Origin: Dictyostelium discoideum
Taxonomy: Eukaryota
DNA length: 64,000 nucleotides
Reading direction: 5' to 3'
Assembly: GCA_000004695.1 (NCBI GenBank)
Contig: CM000151.3
Span: 3,712,001 to 3,776,000 of the forward strand
Part shown: positions 1 through 64,000 of the stretch, one piece after another
How positions within the stretch are numbered: the first letter of the stretch is position 1
Layout of the letters: every line of letters starts with the position of its first letter
Notes under the pieces: generated by a model
Told to the model about the DNA's origin: nothing
Databases searched by the model: none
What the model saw: only the letters and a program-made list of their open reading frames with translations
Position numbers and translations under genes: made by a program

Positions 1-318
1 TATCAAAAGATTGGAATATTGCAATTTATAAAATTAAAAGAATTGGTATTTTAATAATAAAATAAAAAAAAAAACTTATCTTATAAGTTCTTAAAATTTA
101 TTAAATTAAAATCATATTTGCTTAATTTATTTTAAAACATTTTTTTTTATTATTCAAATACTTTAAATTATTTAAACACATAATAAGAAAATTATTATAA
201 TAATTTGAAATAAAATTTATTTTTATTTTATTGAATTAAATTTAAAATAATTTAATTAAGAGTACATTAATATTATTTTATATTAAAAAACTAATGAAAT
301 GATTAAAATCATATTGAT

Positions 319-1995
319 TTACTTTACAAGCTTATCAGTTTGACTTTTAATTTCATCAATTTTTTTATTTTCTTGGGTGAGAATTTTTTGAATTTCATCA
401 CAACTAGCTTTTACTATTGCTTCAGCTTCTGATCTTCCTGGTAAATTGTTCATTACTTCATCAAAGTTCTTCTTAATACCAATAATTGTATTACTTGCAG
501 TGAAATTAATTTGAGCTAATGCTAACCAATTTAAACCTGATGATTTAATTTCATTGGTGAAATCAACTTTGAATTCATCATCAATATCAGCAGCATCAGC
601 GAGATCCTTCATATTGCTAACATCAGATAAAGCTTCACATTGGCCTTTAACTTGTAACCAAAAGAGACGAGTATTTTCAAAGATTGTTCTAACTTTACCC
701 ATTGTTTTAATGGTAATTTCTAAACTTTTAATTGAAACCTCTAATGAATTCTTTTGAATTGATAAATTCTTTAATTGAACTACATTTTGAGCTAAATCAG
801 CATTTGATTTTCTTTGTAAATCTTGATATTGAGATTTCAATTTCATATAGGAAGCTTCTTTATCTTCACTTTTAGCAGCTCTTTCTTTGTATTGATTAGC
901 AATTTCATTGATTGTATCACTTAATAATTTACCCAATTTTTCTAATTGTTGATCGATTTCTTTGATTGATTTCTCCAATTTTTCTTTTTTTTCTTTCTTT
1001 GAATCAGATTCTGGTTCAGATTCAACTTTTTTCAATTCAGCTTTCTTTTCTTTTAATTCTTTTGATTTTTCTTCTTCTTGTTTTTCTAATTTAATTTTCC
1101 TATCTTTAATCTCTGATGAGGCACTAACTGATTCAGTTTTGGTGGTGGTTGGTTTTTCAGTTTCATCTTGTTTTTTGGTTGCTGTTGACTCTCCATCGAT
1201 AGCATTACCAACAACACCAAGGATTTTACTTGTACTATCGATAACACCAGCTCCTGAAACACTTGAAATGATTGGTCCTGCTAATTGTACTATTGGTGTG
1301 GTAACAGCACTAACAACTTGTAAAAGCATTGCACTTTTTCTTTGTTCAGCAGCCTCTTTACTTGCTTTATCAGCCAATTGTTTGAATTCATCAGCTTGTC
1401 TTTTAAGATCTTCTACTTCAGTTCTTAATTTTGCAGCTTGAGCCTCGAGTTCACCTTGTTTCTTGATTACTTCATTTTCTTTAACGATTTCATCATTTTT
1501 ATCACCAGTTGCCATTTCAAGAGCCTCTGTTGATTGGTCAACTAAAATCTTTGACATATTAACCAATTGTTGGGATTTGTCAGCCATTTCTTTAGCTTTT
1601 TCAGCAGTTTTGGACATAATACTTAATGCTTTAAGTGGTTGTTTTTCAGCTAAACGTAAAGCAAGTTCATGTTGTTTAAGTGATGCAATACAATTAAAAA
1701 CAAATAATGAACAAGTACTAACTGTATCATTTACCAATGATTGATATTCAGCCAAGATTTTAATGATTGGTTTTGAACAAGAGTGACCATTTGCTGCAGC
1801 ATTTGCAACTTTTAATAATTCACCAACAGTTGCCAAACTTTGCATAGCATCTGAAACTGAAATTGAAGCATACAACTTTAAATTGTTTTCAACAGCTACA
1901 GTAACTTTTGGACTACTTTGAACAGCTTTTGGAATATCTTCAAATAATTTTACATCAACTGTAATATAATCAATTGGAAGAATTTGTTTTGACAT
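319..1995 (-). CDS. Hypothetical coiled-coil protein (557 aa), single exon; K/E-rich heptad regions plus a Gly/Ser/Val-rich central segment
   Basis: Uninterrupted minus-strand ORF from ATG at 1995 to stop at 319; codon usage typical of Dictyostelium; no recognisable catalytic motif. Confidence 0.7.
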   Translation of the reverse strand: MSKQILPIDYITVDVKLFEDIPKAVQSSPKVTVAVENNLKLYASISVSDAMQSLATVGELLKVANAAANGHSCSKPIIKILAEYQSLVNDTVSTCSLFVFNCIASLKQHELALRLAEKQPLKALSIMSKTAEKAKEMADKSQQLVNMSKILVDQSTEALEMATGDKNDEIVKENEVIKKQGELEAQAAKLRTEVEDLKRQADEFKQLADKASKEAAEQRKSAMLLQVVSAVTTPIVQLAGPIISSVSGAGVIDSTSKILGVVGNAIDGESTATKKQDETEKPTTTKTESVSASSEIKDRKIKLEKQEEEKSKELKEKKAELKKVESEPESDSKKEKKEKLEKSIKEIDQQLEKLGKLLSDTINEIANQYKERAAKSEDKEASYMKLKSQYQDLQRKSNADLAQNVVQLKNLSIQKNSLEVSIKSLEITIKTMGKVRTIFENTRLFWLQVKGQCEALSDVSNMKDLADAADIDDEFKVDFTNEIKSSGLNWLALAQINFTASNTIIGIKKNFDEVMNNLPGRSEAEAIVKASCDEIQKILTQENKKIDEIKSQTDKLVK

Positions 1996-3265
1996 TTCTA
2001 TTTTTAAAAAAAAAAAAAAAAAAAAAAATTAAAATTAGAAACTATAAAATAAATTATCTAATATAATTTCTTTATGGATTAATAATTACTTTTTAAATAT
2101 TAAAAGAAAGAGCGATATTTTATTGTTTATTTGTTTGTAAATGATTTTTTTAAAAAAAAAAAAAAAATTGGTATTTATATAAAAAAAAAACTATGTTTTT
2201 TATTACTCTAAAGAATAAAGAATAATTGAATTCTAATAAAAAAAAATAATAAGAAATTAAACCAATCTAGATAGTTTATATTTTTTGAATAGATATTTTA
2301 TCAAACCAATTAAAAGCTTCTCTTTTTTATTTTATTTTATTTTATTTAATTTTTTATATTTATTTTATTTTTTTTTTTTGGGAAAACGATTGTAACAAGA
2401 TTTGAAAAACAAATATATCATTTTTAAAGAAAATATCCATCCGATTGAAATAGATTCCAATAAAAAAAAAAACCAATTAATTTTAGAAATGGGACAAAAA
2501 ATAAATAAAAAAAAAAATTAAATTATATATTGATTATTAAAAAAAGTCGAGATTTTTTTTTTTTTTTTTCAAATCATATTGGTGTAGATTTGTTGATTTT
2601 TTGAAATCGATTTTGGATATTTGGTATTGTAGTTTTTTTTTTTTTTTTTTGTACTTTTTTTTTTTTCTTTTATACTCGATTTTCATTTTTTAATTCTGTC
2701 CCAATTTAATTTAATTTTGATTTTTTATATTAGTTTTACATTAAAATCTTTGAACCCATGTCGAGTATTTTTTTATAAACCCATAGAAAGGGGTTTGTTT
2801 GAGTTTTTATTTATTTTGTATATAATTTTATTATTATTTATGTATTAACAGCATTATTAATAACCTTTCTGAACATTATCTCTATAAAATTAAAAAAGAA
2901 ATAGTTATTATAACATAAATAAGATGTAACATAATTAATTGGAGAATAAAAAAAGAAAGATGATCTTTATCATTATTGGAATTAGTGTATGGGAATAGCT
3001 TGAAAAATATTAAAGAACCAGTAATTGCACAACATTATGTTTAGTTACAAACAAAATTATTTTTTTATTTTTTTTAATTTTTAATTTTTATTTTTAGTTT
3101 TCGAGACTTTTTGATAGATATTTTTTGATGTTTGATGAAAACAAAAAAAAAAAAAAAAAAAAAAAAAAATTAAATTTTTTTAAAAAAAACCATCCTTTTT
3201 ATTTTTTTTATTTTTGTTTATTGTTTATTTTTATAATTTAAAAAATATATATATATAAATTAATA

Positions 3266-3338
3266 ATGACAACACCAATTAGTTTAAGTAAACCCAGAGT
3301 AGAATTGAGATTTAAATGTTCACATTTAAAGAATTTGG
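3266..3338 (+). CDS. Copine (C2-C2-vWA) gene, exon 1 (MTTPISLSKPRVELRFKCSHLKNL..., phase 1)
   Basis: ATG at 3266. Donor g|gtaaat at 3339. When spliced to 3460, the junction reads ...CSHLKNLDICSKSDPLIMVF, the conserved start of the copine C2A domain (compare human [22 protein letters not shown]). Confidence 0.75.
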
Positions 3339-3459
3339 GTAAATATCAATAGTATTATTATTATTTAAAATTTATTTATAATTAATAAAATTTTATATTT
3401 ATATTTTTAATACTTATTATTATTATTATTTTTATTTTTTTTTAAAAATTCCAAATCAG

Positions 3460-3701
3460 ATATTTGTAGTAAATCAGATCCATTGATTATGGTTTTTGAC
3501 AAAAGAGGTGAACATGGTGAATCAATATTTGTAGGACAAACTGAAAAAATTAACAATAATTTAAATCCAGAATTTAAAAAATCAGTTATTATTGATTATC
3601 ATTTTGAAAATATTCAAAATCTTAGTTTTATTGTTGTTGATATTGATAAAGAAATTAAAAGAGTTGGTGATTTAGAAGGTAATGATATTATTGGTCAATA
3701 T
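3460..3701 (+). CDS. Copine gene, exon 2 (C2A domain)
   Basis: Acceptor caaatcag| at 3459; frame continues into the supplied ORF 3483..; donor tat|gtatgt at 3702. Confidence 0.75.
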
Positions 3702-3807
3702 GTATGTGTGTTTATATTTTTTTTTAATAATAATTATTTATTTTCATTGTTATTCAAATATTAATACTTTATTATTATTATTATTATTATTATTATTTCT
3801 GAAATAG

Positions 3808-5085
3808 ACAACAACATTAGGTAATATTATATCAAAACCAAATAAAAAAGTTATTAGCGAAATTAAACATAAAGGTAAAGAAACAGGTGTTATTGAGATA
3901 ACAGCAGAAGAAATTCGTGAAACTGGTCATAACTTTTTATTTAAAATTAATGGTACAAAATTGGATAAAAAAGATTTATTTACAAGTGACCCATATTTTA
4001 AGATTTATAAAACCTCATCAAGTGGTAATGTATTGGTTTATCAAAGTGTTGTAATTAAGAATACATTAAATCCAAATTATGAACCAGTGATGATGAAATT
4101 AGAGGAATTAAATAATGGTGATATGTTTAGAGAATTGGTATTTGAATTTTGGGATCATGATTCAGTTGGTGAGCATGATTTCATTGGATTATTCACAACC
4201 AATGCCGATACAGTTTTAAAAGGTATCACTAGAGAATTCCCGTTAATCAATGCAAAGAAAGCAGCTAAAAAATCAGGTTCCTATAAGAATTCTGGTGTAA
4301 TAACATTTACAGATTGTAGATTAGTTGGACAACCAACTTTTATAGATTACTTATCAGGTGGTTGTGAAATTAATTTAATGGTTGCAATTGATTGTACTGC
4401 AAGTAATGGTTCACCATCAACTTCAACTTCATTACATTATCACACACCAAGCCATCCAAGCCAATATGCAAAATCAATCTTTTCAGTTGGTTCAGTATTG
4501 GCACCATATGATTCTGATGGAAATATTGAGGTGTTGGGTTTTGGTGGTATTCATAGGGGTAGTACAAGTCATTGTTTCCAATTTGGTTCAAAAAAAGAAG
4601 TACGTGGTGTTGAGGGTGTTTTATTAACTTATGGTGAAGTTATACCATCAATGTCATTATCTTATCCAACCAATTTCAAAGATATCATTTCTTACGCTGC
4701 AAAGAAATCATTGGATGGTGTTACTTCAAAATCTCAAAAATATACTATACTCTTAATTTTAACCGATGGTGAAATCTCTGATATGAATGAAACAGTTCAT
4801 GAAATTGTTAAGGCTTCAAAACAATCACCTCTCTCTATAGTTATCATTGGTATTGGTGAAGCTACATTCGATAATATGAATAGATTGGATGGTGATGATG
4901 GTAATTCTTTAACTGATTCTTCAGGTCAAACTGCAACTCGTGATATCGTTCAATTCGTACCATTCAATAATTTCTCTGCAAATCCTGAAGCTTTAGCCAC
5001 TGAAACACTTCGTGAAATACCTCAACAATTACTTGGTTTTATGAACCAAAATAATTATTTACCAATGAGTCATAGATTAAAATAA
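3808..5085 (+). CDS. Copine gene, exon 3 (second C2 domain plus vWA domain with ...ILLILTDGEISDM...)
   Basis: Acceptor aaatag| at 3807 sits in frame with the long ORF 3961..5085. The C2-C2-vWA architecture is diagnostic of copines. The intron 3702..3807 contains (TTA)n. Confidence 0.85.
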   Translation, partial: TTTLGNIISKPNKKVISEIKHKGKETGVIEITAEEIRETGHNFLFKINGTKLDKKDLFTSDPYFKIYKTSSSGNVLVYQSVVIKNTLNPNYEPVMMKLEELNNGDMFRELVFEFWDHDSVGEHDFIGLFTTNADTVLKGITREFPLINAKKAAKKSGSYKNSGVITFTDCRLVGQPTFIDYLSGGCEINLMVAIDCTASNGSPSTSTSLHYHTPSHPSQYAKSIFSVGSVLAPYDSDGNIEVLGFGGIHRGSTSHCFQFGSKKEVRGVEGVLLTYGEVIPSMSLSYPTNFKDIISYAAKKSLDGVTSKSQKYTILLILTDGEISDMNETVHEIVKASKQSPLSIVIIGIGEATFDNMNRLDGDDGNSLTDSSGQTATRDIVQFVPFNNFSANPEALATETLREIPQQLLGFMNQNNYLPMSHRLK

Positions 5086-5160
5086 AATAAATTTGTAGTT
5101 TAAAATATTAATTTTTAATTTTTTTTTTTTTATAATTATATTATTAGTATTATTATTTTT

Positions 5161-5301
<141 letters not shown>

Positions 5302-5730
5302 TTTATTATGATTTAAACTATTATTTTCTGTTTTACTATCAGATTTAGAATCATAGCTTAATTTTTCTTATAAATTTATAATATAATTGAGTTTAAATGT
5401 TGAATTGTTTGCTTTATAACTATGTTCTACCATTGTTTTTGTAATTTCTTTCAATGTATTTGTATTTAAAAACATTGATTTAATTCATTATTATTTTTAT
5501 TTTTTTTATAATACTAATAAAAAACTTAATATTTTAAAAAAAAATCTTAAAATCTTTATTTCTTAAAATATAATTAAATTAATGGCTACTGTACTTTTTA
5601 AGCGAATAAAATTAAAAAAATAAGTAAATATTAAATTTTTGTGTTGTTATATTTTGCGCATGTAAAAAACAAAAAGTATAAAATAATATTTTTTATTTTT
5701 TTTTTTTTTTGTGAAAACAGAGTGATAACA

Positions 5731-6126
5731 ATGAAATTAATTTTATTTTTATTTATATTGTTTAGTATTTTATTTTTTTTAAAAAATGTTGAAAGTGCAA
5801 GTGATGTAGTTTGCTCATTTGGTTACGAAGCATGTGGAAATAGGTGTTATAGTCCATCATCAGGTCAAAGATGTTATCCAGGTGATGTAGTTTGTTCATT
5901 TGGTTACGAGGCATGTGGAAATGGGTGTTATAGTCCATCATCAGGTCAAAGATGTTATCCAGGTGGTTTAGTTTGTTCATTTGGTTACGAAGCATGTGGA
6001 AATAGGTGTTATAGTCCATCATCAGGACAAAGATGTTATCCAGGTGGTTTAGTTTGTTCATTTGGTTATGAACAATGTGGGAATAGGTGTTATAATCCGT
6101 CCTCTGGTCAAAGATGTTTTAATTAA
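5731..6126 (+). CDS. Small secreted Cys-rich protein: signal peptide followed by four near-identical tandem repeats of about 28 aa (VVCSFGYEACGNRCYSPSSGQRCYPGG; C-x6-C-x3-C-x8-C)
   Basis: ATG at 5731 followed by a hydrophobic leader MKLILFLFILFSILFFLKNVESA. Four repeats of 81-87 nt are seen directly in the DNA. Stop at 6124-6126. Confidence 0.7.
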   Translation: MKLILFLFILFSILFFLKNVESASDVVCSFGYEACGNRCYSPSSGQRCYPGDVVCSFGYEACGNGCYSPSSGQRCYPGGLVCSFGYEACGNRCYSPSSGQRCYPGGLVCSFGYEQCGNRCYNPSSGQRCFN

Positions 6127-6586
6127 TAAATTAACACAAATTTCATTTATGTTCCAGTTTGAACGGCCTAATGATCACAAAATATTAATTCTCCTAATAA
6201 AATCTCAATGTATTCCAATGAGTCGTAGATCAAAATAAAATATATTATTATATTTGAGTTAAAAAAATAATAATATTAATTTTAAATTTTTTTTTTTTTT
6301 TTTTTATTTTTTATTTTCTAAACATTTTTAATTAAATAAATAAAATTAATTTATAAAGTGAATAAAGAAATATAATAATTTATTTTTTTCATTTTTATTA
6401 CATTTCATCTTCAAATCTTTTTTTAATAATTTCTAAAATTTTATCATTACTATTATTTGAATCTAAAATTATTGTTTCCACTAAATTTATATTGTTACTT
6501 TTATTATTATTATTTTTTAAAATTAAAAAAGTATCTGATAAATTTCTAAATTTTTTAATATCTTTATTTGGTGAATTTAGAACTAC

Positions 6587-6943
6587 CTAAATATTTAATA
6601 TGGTATGGTTTATATTAGTATTATTTAATAAAGTAATAATTTTATATATTAATCTTACAAATGGAAATATTGGATTTGATTCATTCTCTAAAAATTCAAT
6701 AATTTTATCAGAGGAATTACTATCATTACTAATAATTATTGGAATTTTTGTTAATTGATTTAAAACAGAGTTTAAAATTAATTTTGAATTATCTTTATTA
6801 TCAAAAAATAAAGAATTTATATCAAGTGATAATTTTAAATCACCAATTTGAGTCATAAATTTAAAACATTCATTTTTATTGTTTTCATCATTTGAAACTA
6901 TTAAAAGTTGTTTAATTGGTCTAGTTAAATTTTTATCTAATCT
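6587..6943 (-). CDS. Hypothetical protein, exon 2 (RLDKNLTRPIKQLLIVSNDENNKNECFKFMTQIGDLKLSL...HTILNI*)
   Basis: Acceptor aaaaaaaag| (minus) at 6944-6945 gives a phase-0 join to exon 1. Frame is continuous with the supplied ORF 6587..6856. Confidence 0.45.
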   Translation of the reverse strand, partial: RLDKNLTRPIKQLLIVSNDENNKNECFKFMTQIGDLKLSLDINSLFFDNKDNSKLILNSVLNQLTKIPIIISNDSNSSDKIIEFLENESNPIFPFVRLIYKIITLLNNTNINHTILNI

Positions 6944-6972
6944 CTTTTTTTTATTATTTTAATTTTAAGGGT

Positions 6973-7033
<61 letters not shown>

Positions 7034-7067
7034 GTAATAAACAAATTTTTAATGAAGAAATGAATAC

Positions 7068-7265
7068 CTTTAAAGGATTACAACCAATTCTTGGTACTTC
7101 AACATCTAAAGGTTTCTTTAACCTGTAAAAAGGTTGCTCTGTTTCATTATTATTGATAAATTCTATTTTTGGGAATAATGAATTTAATTCTGATATATTA
7201 TTGCTTTTAGTATAAAATCTGCATTTTGATATAAAATTATTAAAATTTTTTGAAAAAGATATCAT
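7068..7265 (-). CDS. Hypothetical protein, exon 1 (MISFSKNFNNFISKCRF...PRIGCNPLK)
   Basis: ATG at 7265. Donor aag|gtattc (minus). The supplied ORF 6954..7265 reads through the intron as poly-Leu, which is (TAA)n on the plus strand. Confidence 0.5.
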
Positions 7266-7285
7266 TGTTTTTTATTGGGAATGCG

Positions 7286-7365
<80 letters not shown>

Positions 7366-7727
7366 TTGAGATATTTATTATTATGGTAATGTAAAAATGG
7401 TTTTTTTAATTATTAAATTAGTTTCAAAACAATAATTAATTTAAATTAGTTTCAAAACAATGAAGATTCAAAATGGCATCGAAAAATAAAAAAAAAAATA
7501 AAAAGTCAAATTTCACAAAAAAAATGGAAATAAGGTTTCGGTTTTTGTTTTATTATAATAAAAATAGGCCATTTTTTTTTTTTTTTTATGAATTTTATTT
7601 TTTTTTTTTTTTTTTTATTTTTGTTTTTATTTTTATTTTTATTTTTATTTTTATTTTTATTTTTTGTAACTTTTCGACTAAAAATAAAAAAAAATATTAC
7701 TTTGTTGTAAAAAAAAAAAAAAAAAAA

Positions 7728-8144
7728 ATGACAACACCAAAACCAACAATTGCCAAGATCTCACCAGAATGTCAAACACATTTTCAAGATATTAAATTTA
7801 GAAATAAATATCAAGGTATTTTATTAAAAGTAAATGAAGAGAGTAATATGGTAGTTGATAAAACATTAGTTGCAGAAGGAGAATTCTCAGAATTGGCTCA
7901 ATCATTACCAACTGATCAATGTAGAATTATTATTTATAGATATAAATCTGGTGAAGGTTCAAAATTATTTTTTATTTATTGGGGCCCAGATTCAGCACCA
8001 CAACAAGATAAACTCATTTATGGTAATGCTAAAGTAACTCTTGCCATTACCTTGAAAGGTATTGATCATAAAATTTCTGCTTCAAATTTAAAAGAAATCT
8101 CTGAACAAGTTTTTATTGATAGAATTACTCCAAAAACTGCTTAA
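7728..8144 (+). CDS. ADF-H domain protein, cofilin/actin-depolymerising-factor family (138 aa)
   Basis: ATG at 7728 lies within ORF 7473..8144; the upstream part of that ORF is poly-F/poly-K low-complexity read-through. Motifs [20 protein letters not shown] and [13 protein letters not shown] match cofilin (compare Dictyostelium cofilin LPENECRY...FVAWCPD). Confidence 0.8.
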
Positions 8145-8173
8145 TTTAAATTAAATTAATTATAATAATAATA

Positions 8174-8221
<48 letters not shown>

Positions 8222-8252
8222 TTCAATTCTAAAAATAAAAAAAAAAAAAAAT

Positions 8253-8364
8253 GGGTTTGGGTGTTGGGGTTGGGGGAGGGGTATTGGGTTATTACATTTT
8301 ATTATTATTATTTTTTATTTTTATCTCCCACACTTTATTTTTGTTAAGACCCACACCACATAAC
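8253..8364. promoter_or_regulatory. G-rich block (gggtttgggtgttggggttgggggaggggtattgggtt) followed by a C/A-rich block (ctcccacac...gacccacaccacataacc), about 200-300 bp upstream of the second cofilin-family gene: candidate G-box/CA-rich elements of the GBF type
   Basis: Sharp GC island in an otherwise more than 90% AT intergenic region. The assignment to G-box-binding-factor sites is by resemblance to the known G-rich/CAE consensus only. Confidence 0.35.
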
Positions 8365-8545
8365 CGTTAGATTATTATAATAAATTTAATATTATATTAT
8401 TTAATTTATTTATTTATTTTTTTTTTTTTAAAAAAAAAAAACCAGTTTAATAAAAAAAAAAAAAAAATTTAAAAATAGAAATAATAAATAAAAAAAATAA
8501 AAAAAAAGTAATAACTAAAAAAAAAAATAAATAATAAAAAAAAAA

Positions 8546-8977
8546 ATGTCAGCACCATTATCACCTTCTCCAACAGTTGTAAAATTATCACCAGAATGTC
8601 AACAATATTATCAAGATGTTAGAATTAAAAACAAATATCAAGGTGTAGTTTATAAAATTAATAAAGAAAGTAATCAAATGATAATTGATAAAACATTTCC
8701 AAATGATTGTAATTTTAATGAATTAACTCAATGTTTTAAAGAAAATGAATGTTGTATTATCGTTTTTAAATATGTAATTTCAAATTCACAATCAAAATTA
8801 TTTTTTATTTATTGGGGTTCTGAAACTGCACCACAAACTGATAAGGTTTTATACAGTAACGCAAAATTAACTTTAGCAATAACATTAAAAGGTATTGATA
8901 TTAAAATTGCTGGCACTAAAAAATCTGAATTAACTGAAGAAATTTTTAAAGAAAGAGCCATACCAAAACAAGCTTAA
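8546..8977 (+). CDS. ADF-H domain protein, cofilin family, tandem paralog (143 aa)
   Basis: Clean ATG. Motifs [12 protein letters not shown] and [13 protein letters not shown]. It has the same architecture as the 7728 gene, 400 bp downstream. Confidence 0.85.
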
Positions 8978-9082
8978 AAAAATAAAAAAAAAATAAATAA
9001 AAAAAAAAAAAAAAAAAAAAAACATATATTTTTTAGTTTATTATTACAATTAAAATACATAAAATTATTATTAGTTAATTAT

Positions 9083-10555
9083 TTAAATAAAATTAATTTT
9101 TATAAATTTTGAAATATTATTTAAATTATTTTTTGGATAATTTTTTGAAAGTGTTAAAGTTTCCAATTTACAAGGTAGATGATCACCATTTAAAGGATAT
9201 TTAAAGGAGATACCAAATTTTAAATGTTTAATATTTGAATTTGAAATTGCACCTTTGTCAATTGGTTGATTAAAAGAATCACCATAGGTAAGATTAGTTA
9301 TTGAATTTGAAATAAATGAATTTTTTAAAGGTTGATTAAAAGTATTACCAGTATCTAATGATTGGATTGTTAAAGGTATTGAAATTGCAAAATCAATTAT
9401 ATTATTAAAATTTGAAGAGAATTTTAAATTTTTTATAGTTGAAGGAATACCATGTAAAACTTTATCAACTTCTAAAGTTTCAACAGATTCACCAATTAAA
9501 TGTAAACTTTTAAAATAATAACCAATTGAAACTGATTTTAAATTCTTTGGGAATACAACATCTTGCAGTGAACAAGGACTAAATTTAATTGATTCTAAAT
9601 TGCATGGTAAAACGTTATGCCCAATTGGATAGTAATAACTTTTACCAAGATCTAATGATTTCAAAGAGTATGGTAAACTTCCTTTATAAATTTGTTGAGA
9701 AAAGTGTTGACCCAATTCTAAAACTTCCAAACCTTGAGGTAAAACACCAACATAAATTGATTTATTAAAATTACATTGAAATCTTAATTCTTTTAAATTT
9801 GGTGGTAATAATGAAACCCTTTGTTTTTCATCATAAATCGATTGATTAAAACCTTTGAATTTTAATTTTTCAATTGATTTTAGTAATTTAAATTCTTGAT
9901 TTAATAAAAATTGATTCCATTGTAAGCCAAGTTCAAGTACTTTTAATTTACTTGGTATTGAATTTGAATTTATTAATTTATTAAATGAATCACCTAATAT
10001 TAAAACCTCTAAATCATTTGGTAAACTACCTATTTCAATCAATTGATTAAAAGAATTTCCAATTTTTAAATATTTCAAACCCAATGGTAAACTTGTGAAT
10101 GGAATTAATTCTTGATTGAATTTATCGCCCAATGTTAATGATTTCAATGATTTTGGTAACATATTTTGATTTGATAATTTTTGATTAAATGAATTTCCAC
10201 CCAAATCAATTGTAATTAAAGATGTTGAAAAATTTGTTAAATAAAATATTTTATTAAATGAATTTCCAAATTTAATTGATTTAATTATTAAATCATTCCA
10301 ATTATTATTATTATTATTATTTTTTAAAAATGATTCTTCATTTATATTGTCATCATTAAAATAATCATTAAATGTTATTTCTGATATATACTCTTTAAAT
10401 TTAATTTCATTTAATTCTTTTAAACTTTTTAAATAATAATGATAATGTTTATCTAATAATTTCATTTGATTAAAAATTTCTTTTTTTAAAAATATATTTC
10501 TAAAAATATTTAAAAATAAATCTCCACCATCATTCTTTACTTTTCTTTGATTCAT
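9083..10555 (-). CDS. FNIP-repeat-containing protein (490 aa)
   Basis: Repeated approximately 22-aa units (...LP.SLK.L.LG..FNQ.I...) characteristic of Dictyostelium FNIP repeats; single ORF. Confidence 0.8.
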   Translation of the reverse strand: MNQRKVKNDGGDLFLNIFRNIFLKKEIFNQMKLLDKHYHYYLKSLKELNEIKFKEYISEITFNDYFNDDNINEESFLKNNNNNNNWNDLIIKSIKFGNSFNKIFYLTNFSTSLITIDLGGNSFNQKLSNQNMLPKSLKSLTLGDKFNQELIPFTSLPLGLKYLKIGNSFNQLIEIGSLPNDLEVLILGDSFNKLINSNSIPSKLKVLELGLQWNQFLLNQEFKLLKSIEKLKFKGFNQSIYDEKQRVSLLPPNLKELRFQCNFNKSIYVGVLPQGLEVLELGQHFSQQIYKGSLPYSLKSLDLGKSYYYPIGHNVLPCNLESIKFSPCSLQDVVFPKNLKSVSIGYYFKSLHLIGESVETLEVDKVLHGIPSTIKNLKFSSNFNNIIDFAISIPLTIQSLDTGNTFNQPLKNSFISNSITNLTYGDSFNQPIDKGAISNSNIKHLKFGISFKYPLNGDHLPCKLETLTLSKNYPKNNLNNISKFIKINFI

Positions 10556-10673
10556 TTATTTATTTTATTAATTTATAAGAAAAAAAAAAAAAAAAAAAAA
10601 ATTAAAGAGAGTGTTTGTTATTTGTGATCGTTTTTTTTTTTTAATTGTTTTTTTGTGATTGTTTTTTTCGTCC

Positions 10674-10716
<43 letters not shown>

Positions 10717-10936
10717 CTTATAAAAATAAACTTTTTTTCTTTGGACTGGTCCAAAAATAAAAAATTAAAAATTAAAAATAAAATAAAATTATATTTATAA
10801 ATCTTTGAATTATGAAAAAAAAAAATCTAAAAAAAAAAAAAAAAAATAATTGTTTTTTTTTTTTTTTTTCCAATCAAAATTAAAAAATAATTGTTTTTTT
10901 TTTTATTTTTTTATTTTTTATTATTTTATTTTTTTT

Positions 10937-12295
10937 TTAATTATAATAAATTATCTGAATTTTTTTATTATTTAGATTATTATAATTTTTTAATAAATTT
11001 AAAGATTGGAAAGAATTATGAAACATTAATATTTCTATCGAAGATGGTAAATGATTTAAATTGATTTCTTTTGAATATAAAGGACCAAACTTTAAATGAG
11101 TTAAACCATCAGGTAAACAATTTGCATTAATTTGTTGATTGAAAAAGTGACTAAATATAATTGATTTTAAATTTCCATTCTTTGGTAAACTAAATTCATT
11201 CAATGGTTGATTCCATTTTAGTCCAAAATCGATTTCAGTTACTGAACAAGGTATTTGTTCCATTGAGATTTCTCTATTAAATTGCACACCGAATTTAACT
11301 TTTAAAACTGAATTTGGTATAGTTCCAACCATTATCTCATCGTTAAAATATTTATCAAATTTAAATATTTTAATTGAATTTGGATATTTATTAATTTTAT
11401 TATTATTTTTATTATTTACATTATTATTTTTATTATTATATACACTATTACCACCAATTTTTAATTTTTCAACACCATTTGGTATGTATTGAATTGGTTG
11501 ATTATAGGATAAACCAAATGATATTGATTTTAAATTACCAGATAATGGTAAAACACCCAATGATAAAGGACAATTGAAATTTTTACCAAATTTTAGGCAG
11601 GTTAGACTCGGTGGTAATGAATTAATTTGAATATCTTGATTAAATGATTCACCAAATTCCAATGAAGTCAATGATGATGAATTTGGTGAGAATGAATTTT
11701 GATTAATCGCTTGATTAAATGAATAACCAAATGTTATCTTTTTTACAGAGTTTGGGAATATATTATTATTATTATAATTATTATTATTTTTAAAATTAAT
11801 TAATGATAATGGTTCGTCAAAATAAAAACTAAATGTAATATGTTGTAAATATTCTCTATATTGAAAATTAAGTAACGATTTTAAATCATTAAATTCAAAA
11901 CTTGAATAAAGGTTATATAAACGTTGATGAAATAGTATTTCATTCTTTAAGAAAAAGTTTCTCCAAACTTTCCAAAATAATAATTCTTTATAATCAGTAT
12001 TATTTGAATTATAAATTGTAAATTTTGAATCAGACATTGATATAATTTTAATATTTCCAACATTTTCATTTGAAAATGAAATAATTTTATCTTCAATTAA
12101 TTTTTCATTATTTAAATTTAATAATGATGATTCACATGATGACGATGACGATGATGATGATGGTGTTGATGTTAATGTATATGGTGATGAAGATGAAATA
12201 TTTGATTTTTCCATACAATTTAATTTTCTTTTTTTATCACTTCTATTATCAATATTATTATTAATATTATTTGTGTGATTTGAAAAATTAATAAA

Positions 12296-12350
<55 letters not shown>

Positions 12351-12499
12351 GATTGTTGTTGATGAATTTTATTAAAATGATTTATAGTGGTTGTATTATT
12401 AAAATTATTATTATTGCTATTATTTAATTGAGTTTCCGTTGTAATTATTGTATTTGTATAATAATTTGTATTTCTACTTTTAAAACGACTAAACTTCAT
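10937..12499 (-). CDS. FNIP-repeat-containing protein (520 aa) with N-terminal poly-N/poly-S low complexity; tandem paralog of 9083..10555
   Basis: FNIP units (ITFGYSFNQAI.., LEFGESFNQDI.., LKFGKNFNCPL..). Same strand as its neighbour. Confidence 0.8.
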
Positions 12500-12919
12500 T
12501 ATACTTTGAAATGTGTGTGGATGTGTGTTGGTAAAAATTTTAATTTATTTTAATCTATTTTTTTTTTTTTTATTATTTTTATTTTTTTTTTTTAAATTAT
12601 ATATGTAAAATAATAAAAAAATAAAAAAATAAAAAAATAAAGGTTACAATTACAAATTAATTATTTTTATAATAATAGAACTGCTATTCATTTAAATTTT
12701 TGGTAAAAAAGAAGGAAAATAGATTGGAGGGGAGAATGGAAAAAAAAAAAAAAAAAAAAAAAATAAATAAGGGGTTTTAAAAATTTTGTACAAATTATTT
12801 TAAATAATTAAATTATTTTTATTATTTTTTTTATTAATTTTAATATTTTTATTATTGCCCATTTATTTTATTAAATATATAGTATTAATGTAGTTTCAAC
12901 CGTTTTTATTAAATTGAAT

Positions 12920-12955
<36 letters not shown>

Positions 12956-13500
12956 AATAAAGAATAGACAAATAAAGAATTGAAATGATATAAAGAGGAA
13001 AAAAAAACAATAATTGGAATAAACTCGTTCGATTTAAAATTAAAATGTTTATTGGATTTTTTTACTGAAATTGGGAAATTGTGGGAAGGGGATGTTTTTG
13101 TTGTTATTATTTTTATTATTTTTATTGCTTTTGTTATAGGTAATTAAAAGAATAGATCTAATTTAACACACACAAAAAAAAAACTTTATACCACACATAC
13201 ATATAGATTTTCTTTTTATTTATTTTTATTTGAATATTTATATTTAATTTTTAATTTTTAATTTATTTTAAAAAAAAAAAAAATATATAAAAAAATTATT
13301 TTTTTTTATTTTGAGTTATTTTTATTTTTATTTTTTTTTTTATAAAAAAAGTGGGTGGTAACATTTAAACTGTTGTGCTAGATCTATATTTTTTTTTTTT
13401 TTTGTTTTTTTTTTTTTTTAATTTTTATTTTTTTTATTTTTATTTTTTTTTTTTTTTTTTTTTTTTAACTTTGAACCATATCAACTTATGATAGTTAACA

Positions 13501-13516
13501 TTGGGTGGTGTGAGGT
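13501..13516. promoter_or_regulatory. G-box-like element ttgggtggtgtgaggt in the divergent promoter between the FNIP gene (12499, minus) and the 14636 gene (plus)
   Basis: Related G/T-rich motifs recur at 13351-13360 (gtgggtggta), 13901-13915 (gggatgtggtgagac) and 14220-14246 (gggtggtgtttttctgtggtgagacac). The 11-mer tgtggtgagac occurs twice. Confidence 0.3.
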
Positions 13517-14635
13517 TTAAATTGAAAATATCTTTTTTTATTTCCAAAAACCAATTTTTTGATTAAAAATAAAATAATCGAAAAAAAAAAAAAAAAAAAT
13601 TATATCAATAATAATTTTAAAAATTTTATTTAGTTTTATAATTACATTTAATTGGACTTGTTTTAAAAATAGTTCAGGTGGCTCAGGAAAATCGAATTTA
13701 TATATTTTTTACTATTTTTATTTTTTTTTTTTTTTTTTTTTTTTTAATTATTTAAAAAATTTAAAAATAAAAAAAAAAATATATAAAAAATAAGGAAAAA
13801 ATTATAAAAATTAAAAAAATAAATAACTTTGTTTTTAATTAATTTTAAAAATTGAAATTGATTTAATATTTCTAATTTTACAAATTATTTCTAAATAACT
13901 GGGATGTGGTGAGACTTTAAATTTAAATTTAAAAAAAAAAATTTAAATTCTTTAAACAAAAGGAATTTTTCAAATATTTTGTTTTTTTATTAATTTTAAT
14001 TTTTTTTTATTTTTTCCTTTTTAAAAAAAAAAACAATAATAAAATAAAATTAAAATATGATACTCATGTTATAAGATAAATAATTATTTTTATGATGAAA
14101 AGACAACATAAATAATTTATATTTTATTTTTTTTTAAATAAAAAAAAAAAAAAATAAAAAAAAATAATAAAAAAAAAAAATAATAAAAAAATAATAATGA
14201 AATGTTTTTTTTTTTTTTTGGGTGGTGTTTTTCTGTGGTGAGACACAAAAAGTAATAAAATAAATAAAATAATAAAATTAAAATTTTTATTGGTTGATAA
14301 AATTTAACAACATTGCACCTTCTTTAATTATATATTTACAAAAAAAAAAAAAAAATTAATATCATTTAAAATAGTGAAAATTGGATTGGGGTTCAATTAA
14401 CCAATAAATTGCGCCTTTTTTTTTTTTTTTTTTTTATTTTTTTTTTTTTTTTTTTTTCATTTTTTTTTATTTTTTTTTTTTTTATTTTTTAATTTTCATA
14501 CGCAGAACACTTAAACACAATAAAATACCACCCACTCAACACAGATTATTTAAATTACATTTAAAAAAATAAAAAAAATAAATAAAAAAAACTTTAAAAC
14601 CAAGGAAAATCTTTTGTTTTTAAAAAAAACTAAAA

Positions 14636-14731
14636 ATGGAAACAATAAATAAACCAAATAAATTAAAAATCAAAGAGAACTATATAAACCAATTGGATCT
14701 TTCTTTTCAATTTTCTCAATCTCAATTTTTA

Positions 14732-14793
<62 letters not shown>

Positions 14794-15177
14794 TGAAGAA
14801 TTAAATGAAAATGAAAAAATTGAACTAGAGAATTATTTGAAGGAATTAAAGCAAATGATGCTTGAACAATTTAAAGACAATGTTGAAATAATTGTTACAA
14901 ATTTAGAAGATTCAAAAGAAATTAAAAATCAAAATGAAAAACAACAACAACAACAACAAAAACCAAGTTTAGTTTCAAAAGTTTTAAAAATTGAAACAGA
15001 AGTTGCAGATCCATCAATGATTCAACAAGCATCTACATTACAAAAACAATTAGAATCATTAGTAACAAAAGTCACCCAACTTAGACAAGATGTACCTTCA
15101 ATTATACAAGCTGAAATATCTCAAAATCTTCAAAAATCTTCATTATTAATTAATAATTCAACAAATTTAACAACAAT

Positions 15178-15208
<31 letters not shown>

Positions 15209-15463
15209 CCAATTAATAATAATAATAATAATAAAAAAGGAAATAATAATAAAAAAGGAAAAGAAATTGAACAACATAATGTGGTAGTTGATGAAAATAA
15301 AGAATTAGAAGACTATCATGAATCAGTGTTGACAATTGTTACCAATGTTTCTGAAAATATTGAATCCATTTCAACTGATTCATTAGAAATTAAAAAGAAA
15401 ATCAATGATGTTTTGGAGAAATCTAAACAAACTATTGAAGTTACAAGAATACTTTTAAAATAA
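14636..15463 (+). CDS. Hypothetical N/Q/T-rich coiled-coil protein (275 aa)
   Basis: ATG-initiated ORF with Dictyostelium codon usage; no diagnostic motif recognised. Confidence 0.6.
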
Positions 15464-15726
15464 TTCTATATATATATGTCTATATATGGTCTATATCTAT
15501 ACAAATATATAAATATAAATATATAAATATAAAATATAATTAATTAAAATAATAATTAAAATAATAATATAAATAATACCAATAATATTTATAATAACAA
15601 CATGTATTAAAAAAAAAAAAAAAAAAACTACCGATAATAATAATTAAATAATAATAATAATAATTACAACAATAGTTCAAATGATAATAATATATTATTG
15701 TTATTATCATACTTGCTCATTACATC

Positions 15727-15778
<52 letters not shown>

Positions 15779-16587
15779 GTAATAACAATTTTATTAATAT
15801 TAATATTAATATTAATTATAATTATTATAATCATCATTATCATTATCATCATCATCACCATCAATTACATATATGTCAATATTATATATAGATTTTTTTT
15901 ATAGATCATTAGATGCACATATTATTTATTTAATTATTTTAAATGATTTGTAATCAATTTACAATATATGCTCGCTCACTCACTCACTCACTCAGTCGGT
16001 CAGTCACACATAGGTAATAGATAGATTATTATCATCACCTTTTTGTAAAATAATATCTACAAATTTGGAATAATCAATTTATACAAATTGTGGGTTTTTT
16101 ATTTTTTTATTTTTTTTTTAATTTACATATGTATAAATAAATCTACACCCTATATTTTTAATGGTGAGGTGGATATTGTTTTTTGGTAGTAATAGTAGTA
16201 GTATTAGTAGTAGTATTAGTAGTAGAAGTAGTAGTTTATAGTGGCAACAATATTTGTAGAGAGGGTGGTAAAAGTGGTAAAAGTGGTAAATGGTTTATTT
16301 TTTTATTTTTTTATTTAAGGAGAATTATTTATTAACCAAAATAAGACTTAAATAACAATTAATAAACAGAACAGATAATAAAAAAAAAATTTTAAAAAAA
16401 TACTTATTTTATATAAAAACAAAAACAAAAAATAAAAAATATTAAATTCAAAATTATTTGTTGAATAGGTGTATTTATTTAAATTTTATTATTAAACTTT
16501 TTTTTTTTTTTTTTTTTTTTCCTTTTACTTTTATTTTTTTTTTTTTCCTTTTAAATCTCATAAGAATAAAAATTATCTCAAATGTAT

Positions 16588-16623
<36 letters not shown>

Positions 16624-17104
16624 ATAATAAGAATCGGATAATATGTGTTAAATTTTTTTTTTTTTTTTTTCCAAGCAAGAAATGTTTGAAAATAACACTT
16701 CTCAAGTTTTCTTAATATGGTAAGATTAAAAAAGGAAGAAATCAATCTATTAAAAATAAAATTTTGATTAATAATAGCTATAGAACTTTAATTATTTTTT
16801 TTTACTTTTAATTACAAATTCAATTATTTTATTAATTTTTTTTACTTTAAAAACTCAGAAAAAAAAAAAAAAAAAAATAGAAATCATCATCATTTATAAT
16901 TAAAAAAAAAAAATAAAAATATAAAAAATATAAAAAAAAATAAAAAAATAATAAAAAATTTAATCAGTGATTTTATAAAGGATTTATTTTTTTTTTTTTT
17001 TTTTTTTTTTTTTTGTGATATTATCATCTTTCACGAAGATAAAAAAAAAAAAAAAGTGTGTGAAAATGTTTTTGATGATCGAATAGAGCTTTCATCATTA
17101 AATA

Positions 17105-17138
<34 letters not shown>

Positions 17139-18140
17139 TTTAAAAAATTAAAAAAAATAGGTAAAAGTTAAATAAAAAAAAAAAATAAAAAAAAAAAATA
17201 AAAATTAAACTCCTTTTAACATTTTTTAAATTATATTATATTAACTGGTAATAAATTTATATTCTTTTTTTATATAATTATTTTTTTTAAACGTTTTGAT
17301 TGCCCACCAAAAAATTAAAAATTAAAAATTAAATATTTATAAATTATTAGTTTGACAACCGGTTGACCTATTTTTTTATTTTTTTAATAGAATTTCAGAA
17401 AAAATCATTATCTATTTTTTCTTTTTTCTTTTTTCTTTTTTCTCTTTTTTCAATCGGTTATTTACCATTTATATATTTATATATAATTATTATTATTATT
17501 TTTTTTTTTTTTTTTTGAATTTATTTTTTTAAATTATTTTAATTTTTTTTTTTTATTTTTATTTTTAATTTTTATTTTAATTTTAATTTTAATTTTAATT
17601 TTAATTTTAATTTAAAATAATCATTAAAAAATATTATTCGGCAAAATAAAAAATAAATTATTAAACAATCATAAGAAATATAATTCTCGTCCACTTCAAA
17701 ACATTGGTTTAATAATCACCCTTTCTCTTAGTGATCAATGTTGTAAATTGTAAAAAATAAAATAAAAAATAAAAAAAGAAACAAAGAAAAATCATAAAAT
17801 TATGGAGGGATATCTACAAATCATTATATTTGATACTTAAAAAATTTTGTATTTTAAAATAATGCCAAAGTCACTTCCGAATAAGCCTTTTTTTCAAATT
17901 TTTTTTAAAAAAAATAAAAAAAAAAAAACTAAAAAAAAAAAAGTAAAATAAAAACCACAATTAATCTGAAAAAATTATTTTTAATTTGTAAATCCCATAT
18001 CAATTTCAAAAAATGTGTCAATTTGGACCATTAATAATACCAAGAAATTATTGTTATTATTATAAAAAATTTAAATAATAAATAAATAAATTAAATAAAT
18101 AAATAAAAATAATCAAATATATTTTTTTTTTTTTTATTAT

Positions 18141-18174
<34 letters not shown>

Positions 18175-18637
18175 GGCCGGTTCACAGAAAAAAAAAAAAA
18201 AAAAAAAAATAAAAATAAAAAAAAAAAAAATAAAAATAAAAAAAAAAATAAATAAAATTTAAACTAATTATTGCTTCTAAAATTAAAAATAAAAATATAG
18301 ACTTTAAAATAGCCATTTTAAATACGTTTTTAAAATCTCTCGATAATCACATTAATTTTTTTTTTTTTTTTTTTTTTCAAATTTTTTTTTTTTTTTTATT
18401 TTTTTATTTTTTTTTTTTTTAAAGCATTATCAGACATTCACAAATACACACACAAACACACATTTTTCACTAATTCACATACAATTTAGAGATAAACATA
18501 AAAAAAATCTTTAAAATAATAATAAAAAAATTAATAAATAAAAATAAAAATAAAAATAAAAATAAAAATAAAAATAAAAACAAACAAATAAATAAAAAAC
18601 TTTGTTATTGTGTGAATTACCATAGTTATAGTTTGTC

Positions 18638-18671
<34 letters not shown>

Positions 18672-18946
18672 TTAAAAAACTTTGTACAATAGTAATAATT
18701 TAAAAAAATTAATCATAGTATTTTAAAAAAATTAACAATATAATAAATAAAACAATAGAATAATTAATAATTAATAATAAAAAAAAAAAAAAAAAAAAAA
18801 ATAAAATTATAAATAAATAAAATAAAATAAAAAAAAAAAGGGACTCAATTAAATCTTTACTGGTTTAAAATTATTTTTAATAAAATAAAATAATAACAAA
18901 TAATAAAACCATACAATAACAATAACAACAACAACAACAACAACAA

Positions 18947-19550
18947 ATGGTATCAACAACAGTTGAAACACCAACAAATAAACAAACAAATGTCACAATA
19001 GCAAAACCTAATAGTAATAATAATAATAACAAGATAACATCAACAAACACACCATTGGCATCATCACCAAATAGTCCACATAGTGTTAGTAGTAATGGTA
19101 AATCAGATGATATATTCACTGATGAAGATGATGATGATTATTCATCAGATGACGATTCAAGTGATGAAGATACTGAAAATCCAATTGATAAAGAAAAATC
19201 AAAACAGTTAAGAAGAAATGATAGTGTTTCAAAATATAGAGCAAAGAAATTATTAGAGGCAATGAATGGCAATGGTAATGGTAATAGTAGTGAAGATAGT
19301 AATGATGAGAAAAGATCATCACCAATACCTTTAATCGATTCACCACATCCATTAAGATCAAATAGTATTACAAGAAATAATATATCATTAATAGATTCTC
19401 AAGTTATATTTCAACCAAATACAAACACAACAACAACTACCTCAACAACAACCACTGCTGCTACAACACCTTCAAATAGTAATACCAGAGCTACTACTAC
19501 TACTACTACTACTTTACCAGCAATATCAAAATTAAATATTGACCAAACAT

Positions 19551-19631
<81 letters not shown>

Positions 19632-20019
19632 TTAATAATAATAATATTAATAATATTAATAATAATTCAAATAAATTACCAGTACCAGCAATTGTTATAC
19701 CACCAAGTAGTATACAAGAGAATAAAAAGAAAAGACAATCATTAGATTCAGATGATGAAGATTTTGGGTATGATGATAATTTACAATTTAAATTAATTAA
19801 TTTTCAAAGAAGTCCACGTGGAACATTGACAGGTAATGATGGTCTTAGACCAATTAATAATCCAATTCCAAAGAGACCTGTACTTCAAGTTGACCCATCT
19901 CAAGAATTAATTAATATAGCATTAATTGCATTAAGAACTAGTTTAAGAATTGGTTTTGATAGAATTGATTCTTTAACTCAACCACAATTTGAGCATTTTA
20001 AAAAATATAAAATTTCAAT
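18947..20019 (+). CDS. Phosphatidylinositol phosphate kinase (PIPK) gene, exon 1 (long S/T/N-rich N-terminus, start of kinase core ...LINIALIALRTSLRIGFDRI...)
   Basis: ATG at 18947. Donor at|gtaagt at 20020 (phase 2). The supplied ORF ends in a stop lying inside the donor. Confidence 0.7.
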
Positions 20020-20062
20020 GTAAGTAGATTAGAAAAATAACAATAATTTAAATCCGAAGAAA

Positions 20063-20093
<31 letters not shown>

Positions 20094-20104
20094 AATCTCT
20101 TCTT

Positions 20105-20152
<48 letters not shown>

Positions 20153-20191
20153 CCCGATTTAAAAATATTGTTATTTTCTGACTACTCACAG

Positions 20192-20432
20192 TTCAGAAAA
20201 GAAATCAACAATTAAAGATTTTTCACCAAATGTTTTTCAAGTTTTAAGAAATCGATTAGGAATTGATCAAACTGAATTCTTAAAATCTTGGTCTTCTTTT
20301 GTATCACATGATGTTGGAAAAAAGAAAGAAAATAAATCTTCAAATAGTACGAACACGACAACAACATCATCATCATCATCATCATCAACTAGTACTGCAC
20401 AATCACCAAATTTTAATAGTAGTAATAGTAGC

Positions 20433-20470
<38 letters not shown>

Positions 20471-20846
20471 ACCAATCATTACAACAACAGCACCACCAAC
20501 AACAACAGCAGCAACAACAACAACAACGGTAACATCAAATTCAACAACAACAGCAACAACAACAGTAAATTCAACAACACAAACAGGTCAATCATTAAAT
20601 AGCGAATCATTTACAATTTTTTCAGCAGATAGAAAGTTTATAATGAAAACGATATCAAAATCAGATTCAGTTAAATTAAGAAAATTATTACCACATTACT
20701 ATAATTATTTAGTTTATAATCCAAATGCATTTTTAGAGAAATATTTAGGACTTTATAGAGTTGGTAATAGTTCAACTCATGCCTATGTTGTATTATTATC
20801 AAATCCATTCGAACATCATTTTTCAATACCTGATTCTTTTATTTAT
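20192..20846 (+). CDS. PIPK gene, exon 2 (IKDFSPNVFQVLRNRLGIDQTEF ... FIMKTISKSDSVKLRKLLPHYYNYLVYNPNAFLEKYLGLYRV)
   Basis: Acceptor cacag| at 20190-20191 restores frame. The sequence matches PIP5K core motifs (FR.LRE.FGID..DY; F.IKT.S..E...L...L..Y..H...N.TLL.KF.G.Y...). Donor tat|gtatgt at 20847. Confidence 0.75.
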
Positions 20847-20939
20847 GTATGTAATAGGTGTAATAGGATCTCCATGAAAATTTAAAATTATAATAAATAT
20901 TAACATATATTAATATACTTGATTACTTGTTATTTATAG

Positions 20940-21164
20940 AGCGGTTTAGGAAGAAGTGGTTCAGAATCACCATCAACTTCATCATCACCAACTTTAGGTG
21001 GTAGAAAATTTAATAAATCATCATCATCATCATCATCATCATCCTCTTCAGGAACACAACAATCATCTTCATCATCTTCTTCTTCATCACAAAAATCTAT
21101 TAGTTTAAATTTAGATGTAGTAGCAAGAGTTCCAATGTTTAAACAAATTGAAAAAGATATTACT
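20940..21164 (+). CDS. PIPK gene, exon 3 (Ser-rich insert)
   Basis: Acceptor ttatag| at 20939; donor act|gtatgt at 21165; phase 0 on both sides. Confidence 0.6.
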
Positions 21165-21212
21165 GTATGTAGTAGTAGTAATTTTAAAAATAATTAATTA
21201 ATCCATTATATC

Positions 21213-21295
<83 letters not shown>

Positions 21296-21310
21296 TTATT
21301 TTTTAAATAG

Positions 21311-21420
21311 TTTTTATCAGGTCAAGAATTTATGGAATATAATTTAGTTATAGGTGTTACAAAAATTAGAAAAGATCATTTAGAAAATAATATAAATAAT
21401 GCGAATAATATGAATAATGC

Positions 21421-21455
<35 letters not shown>

Positions 21456-22597
21456 GTAATAATATTAATAATAATAATAATAATAATAATTTTAATAATG
21501 GTATAATTAGTAGTAGTTCAGAAGATACTTTAAGTAATTTTTCAATAACAAGTGCGCCACCAACACCAAGAGGTGTAAATAGTTTTTTAGGAGCTTTAAA
21601 TGGAAATGGTGGAGATTCACCATTGCTTGGTAATAGTGGTGGTATACCTCCCCCACCATCTTCATTGGGTGGTGGTGGTGGTTCAACATCAGGATCACCA
21701 CGTTATTCAAGTGAGCCAATTAAATCAATTCCACGTTTACTTTACTTTTTAGAGGATGTTGAAAATGTAACTAAATCAAATAATTTAAAGATTTCAAAAT
21801 CTTTAAAGAAAGCATTCTCAACATTACCAAGATCTTGGTCTTTAGAAGATGTAGTTATAAATTTAGAAGATAATACACCAATAGTTTTAACAAGTTCAAC
21901 TCCACCAATTATAACAAATAGTGGGAATAATATTAATAGTAATAATAATAATAATAATATTAATAATAATAATAATAATTCAACTAATAATGCAAATCAT
22001 ATTAATCATGGTTTATTAAGAGCATCAATGAATGGTAATAATAATAATAACAATAATAATAATAATGGTAGTAATATGTCAGTAAGTGCACCAACATCAC
22101 CAACAATTCAATCATCAGTACCAACAATAAATACAACTGCAGCAACAACAACATCATCAACACCATCACCATTGTCACCAAATTATAATAGATTAAATAT
22201 AAATTCAAAGAATAATAGTAGTGGTAGTTTAAAGACATGCTCACCAAGTGGTGGTGGTTACGTTCCAAATACTCCATTAGCTCAAAGATATCAAGGTGGT
22301 TATCTTTCAAATTGTTTTACTGTTAGTGAATCAAATAGTAATGGCAATAATAATAATAATAACAGCGGTAATGGAGTTCCACCAATTCCTTTAAATCCAT
22401 TATCACCAAATTTCAGTAGTGGTAACAGCAATAATAATGATTATTATGAAATTTATTATATGGTTATATCAGATTTTTATTTACCACCAAAATTAGTTGC
22501 TGATAAAAAGAAAATTACAACTATTAAATTTAATAATAATCCCAATATATATTTAAAAAAGTTTTTATCAAATATTAAAGAAGTATTTAATCACTAA
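21311..22597 (+). CDS. PIPK gene, exon 4 (FLSGQEFMEYNLVIGVTKIR = MDYSLLVGIH activation-loop region, long N/S-rich insert, C-terminal ...YYEIYYMVISDFY...)
   Basis: Acceptor aaatag| at 21310, in frame with ORF 21332..22597. The intron 21165..21310 contains (ATA)n. Confidence 0.75.
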
Positions 22598-22830
22598 TTG
22601 ATTTAAAAAAAAAAACAAATTTAAAGAAAAAGAAAAAAAAAAAAAACATCAAATAATATCTATAAAAAAAAAAAAAAAAAAAATAATAAATAAATAAATA
22701 AAAAATAAAAAAAAAAAAAAAAAAAAAAAATATTGTATTTATATATATATTATATTTAGAAAAAAAAAAAAAAAAAAAAAAATGTTTTCTCCATCTTTTT
22801 ATTTATTTAATTGATTAATAATTTTTTTAT

Positions 22831-24051
22831 TTATTCAAAAACAACTTCAGAAACAAAATAAGTATCAATTGGAGCAGGATTACAAATACGAGCTAAACTT
22901 TCAAATATTCTAAAACCAGTGAGTGGAACTATACCTTTATAAAAGTAAGATAAACCATTATGATGATAAAGTTGAATTGCTAAAGTGATTGGATTTATTG
23001 CAGCTGGCACTTCAACACCTTGAATATATGAAGAGATTAATTGACTTGGATAACAGGATGACAAGACATAGAGTGGTGCAGTTAAGGCTGATTTAATGAT
23101 TGATGTTGATATAACATTTGTAAGTAAATAAGATGAATACTTTATGAATGGATTAATGGTGTCTTGTCTTTCTTCAACGTAATTCTTTAATTTCAATGTT
23201 GAAAAATTTACAAATTTTCTAATTTGTTGAGATGCAATCATTAATGGAATTACATAAATTGCACCATAATATAAATTACTTAATGAGAATGAGTCAAAGA
23301 TACTATTAGATCTAAATGATACTTTGGTGAGTTCTGAAACACCATTTCTATTAATAAATGATTTAATAACATCTGCAACACCCATTGATAATGGTGATAG
23401 AATTAAACAATCCATTATCATTTTAACTGGATATGCTGTGAGTAAATGAGTGAGTTTATCAATGAATAATAATACTGGTTCGTCGTTATCTTCTTGATTT
23501 TTTCCTTTGGTGGTACTACCATCAATGAGTTTTTTAGAGAGTCCTAATAAAATCACTCTTAAGAATTCAATAGAAATGGTTGAAATGTTGAATATGAAAC
23601 CACGGTAGAATCCTCTAACACCTTTGAGTGAATAGAGTACTTTAACCATTTCATTGGTATCTTTAATAGTTAGTGTGAATGGTGAATTTGCTAAAATTGA
23701 TACATTTTGGAATGGAGTTGCTAATAATCTACAAAGGCTTGATAATAATCCAGTTTTAACATTTTTTAATGATTCAGCTAATTTCTTTTCTTGGATATCG
23801 GCTCTGGCTAAATATTCGTCATAGGCATTTCTATATTTTTCAGTACCTAATATTTTGAATGCATTTTCAATGGCTTCTATCTCTTTTGTAGTTTTAGTTT
23901 CTTCACTAACTAATTCATTATACTTTTTTTCAATTTTCTTTTTATCATCTTGAATTGTTGATTCTAAAACTTTATATGGGTCTCCAGTTTTTAATAAACT
24001 TTCTAATTCTCTAAATTCACTTTCACTTAATGGATTTTGAAATTCTGACAT
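22831..24051 (-). CDS. Hypothetical membrane protein with mitochondrial-carrier-like motifs (GFYRGF..., FYKGIVPLTGFRIFESLARI) and a J-domain-like N-terminal segment (DPYKVLE...KKYNEL) lacking HPD
   Basis: Minus ORF. The true ATG is at 24051 (MSEFQNPLSE...); the supplied ORF extends 46 codons upstream through low-complexity sequence. The functional call is tentative. Confidence 0.6.
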   Translation of the reverse strand: MSEFQNPLSESEFRELESLLKTGDPYKVLESTIQDDKKKIEKKYNELVSEETKTTKEIEAIENAFKILGTEKYRNAYDEYLARADIQEKKLAESLKNVKTGLLSSLCRLLATPFQNVSILANSPFTLTIKDTNEMVKVLYSLKGVRGFYRGFIFNISTISIEFLRVILLGLSKKLIDGSTTKGKNQEDNDEPVLLFIDKLTHLLTAYPVKMIMDCLILSPLSMGVADVIKSFINRNGVSELTKVSFRSNSIFDSFSLSNLYYGAIYVIPLMIASQQIRKFVNFSTLKLKNYVEERQDTINPFIKYSSYLLTNVISTSIIKSALTAPLYVLSSCYPSQLISSYIQGVEVPAAINPITLAIQLYHHNGLSYFYKGIVPLTGFRIFESLARICNPAPIDTYFVSEVVFE

Positions 24052-24521
24052 ATTTGGTATTTTGCGCAAATTGAAAAATAAAAAATGATTTAAAAAAACG
24101 AGTGAATTTATTAAAAAAAAATAGAAAAAAATAAAAAAAATAAAAAAAATTTTGCCAAACAAAAAAAAAAAAATTTGGCAAATCAACACATAATTATTAT
24201 TTTTTAGGATAATTATTTGAAAAATATTCTTATACTTTCAAAAATTGATTGATTGATTGGCAAGATCTTCAAAAAAAAAAAAAAAAATTAAAAAAACTAA
24301 AAATAAAAATAAAAATTATTAGTCAATTTTAGTTCAAATAAAAAAAAAAAAAAAACAAAAAATAGTTGGAGTTGTTTTTAAAACATCCACTATTTAATAT
24401 TTTAATTTTTTCAAATTATATTAATAAATAAAAACACCACACCAAAACACCTTGCAAAAACAAGGTATATAAAAATAAAAAAATAAATAAAAAAAAAAAA
24501 AAAAAAAAAATTTGAACAAAT

Positions 24522-24562
<41 letters not shown>

Positions 24563-24603
24563 CAAAAATTCATAAAAATCATTACAAAGAGAGATATAAT
24601 AAA

Positions 24604-24738
24604 ATGGAAAATCAAAACAATATATCAATACAAGATGTAATGTCTAAACCGACAGAATCAGAAACTAGTTTCACTAGTGATTTTAAAAAATCATTGAAAA
24701 ATTTTGGTGTCTCTGATCAAGGTATTAGTTTATTAGAT
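24604..24738 (+). CDS. Small coiled-coil protein, exon 1 (MENQNNISIQDVMSKPTESETSFTSDFKKSLKNFGVSDQGISLLD)
   Basis: ATG at 24604; donor gat|gtatga at 24739; not in the supplied ORF track, found by reading the plus strand. Confidence 0.5.
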
Positions 24739-24846
24739 GTATGAATTATTATTATTTTTTATTTTTTTATTTTTTATTTTTTAAAACATTTTTAATGATA
24801 ATAAAAACTCACATTAATAAAATATATATATAAATAAAATTAATAG

Positions 24847-25053
24847 AAAGATGATGATTTATTTAAAAGATTTGTAACAAGAGATGAAATTGAAAAACAA
24901 AATGCATTTTTATTAAAGCAAGGTGATTATTTTACAAAATCGGTGGAATTGGAAGAAGAAAATATTTTCCTAAAAGAAAAAATTGAAAAATTAGAAAAAG
25001 AAATTCAAATTCAAAATGAAATCATCTTAAAATTAAGAAATGAAAAAAAATAA
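24847..25053 (+). CDS. Small coiled-coil protein, exon 2 (KDDDLFKRFVTRDEIEKQNAFLLKQGDYF...LEKEIQIQNEIILKLRNEKK*)
   Basis: Acceptor aattaatag| at 24846; phase 0; leucine-zipper-like heptads; stop at 25051-25053. Confidence 0.5.
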   Translation, partial: KDDDLFKRFVTRDEIEKQNAFLLKQGDYFTKSVELEEENIFLKEKIEKLEKEIQIQNEIILKLRNEKK

Positions 25054-25257
25054 CTACATGTAAAAAAAAAAAAAAAACAATAAAATAAAATTATAATAAA
25101 ATAATGTGTAAATATGAAATTTAATCAAAAATAAAAAAAATAAAAATAAAAATAAAAATAAAAATAAAAATAATTTTCAAAAAAACGACTGTTTTTTTTT
25201 TTTTTTTCATTTTTTTTTCATTCCTTTAATTTAAGACTGTGTGTTTAAATAAAAAAA

Positions 25258-26394
25258 ATGGAGACACCTACAACATCAACCAATACAGAAAATAATAATA
25301 ATAAAAATAATGACAATATAGATATAAATAGAGATACAAATAAAGATATAGATGAAAATAAAAACACCACCACTACCACTACCACCACAACAGATTCAGA
25401 AACAACAACAACAGTAACATTAGAAAATAAAGAAGAGGAAGTATTATCAAAGAATCAAAAAAAAAGATTACTTAAAACAGCAAAATGGGAACAATATAAA
25501 GATCAAAAGAAACAATATATGAGAGAGAAAAAGAAAGAAAATTTAAAAAAGAGAAAAGAGACAATGACATCTGAAGAGAAGTTAGAGAGAAGTAGAGTGA
25601 AACAATTGAAAAAGAGAGGACCCGATGTTGGCACATTAGAGGGCCACATTTTATTTGATTTCGAAATGGAGCAACATATGTCAGAAAAGGAAAAGAAATC
25701 ATTAATCACTCAAATGACATTTTTACATGGTTTCAATAAAATCTCAAGTAAACCAATGAACTTATACGCAACTGGTGTTACCGATGAGATTAAATCAATG
25801 TTAGAGAAATCATCACCATTTAAAATGTTGACACAATATAAAGAGACTTATTTGGAGAAATTCGAAAAGGCGGATTTGGTGTACCTGACTTCCGATTCAC
25901 CAAATGTAATCCAAGAATTAGACCTATCAAAGAAATACATCGTTGGTGCAATCGTTGATCATAATAGATTAAAAGGTATCACCTATGAGAAAGCTCAAAA
26001 ACAAGGTATTGCTCATGCTCAATTACCAATTGGTGAATATATTCAAATGGCAAGCAGAAAAGTTTTAGCTGTAAATCATGTCTTTCAAATTATAAATGAA
26101 TTTTTAGTAGTTGGTAATTGGAAAGATGCTTTTGAAAAAGTTATTCCAAAAAGAAAATTTCAAGAATTGGGTAGAAAAAAAAGATTAAAATTAAAAAAAC
26201 AATTACAACAAAAAGAGAATGGTAAATTAAAAGATAATGAAGAAGAAGAAGAGGATGATGATGATGATGATGATTATGATGATGATGATGATGATGATGA
26301 AGAAGGAGATGACCAAATAAATGAAAAAGATCAAAAAAATTGTAAAGAAAATAGTGATGAAAAAATTACTAAAAAAGATAACGAAACAAATTAA
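25258..26394 (+). CDS. tRNA (guanine9-N1)-methyltransferase, TRM10/TRMT10 family (SPOUT fold)
   Basis: VYLTSDSPNVIQELDLSKKYIVGAIVDHNRLKGITYEKAQKQGIAHAQLPIGEYI matches the conserved TRM10 core (YLTADS...LD....YIIGGLVDHN..KG......A...GI..A.LPI). Acidic C-terminal tail. Confidence 0.85.
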   Translation: METPTTSTNTENNNNKNNDNIDINRDTNKDIDENKNTTTTTTTTTDSETTTTVTLENKEEEVLSKNQKKRLLKTAKWEQYKDQKKQYMREKKKENLKKRKETMTSEEKLERSRVKQLKKRGPDVGTLEGHILFDFEMEQHMSEKEKKSLITQMTFLHGFNKISSKPMNLYATGVTDEIKSMLEKSSPFKMLTQYKETYLEKFEKADLVYLTSDSPNVIQELDLSKKYIVGAIVDHNRLKGITYEKAQKQGIAHAQLPIGEYIQMASRKVLAVNHVFQIINEFLVVGNWKDAFEKVIPKRKFQELGRKKRLKLKKQLQQKENGKLKDNEEEEEDDDDDDDYDDDDDDDEEGDDQINEKDQKNCKENSDEKITKKDNETN

Positions 26395-26688
26395 TATTTA
26401 ATTTAATGGAAAATAAAGAAAGAAATAATAAACAATTATCTGAAACCTTTTTTTTTTTTTTTTTTCATTTAAATTTTACTTATTTATTCTAAAAATAAAA
26501 TTTTCGGAAATTTTTTTTTTTTTTAAATAAGCACACACCAAAAAAAAAAAAAAAAAAAAAAAAAAAATAAATGAAATTGTTTTTTATAATTTTTTTTAAA
26601 ATTTTTTTTTTTTTTCTTTCTTTTTTTCACCATTTAATACACCAATCGCTTTGTGTGTTTATATTTAAAAAAAAACTATATAGAAAAA

Positions 26689-26737
26689 ATGGATTATACT
26701 GATAATAATAATAGTAATAGTAATAATAATAGTAATA

Positions 26738-26818
<81 letters not shown>

Positions 26819-27553
26819 GTAATTCAGTAACAGAAGTTTTATTAAAATATCATGAATCGTTGATGACCTATCCTGAATCATATATATTTCTATATGATAC
26901 TATTAGAGTACCAATATATTTTTTAAATCAACCAAATTGTCCATTTAAATTTTCAAACACCAGAGATTACCTTTGTTTATTCAATCAAGAGAATGACTCT
27001 ATCAATGAAGATATAGGTGTTACACCACCAACTTTAATAACAACAATATTGGAAGAAACTGAAACTATTAAAGTTAAAATTGAGAATGATTTATTTACAT
27101 TATTAAATGAAATTAAAAATCAAATAAACAACAATAATAATAATAATAATAATAAAAATGATGAAGATGATAATGATAATGATGATAATAATAATAAAAT
27201 GACATTATTAGAATATATAAATAGAGTTAGAATGATATTTCAAATTTGGAATATTAGAAAGATATTGGATGATGGTATAACAGTTGATGAACAGTCTATT
27301 ATTGTTTCAGATAAATCTATAGTACAAAGAATTAGTAGTTTAATGATTGATAAAGTTAATAATGATGTTGATACTTTAAAAAAAGCATTATCAAGTCATA
27401 AAAAAAGAAAACAAAATTATTCTAATCAAATTTTTAAAACAAAATCATCATTACCATTACCAAGACAACAACAACAATTATTATTATTACCACCATCACA
27501 TGACAATCATGAAGAGGAGATCGAGGAGGTCGAGCAGGAAGAATATGATATTC

Positions 27554-27645
<92 letters not shown>

Positions 27646-28455
27646 CCACAACCACAACAAAAAAGAACAAAAAAAATGAAAACAACAAATACTGAAACAC
27701 CACCACAAACACAGCAACAACCACAACCACAACAACCACCGCCACCACAAACACAGCAACAGCAACAACAACCACAACCACAATCACAAACACAAATACA
27801 AATACAATTACAACAACCAGAATCATCAGAATCATCAGAATCATCAGCAGCATCAAAACAATTATCAATAGTAAAAGTAAAGAAAACTAGAGAAGAGAAA
27901 CCAAGTAAAAAAACTAAAAAAGTATTAAATAAAGAGAAAAGATTAAAATTTGAAAAACAAAAATTTGAAGGTGTACCAGATAATGAAAAGGGTAAATATA
28001 GTTTTGAATATATTTTAGATCAAATACCATCACCAGGTGAAGGTACAACTGATGATGAAATTAGATTAATTCAAGATCCTTACTTTTTACATGAGTCAAA
28101 GAAATTATTTAAATTTCAAAAATTATCAGTTAGAAAAATGTTAGAACGTGAAACTTGTCCAAAACAATTTCCAAATCCACTTTGGACAGTTATCAATAAT
28201 AATAATGATAATGATGATAATAATATTGAAAAAGAAATTGAAATTGAAAATGTAATTGATAAGAAAAGAATGAAAATTAAAAGTATGGAAGAATTTCCAA
28301 AATGTGACGATGTTAGAGGTGGAATTTTATGTCAAGGTATGGGTACAGGTAAAACTATAATTTGTATAGCATTGATATTGAGTACATTAGGATCACAATC
28401 TAAATCACCAGTTAGTAATCCAATTTATCCACCATTGAATCCAATAGTTACAACA

Positions 28456-28488
<33 letters not shown>

Positions 28489-29870
28489 ATGACAATAACA
28501 AAGACAACAAAAATACCATCACTATACTCAATTTTAAAGAGAAAATTAAAAATTAGTGGATACCCATTTGGATCAGATTATAGAATACCACAATCTATTA
28601 GAGATGATATTGATCAATTGGCAAATACAAGATTTCAATTGATTAGACAATCATCAGCAGAGAGAAGAATTACAACAAAGTCAAGTTCAATCATTAAATT
28701 TAGAAATTTAATTTGTTCATCTGGTACATTATTAATTGTACCAAATCAAATCATAAAGCAATGGCAATTTGAAATTATGTTACATAGTAAAATCAAATAT
28801 TTAGTTATTGAAAATACTGATAAATTAATACCACCACCATCAGAATTAATCAAATATGATGTTGTATTAATTACAAATTGGAGATTAAGTAATTTAAAAC
28901 AATTTAATCCAACAACTTTATTCAATGATAATGATGATGAATATTCTTCAATTGATAATGACCAATATGTTGGTGCTGGTGCTGGTGCAAGTAATAGTGG
29001 TAGTGGTAGTGGTAATAATAGTGGTGAAGATAGTGAATTTATTGATATTTCAATTAAATCAATATTTCAAATTAATTGGTTAAGAATTATAATTGATGAA
29101 GGTCATGTAATTGGTAATGGTAATACTAATTTATCAGATAATAGTTCATGGTTAATGTCAGAGAGGAAATGGGTTTGTAGTGGTACACCAATTTCAAGTT
29201 CAGTATTACAAACTGAATTAATTAATTTTAAATCAATTTGTAGTTTTCTTTCAATTCAACCATTTAATCAATCTGTTGGTTATTTTAATGCATTGATTTC
29301 AAATCCAGTTAATAATTTCAAAATTCAAGGTATTGAAAGAATTTGTGAGATTATGAATCGAATAGCAGTGAAAACTCCTCATAATGAAATTCAAGAACAA
29401 ATTGATTTACCTCCATTGTCTGTTAAAGTGGTTCAATTGGAGATGAATGATAATGAGAAATTGAAATACAATGAATTGGTAACACTAATTCAAGTGAATC
29501 TTTTAGCATCACAATACACTGGCAAGGATTCATTCACTCATGCCGATAATCAGCCATTGGCATTACAAGCATTTACAAATTTAAGAAAAGCTTGTTTCAA
29601 TTGTCAACCTTTAAAAGAAAAAGAAAGAAAAGATGTTCGTGAAAATATTGAAACTGCTTTATTAAAATCTGATCAAATTATACCAAGATCTGATAAATTA
29701 AAATTATTACAAATTTATAAATATTATGAATTGGTTAGTTTAAAATTATCAATTTCACAACAAACTAATAATAATAATAATAATCAAAATAATAATAATC
29801 AAAATAATTTTAAATTTGAAACTTTTGATTTTTCAAATTTTTATTTTTATAAACCTGATCCAATCATAAC

Positions 29871-29948
<78 letters not shown>

Positions 29949-31245
29949 TGATGATGATGATTCAAATACAACTTTAACCACTGAAATTACACCTTTTATA
30001 CAACAAAATTCAACAACATTATCTATTTCAAATTCAGATACAACTTTACCAAAATTAAGAACTTTAGTATCTTCAACAACAACAACCACTTCTACTAGTT
30101 GCAGTAATACACAATCATCATCATCATCATCATTATCATCATCACCAACAACATCACCAATTTTAAAATCAAAACCAAGAGTACAATTTAAACTAACAGA
30201 GGAAGAAGAAGAAAAAGAAAGAAAAAGATTAGAAGAAGAACAAGTTGAAAAAGAAGAAAGGTTAGCTAAAGAAAGAGAAAGAAAAGAACAACAAGAACAA
30301 CAATTACAAGATGGACAACAAGATCAAGATCAAATGAATACTGAAGATATTAATCAAAATAATCAAAATAATCAAAATAATCAAAATAATTTACAAGTTG
30401 AAATTTATAAAGAACCAAAATTAATTGATTGTGCAAAATTAGAATATTTAATAATGAGATTAAAAGAAATTGTTGAAATCGGTGAAAAGTGTATAGTTTT
30501 TAGTGCATTCAATGATACTTTAAAGGACATAGTTTGGACAGTTAGTAGGATACCAGAGTTATCAAGAGTTTATAAAATTTATATGACAGAGTTAACTTTG
30601 AAACAGAGAGCTAATATCGTATCGGATTTTCAAACTAAAGATTCAGAATTTAATATTATCATTATGAATTCAGATTTGGCTGCATATGGTTTAAATATTA
30701 CCGCTGCAAATCATATCATCTTTGTTGATCCAATTTGGTTCGCTTCAAAGGAACAACAATCAATTAAACGTTCTCATCGTATTGGTCAAACTAAACCTGT
30801 ATTCGTTGAAAAGTTAATCATTGAAAACTCTTGTGAACAACAATTAATTAATATTAATAATGAATTATCAATATTGAAAAATAATAATAACAATAATACA
30901 AAGCAACAAGAAAATGATTCAGCTCAAAAATTATTATTACCCTCAACAACAACAACTACAACTACAACAACAACAACTACAAATTCTGAAAATACTGGAA
31001 CTTCAATTCATCCATCAAAATTACAATTATTAGATTTAAATAATAATAATAATAATAATAATAATCGTGTAAAGGATGAATTTTTATTTGCAAAAGAAAG
31101 AAAAGAAGAAAATGAAAGAAAGATAACATCACTTTTAACAAATTTAAATGTAATTCCATCAAATGATTTCTCAACTGTGACTGAAGATGAATTCGATCAA
31201 TTTATGGAGATGTTAGAAAGAAAATATCAAAATGATAATAATTAA
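26689..31245 (+). CDS. SNF2-family DNA-dependent ATPase/helicase (about 1518 aa) with poly-N, poly-Q and poly-D inserts
   Basis: Motif I GGILCQGMGTGKT; motif II IIDEGH; helicase-C block with QSIKRSHRIGQTKPVFVEKLI (the SNF2 RIGQ signature). The first ATG is at 26689; the supplied ORF begins earlier at a non-ATG codon. Confidence 0.85.
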
Positions 31246-31593
31246 CCCAATAATTGTTTTTTTTTTTTTTTATCCCAAAATCACTGATCTTAGATCATCC
31301 TTTTTTTTTTTTTTTTTTATTCATAATCACTGATCTTAGATCAATCTTTTTTATTTTTGTTATTTTCTTTTTTTTTTTTTTTTTTTTGTAACGGGTTACA
31401 AAAACTTAAAAAATTAATAAAAATAGACGTGTCCAAAATCACATACATTATTTTAATTAATTTTTTTTTTTGATATAATTTTTTTTTTTTCCTATTTAAA
31501 AATTTTTTTTTCATTTTTTTAATTTCATTTTTTCCCAAAACACTTTTTTTTTTTTTTTCAAATATTCATTTTTTAAAAATTAGTAATACATAC

Positions 31594-31840
<247 letters not shown>

Positions 31841-31852
31841 GTACTTATTAAA

Positions 31853-31917
<65 letters not shown>

Positions 31918-31971
31918 ATTATTATTGGTATTTATTTATTAACTAATCTAAATTTCTATAAAAATAAATAG

Positions 31972-32282
31972 ACAACTTGCATTTATTTAGGTCATGAATT
32001 TGTTTCAACAAAAAAAAAGAGTAAAAAAGAAGCAGAAGCAGATTGTTCACAACTTGTATTAGATTTTTTAGAAAAAAGACAAACTCAGCAACAACCTCAA
32101 CAACAACAATTTCAAAATCAAACTCTACCAATTCCAAAACTTTATCAACTTTTAAATCAACAGCCTCAAATTCAAACTCAAACTCAACCTCAACGACCAA
32201 TATCTCCAACAATTAGATTACCTATTTCACCAACATTATCACCAAGTAGTGAAACACAATTTGAAATGAATAACCCTTTTCT

Positions 32283-32333
<51 letters not shown>

Positions 32334-32485
32334 CCTACAACAACAAAATCAACAACAACTAATACAACAAATATTACAACTACAACAACAGACAGAACAA
32401 CAAAGAATACAAAAACTAAAACATGCATTCTCACAACCACAATCACCACTACAACTACACTCACTACTACCACAACCACAACCGC

Positions 32486-32580
<95 letters not shown>

Positions 32581-32627
32581 CTACAACAACAACTACAACA
32601 ACTACAACAACTACAACAACTACTACT

Positions 32628-32711
<84 letters not shown>

Positions 32712-34233
32712 GATAGAACAACAGATAGAACAACCACAACTACAACCACTACAACAACCACAACTACAACCACTACAACAACCACAACTACAACAACTGC
32801 AACAACCACAACTACAACAACTACAACTACAACTACAACAACAACAACAACAATTAGATCAATTTTTGAAACAGCAACTTATTTTAGAACAAAAGCTAGA
32901 TAAAATTTCAAAACAATTGGATAGGTTAGATAATACTACTTTTTCATCTATTTTTGAATCAATGAATTCGCTTCATGATAATCTTAAAATTTTAATTAAC
33001 AATAAAAAAAATAATAAAAATAATAATAACAACAACAATAGTGGTAGCATTGATATAAATAACAATAATAATAATAATAATAATAACAGTGATTCCAATA
33101 GTATTAATAGCAAAATAGATTTTGATAATAATAAAATAAATAGAAATGCTTTAGAAGGTGATAATAATAATAATAATAATATTATTATCGGAATGTCAGG
33201 TCTCTCATTAACAAAGTCTGTAAATCTATTGGATGAACTTGCAAATGCAAAAAAAAATAAAAATAAAAATAATATTATCACAGAGGATTATAGTCTTGAT
33301 GATAAAAAAAACAATAATGAAAGTACAAGTACAACTACAACTACAATAGCACTATCATCACCAAGTGATCAAGAATATAAAAATAATAAAGAAAAAAAAG
33401 TTGAAACAATAACAACAGCAACAACTACAGCGACAACAACAAAAACAGCAATTACATCAAGTATAGTAAAAGTTAAACCACCAAAGAAAATTAGAGAAAA
33501 AGGATTTAAAAGGATAAGAGACAAATTATTTAATTCAAATAATATAACAGAAATCACAGAATTATATGTTTATAAAATTATAATTTCAAATCCACCAAAT
33601 ATAATTAAATTTGAACATCAAGAAAAAGAATATGAATTCTCTAGTGAATTTTTATTATTCTCTATTAATAAATTACCAACTTTACCAGTGATTCATGTTT
33701 CAAATCTTGCAAATGATCATTTTGGTGTTGCAATTACAAATTTATTTGATGATCAACAACAACCAACTAAAATCCAATTAAAGAAAATTGAATTTGAAAA
33801 ATTAATAACAATTCATAATTCATTCTTTTCAAAATTATTATGTCAAAAATATTTAAAAGTTAAAGATATAACAAATGAAAATAATTTTAATAATAGTCAT
33901 TTAGTGATACCAAATATCAATGAAAACTATACAGATTTTAATAGATTATTTGATGATTTATTAAATTTATTCGATTTTGAATCAATTGAAGAACAAGATT
34001 TAACAATGGAAAGAATTAATCAACTTTGTAATGATAGAATCGTACTAAGTGATTATGGTGAATATTTCAATTGTCAATCAATTAGTGAAAATAGTGAAAA
34101 GAAATTACTTTTAGATTGTTTTCATTCAAGAGGTAAAAATGATAAAGAATATTGGATATCTAAATATATTGTATTCTTTGATAGTAATGGTAAATTTGAA
34201 AAACCAAATGATTGGAAATTAAAAAAACAAATC

Positions 34234-34267
<34 letters not shown>

Positions 34268-35469
34268 GTTTAGAAGAAACAATAATAATAAATAATGAAC
34301 CACCATTAGATTTAAAAGATTATCAAAGAAATTCAAAAATTTTAAGAAAGAATCCACTAGAAGTTGTAGTCGTTGGATTCCCATGTTTTGTTGGATTATT
34401 AGGTAAATTTGGTGTTTTACCATTAATTTGTGAATTGAAATGGAATTTAAAAGTATTGAAATTTATAAATGAATCAAACTATATTAAAGATATAGTTTGT
34501 AAATTTAAAAACAATACAAACAATCAAGTATTGAGAGAAGTTTTAACTCATCCATCAACAAAAGTAATTAGTGAACGTAAACCAATTGAAAAAGATCAAT
34601 TTCAATCCTATAGACCATTTATGAAGGATTATCAACGTTTAGAGTTTTTAGGTGACTCAGTTTTAAAAATCACTTCATCTCTATATTTATTTAAAAAATT
34701 CGATAATGAAGGTGAAGGTTTATTATCAAAGAAAAGAGAATTCTACACAAAGAATGAATATTTAACTGAATTATCAAGAAGAATCGGTTTCGATTATATC
34801 TTACGTATTACAACCATTGGTGATCATTCAAAACCTCATGCTGATTTAATTGAAGCTTTCATTGGTGCAATTTATATTGAATGTGGTTTTAAAGATTCAT
34901 TTGATTGGATTATTAAATGGATTTTTGATAATAGTTATTATGGTAGTGATAATAAAATTTATGGTGGTGGTGGTGGTGGTAGTGAAATCAATAATAATGA
35001 TGAATTACCAATTATTGAAGATAATTTAATTAATTATAAATATTATGATCAAATTAATCAATATTTAAATTCAACAGATTTTAATGATCAAACAAATGAA
35101 TTAGTTTCAAATGATCATTTCTATTCAAATCAAAATAATAATAATAATACAAATTTCTCTGAAAGATTAGAATTTTTAGGTGATGCAGTTTTAGATTTCA
35201 TTGTTGCAGATTATCTCTTTTCAAAATATAAAGAACAACAAGAAGGTTACTTGACAGAATCAAAATCTAAATTAGTGAATAATGAAAATTTATCAAAAAT
35301 TTTAAAATCAAATAAAAATATATTCTCTCCAAGTCAACAAGATTCATTTAAACATTTCTCTGTAAAAAGAATGGGTGATCATATTGAATCATATATTGGT
35401 GGTTTTTATCTAAAATTTGGTTTTGAAAAAACTAAAAATAGAGTTTATAAACTTTTTGATTTAAAATAA
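31972..35469 (+). CDS. Dicer-like RNase III gene, exon 2 (rest of dsRBD: TTCIYLGHEFVSTKKSKKEAEADCSQLVLDFL; giant poly-Q; two C-terminal RNase III domains)
   Basis: Acceptor aaatag| at 31971 in frame with ORF 32266..35469. RNase III signatures ERLEFLGDSVL...HADLIEAFIGAIY and ERLEFLGDAVLDF...IESYIGGFY. A dsRBD plus two RIII domains without helicase or PAZ is the Dictyostelium DrnA/DrnB architecture. Confidence 0.85.
32271..32850 (+). repeat. Coding (CAA)n/(CAG) poly-glutamine tracts inside the Dicer-like gene
   Basis: Long perfect CAA runs (32281-32330, 32483-32580, 32632-32710) translated as Q in the gene frame. Antisense ORFs in the track reading poly-V or poly-L are artefacts of this. Confidence 0.9.
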
Positions 35470-35734
35470 ATAAAAATAAATAAATAAATAAATAAATAAT
35501 AAATAAATAAATAAAAAAAAAAAAAAAAAATAAAAAAAAAAAATTAAGATATTTTATTCATATCCGATATTTTTGAAAAAAAAAAAAAAAAGTTTTGAAA
35601 AAAACGATTATTTCGTTTTTTTCAATTTTTTTCTCATTTTTCCCATTTTTTTTTTTTTTTTTTTTTTTTTTTATGGGTTGTGAAATTAATAACACTCTTT
35701 TAATCAATCTAAAAATATATATAAATAAATAACC

Positions 35735-35876
35735 ATGGTTGTTGTTACTGAAGAAATTGTAAATGGATTAAAAGAAACATTAACAGATGTTTCACAACCA
35801 ATTGCTAAAAGATTTAGATCATTATTTACATTAAGAAATTTAAATGGACCATTATGTATTGATGCTATGGCTAGTG
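35735..35876 (+). CDS. dohh: Deoxyhypusine hydroxylase (DOHH), exon 1
   Basis: ATG at 35735; donor agt g|gtaagg at 35877 (phase 1). Confidence 0.75.
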
Positions 35877-35957
35877 GTAAGGTTTTATTAAATATAAATA
35901 AATGAATAAATAATATTAATATTAATATTAATTTAATTAATTAATTATAATTTTTAG

Positions 35958-36763
35958 CATTAAATGATAAATCAGCATTATTAAGACATGAAATTGCATA
36001 TTGTTTAGGACAAATGGAAGATGAATATGCATTAAAAGTTTTAATTGATTTAGTAAAGAATAGTGATGAACATCCAATGGTACGTCATGAAGCAGCAGAG
36101 GCATTAGGAGCAATTGGTAGTGAAAGTGCTCATAAAACATTGAAAGAGTATTCAAATGATCCAGTTAGAGAGGTTAGTGAAACTTGTCAATTGGCATTAT
36201 CAAGAGTTGAATGGTATGAAAAGAATAAACCAGAAACAGAAGAGGATAAAATGTATATGTCAGTAGACCCAGCTCCACCACTTAAAAAAGGATCTGTTAG
36301 CAGAGACGAATTAAGATCAAAATTTTTAGATTCAAATTTAGATATTTTCAATCGTTATAGAGCATTATTTTCATTACGTGATATTGGTGATGAACAATCT
36401 GTTCTCGCCTTATGCGATGGTTTAAAAGATCAATCTTCAGCTTTACTCAGACATGAGGTTGCCTTTGTTTTAGGTCAATTACAACATCGTGTAGCTATTG
36501 ATCCATTAACAACTTGTGTTTTAGATGAATCTGAAAATGCAATGGTACGTCATGAAGCTGCTGAAGCTTTGGGCGCAATCGCTTCAACTGAAACTATCCC
36601 ATTATTAGAGAAATTATTACAAGATAAAGAACCAATCGTTAGTGAATCTTGTGCTGTAGCTTTAGATGTAACTGAATATTTTAATAATACTGAATCTTTT
36701 CAATATGCTGATGGTATTAAAATTTTATTAGAAAAGAATTTGGTTGACCAACAACAAAAATAA
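35958..36763 (+). CDS. dohh: Deoxyhypusine hydroxylase (DOHH), exon 2; HEAT repeats with four His-Glu metal-binding motifs
   Basis: Acceptor tttttag| at 35957. LLRHEIAYCLGQ, MVRHEAAEALGAIG, LLRHEVAFVLGQ and MVRHEAAEALGAIA are the four conserved HE motifs of DOHH. Confidence 0.85.
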
Positions 36764-36893
36764 ATTTTTTAAAATAAAATATAAAATATAAAATATAAAA
36801 TATAAAATATATAAAAAAAAAAAAAAATTTAAAATATAATATATATAAATTTATTTATTTATTTATTTAAAAAATAATAATAATTTAAAATTA

Positions 36894-36925
<32 letters not shown>

Positions 36926-36940
36926 GGTGATGAAAACAGT

Positions 36941-37210
36941 TTAAAATTTAGTTTCTGGTCTTTCTTTAATATATTTTGCTACACCTTCATTTGATTCAAA
37001 AAATTTCTTTAATTCAGCGATTTTTGGATACTTTTCATCTGATAATTCACTGGATAAGGCTGCTTCCCCTCTGAATCTAATGTAATCAAAACCAACATAA
37101 ACATATAAATCAGCTAATGTAACTGATGATCCAACTAAGAATCCAGTTTCTTGTAATTTCTTTTCAAATGAACCAAAGTATTTTTCATAAAGTTTTTGGA
37201 GTTTTTCTGG
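36941..37210 (-). CDS. Glutathione S-transferase gene, exon 3 (C-terminal alpha-helical domain ...LADLYVYVGFDYIRFRGE...KYIKERPETKF*)
   Basis: Acceptor ttttag| (minus) with phase 0. The intron 37211..37291 contains poly-A/T. Stop at 36941-36943. Confidence 0.75.
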   Translation of the reverse strand, partial: PEKLQKLYEKYFGSFEKKLQETGFLVGSSVTLADLYVYVGFDYIRFRGEAALSSELSDEKYPKIAELKKFFESNEGVAKYIKERPETKF

Positions 37211-37291
37211 CTAAAAAATTTTGAATAGTTTTATTTGTTAGTATTAATATTTATTTTTTTTAATAAAAAAAAAAAAAAAAAAAAAACTTAC

Positions 37292-37577
37292 AACTGGATT
37301 ATTAAAAGCTGGGAAAATATCAGCGTGAATTGCAGTAACAATTTGATCAACTAAAAATTCTTCTTCAAGATTTTTACCCATAAAGTTGTGTTTTTTGGCA
37401 ATGTATCTTGCAATGGTAGATGATTGTGTAAGAACAAAATCACCATCACGATAAATTGGTAATTGACCATATGGAAGAGTTGCACGAAGGGCATCTGAAA
37501 TTTCAGTAACTGTAATATTTTCATATGGAATTCCAAGATAACTTAATAAAACACGAGAGAATTGACCTAATCCACGA
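37292..37577 (-). CDS. Glutathione S-transferase gene, exon 2 (GRGLGQFSRVLLSYLGIPYENITVTEISDALRATLPYGQLPIYRDGDFVLTQSSTIARYIAKKHNFMGK...)
   Basis: Acceptor tatag| (minus). The N-terminal GST thioredoxin-like domain signature (YF.GRG....R.LL...G..YE; Q.P......F.L.QS.AI.RY.A) is present. Donor gtt|gtaagt. Confidence 0.75.
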
Positions 37578-37683
37578 CTATAATTTTTTAAAATAATAAT
37601 AATTAATAATTTATTTTATTTTTATTTTTATTTTTATTTTTATTTTTATTTTTACTCTATTTTTATATAATTTTAAAATTTAC

Positions 37684-37724
37684 CCTTGGAAATAAGTTAA
37701 ACTTGGGACTGATGATGTTGACAT
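37684..37724 (-). CDS. Glutathione S-transferase gene, exon 1 (MSTSSVPSLTYFQG, phase 2)
   Basis: ATG at 37724 (minus); donor gg|gtaaat. Not in the supplied ORF track because the correct frame is split by introns. Confidence 0.65.
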
Positions 37725-38108
37725 TTCAAATATTTAGTTTAGTTTTTTGTTTGTTTGTTTTGTTTAATTAATAATTTTTTGTTTTAATGAAAATAAAAAA
37801 AAAAAAATTTTCTATTTATAATTTTTTAAAAATAAACACCAGTTTTAATAAATAAAATTTGTGCAACCTTACAAAAAGCTTCTGACACATAATATAATCG
37901 ATACAATCACCACATTAAATTTTAAAAAATAGATATTTTTGAAATTTCTATTTTTGAAAATTTAGTGGTGACAATTTAACTATTCACAAAAAAAAAGAAC
38001 ACCCTTCGAATAAAAATTAATAAAAGATATTTTTTTAAAAATTTTCTCGAACAATATATATATATTATGGGATAACATTCTTACATTTTGATTTTTTAAT
38101 TTTGTTTT

Positions 38109-38140
<32 letters not shown>

Positions 38141-38263
38141 CACCCTTTAATAAAAAAAAAAAATTAATATCTTTTTTTTTTCAAGAGAAAATTACTGGTA
38201 ATAATTAAAATGGATATATGATATTATTTATCTTATTATATTATTGTTTTTAATTTTAAACAA

Positions 38264-38306
<43 letters not shown>

Positions 38307-38392
38307 CATTTTTTTTTTTTTTTTTTTTTTCATTTTAATTTTAATTTTATTGAATTCAATCAAAAAAAAAAAAAAATCAAAGAAAAAGTCAA

Positions 38393-38535
38393 ATGGAGGA
38401 TATTGAAATAAATTTATCTAAAGACAAAAAAAAAGAGTTTACTCAACTTTTAGAAAGTACAACACCAACTGATAAACTTGCTTTATTTTTTAATTTACAA
38501 GAACAAAGAGTACTTATTTCAAATCAATTTACAAG
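38393..38535 (+). CDS. Hypothetical small protein, exon 1 (MEDIEINLSKDKKKEFTQLLESTTPTDKLALFFNLQEQRVLISNQFT)
   Basis: ATG at 38393; donor ag|gtattt at 38536 (phase 2); found by manual reading and absent from the supplied ORF track. Confidence 0.5.
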
Positions 38536-38617
38536 GTATTTTTTTTTTTTTTTTTTTTCAAAATTTTAATATGCACTAATTTTTTTTTTTTAAAAAACAA
38601 TTTCATTTTACAATTAG

Positions 38618-38807
38618 TAATTTTAAAAAATTTTTAAAAGATCAAAATATTGAAGAATACAATAAAGGTTGTCAATCAATTACAACTCAATTATCAAGTA
38701 TAGGTGAAGAGATTATTCAAATACAAGAATCATTATCAACAACAAATCCTGAATGGTCAAAGATTATATCTGAAGTTAGAGAGAATGAAAAAACAAAGTT
38801 TATATTA
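38618..38807 (+). CDS. Hypothetical small protein, exon 2
   Basis: Acceptor caattag| at 38617; donor tta|gtaggt at 38808 (phase 0). Confidence 0.5.
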
Positions 38808-38906
38808 GTAGGTATAAAAATAATAGTTAAAGTTTATTTTTGTTTTTTTTAATTTTATTTTTATTATTTCTAAACATTTTTTTTATGATTTGTTATTTTT
38901 ATTTAG

Positions 38907-39194
38907 ACAGCACAAAATCAAGTTTTAAAAGTAGAGATTGATAATAGCCAACAATTAACATCAAATAAACCAAATGAAAAACCAGCAGCAGGTAGTTGTT
39001 TCTATGAACATATTGAAAAATGTGAAAGTCAAATTAATGAAAATAGATTAAAGATTAATGATTGTATAGATACTATCAATGAAAAGTTAGAAATTTTAAA
39101 ATATGATTTAAATGAAGCATTCGCTGGTTTAAATACTGATACAAGTAAAGAAAATCAATCTAATCATTCTCATCATCACCATGATCATAAATAA
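38907..39194 (+). CDS. Hypothetical small protein, exon 3 (ends ...NQSNHSHHHHDHK*)
   Basis: Acceptor atttag| at 38906; stop at 39192-39194; about 205 aa in total. Confidence 0.5.
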   Translation, partial: TAQNQVLKVEIDNSQQLTSNKPNEKPAAGSCFYEHIEKCESQINENRLKINDCIDTINEKLEILKYDLNEAFAGLNTDTSKENQSNHSHHHHDHK

Positions 39195-39888
39195 AATTTT
39201 TGTTCAAAAAAAAAAAAAAATAAATAAAAATAAAAAAAATAAAAATAAATATAAAACCAATAGTAATGTAAATAAATAAATAAATAAATATATTAAAATA
39301 ATTTATTTCTCATCCCCCTTTTTTTATTTTATTTTTCATTTTTATTATTTGTTTTTTGTTATAATGTATTAAATTCTTTTTTTTATCATTCAAGGTAAAA
39401 CAAGAAATTATTTATAATAGTTATTTTCTTTTCTATTTTTTTTTTTTTTTTTTTTTTTTTTTATCAACAATAATTACTTGTCATCTATTTAATTGGTCTA
39501 AATATAAAAAAACTAATTATATTTTTTATAATTTGTTCTGGAATTTGTACAACATCAATACCGACATTATCAAATTTTTTTTTTTTATTATTTTTTTTTT
39601 TATCGCAATGCATGATTTCAAATTAAAAAATGATTTCAGACTAAAAATAATAAAAAGTCAATATTTAAAAAAATCTTTTTTGTAATTTGGACGTGGGTTT
39701 AACGAAATTTTAAATTAGGTTGGTTGTATTAAAATTAAAAAAATAAAAAAAATAAAAAAAAATGAAAATATGAAATTTTTTTTTTTTTAATCAAAAAATA
39801 TAAGTAGAAGATATTTCATTGATCAAAAAAAAAAAAAATAGCTAAAAAATAAAAATTAATTGTATTAATACAAATATATATAAATAAA

Positions 39889-40042
39889 ATGACAAAAACA
39901 ACAATGAAAGCAGCAGCATTTACACAGAAGAATGGTAAAATAGAGATTATTGAGTTACCAATCCCAGAACCAACTCAAGGTTGGATTAGAATTAAAGTTC
40001 ACGCCTGTGGTGTTTGTCAAGGTGAAAATGTTTGTAAACATG
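39889..40042 (+). CDS. Zinc-type alcohol dehydrogenase, exon 1
   Basis: ATG at 39889 (MTKTTMKAAAFTQKNGKIEIIELPIPEP...VHACGVC...). Donor cat g|gtaaat at 40043. The intron contains a 60-nt poly-A run. Confidence 0.8.
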
Positions 40043-40050
40043 GTAAATTA

Positions 40051-40117
<67 letters not shown>

Positions 40118-40139
40118 TATTAATAATTAAATTTAATAG

Positions 40140-41008
40140 GTGTAATGGGTAATTCATTTCCAAGAGTTCCAGGACATGAGGTTGTAGGTGAAATTGATAA
40201 ATTAGGAGAAGGTGTTTGTAATGAAGAATATAAAATTGGTGAATTTGTAGGTGTTGGTTGGTTTGGTGGTAATCAATGTGGTAAATGTGAAACATGTTTA
40301 GAGAATGAATGGAAACATTGTAAGAAAGTAAACACTTGTGGTGTTACTTATGATGGTGGTTATGCAGAGTATATGATTGCACCAATTAGTGCACTTGTTA
40401 AAATACCAAAAGGAATGGACCCACTTGAAGCTGCACCATTGTTATGTGCAGGTGTAACAGTTTATAATTCATTTAGACATCAAGACATTAAAGTAGGTTC
40501 ATTGGTTGGTGTTACAGGTATTGGTGGTTTAGGTCATTATGCAATTCAATTCTGTAAGAAAATGGGTTACCAAGTGATTGCAATGTCAAGTGGTAATTCA
40601 AAAGAACAACTCTCAAAAGAATTGGGTGCAGATTATTATGTTGATATGTCAAAGGATAATTACATTCAAGAGATTCAATCAATTGGTTCAGTTAAATGTA
40701 TTTTAGCAACTGCACCAATTGCATCAACTGTTCAAGGTTTATTAGAGTCTTTAGGTATAAATGGTAAATTGGTGATTTTGGCTGCTTTCCATGAACCATT
40801 CCATGCAGATTCATTGACAATGATTGGTGGTTCTAAATCAATCGTTGGTTGGGCTTCTGGTGATAATCGTGATTCTCTTGATACTTTAAATTTTGCTCGT
40901 AATAATAATATTAAATCATTAGTAAATACTTTCCCATTGGAAAAAGCAAATGAAGCTTTTGAAAATATTGGTCAAGCAAAATTTAGACATGTTATTAAAT
41001 TATTATAA
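40140..41008 (+). CDS. Zinc-type alcohol dehydrogenase, exon 2 (PGHEVVGEI...; GxGxxG Rossmann motif VGVTGIGGLGH)
   Basis: Acceptor ttaatag| at 40139, in frame with ORF 40145..41008. MDR/ADH family signatures. Confidence 0.85.
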
Positions 41009-41104
41009 AAAATAGTAATAATAATAAATAATTGATTGTAAAAAAAAAAAAAAAAAAAAGAATCTTTATTATAAATATATTTTTATTTTTTAATTTAATT
41101 GATT

Positions 41105-41368
41105 TTAATCAGCATATTGATTTCCTAAATATTTTAAATGTGTAATTGTTTTATTTTTTTTTATAATTTCATCAAATAATTCAAAAGATGGTATATTTGT
41201 TTCAAATGTTTTCAATTTTTTAAACAGAGATAAGAATGAAATAAAAATTTCAATTTCTGAGTCTGTTAAATCCTTTATTGTTTTTGTTAAATCTTGATAT
41301 ATACATTTATCATAAAAAACTAATTTCTTAATATTATAATTTCTTTTAAAAATTTCTTCAAATTCATA

Positions 41369-41425
<57 letters not shown>

Positions 41426-41837
41426 TTCATGACTAATATTATAATATTTTTGACAGAATTTGCAATTGCCAAATATTTTATCCCCACGTTCATCTTTAAT
41501 TGATCTTAGATTGGGTGAAATTAGGTTATTAATTAAACAAATAAAACAAGTTTTAAAGTAAAGACAATCTATATTTTCTCCAAATAATAAAATTTGTTTT
41601 AGTTGAATTGGATAGATTGGACCTACATCTAATGATTTTAAATTTGGTAAATAATTAGATTTACCATCTAAAAATAATTGAAAAAGTGGATAAAAAAAAG
41701 CTTTTGATACTACTATTAATTTTTTAATTGAGTTTGACCAATGTTTAGTGATTTCAAAGAAAAAATCTCCACCAGCATAATTATCAATTATTAAGGTTTC
41801 TATGTTTTTCACTCTTTTTTTCAATTTTTCAACATTG

Positions 41838-41872
<35 letters not shown>

Positions 41873-42460
41873 TTCTCCTTGTTGTTGTATAGAATCTCTA
41901 ACCAATGAAAATTCACAAATATCAATTAAATTTGTTTGTTCACATTGATATAACGAATCAATTATTTCAAATTCATTTTGGTAATTTACATTTCTTAATA
42001 TAAAGTTTTTAAAATTACCTTTACCTTGTTGATGTAATTTTGATAATTTCATTATTTTGTTATTTACTTCTTCTAATTCTATTTTTATATATTTGCAACC
42101 ATTTGATTTTAATTTGTAAAATGATTTCTCTTTGTGATCATAATGCAGTTTTAATGTTTCAATATTTTCTTTTTTTATTATTGAATAATGTTGTTGTTGA
42201 TCTTGGTCTTGATCATTATAGTTGAAATCGACTGATACTGTTAAAAAATTTGATAAGGTTTTAAACCATTCTCTTGAAACTAATGACATATTTAAAATTA
42301 AAGTTTTTATTCTTTTTTCATTTTTTCTATATCCACTAGTAACACTACTACTACTGCCACTACTACAAATATCTATTAATCGATTTTGACAATCGATATT
42401 ATGGCTAATCAACCTAATTATAAACTTTTGGATGTATAATGGTAAAGTTATTATTGTCAT
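41105..42460 (-). CDS. Hypothetical protein (451 aa) with poly-N tracts
   Basis: Single minus-strand ORF; no recognised domain. Confidence 0.6.
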
Positions 42461-43008
42461 AAAAAAAAAAAAAAATTATCTTTTTCGATATCTTTTTTAA
42501 ATGATTAAAAAAAAAAAAATTTGAAATTTAATCACAAATCGGTTTTTTTTTTTTAAAAAAAAAAACAGGAAGAACTGAAATTTCTTAAAATTTGATTTGT
42601 TTTTTTTTTTTTTTATTATTATTTTTATTTTTTAATCACTTTATCTTAATACAATTTTTTTTTTTTTTTTTTTACATAGAGTTTACACTTTTTTTCACTA
42701 TTTTTTTTTTTTTAATCATTTTATCTTAGTTTTGTTTTTTTTTATATTATTTTTTATTTTTTTTTTTTTTGTTTAGCACATTGAGCCAGAAATAAGAAAT
42801 TTACTCTAATGATAGTCATTAAATTTTAAAAAACAAATAAAAAAATAATTCATTGATTTAAAATAAAAATTAAATGATAGTATTTGTTAATGTAATAAAT
42901 CAAATAAAAACATTTACAAAAAAAAAATGAAAAATAAAAAAAAAAATAAAAGTGATTGTTTAAATTTAAAAAAACATTAAAAATGACTTGTTTTCAATTT
43001 GATTTATT

Positions 43009-43109
43009 TTAACATGTTTCTTCAACAGTTCCAAAAGGATCTTTAACATCACCTGATGAAACACATGAGAGACTAGAATAATCTGTTTCACAACATGGAT
43101 TACAAAGAG
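43009..43109 (-). CDS. Cys-rich hypothetical protein, exon 2 (TLCNPCCETDYSSLSCVSSGDVKDPFGTVEETC*)
   Basis: Acceptor tgtttag| (minus) at 43110-43111; the intron 43110..43192 is poly-A/T rich; the frame closes with taa at 43009-43011. Confidence 0.5.
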
Positions 43110-43192
43110 CTAAACAAAAAAAAAAAAAAAAAAAAAAAAATTAGGTTTTAATAATTTGTTCAAAAAAAAAAAAAAAAAAAAAAAAAATTTAC

Positions 43193-43643
43193 TTTTATAT
43201 GGTTGATTATCAATACAAAAAAAAATTATAACTTCTTCATCATAATTTAATTTTGTTTCATTAGTTGCATACCAATAAAACCATGGATTTGATTGACAGT
43301 TTATATCGCCTGGAAATGTAGTTTGTCTGTGACCATATTGTGGAATATAATTTGGGTTTGTAGAGATTGAAATTTTGACAAAGTTATTTGCTTCTGCACC
43401 ACTATTCCAAACATAATTAGGTGCTTGATAACATTCATTAATTTCAAAAGTTTTATCAGTTTCATTAACAATTTTTGAACATTTATTATCATGATATTGA
43501 TTAATAGTTGCATTTGAATGATCATGGTTAAATTCAACCATAAAAAATTGTCTATCAAATGCAAAACATTCATTAACAATTAGCGAATAACCATTACCTG
43601 ATGTTTCATCTCCTGAACAATCATGTTTTTCATATGGTGTCAT
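43193..43643 (-). CDS. Cys-rich hypothetical protein, exon 1 (MTPYEKHDCSGDE...CIDNQPYK, phase 1)
   Basis: ATG at 43643; donor a|gtaaat at 43192-43191 (minus). The supplied ORF reads on into a poly-F run that lies inside the intron. Confidence 0.55.
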
Positions 43644-44557
43644 ATCTTTAAAATATAAATTAAAAAAAAGTTTTTTGTTATTATTATTATAATTGGAATC
43701 ATAATTTAAATTATAATAAAATCATATAAAATATATTTACCTAAATAAGTCACTGATTTTGCAATATCATTTTTTAAAAATAAAATAAATAATGAAAAAT
43801 TTATTCATTTCTTGAATTTTGTTATATTTTATATTATTTTTATTTTTTTTTTTTTTTTTAATTTTTTTTTTTTTTAGTTTGTAAATCTAAAAAATTATTG
43901 CAATCAAATTAATTTTTTTATAAATTCAGTTGACGAAGTTTTATTTTATTTTAAAAATCTAAAAAATATCCAAAAAAAACTTTGAAAAAAAAAAAAAAAT
44001 AGTTTTTTTTCGGGATTATAAATAAAATTGATCAAATATTCAGGTGTATGACAACATTTTTTTTTGTAAAGAGTTTTGAAATAAGAATAACTCATTTTTT
44101 TGAGTAATTTTACTGTTACTTATATTAAAATTCTCTTAATAAGTCTAAATGTTTCTTTAAAGTAATTAAAAGTTTTAGAGAAGAAAAAAGATAGTAATAA
44201 TAAAAACTACTCGAGTAGTTATTATTATTACTATCTTTTATTCTTTATTTGTAATTTAAATTAAAAACAGATCTAGAACTTCAAATTGCATTTTTTTTTT
44301 TTTTTTAACATCCAAACTTAAAAATAATGTTGTGGTAAAATTATTTAATAAATTTGTTAGATAAAAATAAAAAAAAAAAAAAAAAAAAATGCAAATTTAT
44401 GATCTGATTTGTTAAATAAACATTATTTTTATTTTTTTAATCATAAATCTTTTTTTTTTTTTAATATTTTTTTTTTAAAAATTTTTTTTTTTTTTTTTGA
44501 CCAAATAAATAGTTATCTTTTTTTTTTTTTTTTTTTTTTTTTTTCTCAATATTCAAG

Positions 44558-44764
44558 ATGATAGGCGTGGTGGTTTCCATTGGGAAGCTTCTACAAAAGG
44601 GAAAAAAAATCGGAATTGCTCCAGGTGCTGTGGCAGCTTATGAAGCAATAAATTTTATTCACAAAAGATTCAATAAAAACTTAGAATATACAATTGAAAA
44701 CTGTAAGAAAACTAAAGAAGTCTATGAAAAGGGGAAAGAATTAATTGTTGAAATCATCAGATAG
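44558..44764 (+). CDS. Small ORF (68 codons, MIGVVVSIGKLLQKGKKIGIAPGAVAAYEAINF...) of uncertain coding status
   Basis: ATG-to-TAG ORF followed by an unusually GC-richer 500-bp non-coding stretch; no intron-compatible donor was found. Confidence 0.25.
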   Translation: MIGVVVSIGKLLQKGKKIGIAPGAVAAYEAINFIHKRFNKNLEYTIENCKKTKEVYEKGKELIVEIIR

Positions 44765-45511
44765 GTATGTCAACATACCTCTCAAAAACCCACCAATGGT
44801 GCCAAATAATATAAACCCTACCGAACAGAATAAAAAGTCTTTTCAATCTTTTCTTTTTCGAAAGTAAATGCACCAAGGCGAAAGAGTTTTATGAAGATCT
44901 TCATAAAATTATAACCTACCTTTCATTAACAAATTTTAACCACCAAATAACTCCATTCACAACACCATCATCAGTTGAATATCTTCTATTTAAAATATTA
45001 AAGTAATTCACCATTAATTCGTACCACGTTCAGAAACAGATTTACTATTACACCATTATAATATTTAATTAAACTCAGAAAGTATTCCATTATCACACTC
45101 GGTTCAAACTTTATCAATATTAAATCATTATCAAATCTTTCAGATTCTAACATTTAATGTTGAAGTTGAAAATAAAGAAATATCAAAAGAAATTGGTAAT
45201 ATTCATGCAAATATTGCCTCGCTCATAGTAAATGGAAACAAAGAAGAAATTAATGAAATATTTCAAACATAATAAATTAAAATTATATTAAATTAAATTA
45301 AATTAAATAAATTATAAAGCTATTAATCATATTTAAATAATAATTATTTAATTTACATTTTTTTTATTTTTTTATAAAAATTAAATTATAATATTATAAA
45401 AAATATTTCTTTTTATTTTTTATTTTTTTTATTTAAAATTGTTTTATCTTGAATTTTGCACCCACCATTATGGATACAAATTCTTTTCAATACCACACAG
45501 GGTTTAAAAAA

Positions 45512-45562
<51 letters not shown>

Positions 45563-46068
45563 GTGTGGGTGTGGGTTTTGTAAAAACCAAATGTATATAT
45601 ATTTTTGTTTTTCATCTCTTTGACAATGAAAAGACACAATCATTAAATCTGTTTGGTTGATGTTTTTATGGGTGGTATTTAATAAAAAATTCATTGACAT
45701 AAAAAACATCACATAGTAATTTTTTTTAGCATCCTAATTTAATTCCATAATTTATAATTTTTTCACACATTTCCATTAATCATTAAATTTAATTTTTTTT
45801 TTATTATTTTTTTTTTAATATATATTTTTTTTTTTTTTTTTTTTTGAAAATATAATATTTCCTTTCAGTTAATTTAATACAATAAAAAATGTGGTACCAA
45901 AAATAGGAAATTATTTTATTATATTTTTAATTATATTTTTCTTTTTTTTTTTTTTTTTTTTTTTTTTTTCCAATCAATTATTTTTCACTCTTAACTTTTT
46001 TTTTAAAATATATTAAAACAAATAAAAAAACAAAATATAAATTAATATATAAAAATATAAAAATTAAA

Positions 46069-46207
46069 ATGGACCATAGATCACCTGATGAAGAATTTTT
46101 TTTAGTATTAATTTCTCATTATTTATTAGGAGAAAGTTTTAAAATTCTTGTTGATGGAAATTTAATTAAAGAAGTTACTGAAAATGAATCATTATTAACT
46201 TGTGAAA
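46069..46207 (+). CDS. Hypothetical protein, exon 1 (MDHRSPDEEFFLVLISHYLLGESFKILVDGNLIKEVTENESLLTCE)
   Basis: ATG at 46069; donor gaa a|gtttgt at 46208 (phase 1). Confidence 0.55.
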
Positions 46208-46321
46208 GTTTGTATAAATTTAATAATATATTTATAAAAAATAAATATAAAAATAAATTAATAAATAATAATTTTTTAATTTTTTAATTTTAATTTTTTT
46301 TTTTTTTTTTTTTATTATCAG

Positions 46322-47460
<1,139 letters not shown>

Positions 47461-47989
47461 ATAAAAAACAAAATTTTTTTTTTTCATTAAATGAATTTTT
47501 TAAAAAAAAAAAGAAAAAAAAAAAAATTAAATATATACTTGGTGATTATTATATTATATTTTATATTTATTTATGGTTTTGTTTGTTGAAAAAAAAAAAA
47601 AAAAAAAAATAAAAAAAAAAAAAAAAAAAAAAGGTGATGGGTGTATCTTGACTTTTTAATAATTTTTTTTTTGTGAAAAAATATTTTGACCAAAAGTTAT
47701 ATTTTGTTTTATTTAAAAAAAAATAGTTATGATTTCAAAAAATATTTTCTTTTTTTTTTTTATAACTTAAAATATATTCATTTATATTTTGGTCAGTTCC
47801 AAAATTAGAAAAAAAAAAAAAAAAAAAAAAATTGGAAAATAAAAAAAAAAAAAATATAAATAAAAAAAAAAATAAAAATAAAAAAAAATAAAAATTTTTA
47901 AATTAAAAAAAAAAAAATTTGTTGTGAAGATCAAAATTTCTTTTTTTTTTTTTATTTTTTTTCTCACCAAATTATAAAATTTTTAAAAA

Positions 47990-48094
47990 ATGAATAGACC
48001 ACCACAAGACGTAGAATTTAAAGCTGGTAAAGCTAAATTAACAGGTACAACAGTAACATCAGATTCAAGAAAGGGTTACTTAAAATTTGGTGTT
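47990..48094 (+). CDS. adrm1: Proteasomal ubiquitin receptor Rpn13/ADRM1, exon 1 (start of Pru domain: [29 protein letters not shown])
   Basis: ATG at 47990; donor gtt|gtatgt at 48095. Compare the Rpn13 Pru domain LVEFRAGKM..KGTTVTPDKRKG. Confidence 0.75.
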
Positions 48095-48275
48095 GTATGT
48101 TTTTTAAAGAGAAAAAAAAAAAAAAAAAAAAAAGCAACACAATATAATACAATAAAATAAAATAAAATAAAATAAATAAAATATAATATAACATAACATA
48201 TAATAATATAATAAAATAAAATGCATATTTATTAACATTTTTTAATTATTTATTTAAATAATAATTTATATATAG

Positions 48276-48519
48276 ACACCAGAAGGATTAACATGTGTTC
48301 AATGGAGACCAAGAGATTCATCAGCATATGAAGATGAATTTTATTTTGCACCAGGTGAATCAAAATTTATCAAAGTACCTGCATGTAAAACTGGTAGAAT
48401 GTATTACTTAAACTTTTCAGGTTCAGATCAAAAGGAATTCTATTGGTTACAAGAAGCAAATGTAGAAGGTGATGCTAAAATTGAAAAAGCACTTAAAGTT
48501 ATTGAATCATATATTCCAG
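48276..48519 (+). CDS. adrm1: Rpn13/ADRM1, exon 2 (Pru domain ...[39 protein letters not shown]...)
   Basis: Acceptor tatatag| at 48275, in frame with ORF 48399..; donor cca g|gtaatt at 48520 (phase 1). Confidence 0.8.
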
Positions 48520-49053
48520 GTAATTTTTTTTTTAAATTAATTAATTTATTTATTGGTGTTTTATTTTTATATACATTTTTTTTTTTTTGTTTTTTTTGTT
48601 TATTATTTTTTGTTTCTATGAAGGTGTGAATATACATAAACGATAATAATAGCACTCAAATACTTACAACACTTATAAATATATTCTTTTAATAGACTTG
48701 TAAATAATATAAAATAAAATGAAATATGTGAAAAATTAAATAAAATAAAATAAAATAAAAATAATAATAATAATAATAATAAAAATAAAACAAAATTTAT
48801 AAATAGTAATAATAAAGATGAAAACAAATGGAACAACAGTGACAATAATGGAAAAAAAAATAAAAAATCATATAACTAAATAATGTTAATAGACCCACCT
48901 TTTATTATTTTTATATAAAAAATCAAGAACTTTTAATTTGTTTTATACTCTTATTATTGAAAGTACTAATGAATCTTTTTTTTTTGGTTTTATTTTATTC
49001 TTTTTTTTTTTTTTAATGCACTTTTCTTTTTCTTTTTCTTTTCCTTTTTTTAG

Positions 49054-49568
49054 ATGATGATGATGATGAAGAAATGGTAGTTGATACACCACCACCAACA
49101 ACAACAATAAAACAAGAACCACCTAAAAACCCAACAATAAATGAAGTTTCACTAAGTCAACCAAAACCAACTACAACTCCACCACCATCAGCAACCAATT
49201 TAGATTTTATTAAAGATCTTTTTTCAAATTTACCAACACAACCAAAACAACCACAAATTACATTGGGTAAAATATTGACAGCAGAGAATTTAATACCATT
49301 CTTAAGAGAGAATCCAGAGATTAAAAAAGATTTAATTCAATATTTACCAGAGGAATATCAAAAGGATGAGAATATGATTAATGAAGTTTTACATTCTGCT
49401 CAATTTTTACAATCAATTGAAACCTTAGATTATGCAATTCATGAAGGTCATGGTCCTGAAATTGTCTCTCTTTTAGGTTATGAACCATCAATTGCTTCTC
49501 AAAGAGGTGTTGAGGGTTTCTTAACAAATATTCAAGAAGGTACAAATAAAAAGAAAAATAATAAATAA
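49054..49568 (+). CDS. adrm1: Rpn13/ADRM1, exon 3 (acidic linker plus C-terminal DEUBAD domain)
   Basis: Acceptor ttttttag| at 49053 restores the frame into ORF 49074..49568. The intervening intron is unusually long (534 nt). Confidence 0.75.
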
Positions 49569-49740
49569 TTAATTAAAATTGTATTATCAAAAATAAAAAA
49601 AAAAAAAAAAGAATAATAAATTCTAATTTATTTGGGTTTTATATTAAAACTCTTTTTTTTTTTTCTATTTGTTTACTATAATATATTTACACAAAGGAAG
49701 GTGGTTGTTGATGTTACATATTTTTTTTTTTTTAGTATTC

Positions 49741-50153
49741 TTATTTTATATTTTCATTATTAAAATTATCAGTATTATTATTATTATTAATATTATTATT
49801 ATTTTCTAAACTATTTTGTACAAAAGAAAAATCATTTTGTTGAAGTTGTTGTGGTGTTGGATTAGATGCGGGTGGAGGTAAAGGGCCATTACCTTTAGAT
49901 GAATAAATTGAAGGTTCTGTAACTATTAAATGTGGTGATTGAATTTCTGATGGTGGTGGTAATGATGTTGATGTTTGTTGTTGTTGTTGTTGTTGTTGTT
50001 GCTGTTGTTGTTGTTGTTGTTGTTGTTGCTGTTGTTGTTGTTGTTTCTTTTTTTGTTGTTGTTGTTGATAAAGTACAAATAACATTTTTTGTTCTTCTAC
50101 AGAACAATCATCAAATAATAATTCTGGATTCCTAAAAAGTTCATGAATTGTCA
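49741..50153 (-). CDS. ABHD-type hydrolase gene, putative exon 3 (poly-Q, Pro-rich and Asn-rich C-terminal extension)
   Basis: Only if the a|gtatgt donor at 50280 and the catattag| acceptor at 50154 are used. The phase is consistent and the frame stays open for 137 codons. Otherwise the protein ends ...PKGPESM*. Confidence 0.45.
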
Positions 50154-50179
50154 CTAATATGAAAAAAAAAAAATGAATG

Positions 50180-50246
<67 letters not shown>

Positions 50247-50280
50247 TAATAATAATATTAAATAATATTAAATTACATAC

Positions 50281-50990
50281 TTTCAGGACCTTTAGGATCA
50301 TTTGAATCATTTGAATCATCTTGATTTGGTTTTAAAGTATTTTGAAAGAATATACAAACCGATTCTAAAAAGAAATTTGGTCTTTCGCTATTATGACCAC
50401 CTTTTAATAATAACCTATTCTTATCACCATTATATTTTTCAAATAATTTCTCAGAATGATGTGGACGTACGAAATTATCAGATTCACCATGAGCAAATAG
50501 AGCGGGTATGTAAACTTGATCGGCAATATTTAAAACATCCAATTCTTTTATATCGAAATGAGCCCTCTTTTTAATTGAACCTCTAACCATTTTCAAACCT
50601 AATGAGATCATAAGTTTTGGTAATTTTTGAACGGCGGAATGTACCAATTCCTCTGCGACTTTATATAATGATGAAAAGGGTGAATCTAAAACCATACCTG
50701 CAATTGAAGGATCATCACGTGCATATAGGATTGATGTAACAGCACCCATACTTCTACCCCACAATCCAATGGTTGATATTTTGCCAGTATCTCTTAAATG
50801 TTTGACAATCACTCCAACATCTTCCTTTTCAAAATATCCCAATGATACATATTGTCCACCACTTAATCCTGATCCACTAAAATCAAATACCAATACCGTT
50901 ATATTCATTGGTAATAAAGTTCTAACGCATTCCATTGCATCTAACCTACATCCACTATTACCATGACAATAAATTACACATGGTTGTTTT
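50281..50990 (-). CDS. ABHD-type hydrolase gene, exon 2 (..KQPCVIYCHGNSGCRLD..; nucleophile elbow GRSMG; HGESD)
   Basis: Acceptor aaaag| (minus) joins in phase. Catalytic GxSxG and an Asp/His-containing C-terminal part are present. A possible donor a|gtatgt overlaps the stop at 50273. Confidence 0.8.
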
Positions 50991-51090
50991 CTTTTTTTTT
51001 TTTTTAAAAATAATATTAAAAAAAAAAAAAAAAAAATTAATAAATTGATTTCTATATTTATTTTATTTTATTTATTTTTATTTTACTTAC

Positions 51091-51698
<608 letters not shown>

Positions 51699-52399
51699 CC
51701 TCTTTTATTTTTTTTTTCTTTTTTTTTTATTTATACTGGAAAAATTATATTACTTTTTATTTAATAAAGTGTGTGAGTGTGTGTATATGTGTGTATATAT
51801 ATTTTGTATCTATGATATTATTATTTATATTGTGTGATGGTAGATTAAAAAAACAAAAATGTTACACACTAAAATTTAATTATTTAAAAAAAAAAAAAAT
51901 AAAAAAAAAATAAAAAATAAAAAAATAAAAAAAGTTATAAGGAGTTGGTGTGAATGAAAACAAAAAAAAAAAAAAAAAAAAATTTAGGTAAAAATTGTGG
52001 TGTTATTAAAACAAAATTATTAAAAAAAAAAATAAATAAATAAAATTATTAAGAATTTAATAACCAAAAAAAGTGTAAATTACAAATTATAGTTTTATTT
52101 TCCAAAAACACACAAGATTGATATGTTGAAAACCACTAACAACTATAACTCCTTTTAATGTTTGGAAAAAAAAAAAAAAACAAAACAAATTATAGTAATA
52201 AAAAAATCACAAAAAAAGATATATTGCGTGTGTATTTATTTATTTATTTTAAATTTGAATAAGAATAGCAAATAGTTTTTTTTTTTTTTAAAAATTTTTC
52301 TAATTTCTTTTTTTCTAATTTCTTTTTTTATTTTTTTTTTATTTTTTTTTATTTAAATTAATTTAATTTTAAAAATTTTTTTTTTTCTTGAACGATTTC

Positions 52400-52431
<32 letters not shown>

Positions 52432-53351
52432 ATTTTTTTTTTTTTATTTTTATTTTTGTTTGTTTTTTATATTTGGTTTGGATAAAAATAATTTTTTTTT
52501 TGAAAATGATTTATTGGTGGGTGAAAAAATTGTATTGTTATAATAATCAATTTGATGATCAACTATTAATTATGCAACCAATTTTTTTTTTTTTTTTTTC
52601 TGTGAACCCACTCTTTGTAAATGTGACCCACCAAAACGCACCAATGATATAAAACTAAAATTACATTATTGTTGATTTATTTTTAAAATTTTATAAATAA
52701 TAAAAAAAAAAAAAAAAATCAGCATTTTGTGCTCTCTGTTATCGAATTCGCACCATCACAATTTTTTTTTTTTTTTTCATTTTCCAAAAAATAAAGATTT
52801 ATTATTATTATTATTATTATTATTAATAATTAATTATCAATCTCCTCCCTCAGGCAAATGAATTTTTTTTATTTTTATTTTTAATTTTTTATTTTTAATT
52901 TTTTATTTTTAAATATTTGAATTTTAGTTTAAAAGATAGAATATAAATAATTTTGTTAATGCACCAACGATTGAACAAAAAATATTTTAATAAATTCACC
53001 ATTAGTGAGAACAGCACTGACTTACCTCCACTATCACATACCATTGATTCTTTTTATATTATTTTATTTTATTTTATTTTTATTTTATTTTAATTTTATT
53101 TTTATTTTTTTTTTTTATTTTTATTTTATACTATTTTTATTTTATTTTATTTTATTTTTATTTATTACATTTTTATTTTATTTTAAAGATAATTATTTGA
53201 ATTTTAGAAAAAAAAAATTTAGATAAGATTACTCTTTTTTTATTTCATTTACAAATTGTAAAATTGGGATTTATTTTTGGTTGGTTTAATATTTAAATTA
53301 TAATTTAATTTTTGTAATTTTAATTACAACCACAATTGTTTGAACCTCCAG

Positions 53352-53566
53352 TTAAAATGGAACCCCCTCCAAGCTTCCATAAGTTTCAACAAGAATACCA
53401 CCAGGGTTACGACCAATTCCACCGAGAAATCCTGGATTGCTAATGCTAATGCCGCCACGGCGTTCAATTGAATTCATTGATTGTAAAGAAGATAATGAAT
53501 TTGATAATGATGATAAATTATTTGATTTCGAAATTGATTTAACATTACTAATTGATGAAATTAAAC
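53352..53566 (-). CDS. HssA/2C/7E family protein, exon 2 ([71 protein letters not shown])
   Basis: Acceptor atatag| (minus) at 53567-53568; 88-nt intron; stop at 53352-53354. Confidence 0.7.
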
Positions 53567-53654
53567 CTATATAAAATTATTATTAAATTTTTAAAAAACA
53601 AATAATTTAAATATTTTTTTTTTTTTTTTTTTTTTTACAAAAAATAAAGCATAC

Positions 53655-53667
53655 CTAAGATTGTCAT
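53655..53667 (-). CDS. HssA/2C/7E family small Ser/Gly-rich protein, exon 1 (MTIL, phase 1)
   Basis: ATG ACA ATC TTA G|GTATGC on the minus strand. The family-typical N-terminus MTIL(A/G)[15 protein letters not shown] is reconstituted after splicing. Confidence 0.65.
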
Positions 53668-53773
53668 TTTTTGATATTATTTAATAGTATTATTTGTTTG
53701 TTCGTTTTGGAATATTAATAAAAAAATAAATAAATAAAAAAGTATTTATCACTACGTTATCAAACAGGGTCTG

Positions 53774-53805
<32 letters not shown>

Positions 53806-54024
53806 ACAGCTGTGTTATTTTTATTTGTGTGCAAATATAAAATTTAATATAAATTTTTGTTTTTGTTTTTTGGACCCCCTTTTTAAAAAGGGGTTAATAT
53901 ATTTTATTGATGTAGTTAATTTATTATCTTTTGAAAACAATAATTTGATATATTAATCGAGAGTGATGGAAGATTATAATCATATCGAGGACAGCCAAAC
54001 GGAGATTTCTATTCAAAAGCATAA

Positions 54025-54083
<59 letters not shown>

Positions 54084-54501
54084 ATTTTGAGTAATTAATG
54101 AGGTTTTTGATAAAAATTCATTTTCTTTATGATTAATCTTTTTGATTGAATGATTTTTTTTATTTTTTTATTTTTTTTTAAATTTATTATTATTTAAATT
54201 TTCTTATCCAGGGATAATTTAATTTGGAATTTTTTTTTTTTGTGATTTTTTTTTTTTATATTTAAAAGACAAACTTGTAATTTAAAGTTACAACTCTTAT
54301 TAATTTTTTAAATAAAGAACAACTTTGAAAAATAATAAATTTAAAAAATAATTTTAAAAAAAGTATAATTAAATAATTCTATTTTTTTTTTTTTTTATTT
54401 TACAAATTAAAAAATTGGGTTTTATTTTTGGTTGGTTTAATATTTTAATTATAATTTAAGTTTGTAATTTTAATTACAACCACAATTGTTTGAACCTCCA
54501 G

Positions 54502-54660
54502 TTAAAATGGAACCGACTCCGTGTAAAACAGAACCAATGATTACACCAGTACCAACAAGAACACCACCAACAAGACCACCAACTCCACCGAGTAATCCTC
54601 CATTTCCACAACCACCACCACATTGAATTGAATTCATTGATTGTAAAGAAGCATCCTCAC
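54502..54660 (-). pseudogene. 5'-truncated second copy of an HssA/2C/7E family gene (...[50 protein letters not shown])
   Basis: The 3' coding region and about 130 bp of 3' flank are near-identical to the 53221..53352 flank of the intact copy. Similarity stops abruptly at 54660, where the complex repeat block begins. No MTIL exon is present. Confidence 0.5.
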
Positions 54661-54664
54661 CCTT

Positions 54665-56654
54665 TTATGATGTTTTTGTATGATTGGATTTTTAAATTTT
54701 AAAGTGAGAAAAAAATTTAGGAACTTCGGACGAAAGTTGAAAATTTTTTTTTTTTTTTTTTTTCCGGCAAAAATGAAAAATATTTAATAAAAAAAAATTG
54801 AGCGAATATAGCCACTTCCACAATATACATATAAAAGAGCTTTATTTTTTGTATTTGTTAATTTTAATTAATATTGAGATATAGTAAATTTTGAGGCTTG
54901 TCAACAACGAGAATCGATGCCTGAATCTGAGGAAAAATAAAAATCTATGGTTTACCGGTGACTCGACCAATGAGTAATGGTAGACGTAGAATTAAATTCT
55001 AAGTTGAAATCACTTGATCCGGTTTATCTACGGGGTCATTAAGGTACCAAAAATTAAAATTACTGAAAAAAAAATTTTAAAAAATTTTCAAAAATTTTTT
55101 TATATGGAGAAATTTTTTTTCGGAAAATCGAAAAAAATTCTGCGCGTAAATCGTCTCGTTAAAATTTAATTCTTTTTGAGTATGTTAATGATCTATCGTG
55201 TATCTAACTTCTGTATTTCGCTTTTTGCACTCAATTTTTTTTTATTAAATATTCAATCGAATCTTTGGCGGGTGGTAAGTGAAAAATCACCATTTTTCCC
55301 AAGTTTTTTTTGGTGTAAGGAGGCTAAGTAAAAAGTCCCTCGTGTTCACTCGACCGACGGTTCCTAGTAAGCTTTCCAGAGCATTTGGGATAATCTGACA
55401 CAAGATCGTATTTTAAAGGGGGGTACTGGACCCCCTAAAAAATTCGCCAAGTTGACACACCAAAAACAGTGTTTTTTCGTGGATTTTTCAAGGAACTTTA
55501 TAGATATTTTAATTAACGAAATTGAGTGAATGTAGACCCATAAAAGTAGCAACTAGACTCAATGAGAGATATTCTGACACATTTTACCAAATAGCTTATG
55601 TGCATATAGTGAATATAAAGACTGGGGACGAAAAGTGAAAATTTTCCAATAAATTCAAAAATTGGTGTATTTTAGCGAAAAATTTAAATGGTGTCGTTCC
55701 TTATCAATCAAAGTTTTTTTAAAAGATAGATATTTTAATTTTACACTTACTGTTACCTCACGGCAGAGTCAACCAAGTAACACAATTTTTTATTTAACTC
55801 GGAAGTTCGTAAAAATATGACATTGGATCCTCATTTACAGATTACAGTGGTTTTATGGTGAGTCGACCGTGAGGTAACTGTAATTAGTTATATTCTTGGC
55901 GATGTTAATGTATTTTTCCGTTTTTGCCTAGGGGGTCACGATCAAAACTTATTAAAATTTTGGCGCCAAAAAATTTTTCATATAAAAAAAAAAAAAATTA
56001 ATGTGAGAAATTTCAATTTGGAGGTTCGAAAAAAATTCGAAAAAAATATGTACTATTTTTTTATTCCAATGATTTTTAGATATAATATAGCTGAAAATGA
56101 GGGCTATCTTTTGTATGTCTTACTTTTTAAATGGCAAGTTAAAAAAAAAATTGGTTTACAAAAAACTTTCTCAAGTACCCCCTATTTTTGGGGGTAAAAA
56201 AGTGCAAAATTTCACTGTAACTTTCATAAATATTACTCCTATTTAGTTCACTCGACCGACGGTTCCTAGTAAGCTTTCCAGATGTACTGACACAGCCTCG
56301 AAACAACGCGCGTAGTCTGGCGGGTCAAATAGACCCCTAAAAAAATTCTGAAAAAATCGCTGTTTTTTGGTGTTTTTTCGTAGGTGATAACTTTTCATTA
56401 AAATAAAAGGAATATTACTCGTAGGATTTAAAAACGTATATGTTTTTAAACATTCTCAAATTTATAGAAAATTTATAGGAAATAGGAACAATTTACTTAT
56501 GAATGATTTTTAAATATAAAAACCCCGATCCATTTTTGAAAAATCGATTTTTTTTAAATTTTTAGCGAAAAATATTTAAATTTTTAAAATGACTTTAAAT
56601 TTGAACCGGACTTTGATTTTTATAGATTACTAGTCATTTGACATCAACACATCA
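54665..56654. repeat. Complex GC-richer non-coding repeat block with internal direct and inverted repeats, abutting the N gap
   Basis: A 37-nt direct repeat gttcactcgaccgacggttcctagtaagctttccaga at 55344 and 56246. The motif cccctaaaaaa(a)ttc follows both copies. A 16-nt inverted repeat tactgttacctcacgg / ccgtgaggtaactgta at 55755 and 55868. No ORF longer than 65 codons. Confidence 0.5.
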
Positions 56655-56754
56655 NNNNNNNNNNNNNNNNNNNNNNNNNNNNNNNNNNNNNNNNNNNNNN
56701 NNNNNNNNNNNNNNNNNNNNNNNNNNNNNNNNNNNNNNNNNNNNNNNNNNNNNN
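56655..56754. other. Assembly gap (100 N)
   Basis: Run of n characters in the sequence. Confidence 0.99.
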
Positions 56755-56885
56755 AAAATTGGGGTGCACCAAAATTTACATCAGCAGAGAGATTTGAAGC
56801 ACAATTTAGTAAAATTAAAGACCTTTTGACAAACAATACAAACAACCAAGATCAACATAAATTTGAAAGAGTAAAAAAAATATTA

Positions 56886-57287
56886 ATGGCAACATTTTTA
56901 GATAATTTTAACAATCTAAAAGAAAAAGATGATGACAATAATGATTTAATTTTAGGGCAAATAATTAAAAAAAATGAAAATATTTATTTAAAAAATAATA
57001 TTTTATCAGACATTAACTTGCATTACAAAAACATTGAAAATATTCAATTTCATAAATCAATTAAAAATTTAAAAGAAATATATAATGTTGGTGATGGAAT
57101 TGAAGTTGCCTCAGAAAATTCATTAACTGGACGATGGAGTGCAATAATTATTGCTATTTGTTTAATAGAATTAAAAAATAAAAAAAGTGCACATTCTATT
57201 TATATACAATACTTTGATAAAGATACAGGTGATCAAAATAATAAGTACCACTTTTTAAGAAAAAGCTTTTCAAGTATAACATATTAA
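56886..57287 (+). CDS. Orphan ORF (133 aa from the first ATG) immediately downstream of the assembly gap
   Basis: Open frame bounded upstream by tga at 56823; coding status and completeness unknown; may be an exon of a gene interrupted by the gap. Confidence 0.3.
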   Translation: MATFLDNFNNLKEKDDDNNDLILGQIIKKNENIYLKNNILSDINLHYKNIENIQFHKSIKNLKEIYNVGDGIEVASENSLTGRWSAIIIAICLIELKNKKSAHSIYIQYFDKDTGDQNNKYHFLRKSFSSITY

Positions 57288-57396
57288 ACACATTAATACC
57301 AATACAAATCGATTCGTCTAACTATCTTATAATTTATAAGTGCCATGACCAATTTTCAATAAGTAAAAAAAAAAAATGAAAAAAATTCGTTGAACT

Positions 57397-57598
57397 CACA
57401 GCGAAGAAAAAACCACCTTTAAATTCGCTTTAAATTAAATTTAAATTTGCTTTAAAGTCCTGAATTAAAGCAATTTTAAAGGTAATTTTAAAGGTAATTT
57501 TTAAGGTTACTTTAAAATTACCTTTAAAATTACCTTTAAAATTACCTTTTTAATCGCTTTAAAAGCGAGGTCCTGAGTTCGAAGCCGTTATTTAACGG
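57397..57598. repeat. Outer terminal inverted repeat, left arm
   Basis: Reverse-complement match to 62690-62902. Rich in the motif aaaggtaatttt. Contains the B-box-like gagttcgaagcc. Confidence 0.7.
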
Positions 57599-57796
57599 AT
57601 AAATTTTTTAAATTTTTTTTTTTAATTTTTCAAAAATTACCAAAAGGGATTCGATCCCCCGACCCTCTATTAAAGGGTAGTCTCATCAACCATTACACCA
57701 TTTGATTGCTTTGATGAAAAATTTAAAAATGATAGAATATTTTATCCCCATTTTTTTGTTCTAAAATTAGATCTTTTTTATTAAAAACCTTTAATT

Positions 57797-58010
57797 TATG
57801 TTTAAAGGAAATTTAAATTCACTTTAAATCTACTTTAAATCCTATTTAAAATTAATTTAAAATAAATTTTAAAGGTATTTTTAAATGTCTTAAAAATTAT
57901 CTTAAATTTACCTTAAAAATCACCTTTAAAATCACCTTTAAAATCACCTTTAAAATTGCTTAAAAATTTATTTTAAAGCAAATTTTAAAGGCATTTTTAA
58001 ATATCTTAAA
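57797..58010. repeat. Inner inverted repeat, left arm ((tttaaaggt/aatttta) periodic motif)
   Basis: Reverse-complement match to 59701-59930 over more than 200 nt with few mismatches. Confidence 0.7.
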
Positions 58011-58259
58011 AATTACCTTAAAAATTACCTTAAAAATGAATTTTTTAAACGCGGCTTTAAATTCAATTTAAATCCAATTTAAATCAACTTTTCTTTAAAT
58101 TTGCTTTAAAGGTGCATTTTTCTTTGCTGTGCTTATTTACATAACTTTTACATTTTTACGTAACTTTTTCTTTTTTTTTTTTCTTTTTTCCAATTTTCTT
58201 TTTTTTCGGTTGGAAATTATAGGATTTTAAAAAAAAATTAAAAAAATATTATAAAAAAA

Positions 58260-58541
58260 ATGACTCACAATAATTCTGCATCATTTGAAACACCAAATAG
58301 AAGTGGTAATTATGTAAATAGATCATCTTTAACTTCACCAACATCACCAATAACACCAATCACATCTCTTATTTTAAATCAAACTGATACCTCCATAGGT
58401 CCACAACGTACTGTTAGAAGACAACAAAGACCTCAAAGACCAAATGCAAGTCATCCACCAACAACAAATATTGTAGAAAAAATATTGGTGTATGAAACAT
58501 TGCACAGAAATTGTGTTTCTCAATACTATGCAACTGGTAAG
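58260..58541 (+). CDS. Gene inside the IR-bounded element, exon 1 (S/T/P-rich N-terminus ...CVSQYYATGK)
   Basis: ATG at 58260; donor aag|gtaaga at 58542. Confidence 0.5.
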
Positions 58542-58549
58542 GTAAGATA

Positions 58550-58594
<45 letters not shown>

Positions 58595-58635
58595 AAGAGA
58601 CTAATTAAATTAAATAAACAAAAATAATACATAAG

Positions 58636-58854
58636 ATTTCCTCTCGTTTTATTAGGACCTGTATATTAAATGCTGGCGGTACAAATTCAAATGAAAATAA
58701 AGTTGTTCTATCCAAATTGGTTAAATGGGTCAACAATAAACGTGGTAACACACGTATTAAAGCCCTAAATACCCTTAGACTTTTAGTTAGAAATAAAGTA
58801 GAACAGTTCAGCGAGTTGCTCTCTCAGGTTCCACCATTAATGGAGTATGAATCG
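58636..58854 (+). CDS. Gene inside the IR-bounded element, exon 2 (ISSRFIRTCILNAGG...KVVLSKLVKWVNNKRGNTRIKALNTLRLLVRNKVEQFSELLSQVPPLMEYES)
   Basis: A phase-0 acceptor cataag| at 58635 is needed for frame continuity; the nearer ttattag| at 58660 is out of phase. Donor tcg|gtatgt at 58855. Codons are GC-richer than the genome norm. Confidence 0.4.
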
Positions 58855-58963
58855 GTATGTAAAAAAAAAAAAAAAATAAAAAATAAAAAAAAAATAAAAA
58901 AAAAAAAAAAAAAAAAATAAATTATTAATAATTTGTTTTTTTAATTTTTTAATTATTATTTAG

Positions 58964-59233
58964 ATAACTCCTTTTGATTTGGCCACTCTTATTATCGATA
59001 CAGTTACCTTAGAAGCTTTTGACTCCGATCCTTTTGTAAAGTTCTTAGTGTCTCAATGCTTTACAATTGAAGAAAAAGAATGGTACAGCGGTTCCAAACC
59101 TCTTATTTCTTTAATAGTTAAAGCATTGCGTGGTGTTTCTCAAAAGTTCATTGACTCTCCTGATGAACTTACTTACACTGAAAAGGTTGCTTTTGAATTC
59201 ACTTCAATACCTCTTTATGCTCCACTAAATTAA
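58964..59233 (+). CDS. Gene inside the IR-bounded element, exon 3 (ITPFDLATLIIDTVTLEAFDSDPFVKFLVSQCF...LYAPLN*); ARM/HEAT-like helical repeats
   Basis: Acceptor tatttag| at 58963, in frame with ORF 58979..59233. Confidence 0.5.
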   Translation: MTPFDLATLIIDTVTLEAFDSDPFVKFLVSQCFTIEEKEWYSGSKPLISLIVKALRGVSQKFIDSPDELTYTEKVAFEFTSIPLYAPLN

Positions 59234-59499
59234 ATCGTTTAAATAAAAAAAATTAATATGATTTCACATACTCAACTTTAATTTTTTCTTTTTTTTTTAA
59301 ATCTTTTTTTAATTTTTATTTTAAATTATTTTTTTTAATTTTTATTTTTAAAGTGATATTATTAATATATCTTATCAAGTTAACTTTATAATATAAATTT
59401 ATAAATGCACTTTTAAATTGAATTTTATAAATATAATTAATAAGAATACTTAATAAGTGTACTTACAAAGAGTACATTATAATTATAATTAGTAATTAC

Positions 59500-59702
59500 G
59501 CTTAATAATTATACTTAATAAGTATATTTAATAAGTATACTTAATAAGTATACTTAATAAGTATATTTAATAAGTATACTTAATAAGTATACTTAATAAG
59601 TATATTTAATAAGTATACTTAATAAGTATACTTAATAAGTATATTTAATAAGTATACTTAATAAGTATACTTAATAAGTATATTTAATAAGTATACTTAA
59701 TA
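59500..59702. repeat. Tandem array of about 16 copies of a 13-nt palindromic unit (TAATAAGTATACT/TAATAAGTATATT) with a 39-nt super-period
   Basis: Directly visible. The unit contains the palindrome AGTATACT. A related palindromic copy lies at 60040-60095. Confidence 0.85.
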
Positions 59703-59930
59703 ATATTTAAAAATGCCTTTAAAATTTGCTTTAAAATAAATTTTTAAGCAATTTTAAAGGTGATTTTAAAGGTGATTTTAAAGGTAATTTTTAAGGTAAT
59801 TTTTAAGATAATTTTTAAGATATTTAAAAATACCTTTAAAATTTATTTTAAATTAATTTTAAATAGGATTTAAAGTAGAATTAAAGTGAATTTAAAGTGA
59901 ATTTAAATTTCCTTTAAACATAAATATTAT
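59701..59930. repeat. Inner inverted repeat, right arm
   Basis: Reverse complement of 57797-58010. Confidence 0.7.
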
Positions 59931-60137
59931 TTTTTTCGTTAAAAAAAAAAAATTCCAAAATTTTTTATTTTTTTTTGTGTTAAAAAAAAATTCCTAAATT
60001 TTTTTTTTTATTGTATTTTTTTTCATCACACCATTATAAATTCTATGTACTTAATAAGTATTACTTATTAAGTATACTTATTAATATATATTAAAAAGAG
60101 TACTTGGATTTAAAGGTGCTTTAAAGTGTTGATTTTC

Positions 60138-62470
60138 GCCGCTGTGTGGATTGGTATCGACTCTACTGATTGTTTGGTCAATACTTCTTGGAATGTTCCC
60201 AGTACTTGAGGAAACATATGACGATGATGACGAGGAACTTGAGCTTGAATCATCGGATACCAAGTTGCTGATCTCCAGATTGGGAAGATCAGTATTATAG
60301 AAACCTTCTTCGAACTGGATGAGTTCATCTTCTCCAGTATAGAAGGCAAAAGAATGGGTGGTGGAAAGGCCAGACATTACTTATATTGACTCCAATCGAG
60401 GTGGAGTGCATTCATTCTGATTGTTGAGTAGTTGTTCGTTTGATGGTTGAGGTGAGATGCGAACAGATCCATCTGTATTTGACCGAATTGAAGTTGCCAG
60501 TTGTAACTCTTGATTACTCTGGTCGATGATATGTGATTCATCTCTGAAAGACGACTGAGGTGGTCGGCTTTTACATTATTCATAATATATATATATATGA
60601 TAATATAAATTAAATTTTTAAATCTTATTCATAATATATATATATATATATATGATAATATAAATTACCAGCCTTATTCTTAATCACAAGCTTGTGTTCG
60701 AGTTTACTTAAAAAATACTACAAATATGTATGTTGTAACTCTTCCACTAAAGAATCCAGCTCTCCACGGTATGCTTGCTGTAGTTCTGCCTCATGAGCCT
60801 GGAGACGTTCCTCAGGAGACAAGCTATGGCTGAACGAATTAGACAGAATAACACCACGAGGGATACCGTAGTGGGATAGGTTAGATGCCTTCATAACAAA
60901 CCAGAAGTTTAACAGCCAACTCACTACCATGTCATTGTTAGAGACTCAAAACTAAATTAATTTAAAGTTAGTTTGAGCTCAACAACATAACAAATTCGCG
61001 CATCTCCATGTAAAAATATTTCATTTAATTTTTGTTTTTTATTTTTTATTTTTTCAGTCAAAAAATAAAATTAAAAAAATTAAATAAAATTAAAATTTAA
61101 AAAAATAATAAAAATTCTGATTTTCGGTTTAGTTAGATAACGCCCTTACATTCAATTATCTGTTTTATGTATGTTTACTTTTATGATGTTAGTCTTTCAC
61201 TCTTTCTATCCTTCATATGGAATGACATTAGATTAAAGATTGGACTAGTTCGGTTAAAGATTGAACAAATGTGACAATGGATTGAAGATTAGTGTGAGAA
61301 ACTTTTACAGTCATCGTATCCAGACGCCTTGTGGTCAATACGACCATTCTTAACAACCAGACTGGTGATCTCATTAATCAGCGTTTTATCGTGAGTAACA
61401 CGACCAGCGCGTTTAGCCGCTTCAGGTAGGACTTCACCGTACAGTGTCAACGCGATTCGGCTGTAGTAACGAACCCAAACTTGTTACGCACGTCATCGTA
61501 GAAATAACTACCACGAGGACGCAGTGGATTGTTAACCATAGCAGCTGCATTTTTATCCACCTTCACCTCTTCAACAATCCAGTTAAAAATATGTTTGAAT
61601 GGATCAATACCTTGTAACGGCGAATTTAATCAGGTTAGTTTCATTACAACCCCCTGCATCTACTGTAACCATATCACGAATGTAAGTAAACACTAAACCA
61701 ATGGCATCTCTACCGATCGCTTCCGAGGGATCCATCCCTAGTAGAATGTGTGCCCCTTCGTTAATTTCTCATGTCGATCTTTTGGTATGTGTCAGCCGAT
61801 ACTGTAACCGTCTTTGGAACTCAGTCCACAGTGGGTCACGTTCATAGTCACGGATAATGTTGTTTAGCTCAGTTGACAGAGGTGAACGTAAAGAACCTGA
61901 TGTCCAGCGGTTAAAGAAGTCACGGTCTGCTTCTTTAATTTTAACACCGGAGTTCTGCAATGCGTCACGCAGCCATTCTTTATCCAAACCAAGCTGACGA
62001 TAACTCCACGTCCCGTTAATCATAATAAGCGCACCTTTCTTACCGATGAGTTTGATTAATACGGTACGTAGTTCTTCCTGGTTTCTCAGGTCTATGATGG
62101 TCTTTAACCCAAAGATAAGACGGCAGTAGATCGCGAATCTCTTTTAATCGGTCGAAGTTAGACCGTCAGTAGTGCGTCATCCTTCGTAATCAGGTTAATG
62201 CTGATGGTATCTGACGAACCAGACTTACCGGTCTGACGGGGATTAACATGTAGTCGATGTGGTTATAGAAGCTCCAGATCAAACTCAGGTTAGCACGGTT
62301 TGCTTTAAAAGGACGCGGCGTTGCACCCGCAGAGAATCTAACGACCTCACGATAGTAATACCATGGGTTGAATCGACATTCGATAGCGAATTAATTTCTT
62401 ATGACAGATCGGTGGCAAATGGATCCACTGACTTAATTCCTGTTGAAGGAGACTAAGCATGAATGTACAG
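60138..62470 (-). mobile_element. GC-richer (about 45-50% GC) exon-like blocks of a degenerate integrase/RNase-H-like gene, possibly a transposase, interrupted by AT-rich intron-like spacers
   Basis: Minus-strand open frames at 62023-61769, 61610-61300, 60930-60718, 60583-60377 and 60377-60081 sit in different phases. Motifs NNVKADHLSR (like N..ADALSR at the RNase H/integrase junction) and IDHKASGYDD (like RT/IN D.K.SGY). A GTAAAAG donor-like site falls exactly at the GC-to-AT transition at 61300. An AT-rich spacer spans 60940-61300. Confidence 0.4.
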
Positions 62471-62689
62471 TTCTCAACACCCATTTCTTTATAAAGATTT
62501 AGAAATTCAAGTTAATCAAATAATATTAATATTGTATTTGTATTCAAAGTGAAAAACTAAATTTTTCGAAAAACGAAAAACTTCGTAAAGTATCAAAATA
62601 CTTTACAAAAATTCAAAAAAAAATTCAAAAAAAAATTCAAAAAAAAATTCAAAAAAAAATTCAAAAAAAAAAAATTTAAAAAAATTTAT

Positions 62690-62902
62690 CCGTTAAATAA
62701 CGGCTTCGAACTCCGGACCTCGCTTTTAAAGGATTAAAAAGCTAATTTTTAAGGTAATTTTAAAGGTATTTTTTAAGGTGATTTTAAAGTAAACTTAAAA
62801 ATTACCTTTAAAATTACCTTAAAAATTGCTTTAATTCAGGACTTTAAATTCGCTTTAAATTAAATTTAAATTTGCTTTAAAGGAGGATTTTTCTTCGCTG
62901 TG
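62690..62902. repeat. Outer terminal inverted repeat, right arm
   Basis: Reverse complement of 57397-57598. Confidence 0.7.
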
Positions 62903-62939
62903 GAATAAGCTGAGTTATTTCGAAAAAAGTTTATTTTTT

Positions 62940-63990
62940 TTTGACAAATTTTGCATGTTTTTTTTTTTTTTTTTTAATAAAACACATTATTTAAAACAAA
63001 AATTTTAAATAATATAAAACAATATTTGTTAAGACCTATCGTAGAATTAAATTTGGTTGTATTTATGGAGAAATAAAGAAAATATAAAAAAAAATGAACT
63101 TCGAAAAAAAAAAAAGGAACTTCAAAAAAAAAAAACTACATAAAATTTTTGTTTTAAATAATGGGGGACCTATCAGTGAATAATTGAATTAATTTTGAAA
63201 AAAAAAAGTTATTTTGAAAAAGATCGAGTTATCCCGGAAAAGATCAATCTTTTCGCGAAAAATTTTTCATTGGCCATATTATTTTTTTTTTTTTTAATTT
63301 TTTTCATTTATTCACAATTAAAATAAAAAATATAATAAATAAATAAATAAATAAAATAAATAGTATGATTGACAAAAAAAAATCAAAAATACCAGGGCTC
63401 AAATAAAGGATTTATTTTTTATATGTAGTTTTTTTTTTTTAAGTTCCTTTTTTTTTTCGAAATTCATTTTTTTTTATATTTTTTTTATTTCTCTATAAAT
63501 ACAACCAAATTTAATTCTACGACAGTCTTTACAAATATTGTTTTATATTATTTAAAATTTTTGTTTTAAATAATGTGTTTTATTAAAAAAAAAAAAAAAA
63601 AAAACATATGAAAAGTGAAAAATTTTTCAAAAAAAAATAAACTTTTTTCGAAATAACTCAATTTATTCCGGGATAACTCGATCTTTTTCAAAATAACTTT
63701 ATTTATTCAGAATTAATTCAATTATCCACTGATAGGTCCATTATTTAAAATTTTTGTTTTAAATAATGTGTTTTATTAAAAAAAAAAAAAAAAAAACATA
63801 TAAAATTTGAAAAAATTTCGAAAAAAAAAACTTTTTTTGAAATAAATGAATTTATTCTGAGATAACTCGATCTTTTTTAAAATATGCTGAGTTAATTATA
63901 ACAGAAATTTTTACTTTATTTTTTATTTTTTATTTTTTATTTTATTGACTAAATTATTTTTAAAAAAACAATTACAGATAATATTGAAGC
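62940..63990. repeat. Cluster of inverted and direct repeats at the window end (unit ...ttaataaaacacattatttaaaacaaaaattttaaataatataaaacaatatttgt...)
   Basis: 62960-63130 is the reverse complement of 63455-63595. A further partial copy lies at 63720-63790. Interspersed motifs ataactcgatc and ttcgaaa. Confidence 0.6.
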
Positions 63991-64000
63991 AGGTGAAATA

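Follow-up and report, generated by a model that had tools for sequence, protein, structure and literature searches.

A four-unit, cysteine-rich protein of Dictyostelium discoideum, predicted to be secreted and distantly related to fungal CBM52

The closest described relatives of the protein reported here are the fungal carbohydrate-binding modules known as CBM52, which are represented in Pfam by PF10645 (Carb_bind). In the S. pombe protein Eng1, CBM52 comprises three repeats of about 50 residues and is required both for activity on insoluble glucan and for targeting to the septum (PMC3627985). The Eng1 module binds beta-1,3-glucan (PMC6980582). In M. oryzae, GBP consists of a signal peptide and CBM52 and has been designated a putative glucan-binding protein (bioRxiv 10.1101/2025.07.03.663104). 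Our search found no solved structure for the CBM52-related family, and within the literature on small secreted Cys-rich repeat proteins of Dictyostelium we found no description of the family to which the present protein belongs.

In this study, we analyzed a Cys-rich repeat gene of D. discoideum located in a 64,000-nt stretch of DNA, hereafter the window, whose numbering is used throughout. The gene is very probably real and encodes a secreted four-module protein of the CBM52-related superfamily, a conclusion that draws on the coding sequence, its copies in a sibling species, distant homologs and predicted structures.

Gene structure and predicted precursor

The gene consists of an uninterrupted, intron-less open reading frame (ORF) of 131 codons on the forward strand, extending from the ATG at 5731 to the TAA at 6124–6126. 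Its translation comprises MKLILFLFILFSILFFLKNVESAS followed by four units of the pattern [DG][VL]VCSFGYE[AQ]CGN[RG]CY[SN]PSSGQRC[YF]PG, confirming the four-unit architecture with 16 cysteines spaced C-x6-C-x3-C-x8-C that an initial annotation of the sequence had described. A linker of six residues leads from the last cysteine of one unit to the first of the next. Tandem Repeats Finder identified a period of 81 at 5801–6118 (3.9 copies, 92% matches, score 524), so that the tandem layout given in the initial annotation stands, with the unit length corrected from about 84 nt to 81 nt, or 27 residues. The features of the gene and its upstream region are as follows.

5561 to 5624, forward strand: conserved upstream block, a possible regulatory element, aligning in AX4 and in three sibling-species copies
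5677 to 5710, forward strand: putative core promoter recognized from the sequence, with TATAAAA at 5677–5683 and an oligo-T run at 5690–5710, 20–54 nt upstream of the ATG
5731 to 6126, forward strand: complete single-exon gene for a precursor of 131 residues with 16 cysteines, supported by GC content, dN/dS and an identical gene elsewhere
5731 to 5799, forward strand: signal peptide predicted from the sequence, residues 1–22 or 1–23, with cleavage after VES or VESA
5762 to 6061, reverse strand: antisense ORF of 99 residues that mirrors the repeat, not a gene
5803 to 5883, forward strand: repeat unit 1, DVVCSFGYEACGNRCYSPSSGQRCYPG, from Tandem Repeats Finder and the unit alignment
5884 to 5964, forward strand: repeat unit 2, differing from unit 1 at 1 residue and 3 nt in the unit alignment
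5965 to 6045, forward strand: repeat unit 3, differing from unit 1 at 2 residues and 4 nt in the unit alignment
6046 to 6123, forward strand: repeat unit 4, GLVCSFGYEQCGNRCYNPSSGQRCFN, the terminal and more diverged unit in the unit alignment, with 26 residues followed by the stop

The description of the units as almost identical, 1–3 positions apart, holds for units 1 to 3, which differ pairwise at 3–5 of 81 nt and at 1–2 residues (DNA identity 94–96%). It does not extend to unit 4, which carries four amino acid substitutions relative to unit 3 and lacks the last residue; compared with units 1 to 3, it shows 9–12 differences in the first 72 nt and a 3' end unlike theirs. Across the alignment of all four 81-nt units, the mean column identity is 93%.

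Several observations indicate that the ORF is a genuine gene. Its GC content reaches 33%, compared with 10% and 14% in the flanks, and nearly all 2-kb bins of the window lie between 14% and 27%. Differences between units number 10, 10 and 24 at the first, second and third codon positions, respectively, showing a preference for the third. Relative to two collinear 131-residue copies from a sibling species, dN/dS amounts to 0.39–0.49, and all 16 cysteines are retained (16/16). Furthermore, a second D. discoideum assembly (GCA_054883475.1) contains a called gene with an identical product, the DNA being identical over 1396 nt.

The upstream region adds to this evidence. Promoters of Dictyostelium classically combine a TATA element with a downstream oligo-dT stretch. 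A block reading AAAAAGTATAAA, together with the T-run, is kept upstream of all four dictyostelid copies (4/4), including a divergent 104-residue paralog whose protein is 46% identical. The more distal block of about 60 nt at 5561–5624, which reads TTAAATTAAT..C.AC....TTTTTA...GAATAAA.TTAAA and is surrounded by intergenic DNA of 10% GC, may possibly represent a regulatory element shared by the dictyostelid copies. Upstream of the Cys-rich gene, a (TTA)n microsatellite (5130–5313; about 61 copies) directly follows the copine gene. Scans of the window for tRNAs and for bacterial-type promoters and terminators were negative or irrelevant for a eukaryotic locus.

The frame that matches the antisense ORF is broken by a stop in the sibling copy cfB, while the sense frame has a signal-like N-terminus, invariant cysteines and cross-kingdom homologs. 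Since one sibling copy has acquired this stop, the antisense ORF is best regarded as a mirror artefact, which upholds its earlier dismissal as the mere antisense of the repeat. Elsewhere in the window, three reverse-strand ORFs encoding poly-Val or poly-Leu (27434–27868, 32222–32809 and 49741–50319) are likewise artefacts, which arise where polyQ/polyN tracts of the CAA/AAC type in real genes are read on the opposite strand or in another frame.

The N-terminus, MKLILFLFILFSILFFLKNVESA, combines K2 with a stretch of 15 hydrophobic residues (mean Kyte–Doolittle value 3.3) and a small-residue cleavage site at VES/A. In the AF2 model, residues 2–18 form a helix detached from the Cys-rich part. The hydrophobic N-terminus is kept in the sibling paralogs, and bacterial and fungal homologs bear canonical signal peptides. 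From these features we infer that the four-unit protein is secreted; its 16 cysteines and the lack of any other domain also argue for an oxidising secretory route. The earlier reading of a small, secreted-type, disulfide-rich repeat protein thus gains support from both the predicted signal peptide and those of the homologs. The mature protein would comprise 108–109 residues (11.5 kDa), with a pI of 7.3–7.5, 7 K+R against 6 D+E and 16 aromatic residues. By sequence, no N-x-S/T glycosylation sequon was seen in the mature protein except N-P-S.

Evolution of the repeat and its locus

A syntenic locus was identified in D. cf. discoideum (GCA_054859235.1, JBTAPI010000054.1; here L001), with flanking copine and cofilin genes about 90% identical. 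It harbors four copies of the gene (L001 10001–18342), compared with one in D. discoideum (compared region 3000–10000); no second copy was found in the 64-kb window. The sibling copies are listed below.

L001 10001 to 10687: P0001, truncated at its 5' end, its gene model questionable
L001 14291 to 14686 and 17947 to 18342: two intact genes, each encoding 131 residues with four units
L001 15021 to 15335: P0002, a divergent gene encoding 104 residues with three units

These copies are separated by copine fragments and repeat fragments, and a cofilin gene is interleaved with them. The annotated model of P0001, which invokes a 300-nt 'intron', resembles the rescue of a pseudogene.

Unit-by-unit comparison of DNA sequences bears on the origin of the near-identity of the units. 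Between the two intact sibling paralogs, units are orthologous by position (2 differences for unit 3 against unit 3, 4 for unit 1 against unit 1), and their internal units differ from one another at 6–8 positions. Units 1 to 3 of the window gene are only 3–5 nt apart mutually but 5–11 nt from any sibling unit. Positional signatures are nevertheless recognizable across both species for unit 1, which starts with GAT GTA GTT, and for unit 4, whose signature CCxTCCTCTGGT is common to the window gene (CCG) and a sibling paralog (CCA). One position between C2 and C3 is hypervariable (R/G/N/S/T/K). Because both sibling paralogs share the four-unit layout and its positional signatures, the number of units predates the species split. 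Of the two explanations originally offered for the near-identity, recent expansion is thus not borne out and concerted evolution is favored, with units 1 to 3 homogenized, in the D. discoideum copy only, by gene conversion or unequal exchange. The locus accordingly offers a compact natural example of intragenic concerted evolution and of copy-number change between sibling species.

The surroundings of the gene contain further duplications. Two cofilin/ADF genes lie in tandem (7473–8144 and 8546–8977), the second matching exactly AX4 cofilin-2, a protein listed in dictyBase under two IDs (DDB_G0272568 / DDB_G0274059). Similarly, the product of the Trm10 gene at 25258–26394 is identical to an AX4 protein with two IDs (DDB_G0273027 / DDB_G0274073). 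These identities assign the window to chromosome 2 of D. discoideum. Presumably, these paired IDs place the window within the segment duplicated on AX4 chromosome 2, in which case the Cys-rich gene may exist twice in AX4. Two tandem reverse-strand ORFs, 9083–10555 and 10937–12499, are similar by eye and represent typical dictyostelid expansions; the first corresponds to an FNIP Pfam gene in the second D. discoideum assembly.

Relatives of the module and the link to CBM52

A search with the single sequence returned two 'Dictyostelium cf. discoideum' proteins, one protein from Heterostelium album, one 85-residue protein from a Reyranellaceae metagenome-assembled genome (MAG) and no others. A profile built from these first relatives recovered 33 proteins, mostly 82-residue, two-unit secreted proteins of bacterial type, of which three (from Dokdonia, Mycena epipterygia and a JGI protein) contained PF10645. 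When 1.84 billion cluster representatives were searched exhaustively with an HMM, 371 of them matched at E<=1e-3, and 140 matched at the stricter E<=1e-10. The module occurs in Alphaproteobacteria, fungi, other amoebae, tardigrades and protists (EukProt), and family members include arrays of 5–15 units. The module is therefore not an orphan; by its sequence, the Dictyostelium protein is a short-loop form of a known kind of module.

In the first search, the nearest short-loop relatives outside the dictyostelids came from soil and aquatic Alphaproteobacteria. These 82-residue proteins (e.g., MGE0423241.1, P0004, from a Reyranellaceae MAG) likewise consist of a signal peptide and repeats only, with the same Cx6Cx3Cx8C spacing and the same six-residue linker. 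Identity to the window protein is 44% in the best BLASTP local alignment and about 55% over one 27-residue unit by hand count. They differ in having two units instead of four and in being rich in lysine and glutamate, whereas the Dictyostelium protein is rich in Ser, Gly and Tyr. The bacterial genes are placed in alphaproteobacterial MAGs among housekeeping genes (rpoD, serS, tatABC and surE), a neighborhood that provides no functional clue, and a contig scan with the single protein P0004 retrieved four alphaproteobacterial MAGs only. 

Among other amoebae, Heterostelium album carries two adjacent family members on GL290986.1 (L003), at 4336–4575 on the reverse strand and at 5001–5637 on the forward strand (P0003), which indicates that the family is old in Dictyostelia. 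The pair adjoins two Endotoxin_N (Cry-toxin-like) genes. The gene model of P0003 stops abruptly (…FFQRATV), possibly through mis-splicing. The module is known from fungi, and its presence in an animal lineage such as the tardigrades was unexpected. In Hypsibius exemplaris, P0043 and P0047 (OWA54156.1 and OQV15023.1) contain 13–15 module copies; one is fused to an astacin metalloprotease and one has been auto-named 'Tenascin-X'.

No Pfam family matched the window protein at E<=0.001. Its match to PF10645 scored 16.2 bits (E 0.013), below the cutoff of 25, and was confined to residues 29–43. Across the wider family, PF10645 is matched by 48 of the 148 members scanned at E<=1e-3 (best E 8.5e-48) and is the sole recurrent Pfam family, each other family appearing in at most 4 of the 148. 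The intermediates P0033, P0038 and P0043 exceed the PF10645 cutoff, and P0147 combines a signal peptide and two PF10645 domains with a GH16 glucanase. A dictyostelid-only profile (A5) aligned by hhalign with 31 bona fide fungal PF10645 proteins gathered independently (A6) gave a probability of 98.1% and an E-value of 9.6e-14 over 102 columns, a score to be read with the caution that shared composition can inflate profile–profile comparisons between Cys-rich repeats. Weak Pfam matches of some relatives to IGFL and Galaxin_repeat were dismissed as noise from the Cys pattern.

The likeness extends in part to motif and architecture. The CBM52 core motif, [LIV]-C...C-G-x-x-C-Y-x-P...C, is present in all four units (4/4); both groups form tandem repeats, and stand-alone CBM52 members also consist of only a signal peptide and repeats. 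The differences are equally clear. The first loop has six residues in dictyostelid, bacterial and many other members but nine to ten in fungal CBM52; the tyrosine of the fungal Q-Y-T-C sequence is replaced in the G-Q-R-C of the Dictyostelium protein; the PF10645 model, with 49 positions, covers about 1.5–2 of the 27-residue units; and no glycoside hydrolase is attached to the Dictyostelium protein. Together, these sequence comparisons show the four-unit protein to be related to fungal CBM52 at the superfamily level, distantly, and PF10645 to under-cover a wider short-loop family of bacteria, amoebae and tardigrades.

The same data bear on a structural role, in which the protein would be an extracellular-matrix, spore-coat or stalk component joined by cysteine cross-links, or else would inhibit proteases, and would recognize no specific glycan. 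Dictyostelium spore-coat proteins and avian CREMP are built from extended tandem two-disulfide modules (PMC12723725). Like truncated EGF modules, they form arrays of small beta-hairpin modules with four cysteines each, as the present protein would, and the tardigrade members are very long arrays or astacin fusions. However, the spacing here is Cx6Cx3Cx8C compared with Cx4Cx5Cx8C in the CREMP and spore-coat modules (PMC12723725). Pfam gave no EGF or Dicty_CTDC match in the window protein even at E<=10, and sequence searches did not connect it to such modules either; spacing and Pfam together exclude the EGF, CREMP and spore-coat module types. In addition, the protein is tiny, with four modules and no free odd cysteine for cross-linking. 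We therefore consider a purely structural or inhibitory role unlikely.

Predicted structure and proposed function

For the window protein, AF2 predicts (pLDDT 93.9) a regular pattern of four strands per unit, E-A-C / R-C-Y around a G-N turn and R-C-Y / V-V-C around a P-G-G turn, the latter hairpin joining adjacent units. In the AF2 model of the fungal protein P0037 (pLDDT 81.5), the strands E-S-C / A-N-Y, Y-T-C-F / L-L-C-P-I-V and Q-A-C / D-C-Y occur at the same motif positions, xxC-Gx-xCY and xC4x...xxC1, when the two models are compared by the placement of strands along the sequence. According to the AlphaFold model, each 27-residue two-disulfide module would fold into two short beta-hairpins, the first centered on C2-G-N-x-C3-Y and the second bridging C4-Y-P-G-G-V-V-C1 of the next module. 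The disulfides within each unit are probably C1–C3 and C2–C4, the pairing expected also of spore-coat, CREMP and truncated EGF modules. Four such modules would form one continuous stiff rod on which an identical surface recurs with each module, with 16 aromatic side chains in total.

By analogy with CBM52, we propose that the protein binds glycan, a tentative assignment to which we give somewhat less than an even chance (about 0.45). Through its aromatic-rich surface, it would bind a repetitive glycan multivalently in the extracellular space, a mode of binding reported for CBM52 repeats. Candidate ligands are wall polymers of prey or of microbial competitors, whether of beta-glucan type (beta-1,3-glucan) or other, and, alternatively, the cellulose-rich matrix of the amoeba itself; the sequence does not decide among them. 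The likeness to CBM52 comes from sequence and models, and the ligand is proposed by extension. Weighing against glycan binding are the sub-threshold Pfam score, the shorter first loop and the replaced tyrosine. In addition, glucan binding is experimentally established only for a distant fungal member, and, given the tardigrade astacin fusions, the module may serve more generally as an extracellular scaffold.

The initial annotation had instead proposed a candidate antimicrobial or signalling peptide, for neither of which specific support was obtained. As a host-defence peptide, the protein would be secreted, stabilized by disulfides and damaging to bacterial or fungal envelopes. Its small size, secreted-type precursor and Cys-rich composition fit this role, as do the variable copy number between sibling species and the fairly fast evolution, which are typical of immune and effector genes. 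However, the net positive charge expected of a cationic, defensin-like antimicrobial is lacking in the near-neutral mature protein (net about +1). The presence of close homologs among housekeeping genes of free-living Alphaproteobacteria, together with sequence relatives that are carbohydrate-binding modules, makes an antimicrobial function quite unlikely.

A secreted granulin- or EGF-like signal, recognized by a Dictyostelium receptor during quorum sensing or development, would be in keeping with the signals of Dictyostelium, which include secreted proteins and EGF-like peptides (PMC3899956), and modular hairpin repeats with two disulfides are reminiscent of truncated EGF or granulin modules. 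Yet no Pfam EGF or granulin match was obtained and the Cys spacing differs (PMC12723725); neither the 12-Cys granulin motif with CC doublets nor a significant structural match to granulin was found. The occurrence of the module in bacteria, and its fusion to glucanase in fungi, point to a polymer ligand rather than a species-specific receptor, and one copy versus four in sibling species would be unusual for a core signal. Moreover, the copy-number change, the moderate dN/dS and the hypervariable position between C2 and C3 are more readily explained for a protein exposed to changing surroundings than for a conserved developmental signal. We regard a signalling role as very unlikely, and a binder of sugar polymers as more likely than either an antimicrobial or a signalling peptide.

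A bolder extension of the glycan-binding proposal, which we put forward as speculative and unlikely, is that the 27-residue Cx6Cx3Cx8C module is of ancient origin and autonomous, serving as an extracellular building block, with PF10645 representing only its fungal long-loop branch, and that the rapidly duplicating Dictyostelium genes encode microbe-recognition lectins. Such lectins would be opsonin- or agglutinin-like and would constitute an unrecognized arm of amoebal prey recognition or immunity. The alphaproteobacterial origin of the nearest short-loop relatives outside the dictyostelids in the first search would be compatible with cross-kingdom transfer linking amoebae to the bacteria that they eat or associate with.

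The findings at this locus do not overturn current views. Should the glycan-binding proposal hold, D. discoideum would secrete a minimal relative of fungal CBM52, a rod that stands alone and offers four-fold glycan binding. The protein would then provide a simple and easily expressed model for a carbohydrate-binding family that lacks a solved structure, and it would be a candidate for how amoebae recognize the wall polymers of microbes or their own.

Follow-up and report, generated by a model that had tools for sequence, protein, structure and literature searches.

A truncated HssA/2C/7E gene copy joined to a decayed tandem array at the border of a repeat cluster in Dictyostelium discoideum

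The locus described here is an ordinary pseudogene fragment bordering a repeat cluster. It lies in a 64,000-nucleotide stretch of D. discoideum DNA (the window), in which the second of two HssA/2C/7E gene copies stops abruptly and is followed by a block of different composition. The explanation that best covers the locus as a whole, with a probability that we put at roughly 0.55, is that copy 2 was broken by a rearrangement and joined to an old array at the edge of a repeat region. According to this explanation, the window would span the border of a repeat-rich chromosome region, and the final unique feature before the repeats would be a short head-to-tail HssA/2C/7E pair on the minus strand with both members damaged. 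A non-homologous rearrangement at 54651/54652 would have severed copy 2, the upstream member, leaving 60 C-terminal codons and the 3' flank. This remnant would have been joined to a non-coding, GC-richer and decayed old tandem array with units of ~900 bp, and the array may extend to the assembly gap, with a mosaic of transposon pieces on the far side. An earlier, sequence-only reading of the same DNA described a second HssA-family copy that is cut where a block of different composition begins, which in turn ends in a gap. We agree with this description, but the segmental duplication and repeat insertion by which it was explained are not supported in that form.

Searching the window by tblastn revealed two HssA-family segments and no others, at 53355-53570 and 54473-54652 on the minus strand. 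The family consists of small Gly/Ser-rich Dictyostelium proteins encoded in tandem clusters, and both copies score above the cut-off of 21.4 bits for Pfam PF05710 ("Coiled"). Full-length members have an MTIL/MTLF first exon, a Ser-rich N-terminal third, a Gly-rich core and a …CGCN end, and are ~86-92 aa long (D. purpureum lengths). Parts of this architecture are recognizable in each paralogue: the MTIL exon together with a phase-1 intron in copy 1, and the …CGCN C-terminus in copy 2. The complete architecture is absent from both. In contrast to canonical members, copy 2 is missing everything upstream together with the first ~28 residues, and the C-terminus of copy 1 is frameshifted, with its CGCN end out of frame. 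The paralogues are arranged head-to-tail, 1150 bp apart. Similar distances are found in a D. cf. discoideum locus (L004) with six HssA copies 0.9-1.75 kb apart, mostly 0.9-1.3 kb, and between three D. purpureum genes (L005). Synteny with D. purpureum extends over Rpn13 and the hydrolase gene only (48002-51311) and ends before the HssA pair is reached.

Copy 2 (54470-54651, minus strand) was delimited by Pfam PF05710 and translation and comprises a 3' fragment only, with 60 codons and a stop. It reaches 35.4 bits, matching just positions 26-76 of the 90 in the profile, and in P0125, a D. purpureum family member of 86 aa, its counterpart is residues 29-86. Because the promoter, the MTIL exon, the intron and ~28 codons are gone, copy 2 is a dead gene fragment. 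In addition, a TAA is present in frame five codons upstream of the fragment, within the adjoining block. The end of similarity is sharp: up to 54651 the two copies agree at 26 of 26 positions, and past it only background identity (55.6%) is left. Thus, the abrupt switch to other sequence noted previously does exist, but at 54651/54652 and not at 54660. The coding end of copy 2 also had to be moved. At 54502, where it had been placed, TTA-ACT reads through in the copy 2 frame, and the stop is located at 54470-54472; therefore, the supposed 3' flank contains the last 33 nt of copy 2 coding sequence. An MTIL exon past the gap, which the sequence-only reading had raised, was absent from 56755-64000 (7.2 kb), as was any HssA coding sequence, and the sole MTIL-exon pattern in the 64-kb window is that of copy 1 (53655-53667). 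A homologue search with the copy 2 peptide gave no match. This carries little weight, since the protein index misses dictyostelid proteins: its best hydrolase match was 79%, yet 230 aa of the D. purpureum orthologue align at 89% identity. Exact-protein look-up of the ORFs 10937-12499, 51087-51698, 54470-54637 and 49074-49568 returned no record.

Copy 1 (53352-53667, minus strand), identified by reading the sequence and by Pfam PF05710, is composed of exon 1 (53655-53667; ATGACAATCTTAG, MTIL), an intron (53567-53654) and exon 2 (53352-53566). Its predicted product of 75 aa ends with …LEGVPF* and scores 35.0 bits, with residues 1-69 on positions 1-73 of the 90 in the profile. Three-frame translation and a frame change in tblastn revealed the canonical family C-terminus at 53320-53370 on the same strand, out of frame with the upstream exon. 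Between the two conserved ends, copies 1 and 2 show a net length difference of 10 nt, and as a result the frame of copy 1 is shifted and ends at the stop at 53352. Copy 1, which had been called intact, is thus not clearly so, and its annotation should state that it is frameshifted relative to its family.

Homology between the copies extends over ~300 bp (53200-53491 versus 54350-54651) and is mosaic. A stretch of 26 nt is 100% identical, the Gly-rich core 60%, the last 44 coding nt 95.5% and the further part ~90%, and neither the upstream nor the downstream spacers of the two copies could be aligned. The segments 53221-53352 and 54371-54502, previously regarded as near-identical, share 88.7% identity when 2 gap columns are allowed and 72% in an ungapped comparison. 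A recent segmental duplication is not borne out by these data, considering the short mosaic homology, the unalignable spacers and a 1150-bp spacing that is usual for clusters of this family.

The block to the right of the break (54652-56654) was characterized by self-matches, unit starts and motif counts. As first noticed from the letters, it is a GC-richer 2-kb block, with 29.5% GC compared to 15.6% and 12.1% in the flanking spacers and 20.9% in all sequence leftward. It consists of a decayed tandem array in which at least 2.2 units follow one another at a period of ~900 bp. The unit starts are at 54714, 55612 and 56512 (spacing 898 and 900 nt), the third unit being backed only by a ~35-nt motif at the correct spacing. 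Three independent conserved islands are shifted by 898, 900 and 902 nt and follow the same order in each unit, showing a head-to-tail arrangement. Two self-matches were significant, namely 54948-55140 with 55848-56038 (63%, E 1e-8) and 55344-55445 with 56246-56348 (74.5%, E 8e-14). Hence, the designation "complex repeat block" is right as to the presence of repeats, but these form a colinear ~900-bp tandem array and are not unordered.

The array units are ~53% identical overall, yet one stretch of 37 nt, GTTCACTCGACCGACGGTTCCTAGTAAGCTTTCCAGA, is exact. We confirmed both copies of this direct repeat on the plus strand, at 55344-55380 and, 902 nt from the first, at 56246-56282, as well as the repeated module cccctaaaaaattc…tgttttttcg at 55431-55479 and 56335-56381. 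Local gene conversion, or constraint on a putative protein-binding site, may have kept the 37-mer identical. A shorter motif, ACTCGACC…, serves as a signature of the array. It occurs at 54961, 55348, 55861 and 56250, that is, twice per unit; these four matches compare with 0.03 expected, and there is none elsewhere in the 64 kb. One inverted degenerate copy is located at 55747-55771. This copy and a second, opposed one at 55859-55883 are the arms of an inverted repeat (hairpin, 55747-55883). An inverted repeat of 16 nt had been reported; it is present, but its arms are 25 nt long and 84% complementary, with a perfect core of 12 nt. The predicted DNA fold has -23.7 kcal/mol (z = -4.8), and none of 200 shuffled sequences was as stable (0/200).

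Coding capacity was not found in the block. No ORF exceeds 64 aa, the six-frame translation is full of stops, and tblastx between two array units detected no frame-specific conservation. Sequence for a transposase, reverse transcriptase or integrase is likewise absent, and tblastx of the block against transposon-rich Dictyostelium loci gave no similarity. At E ≤ 1, Rfam placed no family within the block (range searched, 50000-64000). A tRNA search of the whole window found none, so nothing points to the tRNA-targeted insertion context of TRE-type elements. Neither the 37-mer nor its 26-nt core matched in metagenome, prokaryote-genome and viral scans (0 matches). Blastn of the whole block against PLSDB was without a match, which makes plasmid or vector contamination unlikely. 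A literature search with sequence strings from the block retrieved just a chance primer match in an unrelated paper.

The block ends at a run of 100 N (56655-56754), which we confirmed and which is the one assembly gap in the window. Directly to its right, and cut by it, lies a multi-copy element (R1; 56755-59705, plus strand) that is 83-94% identical to sequences in three D. discoideum assemblies (L001, L002 and L003). The R1 ORF at 56757-57287 corresponds to the C-terminal part of a ~760-aa protein, which in L003 is split into three ORFs (8074-10531); the L003 ORF 8930-9946 ends with …NWGAPKFTSAERFEAQFSKIKDLL, the point at which the window ORF starts. The possibility that the block is the 5' part of this element was rejected, as the full-length L003 copy (8074-12114) has no similarity to the block. 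R1 harbors a MITE-like insertion of 736 bp (57396-58131) with terminal inverted repeats CACAGCRAAGAAAAA…CACCTTTAAA and a 2-bp CT target duplication. The corresponding empty sites are found at 10810/10811 in L001 and at 10519/10520 in L003, and more copies are present in L002 and at 62655-62903 in the window. Further to the right lies a DIRS-1-type retrotransposon fragment (60147-60577, minus strand). Its identity is 88.5% to L006 14998-15458, part of a gene for 1275 aa that carries the domains RVT_1, RT_RNaseH_2 and Phage_integrase, and 89% to L001 3874-4317. Pfam searches with the proteins of the multi-copy element and with the GC-rich region at 60.1-62.7 kb yielded no domains.

The sequence right of the gap, with its fragmented multi-copy elements, among them a stretch of DIRS-1 and a MITE that sits inside another element, resembles the complex-repeat clusters of D. 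discoideum. In these DIRS/DDT clusters, broken elements form mosaics that also include multiplied non-coding pieces left unclassified, and unclosed gaps occur (PMC2665215). They mix fragments of DIRS-1, DDT, Skipper and Tdd, and were described at centromeric ends and at the border of the chromosome 2 duplication (PMC2665215). The block differs from them in several respects. It matches no element in the Dictyostelium loci compared; it is GC-richer, whereas the unclassified pieces showed no GC difference from their surroundings; and it is a tandem array, whereas no satellite-like arrays were seen in the published centromere analysis (PMC2665215). A longer array, if it truly exists, would call for a limit on the view that satellites are absent from D. 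discoideum repeat clusters. The block could be the visible edge of a previously unrecognised ~900-bp array where the chromosome arm and a DIRS-DDT cluster meet, with the 37-nt core and the signature motifs as selected protein-binding sites, for example, of a boundary or replication element; we consider this improbable. The array itself may be what is left of a transposon, a spacer of the rDNA-palindrome type or sequence of local origin.

An insertion could also account for the truncation of copy 2. The block would then be a "complex repeat", either a transposon that is non-autonomous or degenerate or part of such an element, and would have entered an HssA gene that was still intact and whose 5' half lies beyond it in the gap. 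The higher GC content of the block and its position next to the transposon mosaic are consistent with such an event. The short motifs in both orientations and the hairpin may also be likened to the subterminal binding-site repeats of DNA transposons. However, the block has no coding capacity, its interior is a head-to-tail 900-bp array unlike a transposon body, and the 7.2 kb past the gap are devoid of the HssA 5' part. Its one visible end, the left one (CATCCTCACCC…), shows neither terminal repeats nor a target duplication; TG/CA, poly(A)/poly(T) and an inverted-repeat partner in the window are missing as well. The right end lies hidden by the gap. A second copy of the block was found neither in the window nor in 110 kb of Dictyostelium loci, of which ~66 kb are transposon-rich, but this test is weak, because a GC-rich control segment inside the transposon mosaic (61216-62654) was equally hitless in this small, low-power library. 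Altogether, an insertion is unlikely, and the earlier proposal of an inserted repetitive element is not supported in the form in which it was made, since coding capacity is lacking, and neither a second copy (with the weakness just mentioned) nor a terminus at the visible end was found. We infer that a real break and rejoining of the genome, and not the clean insertion of a transposon, produced the junction 54651/54652.

A break inside the HssA gene might have been followed by addition of extrachromosomal DNA. The block would then be related to the spacer repeats of the rDNA palindrome, or be a chromosomal piece of them, and would have been added at the chromosome break. The palindrome occurs at ~100 copies per nucleus. 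Its spacer has no transcription units besides the rRNA genes and contains repeatedly duplicated segments, for example, loci ~762 bp apart (PMC5391098). Like the block, the spacer repeats are non-coding, serially duplicated units several hundred bp long (PMC5391098, PMC2665215). Junctions between chromosomes and the palindrome were described with adjoining DIRS sequence and unclosed gaps (PMC2665215), and the neighborhood expected from this (junction, gap and DIRS sequence) is present here. The block differs from the palindrome spacer in its period (~900 bp versus ~762 bp) and in lacking B boxes. These are enriched on the palindrome, where 22 occur per 44-kb arm (PMC5391098), but none of the seven matches to the motif GTTCRANNC in the window falls into the block (0/7).

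The block was compared with the palindrome (GenBank AY171066) through published primers only. The short motif CTACYRTTACCTCA is common to palindrome primers and the block, primer Pal-27726-rev has TACTGTTACCTCA in common with 55748-55760, and primer cRT-PCR_Pal-26963-03 has GTAATGGTAGA in common with 54974-54984; no primer matches exactly. The composition-weighted similarity to the block, summed over 32 primers, was higher than in all 300 dinucleotide shuffles (300/300; top-5 sum 113.3 vs 97.2 ± 4.2). However, 1 of 30 control tiles from the window scored equally high, raw word-length counts were no better than in controls, and the matched motifs lie on mixed strands. Public scans with the palindrome primer pattern gave 0 matches, and the primers of a telomere paper were unrelated to the block. 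An origin from the rDNA palindrome is decidedly unlikely and would be a weak lead. If the block were palindrome sequence, the locus would illustrate, at the level of the sequence, the healing of an in-gene chromosome break by palindrome addition.

The gap raises the question of whether the junction could be an assembly artefact, either a chimeric clone at 54651/54652 or a mis-join in the conserved HssA 3' region that imported a contig with the truncated gene and the block. The window's only gap is 2 kb away, regions of this kind needed manual ordering in the published assembly (PMC2665215), and the HssA 3' region is conserved between the copies (26 nt at 100%, 44 nt at 95.5%) and so invites mis-joins. 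However, a mis-join within a family-conserved segment would move the genomic place of the junction and can neither create nor remove it. Moreover, the two sides of 54651/54652 have nothing in common that could mislead an assembler; both have a Dictyostelium-like composition, and no vector, plasmid or prokaryote match was obtained. We give an artefact little credence. The rearranged copy 2 joined to an old array is the reading that we retain, and the assembly was probably stopped by the array together with the adjoining multi-copy element. The placement of all sequence right of 54651 hinges on the unclosed gap.

Finally, it is hardly credible that copy 2 still works by starting internally or from a newly acquired 5' exon, using a candidate ATG at 54637 (55 aa) or a putative AG acceptor just upstream of GGTGAGGATGCT: the 55-codon open frame does end in an intact family C-terminus, and conservation is good in the 3' flank and the last 44 coding nt, but the N-terminal 28 family residues and the MTIL exon are missing and the in-frame TAA lies upstream. 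In annotation, the place of the HssA segment 54470-54651 is among the pseudogene fragments.

The window contains two HssA-like segments and no others, both on the minus strand, head-to-tail, and 1150 bp apart. The second one, copy 2 (54470-54651), scored 35.4 bits against the Pfam profile PF05710 (HssA/2C/7E family), limited to profile positions 26-76 of 90. Its best match among 1.84 billion representative proteins was a D. purpureum member of the family, 86 aa long; a cluster-mate of this protein carries the name "HssA/2C/7E family protein". Copy 2 covers residues 29-86 of this protein in the alignment, showing that about 28 codons, the intron, the MTIL exon, and the promoter are missing. An earlier, sequence-only reading had placed the gene end at 54502, but the frame continues (...ATT TTA ACT...) to a stop codon at 54470-54472. 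Past 54651, identity between the copies falls to 55.6%, which is background, and the break was thus placed at 54651/54652. The MTIL-exon pattern occurs in the window only at 53667. A search for this exon beyond the assembly gap, as had been suggested, was conducted on 56755-64000; neither an MTIL exon nor an HssA-like segment was found there.

The best-supported explanation is an ordinary one: an HssA gene was cut at the edge of a repeat region. A nonhomologous rearrangement at the border of a repeat-rich region would have severed one member of the small HssA cluster, so that only a dead 3' fragment (copy 2) remained, attached to a decayed tandem array. This array and the multicopy element next to it would be the reason why the assembly stops here. 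Pseudogene fragments bordering repeat clusters are already known as a kind of feature, and the genome is a published one. An assembly artifact at the junction 54651/54652 is very improbable; it would move the junction elsewhere, not generate it.

Copy 1 (53352-53667) consists of exon 1 (53655-53667, encoding MTIL), an intron (53567-53654), and exon 2 (53352-53566), whose product ends in ...LEGVPF*. It matched PF05710 with 35 bits in the profile search. It had been described as intact and ending at 53352. However, it is frameshifted relative to the family: the nucleotides of the family C-terminus are kept at 53320-53370 and continue past 53352 in another frame, while its own frame stops there. 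The shift and the stop arise because the Gly-rich core differs in length by a net 10 nt. Copy 1 may be either a shortened variant of the gene or a pseudogene.

Homology between the copies (53200-53491 versus 54350-54651) is a mosaic: identity is 100% over the 26 nt encoding SLQSMNSI and 95.5% over the last 44 coding nt, whereas the Gly-rich core is 60% identical. The flank previously called near-identical shows 88.7% identity in a gapped alignment. A segmental duplication had been proposed, but the mosaic does not look like a recent one. Both copies look like old members of a cluster whose ends have been conserved or converted. Clusters of the family in other genomes have comparable spacing, with six copies 0.9-1.75 kb apart in D. 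cf. discoideum and a group of three genes in D. purpureum. Within the spacer between the window copies, at 54022-54083, there is an uninterrupted A run of 59 nt (54024-54082).

Gene order is conserved with D. purpureum only for the Rpn13 and hydrolase genes (window 48002-51311 versus GL870976.1 locus positions 3051-6394). The hydrolase gene is followed by MoaE and G6PD in D. purpureum but, in the window, by the HssA pair and the block described below; the three D. purpureum HssA-family genes lie on the Rpn13 side. ORF 51087-51698, which reached a sub-threshold 14.9 bits as Dicty_REP, is instead a hydrolase exon whose protein is 90% identical to that of D. purpureum. A word-indexed protein search returned no HssA relatives. 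It also missed the D. purpureum and D. discoideum hydrolase orthologues, although the former matches at 89% identity across 230 aa; the dictyostelid negatives of this search are therefore unreliable.

Between copy 2 and the assembly gap lies a block (54652-56654) that is GC-richer, as already recognized: 29.5% (30.6% up to 56400) versus 15.6% and 12.1% in the flanking spacers and an average of 20.9% for everything to its left. It contains no ORF >64 aa, no Rfam family at E <= 1, and no protein-level similarity to any sequence compared; tRNA genes were absent from the block and from the whole window. Its conserved islands repeat in constant order with shifts of 898-902 nt: a motif of ~35 nt at 54714, 55612, and 56512; 54948-55140 and 55848-56038 (63%, E 1e-8); and 55344-55445 and 56246-56348 (74.5%, E 8e-14). 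Both the exact 37-mer and the cccctaaaaaattc...tgttttttcg module fall within the last of these pairs. Because overall identity between the two full units is no more than ~53%, the perfect 37-nt run is not due to chance; it points to local gene conversion or to constraint. A ACTCGACC... motif occurs twice per unit (54961, 55348, 55861, and 56250), four times in the block against 0.03 expected, and is absent from the rest of the 64 kb. A predicted hairpin (arms 55747-55771 and 55859-55883, z = -4.8) pairs a degenerate, inverted fifth motif copy with the copy at 55861. The repeats of what had been called a complex block were confirmed, but their organization is more regular than this term implied. 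The block is thus a tandem array in decay, with 2.2 or more units; on the left, the cut by the HssA fragment falls inside a unit, and on the right, the array enters the gap. At 55536-55543, ACCCATAA resembles DUSE, the upstream element of Dictyostelium small noncoding RNA genes; no Rfam family was detected downstream, and this single 8-mer could match by chance.

No second copy of the block was found in the window or in 110 kb of Dictyostelium loci (~66 kb transposon-rich), and metagenome, prokaryote-genome, viral, and plasmid collections gave no match. This copy test was low-powered: control segment 61216-62654, inside the transposon mosaic right of the gap, was equally without matches. Insertion of a repetitive element into the HssA gene, as originally proposed, predicts several copies, element ends, and the 5' half of the gene past the element. 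None of these was seen in the sequence covered, and we consider this model unlikely. Still somewhat less probable is the rDNA palindrome as the source of the block. [quoted passage not shown] The signature motif of the block recurs in published palindrome primers, with shared stretches such as TACTGTTACCTCA and GTAATGGTAGA. When composition-weighted similarity to the block was summed over 32 primers, the total was above that for every one of 300 shuffles of the block. However, one in 30 control tiles reached an equal score, plain word counts were unremarkable, and exact primer matches in the block numbered zero. Moreover, the primer-matched motifs lie on mixed strands, and the block lacks a B box.

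The gap (56655-56754, 100 N) is the only one in the very AT-rich window. The repeat-derived right end shows 83-94% nucleotide identity to three D. discoideum assemblies. It begins with a multicopy element (56755-59705), also present in loci of these assemblies: L001 (9817-12423), L002, and L003 (8074-12114). ORF 56757-57287 continues an L003 ORF starting ~1.8 kb further upstream; the gap hides at least that, unless the window copy is truncated. In L002, a deletion of ~300 bp begins exactly where the window sequence resumes after the gap. The element protein (~760 aa; split in L003 into ORFs of 251, 338, and 176 aa) is rich in Cys and His at its N-terminus and lacks any Pfam domain. Nested in the element is a 736-bp MITE-like element (57396-58131) with the terminal inverted repeats CACAGCGAAGAAAAAACCACCTTTAAA and CACAGCAAAGAAAAATGCACCTTTAAAG and a 2-bp CT target duplication; empty sites are present in L001 (10810/10811) and L003 (10519/10520). 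Further matches were found at 62655-62903 and in L002 (1835-2615 and 2747-3481). The MITE may belong to the thug or DDT-S type elements known from published work. Its palindromic parts gave sub-threshold Rfam matches to mir-548 and mir-3938, and a B-box-like GTTCGAAGC occurs in it at 57577 and 62703. At 60147-60577 lies a DIRS-1 fragment that shares 88.5% identity with a portion of a gene encoding reverse-transcriptase, RNase H, and tyrosine-recombinase domains. Segment 61216-62654 (1.4 kb, 42-46% GC) contains no ORF >84 aa and no Pfam match, and shows no similarity to the block or the fetched loci. The mosaic agrees with the published picture of D. discoideum repeat clusters, which consist of heavily fragmented DIRS (~49%) and DDT (~19%) elements, unclassified noncoding pieces, and unclosed gaps (PMC2665215).

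Follow-up and report, generated by a model that had tools for sequence, protein, structure and literature searches.

Precedents for foreign genes of this kind include phage-type lysozymes in eukaryotes and the bacterial-origin genes that have been listed for the genome of Dictyostelium discoideum; we found no published report of the phage relic described here. Among DNA transposons, the CMC superfamily includes maize En/Spm, from which the non-autonomous dSpm elements derive. The Foldback (FB) elements of Drosophila make 9-bp target duplications, and integrase-type elements are expected to make duplications of 4-5 bp. In D. discoideum itself, three putative DNA transposons (DDT-A, DDT-B, and DDT-S) were reportedly described by Gloeckner et al. 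in 2001. The consensus of DDT-B has 5471 bp and includes an A/B-box motif that is tRNA-like (PMC9012585). Tdd-4 and Tdd-5 are Ginger-like, integrase-type DNA transposons of the same species (PMC2836005).

We analyzed positions 57397-62902 of a 64,000-nucleotide stretch of chromosome 2 of D. discoideum AX4 (the window) by comparing it with related loci that we fetched (L002-L007, L012, and L013). An earlier note, made from the letters alone, had read this interval as a single composite element bounded by inverted repeats. We conclude instead that it is very probably a transposon nest, formed by successive independent insertions. The nest itself is ordinary and probably belongs to the poorly described DDT family. 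Inside it, however, 60640-62511 is, as judged from sequence comparison, a pseudogene of a jumbo-phage terminase large subunit.

Architecture of the locus

The features are as follows. S, G, and H are our names for one short and two long transposons.

56755-57396, plus strand: C-terminal part of G ORF1, a putative transposase (90-92% nucleotide identity to the G copies in L003, L007, L012, and L013)
57397-58131, plus strand: complete 735-bp non-autonomous DNA transposon S (family comparison, target duplication, empty sites)
57631-57717, minus strand: tRNA-like core of S, with box A-like and box B-like motifs (resemblance judged by eye)
58260-59233, plus strand: G ORF2, which is DDB_G0274765, three exons, 256 aa (exact translation match, P0016)
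59427-59703, no strand: 13-nt satellite, palindromic, which forms the inner portion of the right terminal repeat of G (TRF, 21.3 copies)
59703-59949, minus strand: internal fragment (about positions 608-398, inverted) of a second S-type copy, 93-96% identical to S copies
60041-60146, plus strand: rest of the satellite and right terminus of G, ...TTTTCGCCGCTGTG (flank divergence)
60147-60583, minus strand: DIRS-1 pol fragment, end of RNase H and methyltransferase-like domain (motifs, Pfam, nucleotide identity)
60576-60684, no strand: TA-rich 49-bp tandem duplication at the junction of the terminase relic and the DIRS-1 fragment (TRF, 2.2 copies)
60640-60935, minus strand: terminase relic, C-terminal residues 587 to about 690 of 707 (tblastn, 63-70% amino acid identity)
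60936-61309, minus strand: 374-bp Dictyostelium repeat with TG...CA ends, solo-LTR-like, inserted in the terminase relic (5-bp duplication, second copy)
61310-62511, minus strand: terminase relic, aa 26-588 (blastn, tblastn, L004, 1409 homologues)
62512-62654, no strand: AT-rich spacer with a perfect (AAAAATTCAAAA) x5.4 tandem repeat (tandem-repeat analysis)
62655-62902, minus strand: one half (positions 1-234, inverted) of a third S-type copy, 86-90% identical to S copies

The repeats that the earlier note had seen are real, and its coordinates are correct to within a few bases. The outer inverted pair (57397-57630 versus 62902-62655) matches at 85.9% over 249 nt (E = 8e-78), and the inner pair (57794-58004 versus 59925-59703) at 93.3% over 223 nt (E = 2e-92). 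The terminus CACAGCGAAGAAAAA recurs exactly at 57397 (plus) and 62902 (minus), with one mismatch at 58131 (minus), and with three mismatches at 60146 (minus). (The other four three-mismatch matches in the window are A-rich chance matches.)

A 5′-truncated copy of G extends from the assembly gap to 60146, with a complete S copy (57397-58131) inserted between its two ORFs and a fragment of a second S copy in its satellite. A third S copy is represented by the half at 62655-62902, and the DIRS-1 fragment and the terminase pseudogene are located between G's right end and this half. The gap, which the earlier note does not mention, is a run of N at 56655-56754, just upstream of the nest, and is where the G copy in the window begins. 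An independent assembly of the same locus (L002) closes the AX4 gap with new sequence.

The short element S

The S family has a 759-bp consensus, CACAG...CTGTG ends, and a 2-bp target duplication. The copy in the window has the ends CACAGCGAAG...CTTTGCTGTG, which agree at 24 of their terminal 32 nt, and arms composed of 11-12-bp TTTAAA-type subterminal repeats in both orientations. It is flanked by a CT duplication. Six further full copies are about 98% identical, and 6 of the 7 copies compared have a perfect 2-bp duplication (CT, TT, AT, TT, AT, and GG; the seventh has CT versus TT). Also, three paralogous G copies (in L003, L012, and L013) have an empty site, with 57396 joined straight to 58132, and L005 has the empty site for an S copy at position 5350 of L002. 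S is a discrete mobile unit.

The tRNA-like core of S is 97-100% conserved across all S copies and is absent elsewhere in the fetched loci, and neither ARAGORN nor Rfam called a tRNA in it. Rfam also gave sub-threshold matches to MITE-type miRNA families.

The other two S copies are incomplete. The fragment at 59703-59949 sits inside the satellite. Beyond it lie about 90 bp rich in A and T, with a 38-bp tandem duplication among them, and the satellite then resumes at 60044-60090. The third copy, which from its identity to S copies is older than the others, ends at 62902 in the terminus ...CTTCGCTGTG. Its right flank is GA, versus CT at 57395-57396, so the pair is not bracketed by a target-site duplication just outside 57397 and 62902. 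As the arms belong to separate 759-type copies, the outer pair is two independent insertions.

The larger element G and its relatives

G comprises ORF1 (the putative transposase), ORF2, and terminal repeats that each consist of the terminus plus the palindromic satellite. Proteins of the ORF1 family have 720-820 aa and were found only in D. discoideum. The three-exon gene of the earlier note holds up exactly, as 58260-59233 translates to the 256 residues of DDB_G0274765, but it is ORF2 of the larger host transposon rather than cargo of a short element. In the G copies seen, ORF2 is always directly downstream of ORF1. Its protein has a disordered N-terminus rich in S, T, P, and Q, followed by an all-helical part; it had no Pfam match and no known domain, and its AlphaFold model is of low confidence.

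The palindromic array was also correctly noticed: 59427-59703 has 21.3 copies, with 86% matches, of the 13-nt unit ATAAGTATACTTA, which contains the 10-nt palindrome AAGTATACTT. An array of identical type lies ahead of the terminus in L003, L005, L006, and L007, and it appears in inverted form at the left end of G in L003 and L007. The right end in the window and two ends in L003 agree as far as CTGTG or CTGTT and have nothing in common beyond that point, and the right ends in L005, L006, and L007 likewise pass into unrelated flanks. Thus, G's right end is 60146. Full copies of G (L007 3434-11226 and L003 1419-11799) have inverted, satellite-bearing ends and matching 2-bp duplications (TA/TA and AA/AA). 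The second long element, H, was seen only in the related locus L002 and is at least 5 kb long. The first 32 nt of the ends of S, G, and H are related at 20-29 positions.

The earlier note was therefore right that several related elements with terminal inverted repeats, or fragments of them, are inserted into or beside one another: all of the arms are from one related transposon family. S, G, and H make up a cut-and-paste family with CACAG...CTGTG ends, 11-13-nt subterminal repeats, and 2-bp duplications, in which S is a 759-bp non-autonomous derivative. We infer that the ORF1 protein of G or H may bind the shared termini and subterminal repeats and so mobilize S in trans, by analogy to CACTA/Mirage-type (CMC) elements.

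Searches of Pfam and of PDB sequences gave no transposase domain in ORF1, and the AlphaFold models are of too low quality to be of help. So, the superfamily of G, H, and S, which would be CMC-like, is suggested by the termini, the size of the duplications, the subterminal repeats, and some recognizable motifs. Compared by description only, G, H, and S most likely correspond to the DDT-A/B/S group of Gloeckner et al., and a DDT-type assignment of the arms is plausible. A paralogue of ORF2 (DDB_G0267252) lacks the _TE tag in a table of dictyBase gene names from 2025, so curation of the family may be incomplete, or this may be a different family, with thug as the other candidate.

The DIRS-1 fragment and the phage terminase relic

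The GC-rich block stands out as described earlier (GC of 0.35-0.38 over 60001-62000, versus about 0.2 in most of the window), and it does derive from coding sequence on the minus strand. However, the retroviral-integrase-like content proposed for it was not borne out: no ORF has an rve/integrase domain, and the block is a DIRS-1 fragment and a terminase pseudogene. The DIRS-1 fragment directly adjoins the terminus of G and reads in a single frame that has one stop. It has the motifs KADHLSR...DLFAS...FPPP...IFPIWRSATWYP, it matches Pfam Dam at 9e-5, and its best matches are Dictyostelium proteins with RT_RNaseH and Dam or Phage_int_SAM domains. It is 85.5% identical in nucleotides to a DIRS-type gene in L007.

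The terminase relic is 76% identical in nucleotides to Erwinia phage pEa_SNUABM_54 (blastn), whose relatives are annotated as terminase large subunit. Its nucleotide identity to six phage or viral loci is 75-77%, and its amino acid identity to metagenomic proteins of 706 aa is 65-73% (1409 homologues compared). An ORF from the relic (P0029) also matches the PHROG terminase family. From tblastn and comparison with a metagenomic relative (L004), the larger part, 61310-62511, changes frame about 8 times, has 4 or more in-frame stops, and lacks the nucleotides that correspond to about 535-874 and 1349-1453 in the phage gene. The C-terminal part continues as SKLEHKLVIKNKAG.

The two parts are separated by the 374-bp repeat, with a 5-bp target duplication (GTCAT at 60931-60935 and 61310-61314) whose bases are terminase codons. 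A second copy of the repeat (L005 5609-6008) is 86.5% identical over its full length and is flanked by ATATG on both sides. Most likely, the gene was acquired horizontally from a phage of ingested bacteria and then decayed; the repeat inserted into it later.

Alternative explanations

First, the DIRS-1 fragment and the terminase relic could be passenger DNA captured by an S/G-type transposon that ends at 62902. CACTA and Pack-MULE elements do carry out transduplication, CACTA-type elements are known to capture host fragments, and the block directly adjoins a half S copy with an intact terminus. Still, this is unlikely: the block has no matching terminus on its other side, the fetched loci yielded no further copy of it, and a 98-aa ORF across the junction of the DIRS-1 fragment and G's terminus falls in a cluster of just two, from AX4 and from the same locus in L002.

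Second, 57397-62902 could be one composite transposon that moves as a unit and carries along the gene, the satellite, and integrase-like exons. The outer arms are genuine inverted repeats with identical 15-nt termini, but the left arm lies within a 735-bp insertion that is complete, is flanked by a CT/CT duplication of its own, and has three known empty sites. The right arm is half of another copy and, at 86-90% identity, is older than the family of the left element (about 98%). Given also the unequal flanks (CT versus GA), the terminus of G at 60146 inside the supposed unit, the presence of the DIRS-1/terminase block in none of the seven other G loci fetched, and the missing integrase domain, we consider a composite very improbable.

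Third, the terminase block could be contamination by a phage of food bacteria or a chimeric clone beside the gap. D. discoideum is grown on Klebsiella, the GC content of the block is foreign, and the gap is only about 4 kb away. Nevertheless, there is very little chance of this. In the independent assembly that closes the gap, the block shows no substitutions at all, and hence the same frameshifts; over 57000-64000 it differs from the window only by two poly-A lengths. (The relic is at one locus only, in these two lab-lineage assemblies.) Dictyostelium transposon sequence lies on both sides in the same contig, and the coding sequence is split by a Dictyostelium repeat whose insertion duplicated 5 bp of the target. 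The gene is also heavily decayed (stops, frameshifts, and deletions), and substitutions in its lineage are biased towards AT (G/C to A/T at 84 of 527 sites, versus 48 of 622 in reverse), with a GC content of 42% versus 46-48% in the phages. Because of the agreement of the assemblies, the inserted repeat, and the biased substitutions, the relic is truly resident in the genome.

Finally, an origin from a eukaryotic virus (herpes- or mirusvirus-like) is hardly credible, for although eukaryotic members of Duplodnaviria encode terminases and can endogenize in protists, the relic is too close to the 706-aa proteins of jumbo phages of Erwinia-type hosts and to phage-like IMG/VR contigs (75-77% nucleotide and 65-73% amino acid identity), and its differences by codon position match those between two phages.

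Comparison with known systems

Like FB elements, S and G have long inverted arms of short tandem subrepeats that can form hairpins, but they make 2-bp rather than 9-bp duplications, and the arms of S are not simple mirror images (beyond the 24 of 32 matching terminal nt, they share only the type of subrepeat). Tdd-4 and Tdd-5 are from the same species and also have terminal inverted repeats. However, the CACAG elements lack an rve/integrase domain, and their duplications are of 2 bp rather than 4-5 bp, so the earlier suggestion of a Tdd-4 type does not fit them. The 374-bp insert, with its TG...CA ends and 5-bp duplication, is what is typical of integrase-mediated insertion.

The resemblance to CMC elements is closer: termini that start with CAC, duplications of 2 bp (2-3 bp in CMC), arrays of subterminal repeats of about 12 nt in direct and inverted orientation, two proteins in the autonomous element, and short non-autonomous derivatives that share only the ends. 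In contrast to CMC elements, the terminus is CACAG instead of CACTA, a Transposase_21/Tnp2 domain was not detected and a catalytic triad was not identified in G, and G's terminal repeat includes a long satellite of perfect palindromes. The DDT group, from the same species, consists of two long elements and a short non-coding one, like the set of G, H, and S; H, at 5 kb or more, compares in length with the DDT-B consensus, and S has a box A/B-like core. That core is a difference as well, as it is in S and not in the parts of G and H that were seen. The DDT elements were called "putative" DNA transposons without an assigned superfamily, which fits the missing Pfam match here.

The relic resembles known transfers from phages or bacteria to eukaryotes in that it is foreign coding sequence of prokaryote or phage type in a phagotrophic eukaryote. 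It differs in kind, as a structural packaging gene for which the host has no obvious use, and in state, as a dead remnant and not a domesticated gene, yet it is still 75-77% identical in nucleotides to extant phages.

A nest of independent insertions

The region at 57397-62902 lies in a transposon-rich stretch of chromosome 2 and was built up by independent insertions, which together form a nest. The earlier note had read it as a single composite element bounded by terminal inverted repeats. The repeats that led to this reading are real: the arms of the outer inverted pair (57397-57630 and 62902-62655) share 85.9% identity across 249 nt and those of the inner pair (57794-58004 and 59925-59703) 93.3% across 223 nt, with E-values far below chance in both cases. 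The 15-nt terminus CACAGCGAAGAAAAA occurs without mismatch at 57397 (+) and 62902 (-), and it recurs with one mismatch at 58131 (-) and with three at 60146 (-). We also recovered the 13-nt array (21 copies at 59427-59703, with the perfect palindrome AAGTATACTT within it) and the shift in composition (GC content of 0.35-0.38 over 60-62 kb, versus about 0.2 across most of the window). However, the sequences just outside the proposed composite do not match (CT versus GA). Instead, the inner and outer arms trace to three separate insertions of one short transposon, S, which agrees with the earlier suggestion of several related elements or fragments. The other family members that we discuss are G, the larger transposon that hosts the complete S copy, and H, a second long element.

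Elements of the S/G/H family (window positions unless a comparison locus is named)
57397-58131: complete copy of S, a discrete unit
59703-59949: internal fragment of S, 93-96% identical to S copies
62655-62902: half copy of S, older, 86-90% identical to S copies
3434-11226 of locus L007: G, 7.8 kb
432-4983 of locus L002, minus strand: ORF of H, an element of at least 5 kb

Our comparison set was nine Dictyostelium loci from newer assemblies. One of these, L002, comes from an independent assembly and covers this very locus; positions 57000-64000 are identical in it except for two differences in poly-A length. The AX4 assembly has a gap (100 N, 56655-56754) just upstream of the nest. L002 covers the gap site with at least 8.5 kb of sequence (1-8495), including four more S copies and H, so the gap conceals a transposon cluster of at least that size. 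We saw no long match between this 8.5-kb stretch and the window sequence to the left of the gap. The stretch also bears a gene for a protein with a zinc-finger domain of the integrase type (Integrase_H2C2).

Other repeats adjoin the nest. Directly after the terminus at 62902 there is a palindromic structure (62902-63145 versus 63669-63419, an inverted match of 89.8%), in which 62958-63035 and 63525-63602 are 99% complementary, and more related repeats are at 63152-63353 and 63536-63750. The structure at 62903-63669 may be a different, foldback-type element. Also, a perfect tandem repeat (62607-62671, (AAAAATTCAAAA) × 5.4) adjoins the half copy of S at the edge of the phage-derived block that is described below.

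The short element S

S is a non-autonomous cut-and-paste element that was active recently and makes a 2-bp target duplication. The seven full copies have a consensus of 759 bp and are about 98% identical, and they differ chiefly in whether single subrepeats of 11-12 nt have been gained or lost. A perfect 2-bp duplication flanks six of the seven (CT, TT, AT, TT, AT, and GG). The insertion site of the window copy is empty at three comparison loci (L003, L012, and L013), where the flanking sequences are contiguous: the window has GAACT[element]CTTATTT while L003 has CAAACTTATTT. The site of the copy at position 5350 of L002 is likewise empty in L005, and we found four empty sites in all. The similarity of the copies, together with the filled and empty sites, indicates that the activity was recent. 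S contains no ORF. Its two terminal 32-nt sequences match at 24 of 32 positions, and further inward the arms are alike only in their 11-12-nt TTTAAA-type repeats, which are present in both orientations.

The core of S (87 nt, 57631-57717 on the minus strand) contains box A-like and box B-like motifs and is 97-100% conserved in every copy in the window, L002, and L005. This core is absent from the parts of G and H that we examined, and neither ARAGORN nor Rfam called a tRNA in it. The element TRE5-A reportedly inserts upstream of an A/B-box motif in DDT-B (PMC9012585), so the tRNA-like core of S could matter for its targeting. More broadly, searches for RNA families with ARAGORN and Rfam gave nothing above threshold. 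The arms of S (57468-57547 and 62748-62835) form long AT-rich hairpins with sub-threshold Rfam matches to MITE-derived miRNA families (mir-3938 at 40.6 bits and mir-548 at 35 bits, versus gathering scores of 90-94).

The long element G and its two genes

Full copies of G (in L005, L006, L007, L012, and L013) have a common order: ORF1, which encodes a putative transposase of 720-820 amino acids; ORF2 (256 amino acids) directly after it; the satellite; and the terminus. The right terminus is ...TTTTCGCC(G/C)CTGTG. In the window and at two ends in L003, the copies agree as far as CTGTG or CTGTT and are unrelated after it, and the right ends in L005, L006, and L007 also run into unrelated flanks, so we place the end of G at 60146 in the window. 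The left end consists of the inverted terminus plus satellite and lies 3.5-6 kb upstream; we did not find it in the window or, in four copies, just upstream of ORF1. The window copy is 5'-truncated at the gap. Both of the complete elements have 2-bp duplications (TA/TA for L007 3434-11226 and AA/AA for L003 1419-11799). The L003 copy apparently hosts a nested Skipper-type LTR retrotransposon. In assembly GCA_054859355.1, the G copies at L003 1419-11799 and L006 865-5677 have about 3.9 kb of upstream sequence in common (94% identity). This stretch bears genes of a chromodomain-containing Skipper-type LTR retrotransposon in L006, and in L003 it lies between the left terminal repeat of G and ORF1. 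These two copies look like a segmental duplication.

The comparison of G copies also accounts for the satellite, which is part of the terminal repeat of G, and for the 3-exon gene, which is ORF2. The translation of the latter is exactly DDB_G0274765 (AX4 chromosome 2). ORF2 has no Pfam domain. Its homologues are found only in D. discoideum strains, and AX4 alone has four or more nearly identical paralogues. It thus behaves like a gene that is carried by a repeat, and DDB_G0274765 and its paralogues are transposon genes. One paralogue on chromosome 1, DDB_G0267252, is among the 28 genes that are significantly up-regulated in a knockout of DNMA (DNMT2), along with several genes of retrotransposons and DNA transposons; in the same table, its dictyBase name does not carry the _TE suffix (PMC12405889).

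The S/G family now has exact ends, a 2-bp target duplication, insertion sites seen both filled and empty, and a likely autonomous partner for S. The transposon part of the region is ordinary and has probably been catalogued before.

The GC-rich block: a DIRS-1 fragment and a probably spurious gene

The GC-rich sequence that the earlier note described as integrase-like exon blocks turned out to be a fragment of DIRS-1 pol plus a relic of a phage terminase gene. The first piece, 60583-60147 on the minus strand, is in a single frame with one stop and contains the motifs KADHLSR...DLFAS...FPPP...IFPIWRSATWYP. It has a Pfam match to Dam (9e-5), and a search of 1.8 billion representative proteins gave as its best relatives Dictyostelium proteins that carry RT_RNaseH plus Dam or Phage_int_SAM domains. 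Also, it is 85.5% identical at the nucleotide level to a gene in L007 with RVT_1 and Phage_integrase domains. In DIRS-1, a tyrosine-recombinase retrotransposon, the RNase H end of pol precedes a Dam-like methyltransferase domain and a tyrosine recombinase lies alongside. We therefore identify these 437 bp as a DIRS-1 pol fragment that abuts the terminus of G. We rejected the alternative of a phage Dam methylase beside the terminase, as no neighbouring phage gene matches the window and the piece matches DIRS elements of Dictyostelium. At the junction of the DIRS-1 fragment and the terminase there is a tandem duplication (60576-60684, a TA-rich 49-bp unit × 2.2).

The 98-amino-acid ORF at 60081-60377 (-) is exactly DDB_G0274763 (AX4 chromosome 2). 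Because it is an alternate-frame ORF that spans the DIRS-1 fragment and the end of G, it is probably spurious. The same probably holds for the 188-amino-acid model P0150, in which a newer assembly fuses DDB_G0274763 with a piece of the terminase relic.

A jumbo-phage gene in the amoeba genome

The unexpected part of the locus is the second piece of the GC-rich block. On the minus strand, 62511-61310 plus 60935-60640 align to amino acids 26 to about 690 of a 707-amino-acid terminase large subunit of a jumbo phage. The nucleotide identity is 76% to Erwinia phage pEa_SNUABM_54 and 75-77% to six phage or IMG/VR loci, and the amino acid identity is 65-73% to four metagenomic proteins of 706 amino acids. 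In related GenBank phages the gene carries the annotation terminase large subunit, and for the closest relative PHROG gives a match to its terminase family (phrog_2). The gene is dead: its reading frame is broken by about eight frame changes and four or more in-frame stops, and it also has two internal deletions (nt ~535-874 and 1349-1453 of the phage gene) and a 374-bp insertion. None of the neighbouring phage genes is present in the window. An exact look-up of five ORFs from the relic and the DIRS-1 fragment in a protein collection found none, and among the papers searched for Dictyostelium with terminase or jumbo phages we found no report of the relic.

The terminase relic is a resident pseudogene, as three lines of evidence show that it is truly in the genome. 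First, L002 carries the block without a single substitution, and hence with the same frameshifts. Second, a 374-bp repeat (60936-61309) splits the coding sequence; it has TG...CA ends and is flanked by a duplication of GTCAT, which is five bases of the terminase gene. A second copy of this repeat in L005 is 86.5% identical and is flanked by ATATG on both sides. Third, the changes in the relic are biased towards AT. At sites where two phage sequences agree and the relic differs, we counted G/C-to-A/T changes at 84 of 527 sites and the reverse at 48 of 622, or about 2:1 per site. Neither phage lineage has a bias of this kind, and the relic's GC content is 42%, versus 46-48% in the phages.

Within the 374-bp insert, 61232-61253 (-) matches miRNA-like_D4 at 21 of 22 positions. 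This RNA is reported to map to four places in the genome, of which two are near telomeres, so it may derive from the family of the 374-bp repeat.

Where did the gene come from? No relatives of the terminase were found in 185,579 bacterial and archaeal species genomes, so it is not a prophage gene. The differences fall mostly at third codon positions, and the excess is similar between the relic and the phages (83/50/212 at positions 1/2/3) and between the two phages (80/48/224), so the donor was an unsampled member of this phage clade and the relic is probably not very old. We consider it quite likely that a structural gene passed directly from a jumbo bacteriophage to the nuclear genome of a bacterivorous amoeba, a hitherto unreported transfer of which these 1.9 kb are the relic, and that they persist in a transposon-rich region as a decaying insert that is neutral. 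The gene most likely came in via the ingestion of infected bacteria. The relic would then be physical evidence of the "you are what you eat" influx of DNA, including DNA of phages inside the prey, which normally goes unseen because useless inserts are lost. It documents the entry of phage DNA into a eukaryotic germ line. If the relic can be dated across Dictyostelium strains and species, it could give a rare estimate of the rate of non-adaptive uptake of foreign DNA by a phagotroph. For a twenty-year-old reference genome, the relic is a genuine surprise, if a modest one.

Relationship to known transposons

The first 32 nt of the ends of S, G, and H are 20-29/32 identical, with S nearest to H (24-27/32). 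We propose that the ORF1 protein of G or H acts on the shared termini and subterminal repeats to mobilise S, as in a CACTA-like system, and that ORF2 is an accessory protein. ORF1 proteins are found only in D. discoideum and D. cf. discoideum and form two subfamilies that are 35-43% identical (BLASTP). Pfam searches with ORF2, ORF1 fragments, a 633-amino-acid ORF1 composite, and 15 aligned ORF1 proteins gave nothing meaningful, and a sequence search of the PDB with the ORF1 profile gave no match. AlphaFold models of ORF1 and ORF2 both have a pLDDT of 42, which is too low for use. Invariant residues in ORF1 (D292, D371, and C391-H-x-C394), together with a beta-beta-beta-alpha-beta pattern in its low-confidence model, may hint at a DDE transposase of the Tnp2/Transposase_21 type.

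In several respects, the S/G/H family resembles CACTA/Mirage-type (CMC) elements. The CACAG termini start with CAC, and the duplications are of 2 bp in six of seven S copies and both full G copies (CMC elements make 2-4 bp). Also, short subterminal repeats are present in both orientations, namely the 11-12-nt TTTAAA-type repeats in the arms of S and the 13-nt satellite in the arms of G. CMC membership is inferred from the ORF1 residues, the termini, the duplication, and the subterminal repeats, and they offer a testable basis for grouping this poorly classified family of Dictyostelium with CACTA/Mirage-like elements.

A second candidate was the Foldback (FB) group, whose members have 9-bp target duplications and near-perfect mirror-image arms. 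It does not fit, as the duplication here is 2 bp and, past the termini (24/32 nt), the arms share only a type of subrepeat. Finally, the assignment to the integrase type of Tdd-4 or Tdd-5 did not survive: the CACAG elements lack an rve core (no rve/integrase match in Pfam for ORF2, the GC-rich ORFs, or 15 ORF1-family proteins), they make duplications of 2 bp rather than 4-5 bp, and their ends are not TG...CA. Ends of that kind with a 5-bp duplication are seen only in the 374-bp insert, which is unrelated to the CACAG elements.

Two long elements and one short one with related ends are also what is described for DDT-A/B/S. DDT-B is 5471 bp and is reported to contain an A/B-box motif (PMC9012585). 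Judging from the two long elements, the short one, and the A/B-box reported for DDT-B, with a box-like core seen here only in S, DDT-A/B/S is the likeliest curated name for the S/G/H family.

Follow-up and report, generated by a model that had tools for sequence, protein, structure and literature searches.

A MITE-like DNA transposon of Dictyostelium discoideum with a tRNA-like A/B-box cassette and an isolated B-box motif

We analysed a 64-kb stretch of AT-rich DNA (approximately 20% GC) from chromosome 1 of Dictyostelium discoideum AX4, hereafter called the window, and found in it a complete MITE-like element of 735 bp that contains two motifs resembling the B box of Pol III genes. One of them stands alone on the plus strand and is called motif 1, and the other belongs to a 71-nt tRNA-like cassette on the minus strand. 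The cassette is neither a working tRNA nor a copy of tRNA-Ile(AAU). In our estimate there is about an even chance that the core of the element represents a degenerate, probably tRNA-derived A/B-box cassette together with an isolated B box, both taken up at the origin of the element and carried passively. The features are listed in Table 1, and all positions are those of the window.

Table 1. Features of the element and of the related arm copies in the window
Feature	Position	Strand	Remarks
Non-autonomous TIR DNA transposon, MITE-like, complete, 735 bp	57397-58131	+	Target site duplication CT, 2 bp
Left terminal and subterminal arm	57397-57566	+	Short TTTAAAGGTAATTTT-type repeats; palindrome CGCTTTAAAAGCG (57554-57566) at its end
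Motif 1, isolated intragenic-type B box GTCCTGAGTTCGAAGC	57570-57585	+	
Small hairpin CCGTTA-TT-TAACGG	57586-57599	+	Immediately following motif 1
T runs of 6, 11, and 5	57604-57628	+	After the small hairpin
Element-specific 165-bp core (cassette and mid segment)	57631-57795		Limits set by local alignment with the second arm pair
T5 run	57632-57636	-	Directly after the 3' end of the cassette; potential Pol III terminator
Degenerate tRNA-like cassette, 71 nt	57637-57707	-	RF00005 model positions 1-71
Cassette B box GTCGGGGGATCGAATC	57648-57663	-	GTC signature at the right distance
Anticodon-like hairpin ACCCT-TTAATAG-AGGGT	57662-57678	-	Perfect stem; position 34 at plus-strand coordinate 57671
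A-box match TGGTGTAATGG	57690-57700	-	Fits TRRYNNARYNG (PMC5391098)
Mid segment, 88 nt	57708-57795	-	5' flank of the cassette
Right arm, repeat-rich	57796-58131	+	Without both B-box motifs
Right-arm fragment, inverted	59697-59945	-	Inside the tandem repeats at the ends of another, larger repeat
Separate partial left-arm copy, inverted	62655-62902	-	Motif 1 and hairpin present, cassette absent

Boundaries and copies of the 735-bp element

On D. discoideum chromosome 1, this copy of the element has a larger subtelomeric repeat as its insertion site. The gene at 58260-59233, which has three exons, shows 99% identity to DDB_G0267230 of D. discoideum AX4. The counterpart of the locus in another strain (L001) lies approximately 100 kb from a contig end.

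The termini of the element are CACAGCGAAGAAAAA and TTTTTCTTTGCTGTG, with CACAGCGAAGAAAAA at 57397 on the plus strand and CACAGCAAAGAAAAA at 58131 on the minus strand. The terminal sequence CACAGCRAAGAAAAA was observed three times in the window, at 57397 (plus strand), 58131 (minus strand), and 62902 (minus strand). An earlier reading, made from the sequence alone, had regarded the region as the left arm of a single TIR element of 5.5 kb extending from 57397 to 62902. This was refuted by empty sites. The DNA around the element is itself a repeat, of which four paralogous copies lacking the element were found (L002, L003, L004, and L005), and in all four of them position 57396 is joined directly to 58132, reading ...GTTGAACTTATTTAC... 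at the junction. Because of these empty sites and the 2-bp duplication CT, the segment 57397-58131 is recognized as a self-contained insertion.

Eight full copies of the element were found, namely the window copy, three copies at L001, one at L005, two at L009, and one at L007. The boundaries are identical in the three L001 copies and the L005 copy, and the flanks of these copies are unrelated. A matching 2-bp target duplication was observed in six of the eight full copies (CT, AT, TT, AT, TA, and AA). The TIRs begin with CACAGC, and the size of the element is 735-775 bp; a second subfamily, represented by the L007 copy, is 560 bp long. The copies are clustered in L001, where four of them lie within 4.5 kb. 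Among three loci of D. cf. discoideum, one (L006) has a truncated copy in which the core is kept, and the other two have no copy.

The element contains no ORF of at least 60 aa and was accordingly assigned to the MITE-like non-autonomous DNA transposons. The 256 kb examined did not yield an autonomous partner. Two ORFs beside the second arm copy were rejected as candidates for such a partner: one was a DIRS-like fragment of a Dam methyltransferase, and the other was a low-copy sequence with only four homologues and without a Pfam or PHROG family.

The left arm is composed of tandem 12-mers, for which Rfam gives only sub-threshold matches to miRNA hairpins. It aligns with positions 62665-62902 of the inverted partial copy and, more loosely, with the right arm of the element itself. 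The second arm pair in the window encloses unrelated DNA; in local alignment, the arm copies at 62655-62902 and 59697-59945 have the arms in common with the element and not the 165-bp core. A search for more distant relatives of the core, with one pattern in one scan of JGI metagenome contigs, gave no matches.

In having TIRs, a short target duplication, no coding sequence, a clustered distribution, and arms of short repeats, the element resembles the MITEs of D. discoideum. Glockner in 2001 is said to have described the DDT and thug families as non-autonomous DNA transposons or MITEs of this species. That the element is DDT-S is only our guess, and no match to a named family was made. The element differs from the repeat carrying the thug-S miRNA, and identity with thug-S was rejected: the thug-S miRNA (can_D3) maps to L005 18464-18613, adjoining a different tRNA-like repeat. 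The similarity between this L005 repeat and the core of the element is not significant (z = 1.5-2.4). The heptamer ATCAAAG occurs at an equal T-arm offset in both sequences, with an estimated p of approximately 0.09. A match to the miRNA-like_D4 probe was found at 61232-61253; D4, however, is not the thug-S miRNA but a subtelomeric small RNA. Literature searches for "thug-T" and for tRNA pseudogenes in combination with DNA transposons found nothing.

B-box motifs and the tRNA-like cassette

In D. discoideum, the A box has the motif TRRYNNARYNG at +8, and the B-box core GTTCRANNC lies 30-60 bp away from it (PMC5391098). The intragenic B-box signature is GTCnnnnGTTCRAnYC (PMC3159450). GTTCRANNC alone occurs every ~7.5 kb in the D. 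discoideum genome (PMC5391098), and seven matches were found in the window. When one mismatch or fewer was allowed, the longer signature gave three matches in the window, all of which are the motifs described here; the number expected from shuffles is 0.71. Among the 33 matches that the same search gave in natural D. discoideum DNA (256 kb), 20 are in copies of the element and 11 in another repeat family, which leaves only 2 at other places. Calculated from this background of 2 per 256 kb, the occurrence of two independent signature matches in one 735-bp element has a p of ~1e-3 per window. Furthermore, an A box followed after 20-60 nt by GTCNNNNGWTCRANYC was found only in copies of the element in 194 kb; 0.003 such combinations are expected per 64 kb, an optimistic expectation because the T54 position was relaxed after the sequence had been seen. 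Judged by D. discoideum criteria, the B-box resemblances appear to be largely real. The sequence-only reading, which had likened both motifs inside the TIR transposon to Pol III B boxes, agrees with the literature on Dictyostelium in this respect.

Motif 1 contains an exact GTTCRANNC core (GTTCGAAGC), and both motif 1 and the B box of the cassette have one mismatch each to GTCnnnnGTTCRAnYC. The sequence GGTCCTGAGTTCGAAGCCGTTATTTAACGG at 57569-57598 (plus strand), which includes motif 1, is repeated in inverted orientation, as had been described earlier, at 62690-62719 with one mismatch; motif 1 of the inverted arm reads GTCCGGAGTTCGAAGC (62703-62718, minus strand). Across nine arms, variation in motif 1 is confined to the free "n" positions (CTGA, CGGA, CAGA, and CTGG) and to the mismatched Y, which is either G or T. 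The change of G to T at the latter position restores the consensus, and the L001A copy of motif 1 matches the signature perfectly (GTCCTGAGTTCGAATC). Motif 1 is present in one arm of the element only, and no A box was found upstream of it. The small hairpin that follows has a 5-bp stem in the MFE fold, which is not better than that of shuffles. This hairpin is kept in nearly all arm copies: one closing base is altered in the second subfamily (L007), and the L009a copy, a member of subfamily 1, has one base altered just outside the hairpin.

Motif 1 and the cassette lie on opposite strands approximately 65 bp apart, and the A/T tract between them has T runs on both strands. External B boxes (ex-B boxes) are located ~41 bp downstream of 66% of the tRNA genes of D. 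discoideum (PMC3159450). Motif 1 is similar to them in its location, with ~51 nt between it and the cassette's 3' end. Unlike an ex-B box, however, it is on the opposite strand, carries the internal-type GTC signature, and is also present without the cassette at 62703-62718; thus it does not have the position and orientation of an external B box (~41 bp downstream in the same orientation).

As for the cassette, GGGATTCGATCCCCC with the perfect ACCCT/AGGGT hairpin and the loop TTAATAG, which the earlier reading had pointed out, is present at 57646-57680 and occurs once in the window. The TCAA/TTGA pairing and the GGGGG-ATCGAAT-CCCTT arm that it had described are likewise present in the sequence. 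In contrast, its statement that no acceptor stem can be formed proved wrong, since Infernal and ARAGORN both pair six of seven positions of the acceptor AAUCAAA/UUUGGUA; this depends on another reading of the D and T stems. The D stem is taken as GUGU/AGAC, with three of four pairs and an 11-nt loop, and a 4-nt insertion in the D loop appears in the model alignment. The T stem has 3-4 bp and the loop AUCGAAU, and the variable region is 2-3 nt long. The sequence GGGATTCGATCC, which had also been proposed to be a B box, is a poor one on the plus strand; the resemblance stands on the minus strand, where it reads GGATCGAATCC.

The A box of the cassette lies at +8 and fits TRRYNNARYNG, and its spacing to the B box is 33 nt, inside the range of 30-60. 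The core of the cassette B box, GATCGAATC, departs from GTTCRAnYC by a single change, T54 to A, and, owing to this T-to-A change at the second position, does not match GTTCRANNC. The +1 nucleotide (57707, minus strand) is A. The base expected at +1, which is 7 bp upstream of the A box, is G, and it is found in 83% of D. discoideum tRNA genes and in each of the six rDNA loci that are targeted (PMC5391098). A T4 run lies within the 3' acceptor strand of the cassette, and the T5 run at 57632-57636 may terminate transcription. When the mid segment was inspected by eye for a DUSE-type ncRNA promoter, only CCCCATTT was seen, which is not the consensus.

Relation to tRNAs and variation among copies

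In the whole 64 kb, ARAGORN found no tRNA gene and no Rfam family reached its gathering threshold; in the region scanned against Rfam, other families appeared only as sub-threshold miRNA-hairpin matches in the repeat arms. The 256 kb of D. discoideum DNA gathered likewise contained no tRNA gene. ARAGORN did not call the cassette at the default, 95%, and 90% thresholds. At 85% (-ps85) the cassette was called, but together with seven other matches in the window (eight in total), and by this count it is at chance level. With the Rfam tRNA model RF00005, the cassette of the window scored 12.6 bits and the consensus-type copy in L005 14.8 bits, the gathering score being 29. When the E-values were scaled for one family, the chance matches extrapolated per 64 kb were ~0.5 at 12.6 bits and ~0.1 at 14.8 bits, and the extrapolated chance of a 14.8-bit match in one given 165-bp segment was ~3e-4. 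The tRNA likeness claimed earlier for this minus-strand stretch therefore stands in that it covers the full length of the model (positions 1-71), and it falls short in that the score is sub-threshold. This outcome (12.6-14.8 bits, and ARAGORN negative at 90% and stricter) comes close to the lack of any tRNAscan or Infernal match even in pseudogene mode, which the sequence-only reading had named, together with a lack of similarity to any Dictyostelium tRNA, as speaking against its own claim.

The folding energy of the cassette was no better than that of shuffles (z = 0.04). In a comparison with a panel of 24 tRNAs, none of which is from Dictyostelium, the best identity was 44/71 and shuffles averaged 43.5; this comparison gave no isotype signal, and no tRNA was recognized as the donor. 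When the window was searched with a sequence-only HMM of the panel tRNAs, the only matches were motif 1 (in both arms) and the T arm of the cassette.

We compared the cassette among the copies of the element. The anticodon position reads GAT in the seven other full copies and AAT in the window copy only. Since AAT is private to one copy, ancestry from tRNA-Ile(AAU) is excluded, and the link to this tRNA that had been drawn from the window sequence is lost: GAT is the state of the family and AAT a substitution in a single copy. In the L007 cassette, U33 is lost (A33) and one stem pair is broken. Stem position 28 is C, T, or A across the copies. Because the anticodon, U33, the stem pair, and position 28 all vary in this manner, there is no selection for tRNA function. 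A canonical cloverleaf has a T stem of 5 bp, a variable region of 4 nt or more, a D loop of 7-11 nt, and a 7-nt anticodon loop with U33; the cassette departs from it in its short T stem, its short variable region, the insertion in the D loop, and the differences in U33 and anticodon between copies.

On the other hand, the T-arm/B-box block GAGGGTCGGGGGATCGAATCCCTTTTGG shows no change among the eight full copies, even in that of the diverged subfamily. The A box fits its motif in all eight as well, with the variants TAGTGTAATGG in L007 and TGGTGAAATGG in L001C; in the truncated L006 copy, the A-box site reads TGGTGTAATGT. Between the subfamilies, identity is 92-93% in the core (cassette and mid segment) and 78-81% in the arms. 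In the main subfamily, the conservation of the cassette does not exceed that of the right arm, with ~7% variable columns in both. These conservation patterns suggest that the core is under some constraint, but they comprise few events and were recognized only afterwards. The B-box positions seem to be kept, so that weak binding of TFIIIC is possible.

Origin and possible role of the core

Most likely, the cassette would be the remnant of a decayed tRNA gene or pseudogene, or of a tRNA-like A/B-box locus. It may have been taken up as internal filler when the element arose as a deletion derivative, and it would have been carried passively since then. tRNA pseudogenes and the heads of SINEs are similar to the cassette in that they have a degenerate cloverleaf order, keep the internal promoter boxes, and are multicopy and mobile. 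In SINEs, however, the tRNA-like head comes first and retrotransposition starts from a Pol III transcript, whereas the cassette is internal, has either orientation relative to the flanks, and resides in a TIR element of the cut-and-paste type with a 2-bp duplication. In our own reading, the D arm is Gln/Glu-like and the anticodon arm Ile(GAU)-like, which speaks against the tRNA-derived origin; for this reason, the cassette would not be a simple decayed copy of one isotype. The changes of U33 and of the stem pair in L007 fit a relic and fit equally well a sequence that was never a tRNA.

A serious rival to the tRNA-derived origin, although one that we consider less likely, is a resemblance due to chance or convergence. 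The core would then be a GC-richer internal segment kept for the needs of the element itself, such as protein binding or DNA structure, with no tRNA ancestry and no link to Pol III, and TTCGAA-centred palindromes and short hairpins would mimic T arms. Such a view is consistent with the sub-threshold results of every tRNA detector and the chance-level result of ARAGORN, with the some tens of equal matches that extrapolation from the Infernal E-value predicts genome-wide at 14.8 bits, and with the absence of a thermodynamic signal and of isotype affinity in the cassette. GTTCRANNC is common, as described above, and the palindromes CGCTTTAAAAGCG, TTCGAA, and CCGTTATTTAACGG flank motif 1 as would be expected in a protein-binding region. 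Chance accounts less readily for two matches to a 12-position signature in one 735-bp element against the background of 2 per 256 kb, and for the tRNA order and spacing of the A box, GTC signature, B box, hairpin, acceptor pairing, and T5 run. Moreover, the substitutions between copies respect the consensus positions of the B box, and the presence of motif 1 in one arm only would be unusual for a transposase-binding site. A quite different origin, from a pseudogene of nuclear tRNA-Ile(AAU) or from a captured organellar-type mitochondrial tRNA-Ile(GAU), is in our view very improbable. The perfect 5-bp stem and the 7-nt loop with U33 and A37, in which AAT is found here and GAT in seven copies, would suit a tRNA-Ile; GAU is the organellar and bacterial Ile anticodon, and the AT-rich acceptor and the GC content of 42% would suit a mitochondrial tRNA. 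However, the private G-to-A change in the window copy excludes the AAU ancestry, and the D arm of the cassette (TGGTGTAATGG) is unlike AGCTCAG...GGTTAGAGC, the D arm of the two Ile tRNAs in the panel, from E. coli (GAU) and human (AAU). The identity of the cassette to these two tRNAs is not above that of shuffles.

It also appears improbable that the core is an active mobile module of Pol III or TFIIIC, like the A/B-box loci of the rDNA. From an active module one would expect a short transcript made by Pol III, an ETC-like chromatin boundary, or a portable landing site for TRE5, TRE3, DGLT-A, or Skipper-2. The cassette fits the A-box motif and the spacing of 30-60 nt and has a T5 run; its B-box blocks are invariant in 8/8 copies, and the core exceeds the arms in conservation between the subfamilies. 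The change T54A has a natural counterpart in eukaryotic initiator tRNAs, in which it occurs and which are transcribed by Pol III. At an A/B-box locus of the rDNA, the target AGGGTCGCGGGTTCGATTCCCC and the cassette sequence AGGGTCGGGGGATCGAATCCCT agree at 18 of 22 positions by our own count. A/B-box loci without other similarity to tRNAs are indeed targets of TRE5-A and are transcribed to T5/T6 runs (PMC5391098). However, the rDNA loci match GTTCRANNC perfectly in the core, have G at +1, and have been shown to be TRE5-A targets and to be transcribed, whereas the cassette has T54A, so that its B-box core fails GTTCRANNC, has A at +1, contains a T4 run, lies in a DNA transposon, and has no TRE association in eight copies. 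The sequence-only reading had called tRNA genes and B boxes landmarks for TRE elements, in agreement with the literature (PMC3159450, PMC5391098, PMC5006619), and 61% of the tRNA genes of D. discoideum carry a TRE (PMC5006619). In contrast, none of the eight full copies, a small sample, is interrupted by a tRNA-targeting retrotransposon at the expected distances (37-95 bp upstream for TRE5, with ~37-50 bp for TRE5-A, and 14-305 bp downstream for TRE3, distances that lie mostly inside the element). At a rate and age equal to those of tRNA genes, this result would have a probability of 0.39^8, or ~5e-4. As targets of retrotransposons, the copies are unlike tRNA genes, and the landmark role suggested for the cassette is not supported. 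As for motif 1, an isolated B box serves as a TRE5-A target with less than 1% of the efficiency of a tRNA gene (PMC5391098), which argues against an active module; because an isolated B box is such a poor target, motif 1 could be a TFIIIC-only site that leaves no trace.

We regard it as quite doubtful that a cut-and-paste transposon spreads a working A/B-box cassette and a second TFIIIC site through the genome. If this were true, the mobile TFIIIC/TFIIIB sites would be chromatin boundaries or "safe-haven" landing pads for retrotransposons that target tRNA genes, and one class of transposon would shape the target landscape of another. The use of B-box loci without a tRNA context is already known from the rDNA palindrome, and such sites could be moved by a DNA transposon whose conserved core contains A and B boxes. 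The element would also be unusual among TIR elements in having a tRNA-like module. If the boxes do not bind TFIIIC, the element teaches caution, as B-box look-alikes and sub-threshold cloverleaves of an AT-rich genome would cluster in repeats and should not be called tRNA relics as long as no donor is identified. In practical terms, the analysis has corrected the anatomy of the locus and describes an unproven tRNA-like core; if the boxes bind TFIIIC, this core would provide a directly testable link between two classes of transposons.

The larger repeat around the MITE and its neighbourhood

The MITE, a 735-bp non-autonomous transposon with terminal inverted repeats, was found to lie within a larger multicopy repeat. 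The features of this repeat and of the surrounding DNA are listed in the table. The terminus of the host repeat, CACAGCGGCGAAAATCAACAC, was similar to that of the MITE; the host repeat itself is probably a larger DNA transposon related to the MITE. Across D. discoideum strains, its gene DDB_G0267230 is represented by at least 19 near-identical proteins, for which no Pfam family was found.

Features of the window and of the compared loci (L numbers)
Feature	Position	Strand	Remark
Assembly gap	56655-56754		100 N
Larger multicopy repeat	56755-60146		MITE inserted within
Gene DDB_G0267230	58260-59233		three exons; inside host repeat
Tandem array of ATAAGTATACTTA	59427-59703		13 bp x 21; at end of host repeat
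Terminus of host repeat	60146-60126	-	
DIRS-type retroelement fragment	60081-60583	-	
Frameshifted ORF	61290-62470	-	
Inverted and direct repeats	62902-63890		150-255 bp; directly outside partial arm copy of MITE
Second tRNA-like family	L005 17660-18085; L002 2567-2634 (-); L003 ~4212; L009 5276-5363; L010 15190-15325		outside window

The peptide of the DIRS-type fragment contained ...NVKADHLSRLSE..., with a Dam-like methyltransferase domain after it (Pfam PF05869, E = 7e-10). Sections of the DIRS-like elements found in L003 were 85-92% identical to the fragment. The DNA of the frameshifted ORF had a GC content of 35-37%, unusually high for the D. discoideum genome. A comparison with 5.8 billion proteins detected only four homologues of this ORF: D. 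discoideum and metagenomes contributed two each, the metagenomic ones at 56% and 34% identity. No Pfam or PHROG family was found for it. The repeats outside the partial arm copy, which include the pairs 62902-63145 and 63419-63669 (90%) and 63547-63695 and 63740-63884, belong to yet another repeat.

A second tRNA-like repeat family

Separately, we observed a second tRNA-like family, unrelated to the tRNA-like core of the MITE. In this family a degenerate unit resembling a tRNA precedes one to three B-box units in tandem (GGGAGGTCGCGGGTTCGATTCCCATATAAAAC); these B-box units are almost identical to AGGGTCGCGGGTTCGATTCCCC, the rDNA-palindrome site targeted by the retrotransposon TRE5-A (PMC3159450). 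When all DNA examined was searched with a sequence-only profile HMM built from non-Dictyostelium tRNAs, units of this family gave the top matches (18.9 bits, E = 1.4e-4). Two ends of the family face each other in L005; at 18009 one of them lies directly against a transposon terminus, CACAGCGGCGAAAATC, and it adjoins a repeat with the thug-S miRNA can_D3 (22/23 match at 18466-18488).

Small-RNA matches and the assembly gap

The small RNA miRNA-like_D4 (UCGAACUAGUCCAAUCUUUAAU), reported at four genomic positions, two of them near telomeres (PMC4894637), matched the window at 61232-61253 (-) in 21 of 22 nucleotides; a perfect copy was present at L009 9849-9870. The repeat arms also form long AT-rich hairpins (57468-57547 and 62748-62835), whose Rfam matches to families of miRNA precursors from plants and animals were sub-threshold; mir-3938, for example, scored 40.6 bits where the gathering score is 94. 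The matches are an effect of composition and palindromic structure, not of homology.

At the corresponding locus of another strain (L001), three further MITE copies were found within 3 kb, left of the point equivalent to the gap. Such extra copies may have caused the break in the reference assembly.

Follow-up and report, generated by a model that had tools for sequence, protein, structure and literature searches.

A probable fossil of a jumbo-phage terminase gene among transposon relics of the Dictyostelium discoideum genome

What is the origin of a GC-rich, coding-like block in many broken reading frames that lies in a transposon-rich part of D. discoideum chromosome 2? In the window, i.e. 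the whole stretch of 64,000 nucleotides that was analysed and in which all positions are given here, GC content varies from ~14 to 33% per kb with a mean of ~20%, whereas the block (60149-62511) has a mean GC content of 41-44%. Its GC-rich pieces (60149-60583, 41.1%; 60688-60938, 42.2%; 61310-62493, 43.9%), which reach 48.5% over 200 bp, are separated by pieces with only 11.5% (60584-60687) and 23.5% GC (60939-61309). A preliminary description, made from the letters alone, had recognized this alternation of coding-like blocks and AT-rich spacers at 60138-62470 and had read it as an integrase or transposase gene, either split by introns or decayed. The alternation is borne out by the GC profile and all peptides quoted at that time are found on the minus strand, in differing frames; the block is slightly longer than first stated, extending to ~62511. 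However, this stretch is not an intron-bearing integrase: it is made of three separate things, a terminase pseudogene, a solo LTR and a DIRS-1 fragment. In all likelihood, a fragment of a phage terL gene was transferred into the nuclear genome of D. discoideum and has been inert since, i.e. it is a non-functional fossil of horizontal transfer.

The main part of the block (60688-62511, minus strand) derives from the gene for the large subunit of a jumbo-phage terminase (TerL), of which it is a collinear pseudogene. Homology searches gave a non-chance match to the CDS QXO10957.1 of Erwinia phage pEa_SNUABM_54 (tblastn E ~6e-99 at the protein level; blastn E down to 2e-97), with which the pseudogene is collinear at 72-78% nucleotide identity in five blocks. 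Overall, it shows 75-77% nucleotide identity to this phage and to three IMG/VR phage contigs (UViG_3300031414_000013, UViG_3300031414_000009 and UViG_3300031087_000015). After repair of the frame, 339 residues show 62-72% amino acid identity to the nearest phage TerLs, the homology spanning aa ~26-669. The repaired protein is matched by 293 phage records; the best 30 of these 293 all come from genomes larger than 200 kb and many of these 30 are annotated as terminase large subunit. The PHROG family 'terminase large subunit' is also matched, both by the repaired pseudogene (E 4.5e-21) and by the phage protein (E 3e-43).

Pfam gave no family for the repaired pseudogene, nor for the intact phage protein, i.e. 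no Pfam model detects this clade, and a PDB search with the single phage protein sequence gave nothing. Since Pfam is silent, the classification rests on PHROGs, on annotated phage homologues and on a profile-to-PDB match. This profile, built from a family of 26 sequences, matches the nuclease domain of T4 and RB49 gp17 (3C6A, 3CPE and 3EZK; E 2e-9 to 3e-8) and the alignment pairs the catalytic D and DD motifs. Hence, MDPSEA and GYDD, both kept by the pseudogene, would be the acidic motifs of the C-terminal RNase H-fold nuclease. A relic of the Walker-A motif (PRQTGKSGSS) can be read, only in a shifted frame, at ~62212-62241, and the ATPase domain lacks ~110 residues (aa ~179-287). The D. discoideum copy therefore resembles the TerLs of pEa_SNUABM_54 and other jumbo phages by its collinearity over aa ~26-669, its Walker-A relic and both nuclease motifs. 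Unlike them, it has no ORF and no phage neighbours and is found alone in a eukaryotic chromosome; a tblastx comparison with 7.9 kb of the phage locus matched terL and no other phage gene. What remains at this locus is the relic of a TerL gene rather than a functional member of the family.

Five segments of the phage gene can be followed on the minus strand. The first one (62189-62511), detected by tblastn and blastn against QXO10957.1, corresponds to aa ~26-137 of the phage TerL, in the N-terminal ATPase part, and carries a nonsense change (IKNKIA in the phage, IRN*FA here) and deletions of 1, 7 and 4 nt. The second one (62099-62195; aa 147-179) is preceded by a 36-nt deletion and followed by a deletion of ~327 nt that removed aa ~179-287. 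Of the catalytic motifs of the nuclease, the third one (61620-62098; aa ~288-450) holds the first, LGMDPSEAIGRD; it also includes a 63-nt out-of-frame stretch flanked by deletions of 2 nt (61816) and 1 nt (61753). After a deletion of ~105 nt (aa 451-486), the fourth one (61310-61619; aa ~485-588) ends in the nuclease motif GRIDHKASGYDD. The fifth one (60688-60935; aa 589-669) stops abruptly at 60688, the last 37 codons being gone. It contains a micro-inversion in place: 31 nt (60708-60738) match nt 1957-1987 of the phage gene at 93.5% identity in the orientation opposite to that of their surroundings. In total, the pseudogene displays at least nine frame changes and three internal deletions, and both of its ends are missing. 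Sequencing errors are ruled out as a source of these frameshifts: host ORFs of up to 1530 aa are intact and a second assembly is identical.

These results bear directly on the proposal that the block is a Dictyostelium transposon or retroelement gene for an integrase or RNase H, intron-split or decayed. Searched at E<=1 with the repaired translation of 479 aa, the rve, RVT, RNase H and Integrase_H2C2 families gave no match in this 1.8-kb block, which is collinear with a phage terminase at 72-78% nucleotide identity. The peptide IDHKASGYDD, which had been likened to a D.K.SGY motif, corresponds in the profile-PDB alignment to the acidic motif that comes last in the nuclease domain of the terminase. 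The fold of this domain is RNase H-like, as is known from T4 gp17, and this is why the block loosely resembles integrases and RNases H in its motifs. As judged from these comparisons, the integrase proposal is refuted for 60688-62511 and would stand only for the DIRS-1 fragment (60167-60583), which is truly retroelement DNA with an ADHLSR motif and a Dam-like domain. For the locus as a whole, we consider it extremely unlikely.

The AT-rich piece that interrupts the pseudogene, previously viewed as a possible intron (60940-61300), is a solo LTR with a target-site duplication. This LTR of 374 bp (60936-61309, plus strand; TGTTAGAG...CTTTTACA) belongs to a retrotransposon of the Ty3/gypsy type and was inserted in the terminase pseudogene. 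Like Ty3/gypsy solo LTRs, it has TG...CA termini, is flanked by a perfect 5-bp duplication of its target (GTCAT, at 60931-60935 on the left and 61310-61314 on the right, as read from the sequence) and is homologous from end to end to the LTR of an element encoding reverse transcriptase, RNase H and integrase. Indeed, it aligns end to end with positions 3566-3844 of a locus from another strain (L011), where a pol gene with RVT_1, RT_RNaseH, Integrase_H2C2 and rve domains is directly followed by a polypurine tract and then by the LTR copy. It also aligns with positions 18344-18661 of a second locus (L003). It differs from these two copies, both from other strains, in being only ~73-82% identical to them. 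In Dictyostelium, Ty3/gypsy LTR retrotransposons are of the Skipper or DGLT type.

Removal of the LTR and of one copy of the duplication restores the reading ...SGYDDMVVSW..., to be compared with ...SGHDDMVISW... in the phage. A spliceosomal intron was rejected, the frame being regained only by removing exactly the LTR with its TG...CA borders and one copy of the duplication. The GTAAAAG sequence taken for a splice donor does exist (61303-61309, minus strand), but it is the terminal TGTAAAAG of the LTR. Introns were also rejected for the remaining frame changes, which are indels of 1-7 nt within GC-rich sequence. Furthermore, the other 'introns' of the gene model predicted here in one assembly (ACTFIT_003308, see below) are GC-rich and are themselves homologous to terminase-coding sequence. 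Hence, of the two explanations initially offered for the frame changes, decay to a pseudogene, here of foreign-looking coding DNA, is retained, whereas introns are not.

On the low-coordinate side of the pseudogene, a spacer with 11.5% GC (60584-60687), which contains a ~40-bp direct duplication with (TA)n, joins the phage-derived DNA to a fragment of the DIRS-1 type (60167-60583, minus strand). This fragment includes the end of an RNase H (NVKADHLSR) and a Dam-like methyltransferase domain (PF05869; E 7e-10, 39.2 bits for a curated cut-off of 28.1) and is 65-91% identical to many DIRS-like models of D. discoideum, one of which carries a tyrosine-recombinase domain (PF00589); PF05869 also occurs among these models. 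The view that the NNVKADHLSR block derives from a retroelement was therefore correct. The fragment resembles DIRS-1, the tyrosine-recombinase retroelement of D. discoideum, by its ADHLSR end of RNase H, its Dam-like domain and its level of identity. Unlike DIRS-1, it is only an internal piece of ~420 bp: a complete element was sought at 60167-60583, where only ~139 codons are found, with neither reverse transcriptase, recombinase nor terminal repeats. It is also damaged by one stop codon and by an internal deletion relative to other copies. Its two flanks are the AT-rich spacer and a TIR-like end (60100-60166; ...gattttcgccgctgtg) that abuts it. This end belongs to a family of host TIR elements, possibly thug or DDT, as judged by eye from a comparison with the termini at 57399 and 58131 of one such element, R, and with a nested element in strain ACTFIR.

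The whole composite is embedded in another copy of R. The left arm of this copy (R positions ~8-243) is found on the high-coordinate flank (62655-62907, minus strand; 86% identity to 57397-57630) and an internal part of the same copy (R positions ~385-615) on the low-coordinate flank (59703-59949, minus strand; 93-97% identity to 57794-58004). In place of R positions ~244-384 stands the 2.7-kb composite (59950-62654). The idea that this 2.7-kb block is the coding core of an autonomous TIR element was tried and rejected: other long copies hold, in its stead, a nested TIR element without coding capacity. In Rfam, only sub-threshold, miRNA-like matches were obtained, on hairpin repeats of this TIR family, and ARAGORN detected no tRNA in the whole window.

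Does this composite really reside in the amoeba genome, or did phage DNA, carried by food bacteria or a cloning host, become joined to Dictyostelium DNA in silico or in vitro? Several features could be expected from such a chimera: the phage-like composition and codons, the 75-77% nucleotide identity to enterobacterial jumbo phages, the presence of an assembly gap 3.4 kb away (56655-56754) and the terminase homology that ends exactly at a HindIII site (AAGCTT, 60688-60693). The latter was taken as a coincidence, although it is of a kind that an in-vitro artefact could leave. However, the sequence from 59000 to 64000 is base-for-base identical in a second D. discoideum assembly (GCA_054883475.1), which is continuous where the window has its run of N. 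The latter assembly is nearly identical to the window and probably represents the same laboratory lineage; hence, it provides independent data, not independent biology. Moreover, a Dictyostelium LTR with its 5-bp target duplication lies inside the phage-derived ORF. An intact ORF would be expected of a contaminant, but this one is disrupted by three deletions and at least nine changes of frame. No match to the block was found among the plasmids of PLSDB or in any complete E. coli genome (sensitive blastn, word size 11). An intact, collinear phage ORF, which the preliminary description would have taken as a sign of contamination or chimera, does exist in pEa_SNUABM_54, but this conclusion does not follow given the independent evidence. 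Because of the identical second assembly, the internal host LTR, the location within a TIR copy and the AT-biased changes over all codon positions, contamination is exceedingly improbable, in agreement with the initial opinion. The linkage in the second assembly, the insertion of a host LTR and the AT-biased decay all indicate residence in the host and modification there after the transfer.

The host protein encoded next to the block is exactly DDB_G0274765 of D. discoideum AX4. In the divergent strain ACTFIR, the block is absent from the fully covered interval between the aldolase gene and the orthologue of DDB_G0274765, and a search of 10 kb past the aldolase gene of ACTFIW did not detect it. 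In both strains, this interval is rearranged and filled with other elements, and there is no clean empty site: loss is inseparable from non-acquisition. The aldolase loci of D. citrinum, D. cf. discoideum and D. firmibasis gave no match and are uninformative, synteny being lost there. Among 5.8 billion proteins in a database, the only related Dictyostelium model is the one from ACTFIT. This comparison covered selected loci and a protein database rather than whole genomes, and other copies or other phage fragments may exist elsewhere.

The donor would belong to the phiKZ-related jumbo phages that infect Gram-negative bacteria and be an unsampled relative of pEa_SNUABM_54. The nearest relatives are this phage and large phage contigs (62-72% amino acid and 75-77% nucleotide identity), followed by a tier of phiKZ-related phages; IMG/VR, JGI metagenomes and GTDB genomes, when searched for a closer donor, yielded nothing above ~77% nucleotide identity. 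Relatives in GTDB species genomes are all at most 38% identical and three of the four are found on MAG contigs of 209-259 kb that look like mis-binned phage genomes. Together with the lack of a match in E. coli, this indicates, as far as the sampled genomes tell, that the donor is not a bacterial chromosomal copy. A eukaryotic virus with a herpes-like or mirusvirus terminase, or the prophage of a symbiont, could be proposed as the source instead of a direct transfer from a lytic jumbo phage. Indeed, terminase-like genes of protist genomes are usually reported to stem from mirusviruses or herpes-like elements, and Dictyostelium carries Paraburkholderia symbionts (PMC12724192). The proximity to lytic jumbo phages and the remoteness of the relatives in bacterial species genomes leave very little probability for either source.

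The codons of the aligned terminase differ from those of the host ORFs of the same window, with 35.8 versus 0.9 per 1000 for CTG, 11.2 versus 0.3 for GCG, 42.5 versus 3.9 for CGT and 11.2 versus 0.0 for ACG, and a GC3 of 0.43 versus 0.12. The near absence of CTG, GCG and CGT from host genes, as first claimed, is therefore real, whereas GGT, which had been included in this claim, is not discriminating (44.7 versus 29.8). At sites that are invariant in four phage relatives, changes affect 8.4, 6.5 and 18.6% of the first, second and third codon positions of the pseudogene, versus 1-2, 0.5-1 and 10-19% in the phage tip lineages; 43 of 370 phage-invariant residues are altered. GC-to-AT changes outnumber AT-to-GC changes in the pseudogene (53 versus 21, i.e. 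2.5:1), whereas this ratio is ~1:1 in the phages, and its GC content is 43.8% versus 47.5-48.3% in the phages. These lineage-specific changes, AT-biased and spread over all codon positions, reflect neutral drift under the mutation pressure of the host. Drift in the host amounts roughly to 2-6% substitutions, with many small indels and three deletions.

Could the fragment nevertheless have been domesticated, its ATPase-nuclease having served the amoeba or the TIR element until recently, or still be expressed as spliced products of 191 and 188 aa? It lies between two arms of one TIR copy in a consistent orientation, and the transposases of Dictyostelium DNA transposons have been reported to be unlike any known transposase (PMC5633606). 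An annotation pipeline also called genes on the block in one assembly, ACTFIT_003308 and its neighbour; these two models look like artefacts that splice around frameshifts and probably are. Much of the divergence on the pseudogene branch concerns third codon positions, but selection in the donor phage explains this equally well. By contrast, positions 1 and 2 evolved 4-13 times more rapidly than they did in the phage tip lineages, and CTG- and CGT-rich codon usage is hardly adjusted to that of the host. The start, the end, ~110 residues of the ATPase domain and the frame of the Walker-A motif are lost. Furthermore, only one copy was found within the sequences compared, the other copies of R lack a comparable insert, and here it substitutes for R sequence instead of being bounded by R ends. 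Domestication is thus very unlikely. Without start or end, and being only part of one phage gene, the fragment shows no sign of a function in the amoeba; it is today an inert molecular fossil.

We propose that the D. discoideum lineage leading to AX4 acquired, in its nuclear genome, at least 1.9 kb of the terL of a lytic jumbo phage. The bacterivorous amoeba probably took up phage DNA with infected prey or with ingested virions, and a chromosome break within a host TIR transposon copy would then have been repaired by end joining, with this DNA as filler. The DIRS-1 fragment and the fragment of TIR end would have been captured together with the phage DNA or near it. Later, a Ty3/gypsy retrotransposon inserted in the terminase fragment and collapsed to a solo LTR. 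The composite could stem from several separate events rather than one. That a single break-repair event stitched DNA of a lytic jumbo phage and DIRS-1 DNA into this transposon cluster seems unlikely to us; if it did, ingested phage DNA would reach the germline nucleus of the amoeba, which would be a direct route of gene flow from phages to eukaryotes. Possibly, the locus now yields small RNAs from this transposon graveyard.

Endogenous viral elements and the inserts of Wolbachia or of its phage WO in insects are known fossils of acquired DNA in eukaryotic nuclei. As in these cases, foreign DNA is found here in host repeats, decays neutrally and drifts toward the composition of the host. Unlike them, the donor is a lytic jumbo bacteriophage and not a eukaryotic virus or a resident endosymbiont, and the recipient is a free-living bacterivorous amoeba. 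To our knowledge, few transfers of bacteriophage DNA to eukaryotes have been documented, and the majority of those reported came along with an endosymbiont. Roughly 18 candidates for horizontal transfer from bacteria have been reported for D. discoideum. Full-text searches of the literature on Dictyostelium, phages, terminases and horizontal transfer yielded no account of this locus.

The terminase fossil reveals no new molecular mechanism. From a practical point of view, two predicted genes of a recent assembly can probably be dismissed as artefacts, and a neutral marker becomes available for the mutation spectra and the strain history of Dictyostelium. More generally, the nuclear DNA of a model phagotroph here preserves a rare fossil, a strictly phage gene of jumbo-phage origin. 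The internal host LTR with its target duplication, the second assembly and the AT-biased decay make an unusually strong case for its authenticity. It supports the idea that a bacterial diet exposes amoeba genomes to foreign DNA, including that of phages, and that most of these acquisitions are dead on arrival.

At the nucleotide level (blastn, word size 11, 50,697 phage records), the GC-rich sequence near the end of the window has one extended match, to a 706-aa CDS labelled hypothetical in Erwinia phage pEa_SNUABM_54 (272,635 bp), and weaker matches to genes labelled terminase large subunit (TerL) in further phages with genomes of 212-305 kb. The protein comparison matched 293 phage records; the best 30 of these all come from genomes >200 kb, are mostly labelled terminase large subunit and include PhiPA3 and the Erwinia phages Ea35-70, RAY and Deimos-Minion. 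Furthermore, PHROG 'terminase large subunit' families were matched by the window translation after mending of its frame changes (E 4.5e-21) and by the phage protein (E 3e-43). No Pfam model detects this terminase clade, and a PDB search with the phage protein alone gave no match; a 26-member profile aligns with the nuclease domain of RB49 and T4 gp17 (3C6A, 3EZK and 3CPE; E 2e-9 to 3e-8), spanning the conserved 'lDtSEa' and 'hDDmv' motifs. Judging from this alignment, IDHKASGYDD, compared with a D.K.SGY motif in the preliminary description, is instead the last acidic motif of the terminase nuclease. The large block is a jumbo-phage terminase pseudogene. In a tblastx search with 7.9 kb of the phage locus, the terminase gene alone matched and its neighbours did not.

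The composition of this DNA is foreign to its setting. The window is Dictyostelium discoideum DNA: its GC content per kb is about 14-33%, and host ORFs are intact, long (up to 1530 aa) and rich in poly-N and poly-Q. Three blocks (60149-60583, 60688-60938 and 61310-62493) have a mean GC content of 41-44%, reaching 48.5% in 200-bp windows, versus 11.5% and 23.5% in the pieces between them, which confirms the alternation of GC-rich blocks and AT-rich spacers noticed beforehand. The peptides reported with it were all recovered, on the minus strand and in differing frames. The terminase-aligned codons contain, per 1000, 36 CTG, 11 GCG, 42 CGT and 11 ACG, versus 0.9, 0.3, 3.9 and 0 in host ORFs, and their GC3 is 0.43 versus 0.12. 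The proposed scarcity of CTG, GCG and CGT in host genes is thus real, but does not extend to GGT, which the host also uses commonly.

The pseudogene lies on the minus strand, where TerL residues ~26-137 align at 62511-62189, 147-179 at 62195-62099, ~288-450 at 62098-61620, ~485-588 at 61619-61310 and 589-669 at 60935-60688. Both gene ends are gone, ~25 codons at the start and 37 at the end, and the frame switches at least nine times. The damage comprises small indels of 1, 7, 4, 2 and 1 nt, larger deletions of 36, ~327 and ~105 nt, a 31-nt inversion in place (60708-60738) and one clear nonsense change (IKNKIA in the phage, IRN*FA in the pseudogene). A Walker-A relic (PRQTGKSGSS) is kept, but is readable solely in a shifted frame. 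Two genes are predicted on the pseudogene in GCA_054883475.1, a second D. discoideum assembly: ACTFIT_003308 (191 aa; L002 10001-11038, window 62484-61447) and a 188-aa neighbour (L002 11550-12404, window 60935-60081). Both are built by splicing round frameshifts. ACTFIT_003308 also leaves out stretches with terminase homology of their own and so has the look of a faulty prediction; almost certainly, both genes are artefacts of annotation. The phage homology stops precisely at an AAGCTT (HindIII) site (60688-60693), which we think is a coincidence in view of the second assembly and of how the pseudogene has decayed.

The AT-rich block that had been taken for an intron is a solo LTR (60936-61309), starting with TGTTAGAG, ending with CTTTTACA and flanked by GTCAT on each side (60931-60935 and 61310-61314); the supposed GTAAAAG splice donor is its terminus on the minus strand. 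The LTR can be aligned over its full length with two further copies, one of which, in strain ACTFIR, is directly behind a polypurine tract (AAAGAAGGAAGGGGAAGG); the tract itself comes after a pol gene encoding RVT_1, RT_RNaseH, Integrase_H2C2 and rve domains. Removal of the LTR and one GTCAT restores ...SGYDDMVVSW..., versus ...SGHDDMVISW... in the phage. Therefore, from the LTR boundaries, the GTCAT copies and the restored reading, a Dictyostelium retrotransposon entered a terminase sequence already in place and later recombined to a solo LTR.

The remaining GC-rich block (60167-60583, minus strand) is open but for one stop codon and is a DIRS-1 fragment. It matches Pfam Dam (PF05869) with E 7e-10, passing the curated cut-off, and shares 65-91% identity with many D. 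discoideum protein models, including one with a tyrosine-recombinase domain and another with a Dam domain. NNVKADHLSR does carry the ADxLSR retroelement motif, as had been suggested; what follows it is the DIRS methyltransferase-like domain (PF05869) and not an HHCC integrase. Hence, the preliminary observations hold, and their interpretation does so in part: the retroelement motif belongs to DIRS-1, and the integrase gene with introns is abandoned. At the AT-rich junction with the phage-derived DNA, a ~40-bp direct duplication (ttattcataatata(ta)n tgataatataaatta) occupies 60576-60667, its first copy overlapping the beginning of the DIRS-1 piece.

The composite as a whole (2.7 kb, 59950-62654) stands in place of positions ~244-384 of one copy of R, a ~750-bp host TIR element packed with short repeats of the tttaaaggtaa type, whose arms lie at 62655-62907 and 59703-59949. 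An intact copy (57396-58139, termini CACAGCGAAGAAAA...TTTGCTGTG) is missing in ACTFIR, where a clean empty site shows a 2-bp CT duplication; R is therefore mobile and polymorphic. It may belong to the thug or DDT family. R-family elements are nested in one another (one ACTFIR copy contains another element of this TIR type, 2.08 kb long), and past the assembly gap of the window come at least three further full-length copies and a partial one (L002 15944-18864). The centre of R (57630-57720) contains tRNA-like pieces, with T-arm-like motifs GGGATTCGATCCCC and GAGTTCGAAGCC; ARAGORN called no tRNA there. In the R copy that carries the phage fragment, it is exactly this tRNA-like part that has been replaced.

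The locus is a transposon graveyard beside an assembly gap. Adjoining the R arm, a long hairpin-type repeat (62902-63669) has ~245-bp inverted arms (62902-63145/63418-63669) that are about 90% complementary, with a partial arm copy at 63740-63815 and related sequence in strains ACTFIW and ACTFIR. Between DDB_G0274765 and the other R arm, tandem 13-bp units (cttaataagtata/t) are palindromic over about 270 bp (59430-59700), and similar arrays occupy the corresponding place in ACTFIR. The segment 54700-56654 is non-coding, contains islands of moderately high GC content as well as internal repeats (for example, tcactcgaccgacggttcctagtaagctttccag at ~55347 and ~56250) and runs into the N gap (56655-56754); it is probably another unclassified repeat. 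The three-exon gene at 58260-59233 encodes a 256-aa protein exactly identical to DDB_G0274765 of strain AX4. At ≥90% identity, this protein falls in a cluster of 19 members; paralogues are found on several large AX4 records (up to 8.48 Mb) and also on other strains' contigs. The gene has the behaviour of a multi-copy family and may travel with repeat clusters.

GCA_054883475.1 matches window 56755-64000 at 99.8% on a 4.9-Mb contig, is identical over all of 59000-64000 and is continuous where the N gap begins. A chimera is ruled out by this assembly together with the host LTR inside the block and the arms of the host TIR element; the block has no match in E. coli genomes or in plasmids. In the second assembly, a fructose-bisphosphate aldolase gene lies 3.4 kb past the window end. 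No terminase sequence was found in ACTFIR between this gene and the DDB_G0274765 orthologue (11.1 kb, fully covered, with other elements there), nor in ACTFIW over 10 kb past the aldolase gene. Around that gene, flanking DNA of both strains differs from the AX4-type by about 3-4% substitutions and many indels (HSP statistics; L003, L004 and L011 versus L005), a divergence above expectation for a single species. In D. citrinum, D. cf. discoideum and D. firmibasis, synteny is lost and gene order on both sides of aldolase differs again. ACTFIT_003308 is the sole terminase-related Dictyostelium model in a large protein collection. The insertion is either confined to the AX4-type lineage or lost elsewhere.

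Decay was assessed by aligning four phage relatives by codon (pEa_SNUABM_54 plus three IMG/VR contigs) and mapping the pseudogene on this alignment, which gave 1369 shared sites; two further loci, L013 and L015, do not differ from one another. From each of two phage clades, themselves about 22% apart, the pseudogene is separated by 21-25%, and the donor was therefore a third, unsampled lineage. Among sites invariant in the four phages, 8.4, 6.5 and 18.6% are changed in the pseudogene at codon positions 1, 2 and 3; the corresponding values for the phage tip lineages are 1-2, 0.5-1 and 10-19%. Moreover, 43 of 370 phage-invariant residues are altered. Private changes are 53 GC-to-AT versus 21 AT-to-GC (11.2% per GC site versus 4.2% per AT site), a bias not seen in the phages in the same comparison, and GC of the terminase sequence went from about 48% to 43.8%. 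This pattern indicates relaxed, AT-biased evolution. As a rough estimate from three-clade branch lengths and the position-2 excess, neutral substitution since transfer would be roughly 2-6%.

These data establish the phage origin of the terminase DNA, its residence in the host genome and its arrival before the LTR. Phage DNA would have been taken up through bacterivory and, after a break in an R copy, caught as filler during end-joining repair. Filler capture fits the replacement, not mere interruption, of R sequence and the patchwork of phage DNA, DIRS-1 fragment and TIR end. Transfer via a prophage is less likely than a direct phage-to-amoeba route, since related phages of this type have a lytic life cycle and bacterial species genomes contain distant copies only, on MAG contigs, three of four being 209-259 kb long. 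Full-text literature searches found no earlier description of this locus. It is a genuine, inert fossil of phage-to-amoeba transfer, with a DIRS-1 scrap adjoining it and a solo LTR within it and, as a dead horizontally acquired fragment, belongs to an already known kind of object.
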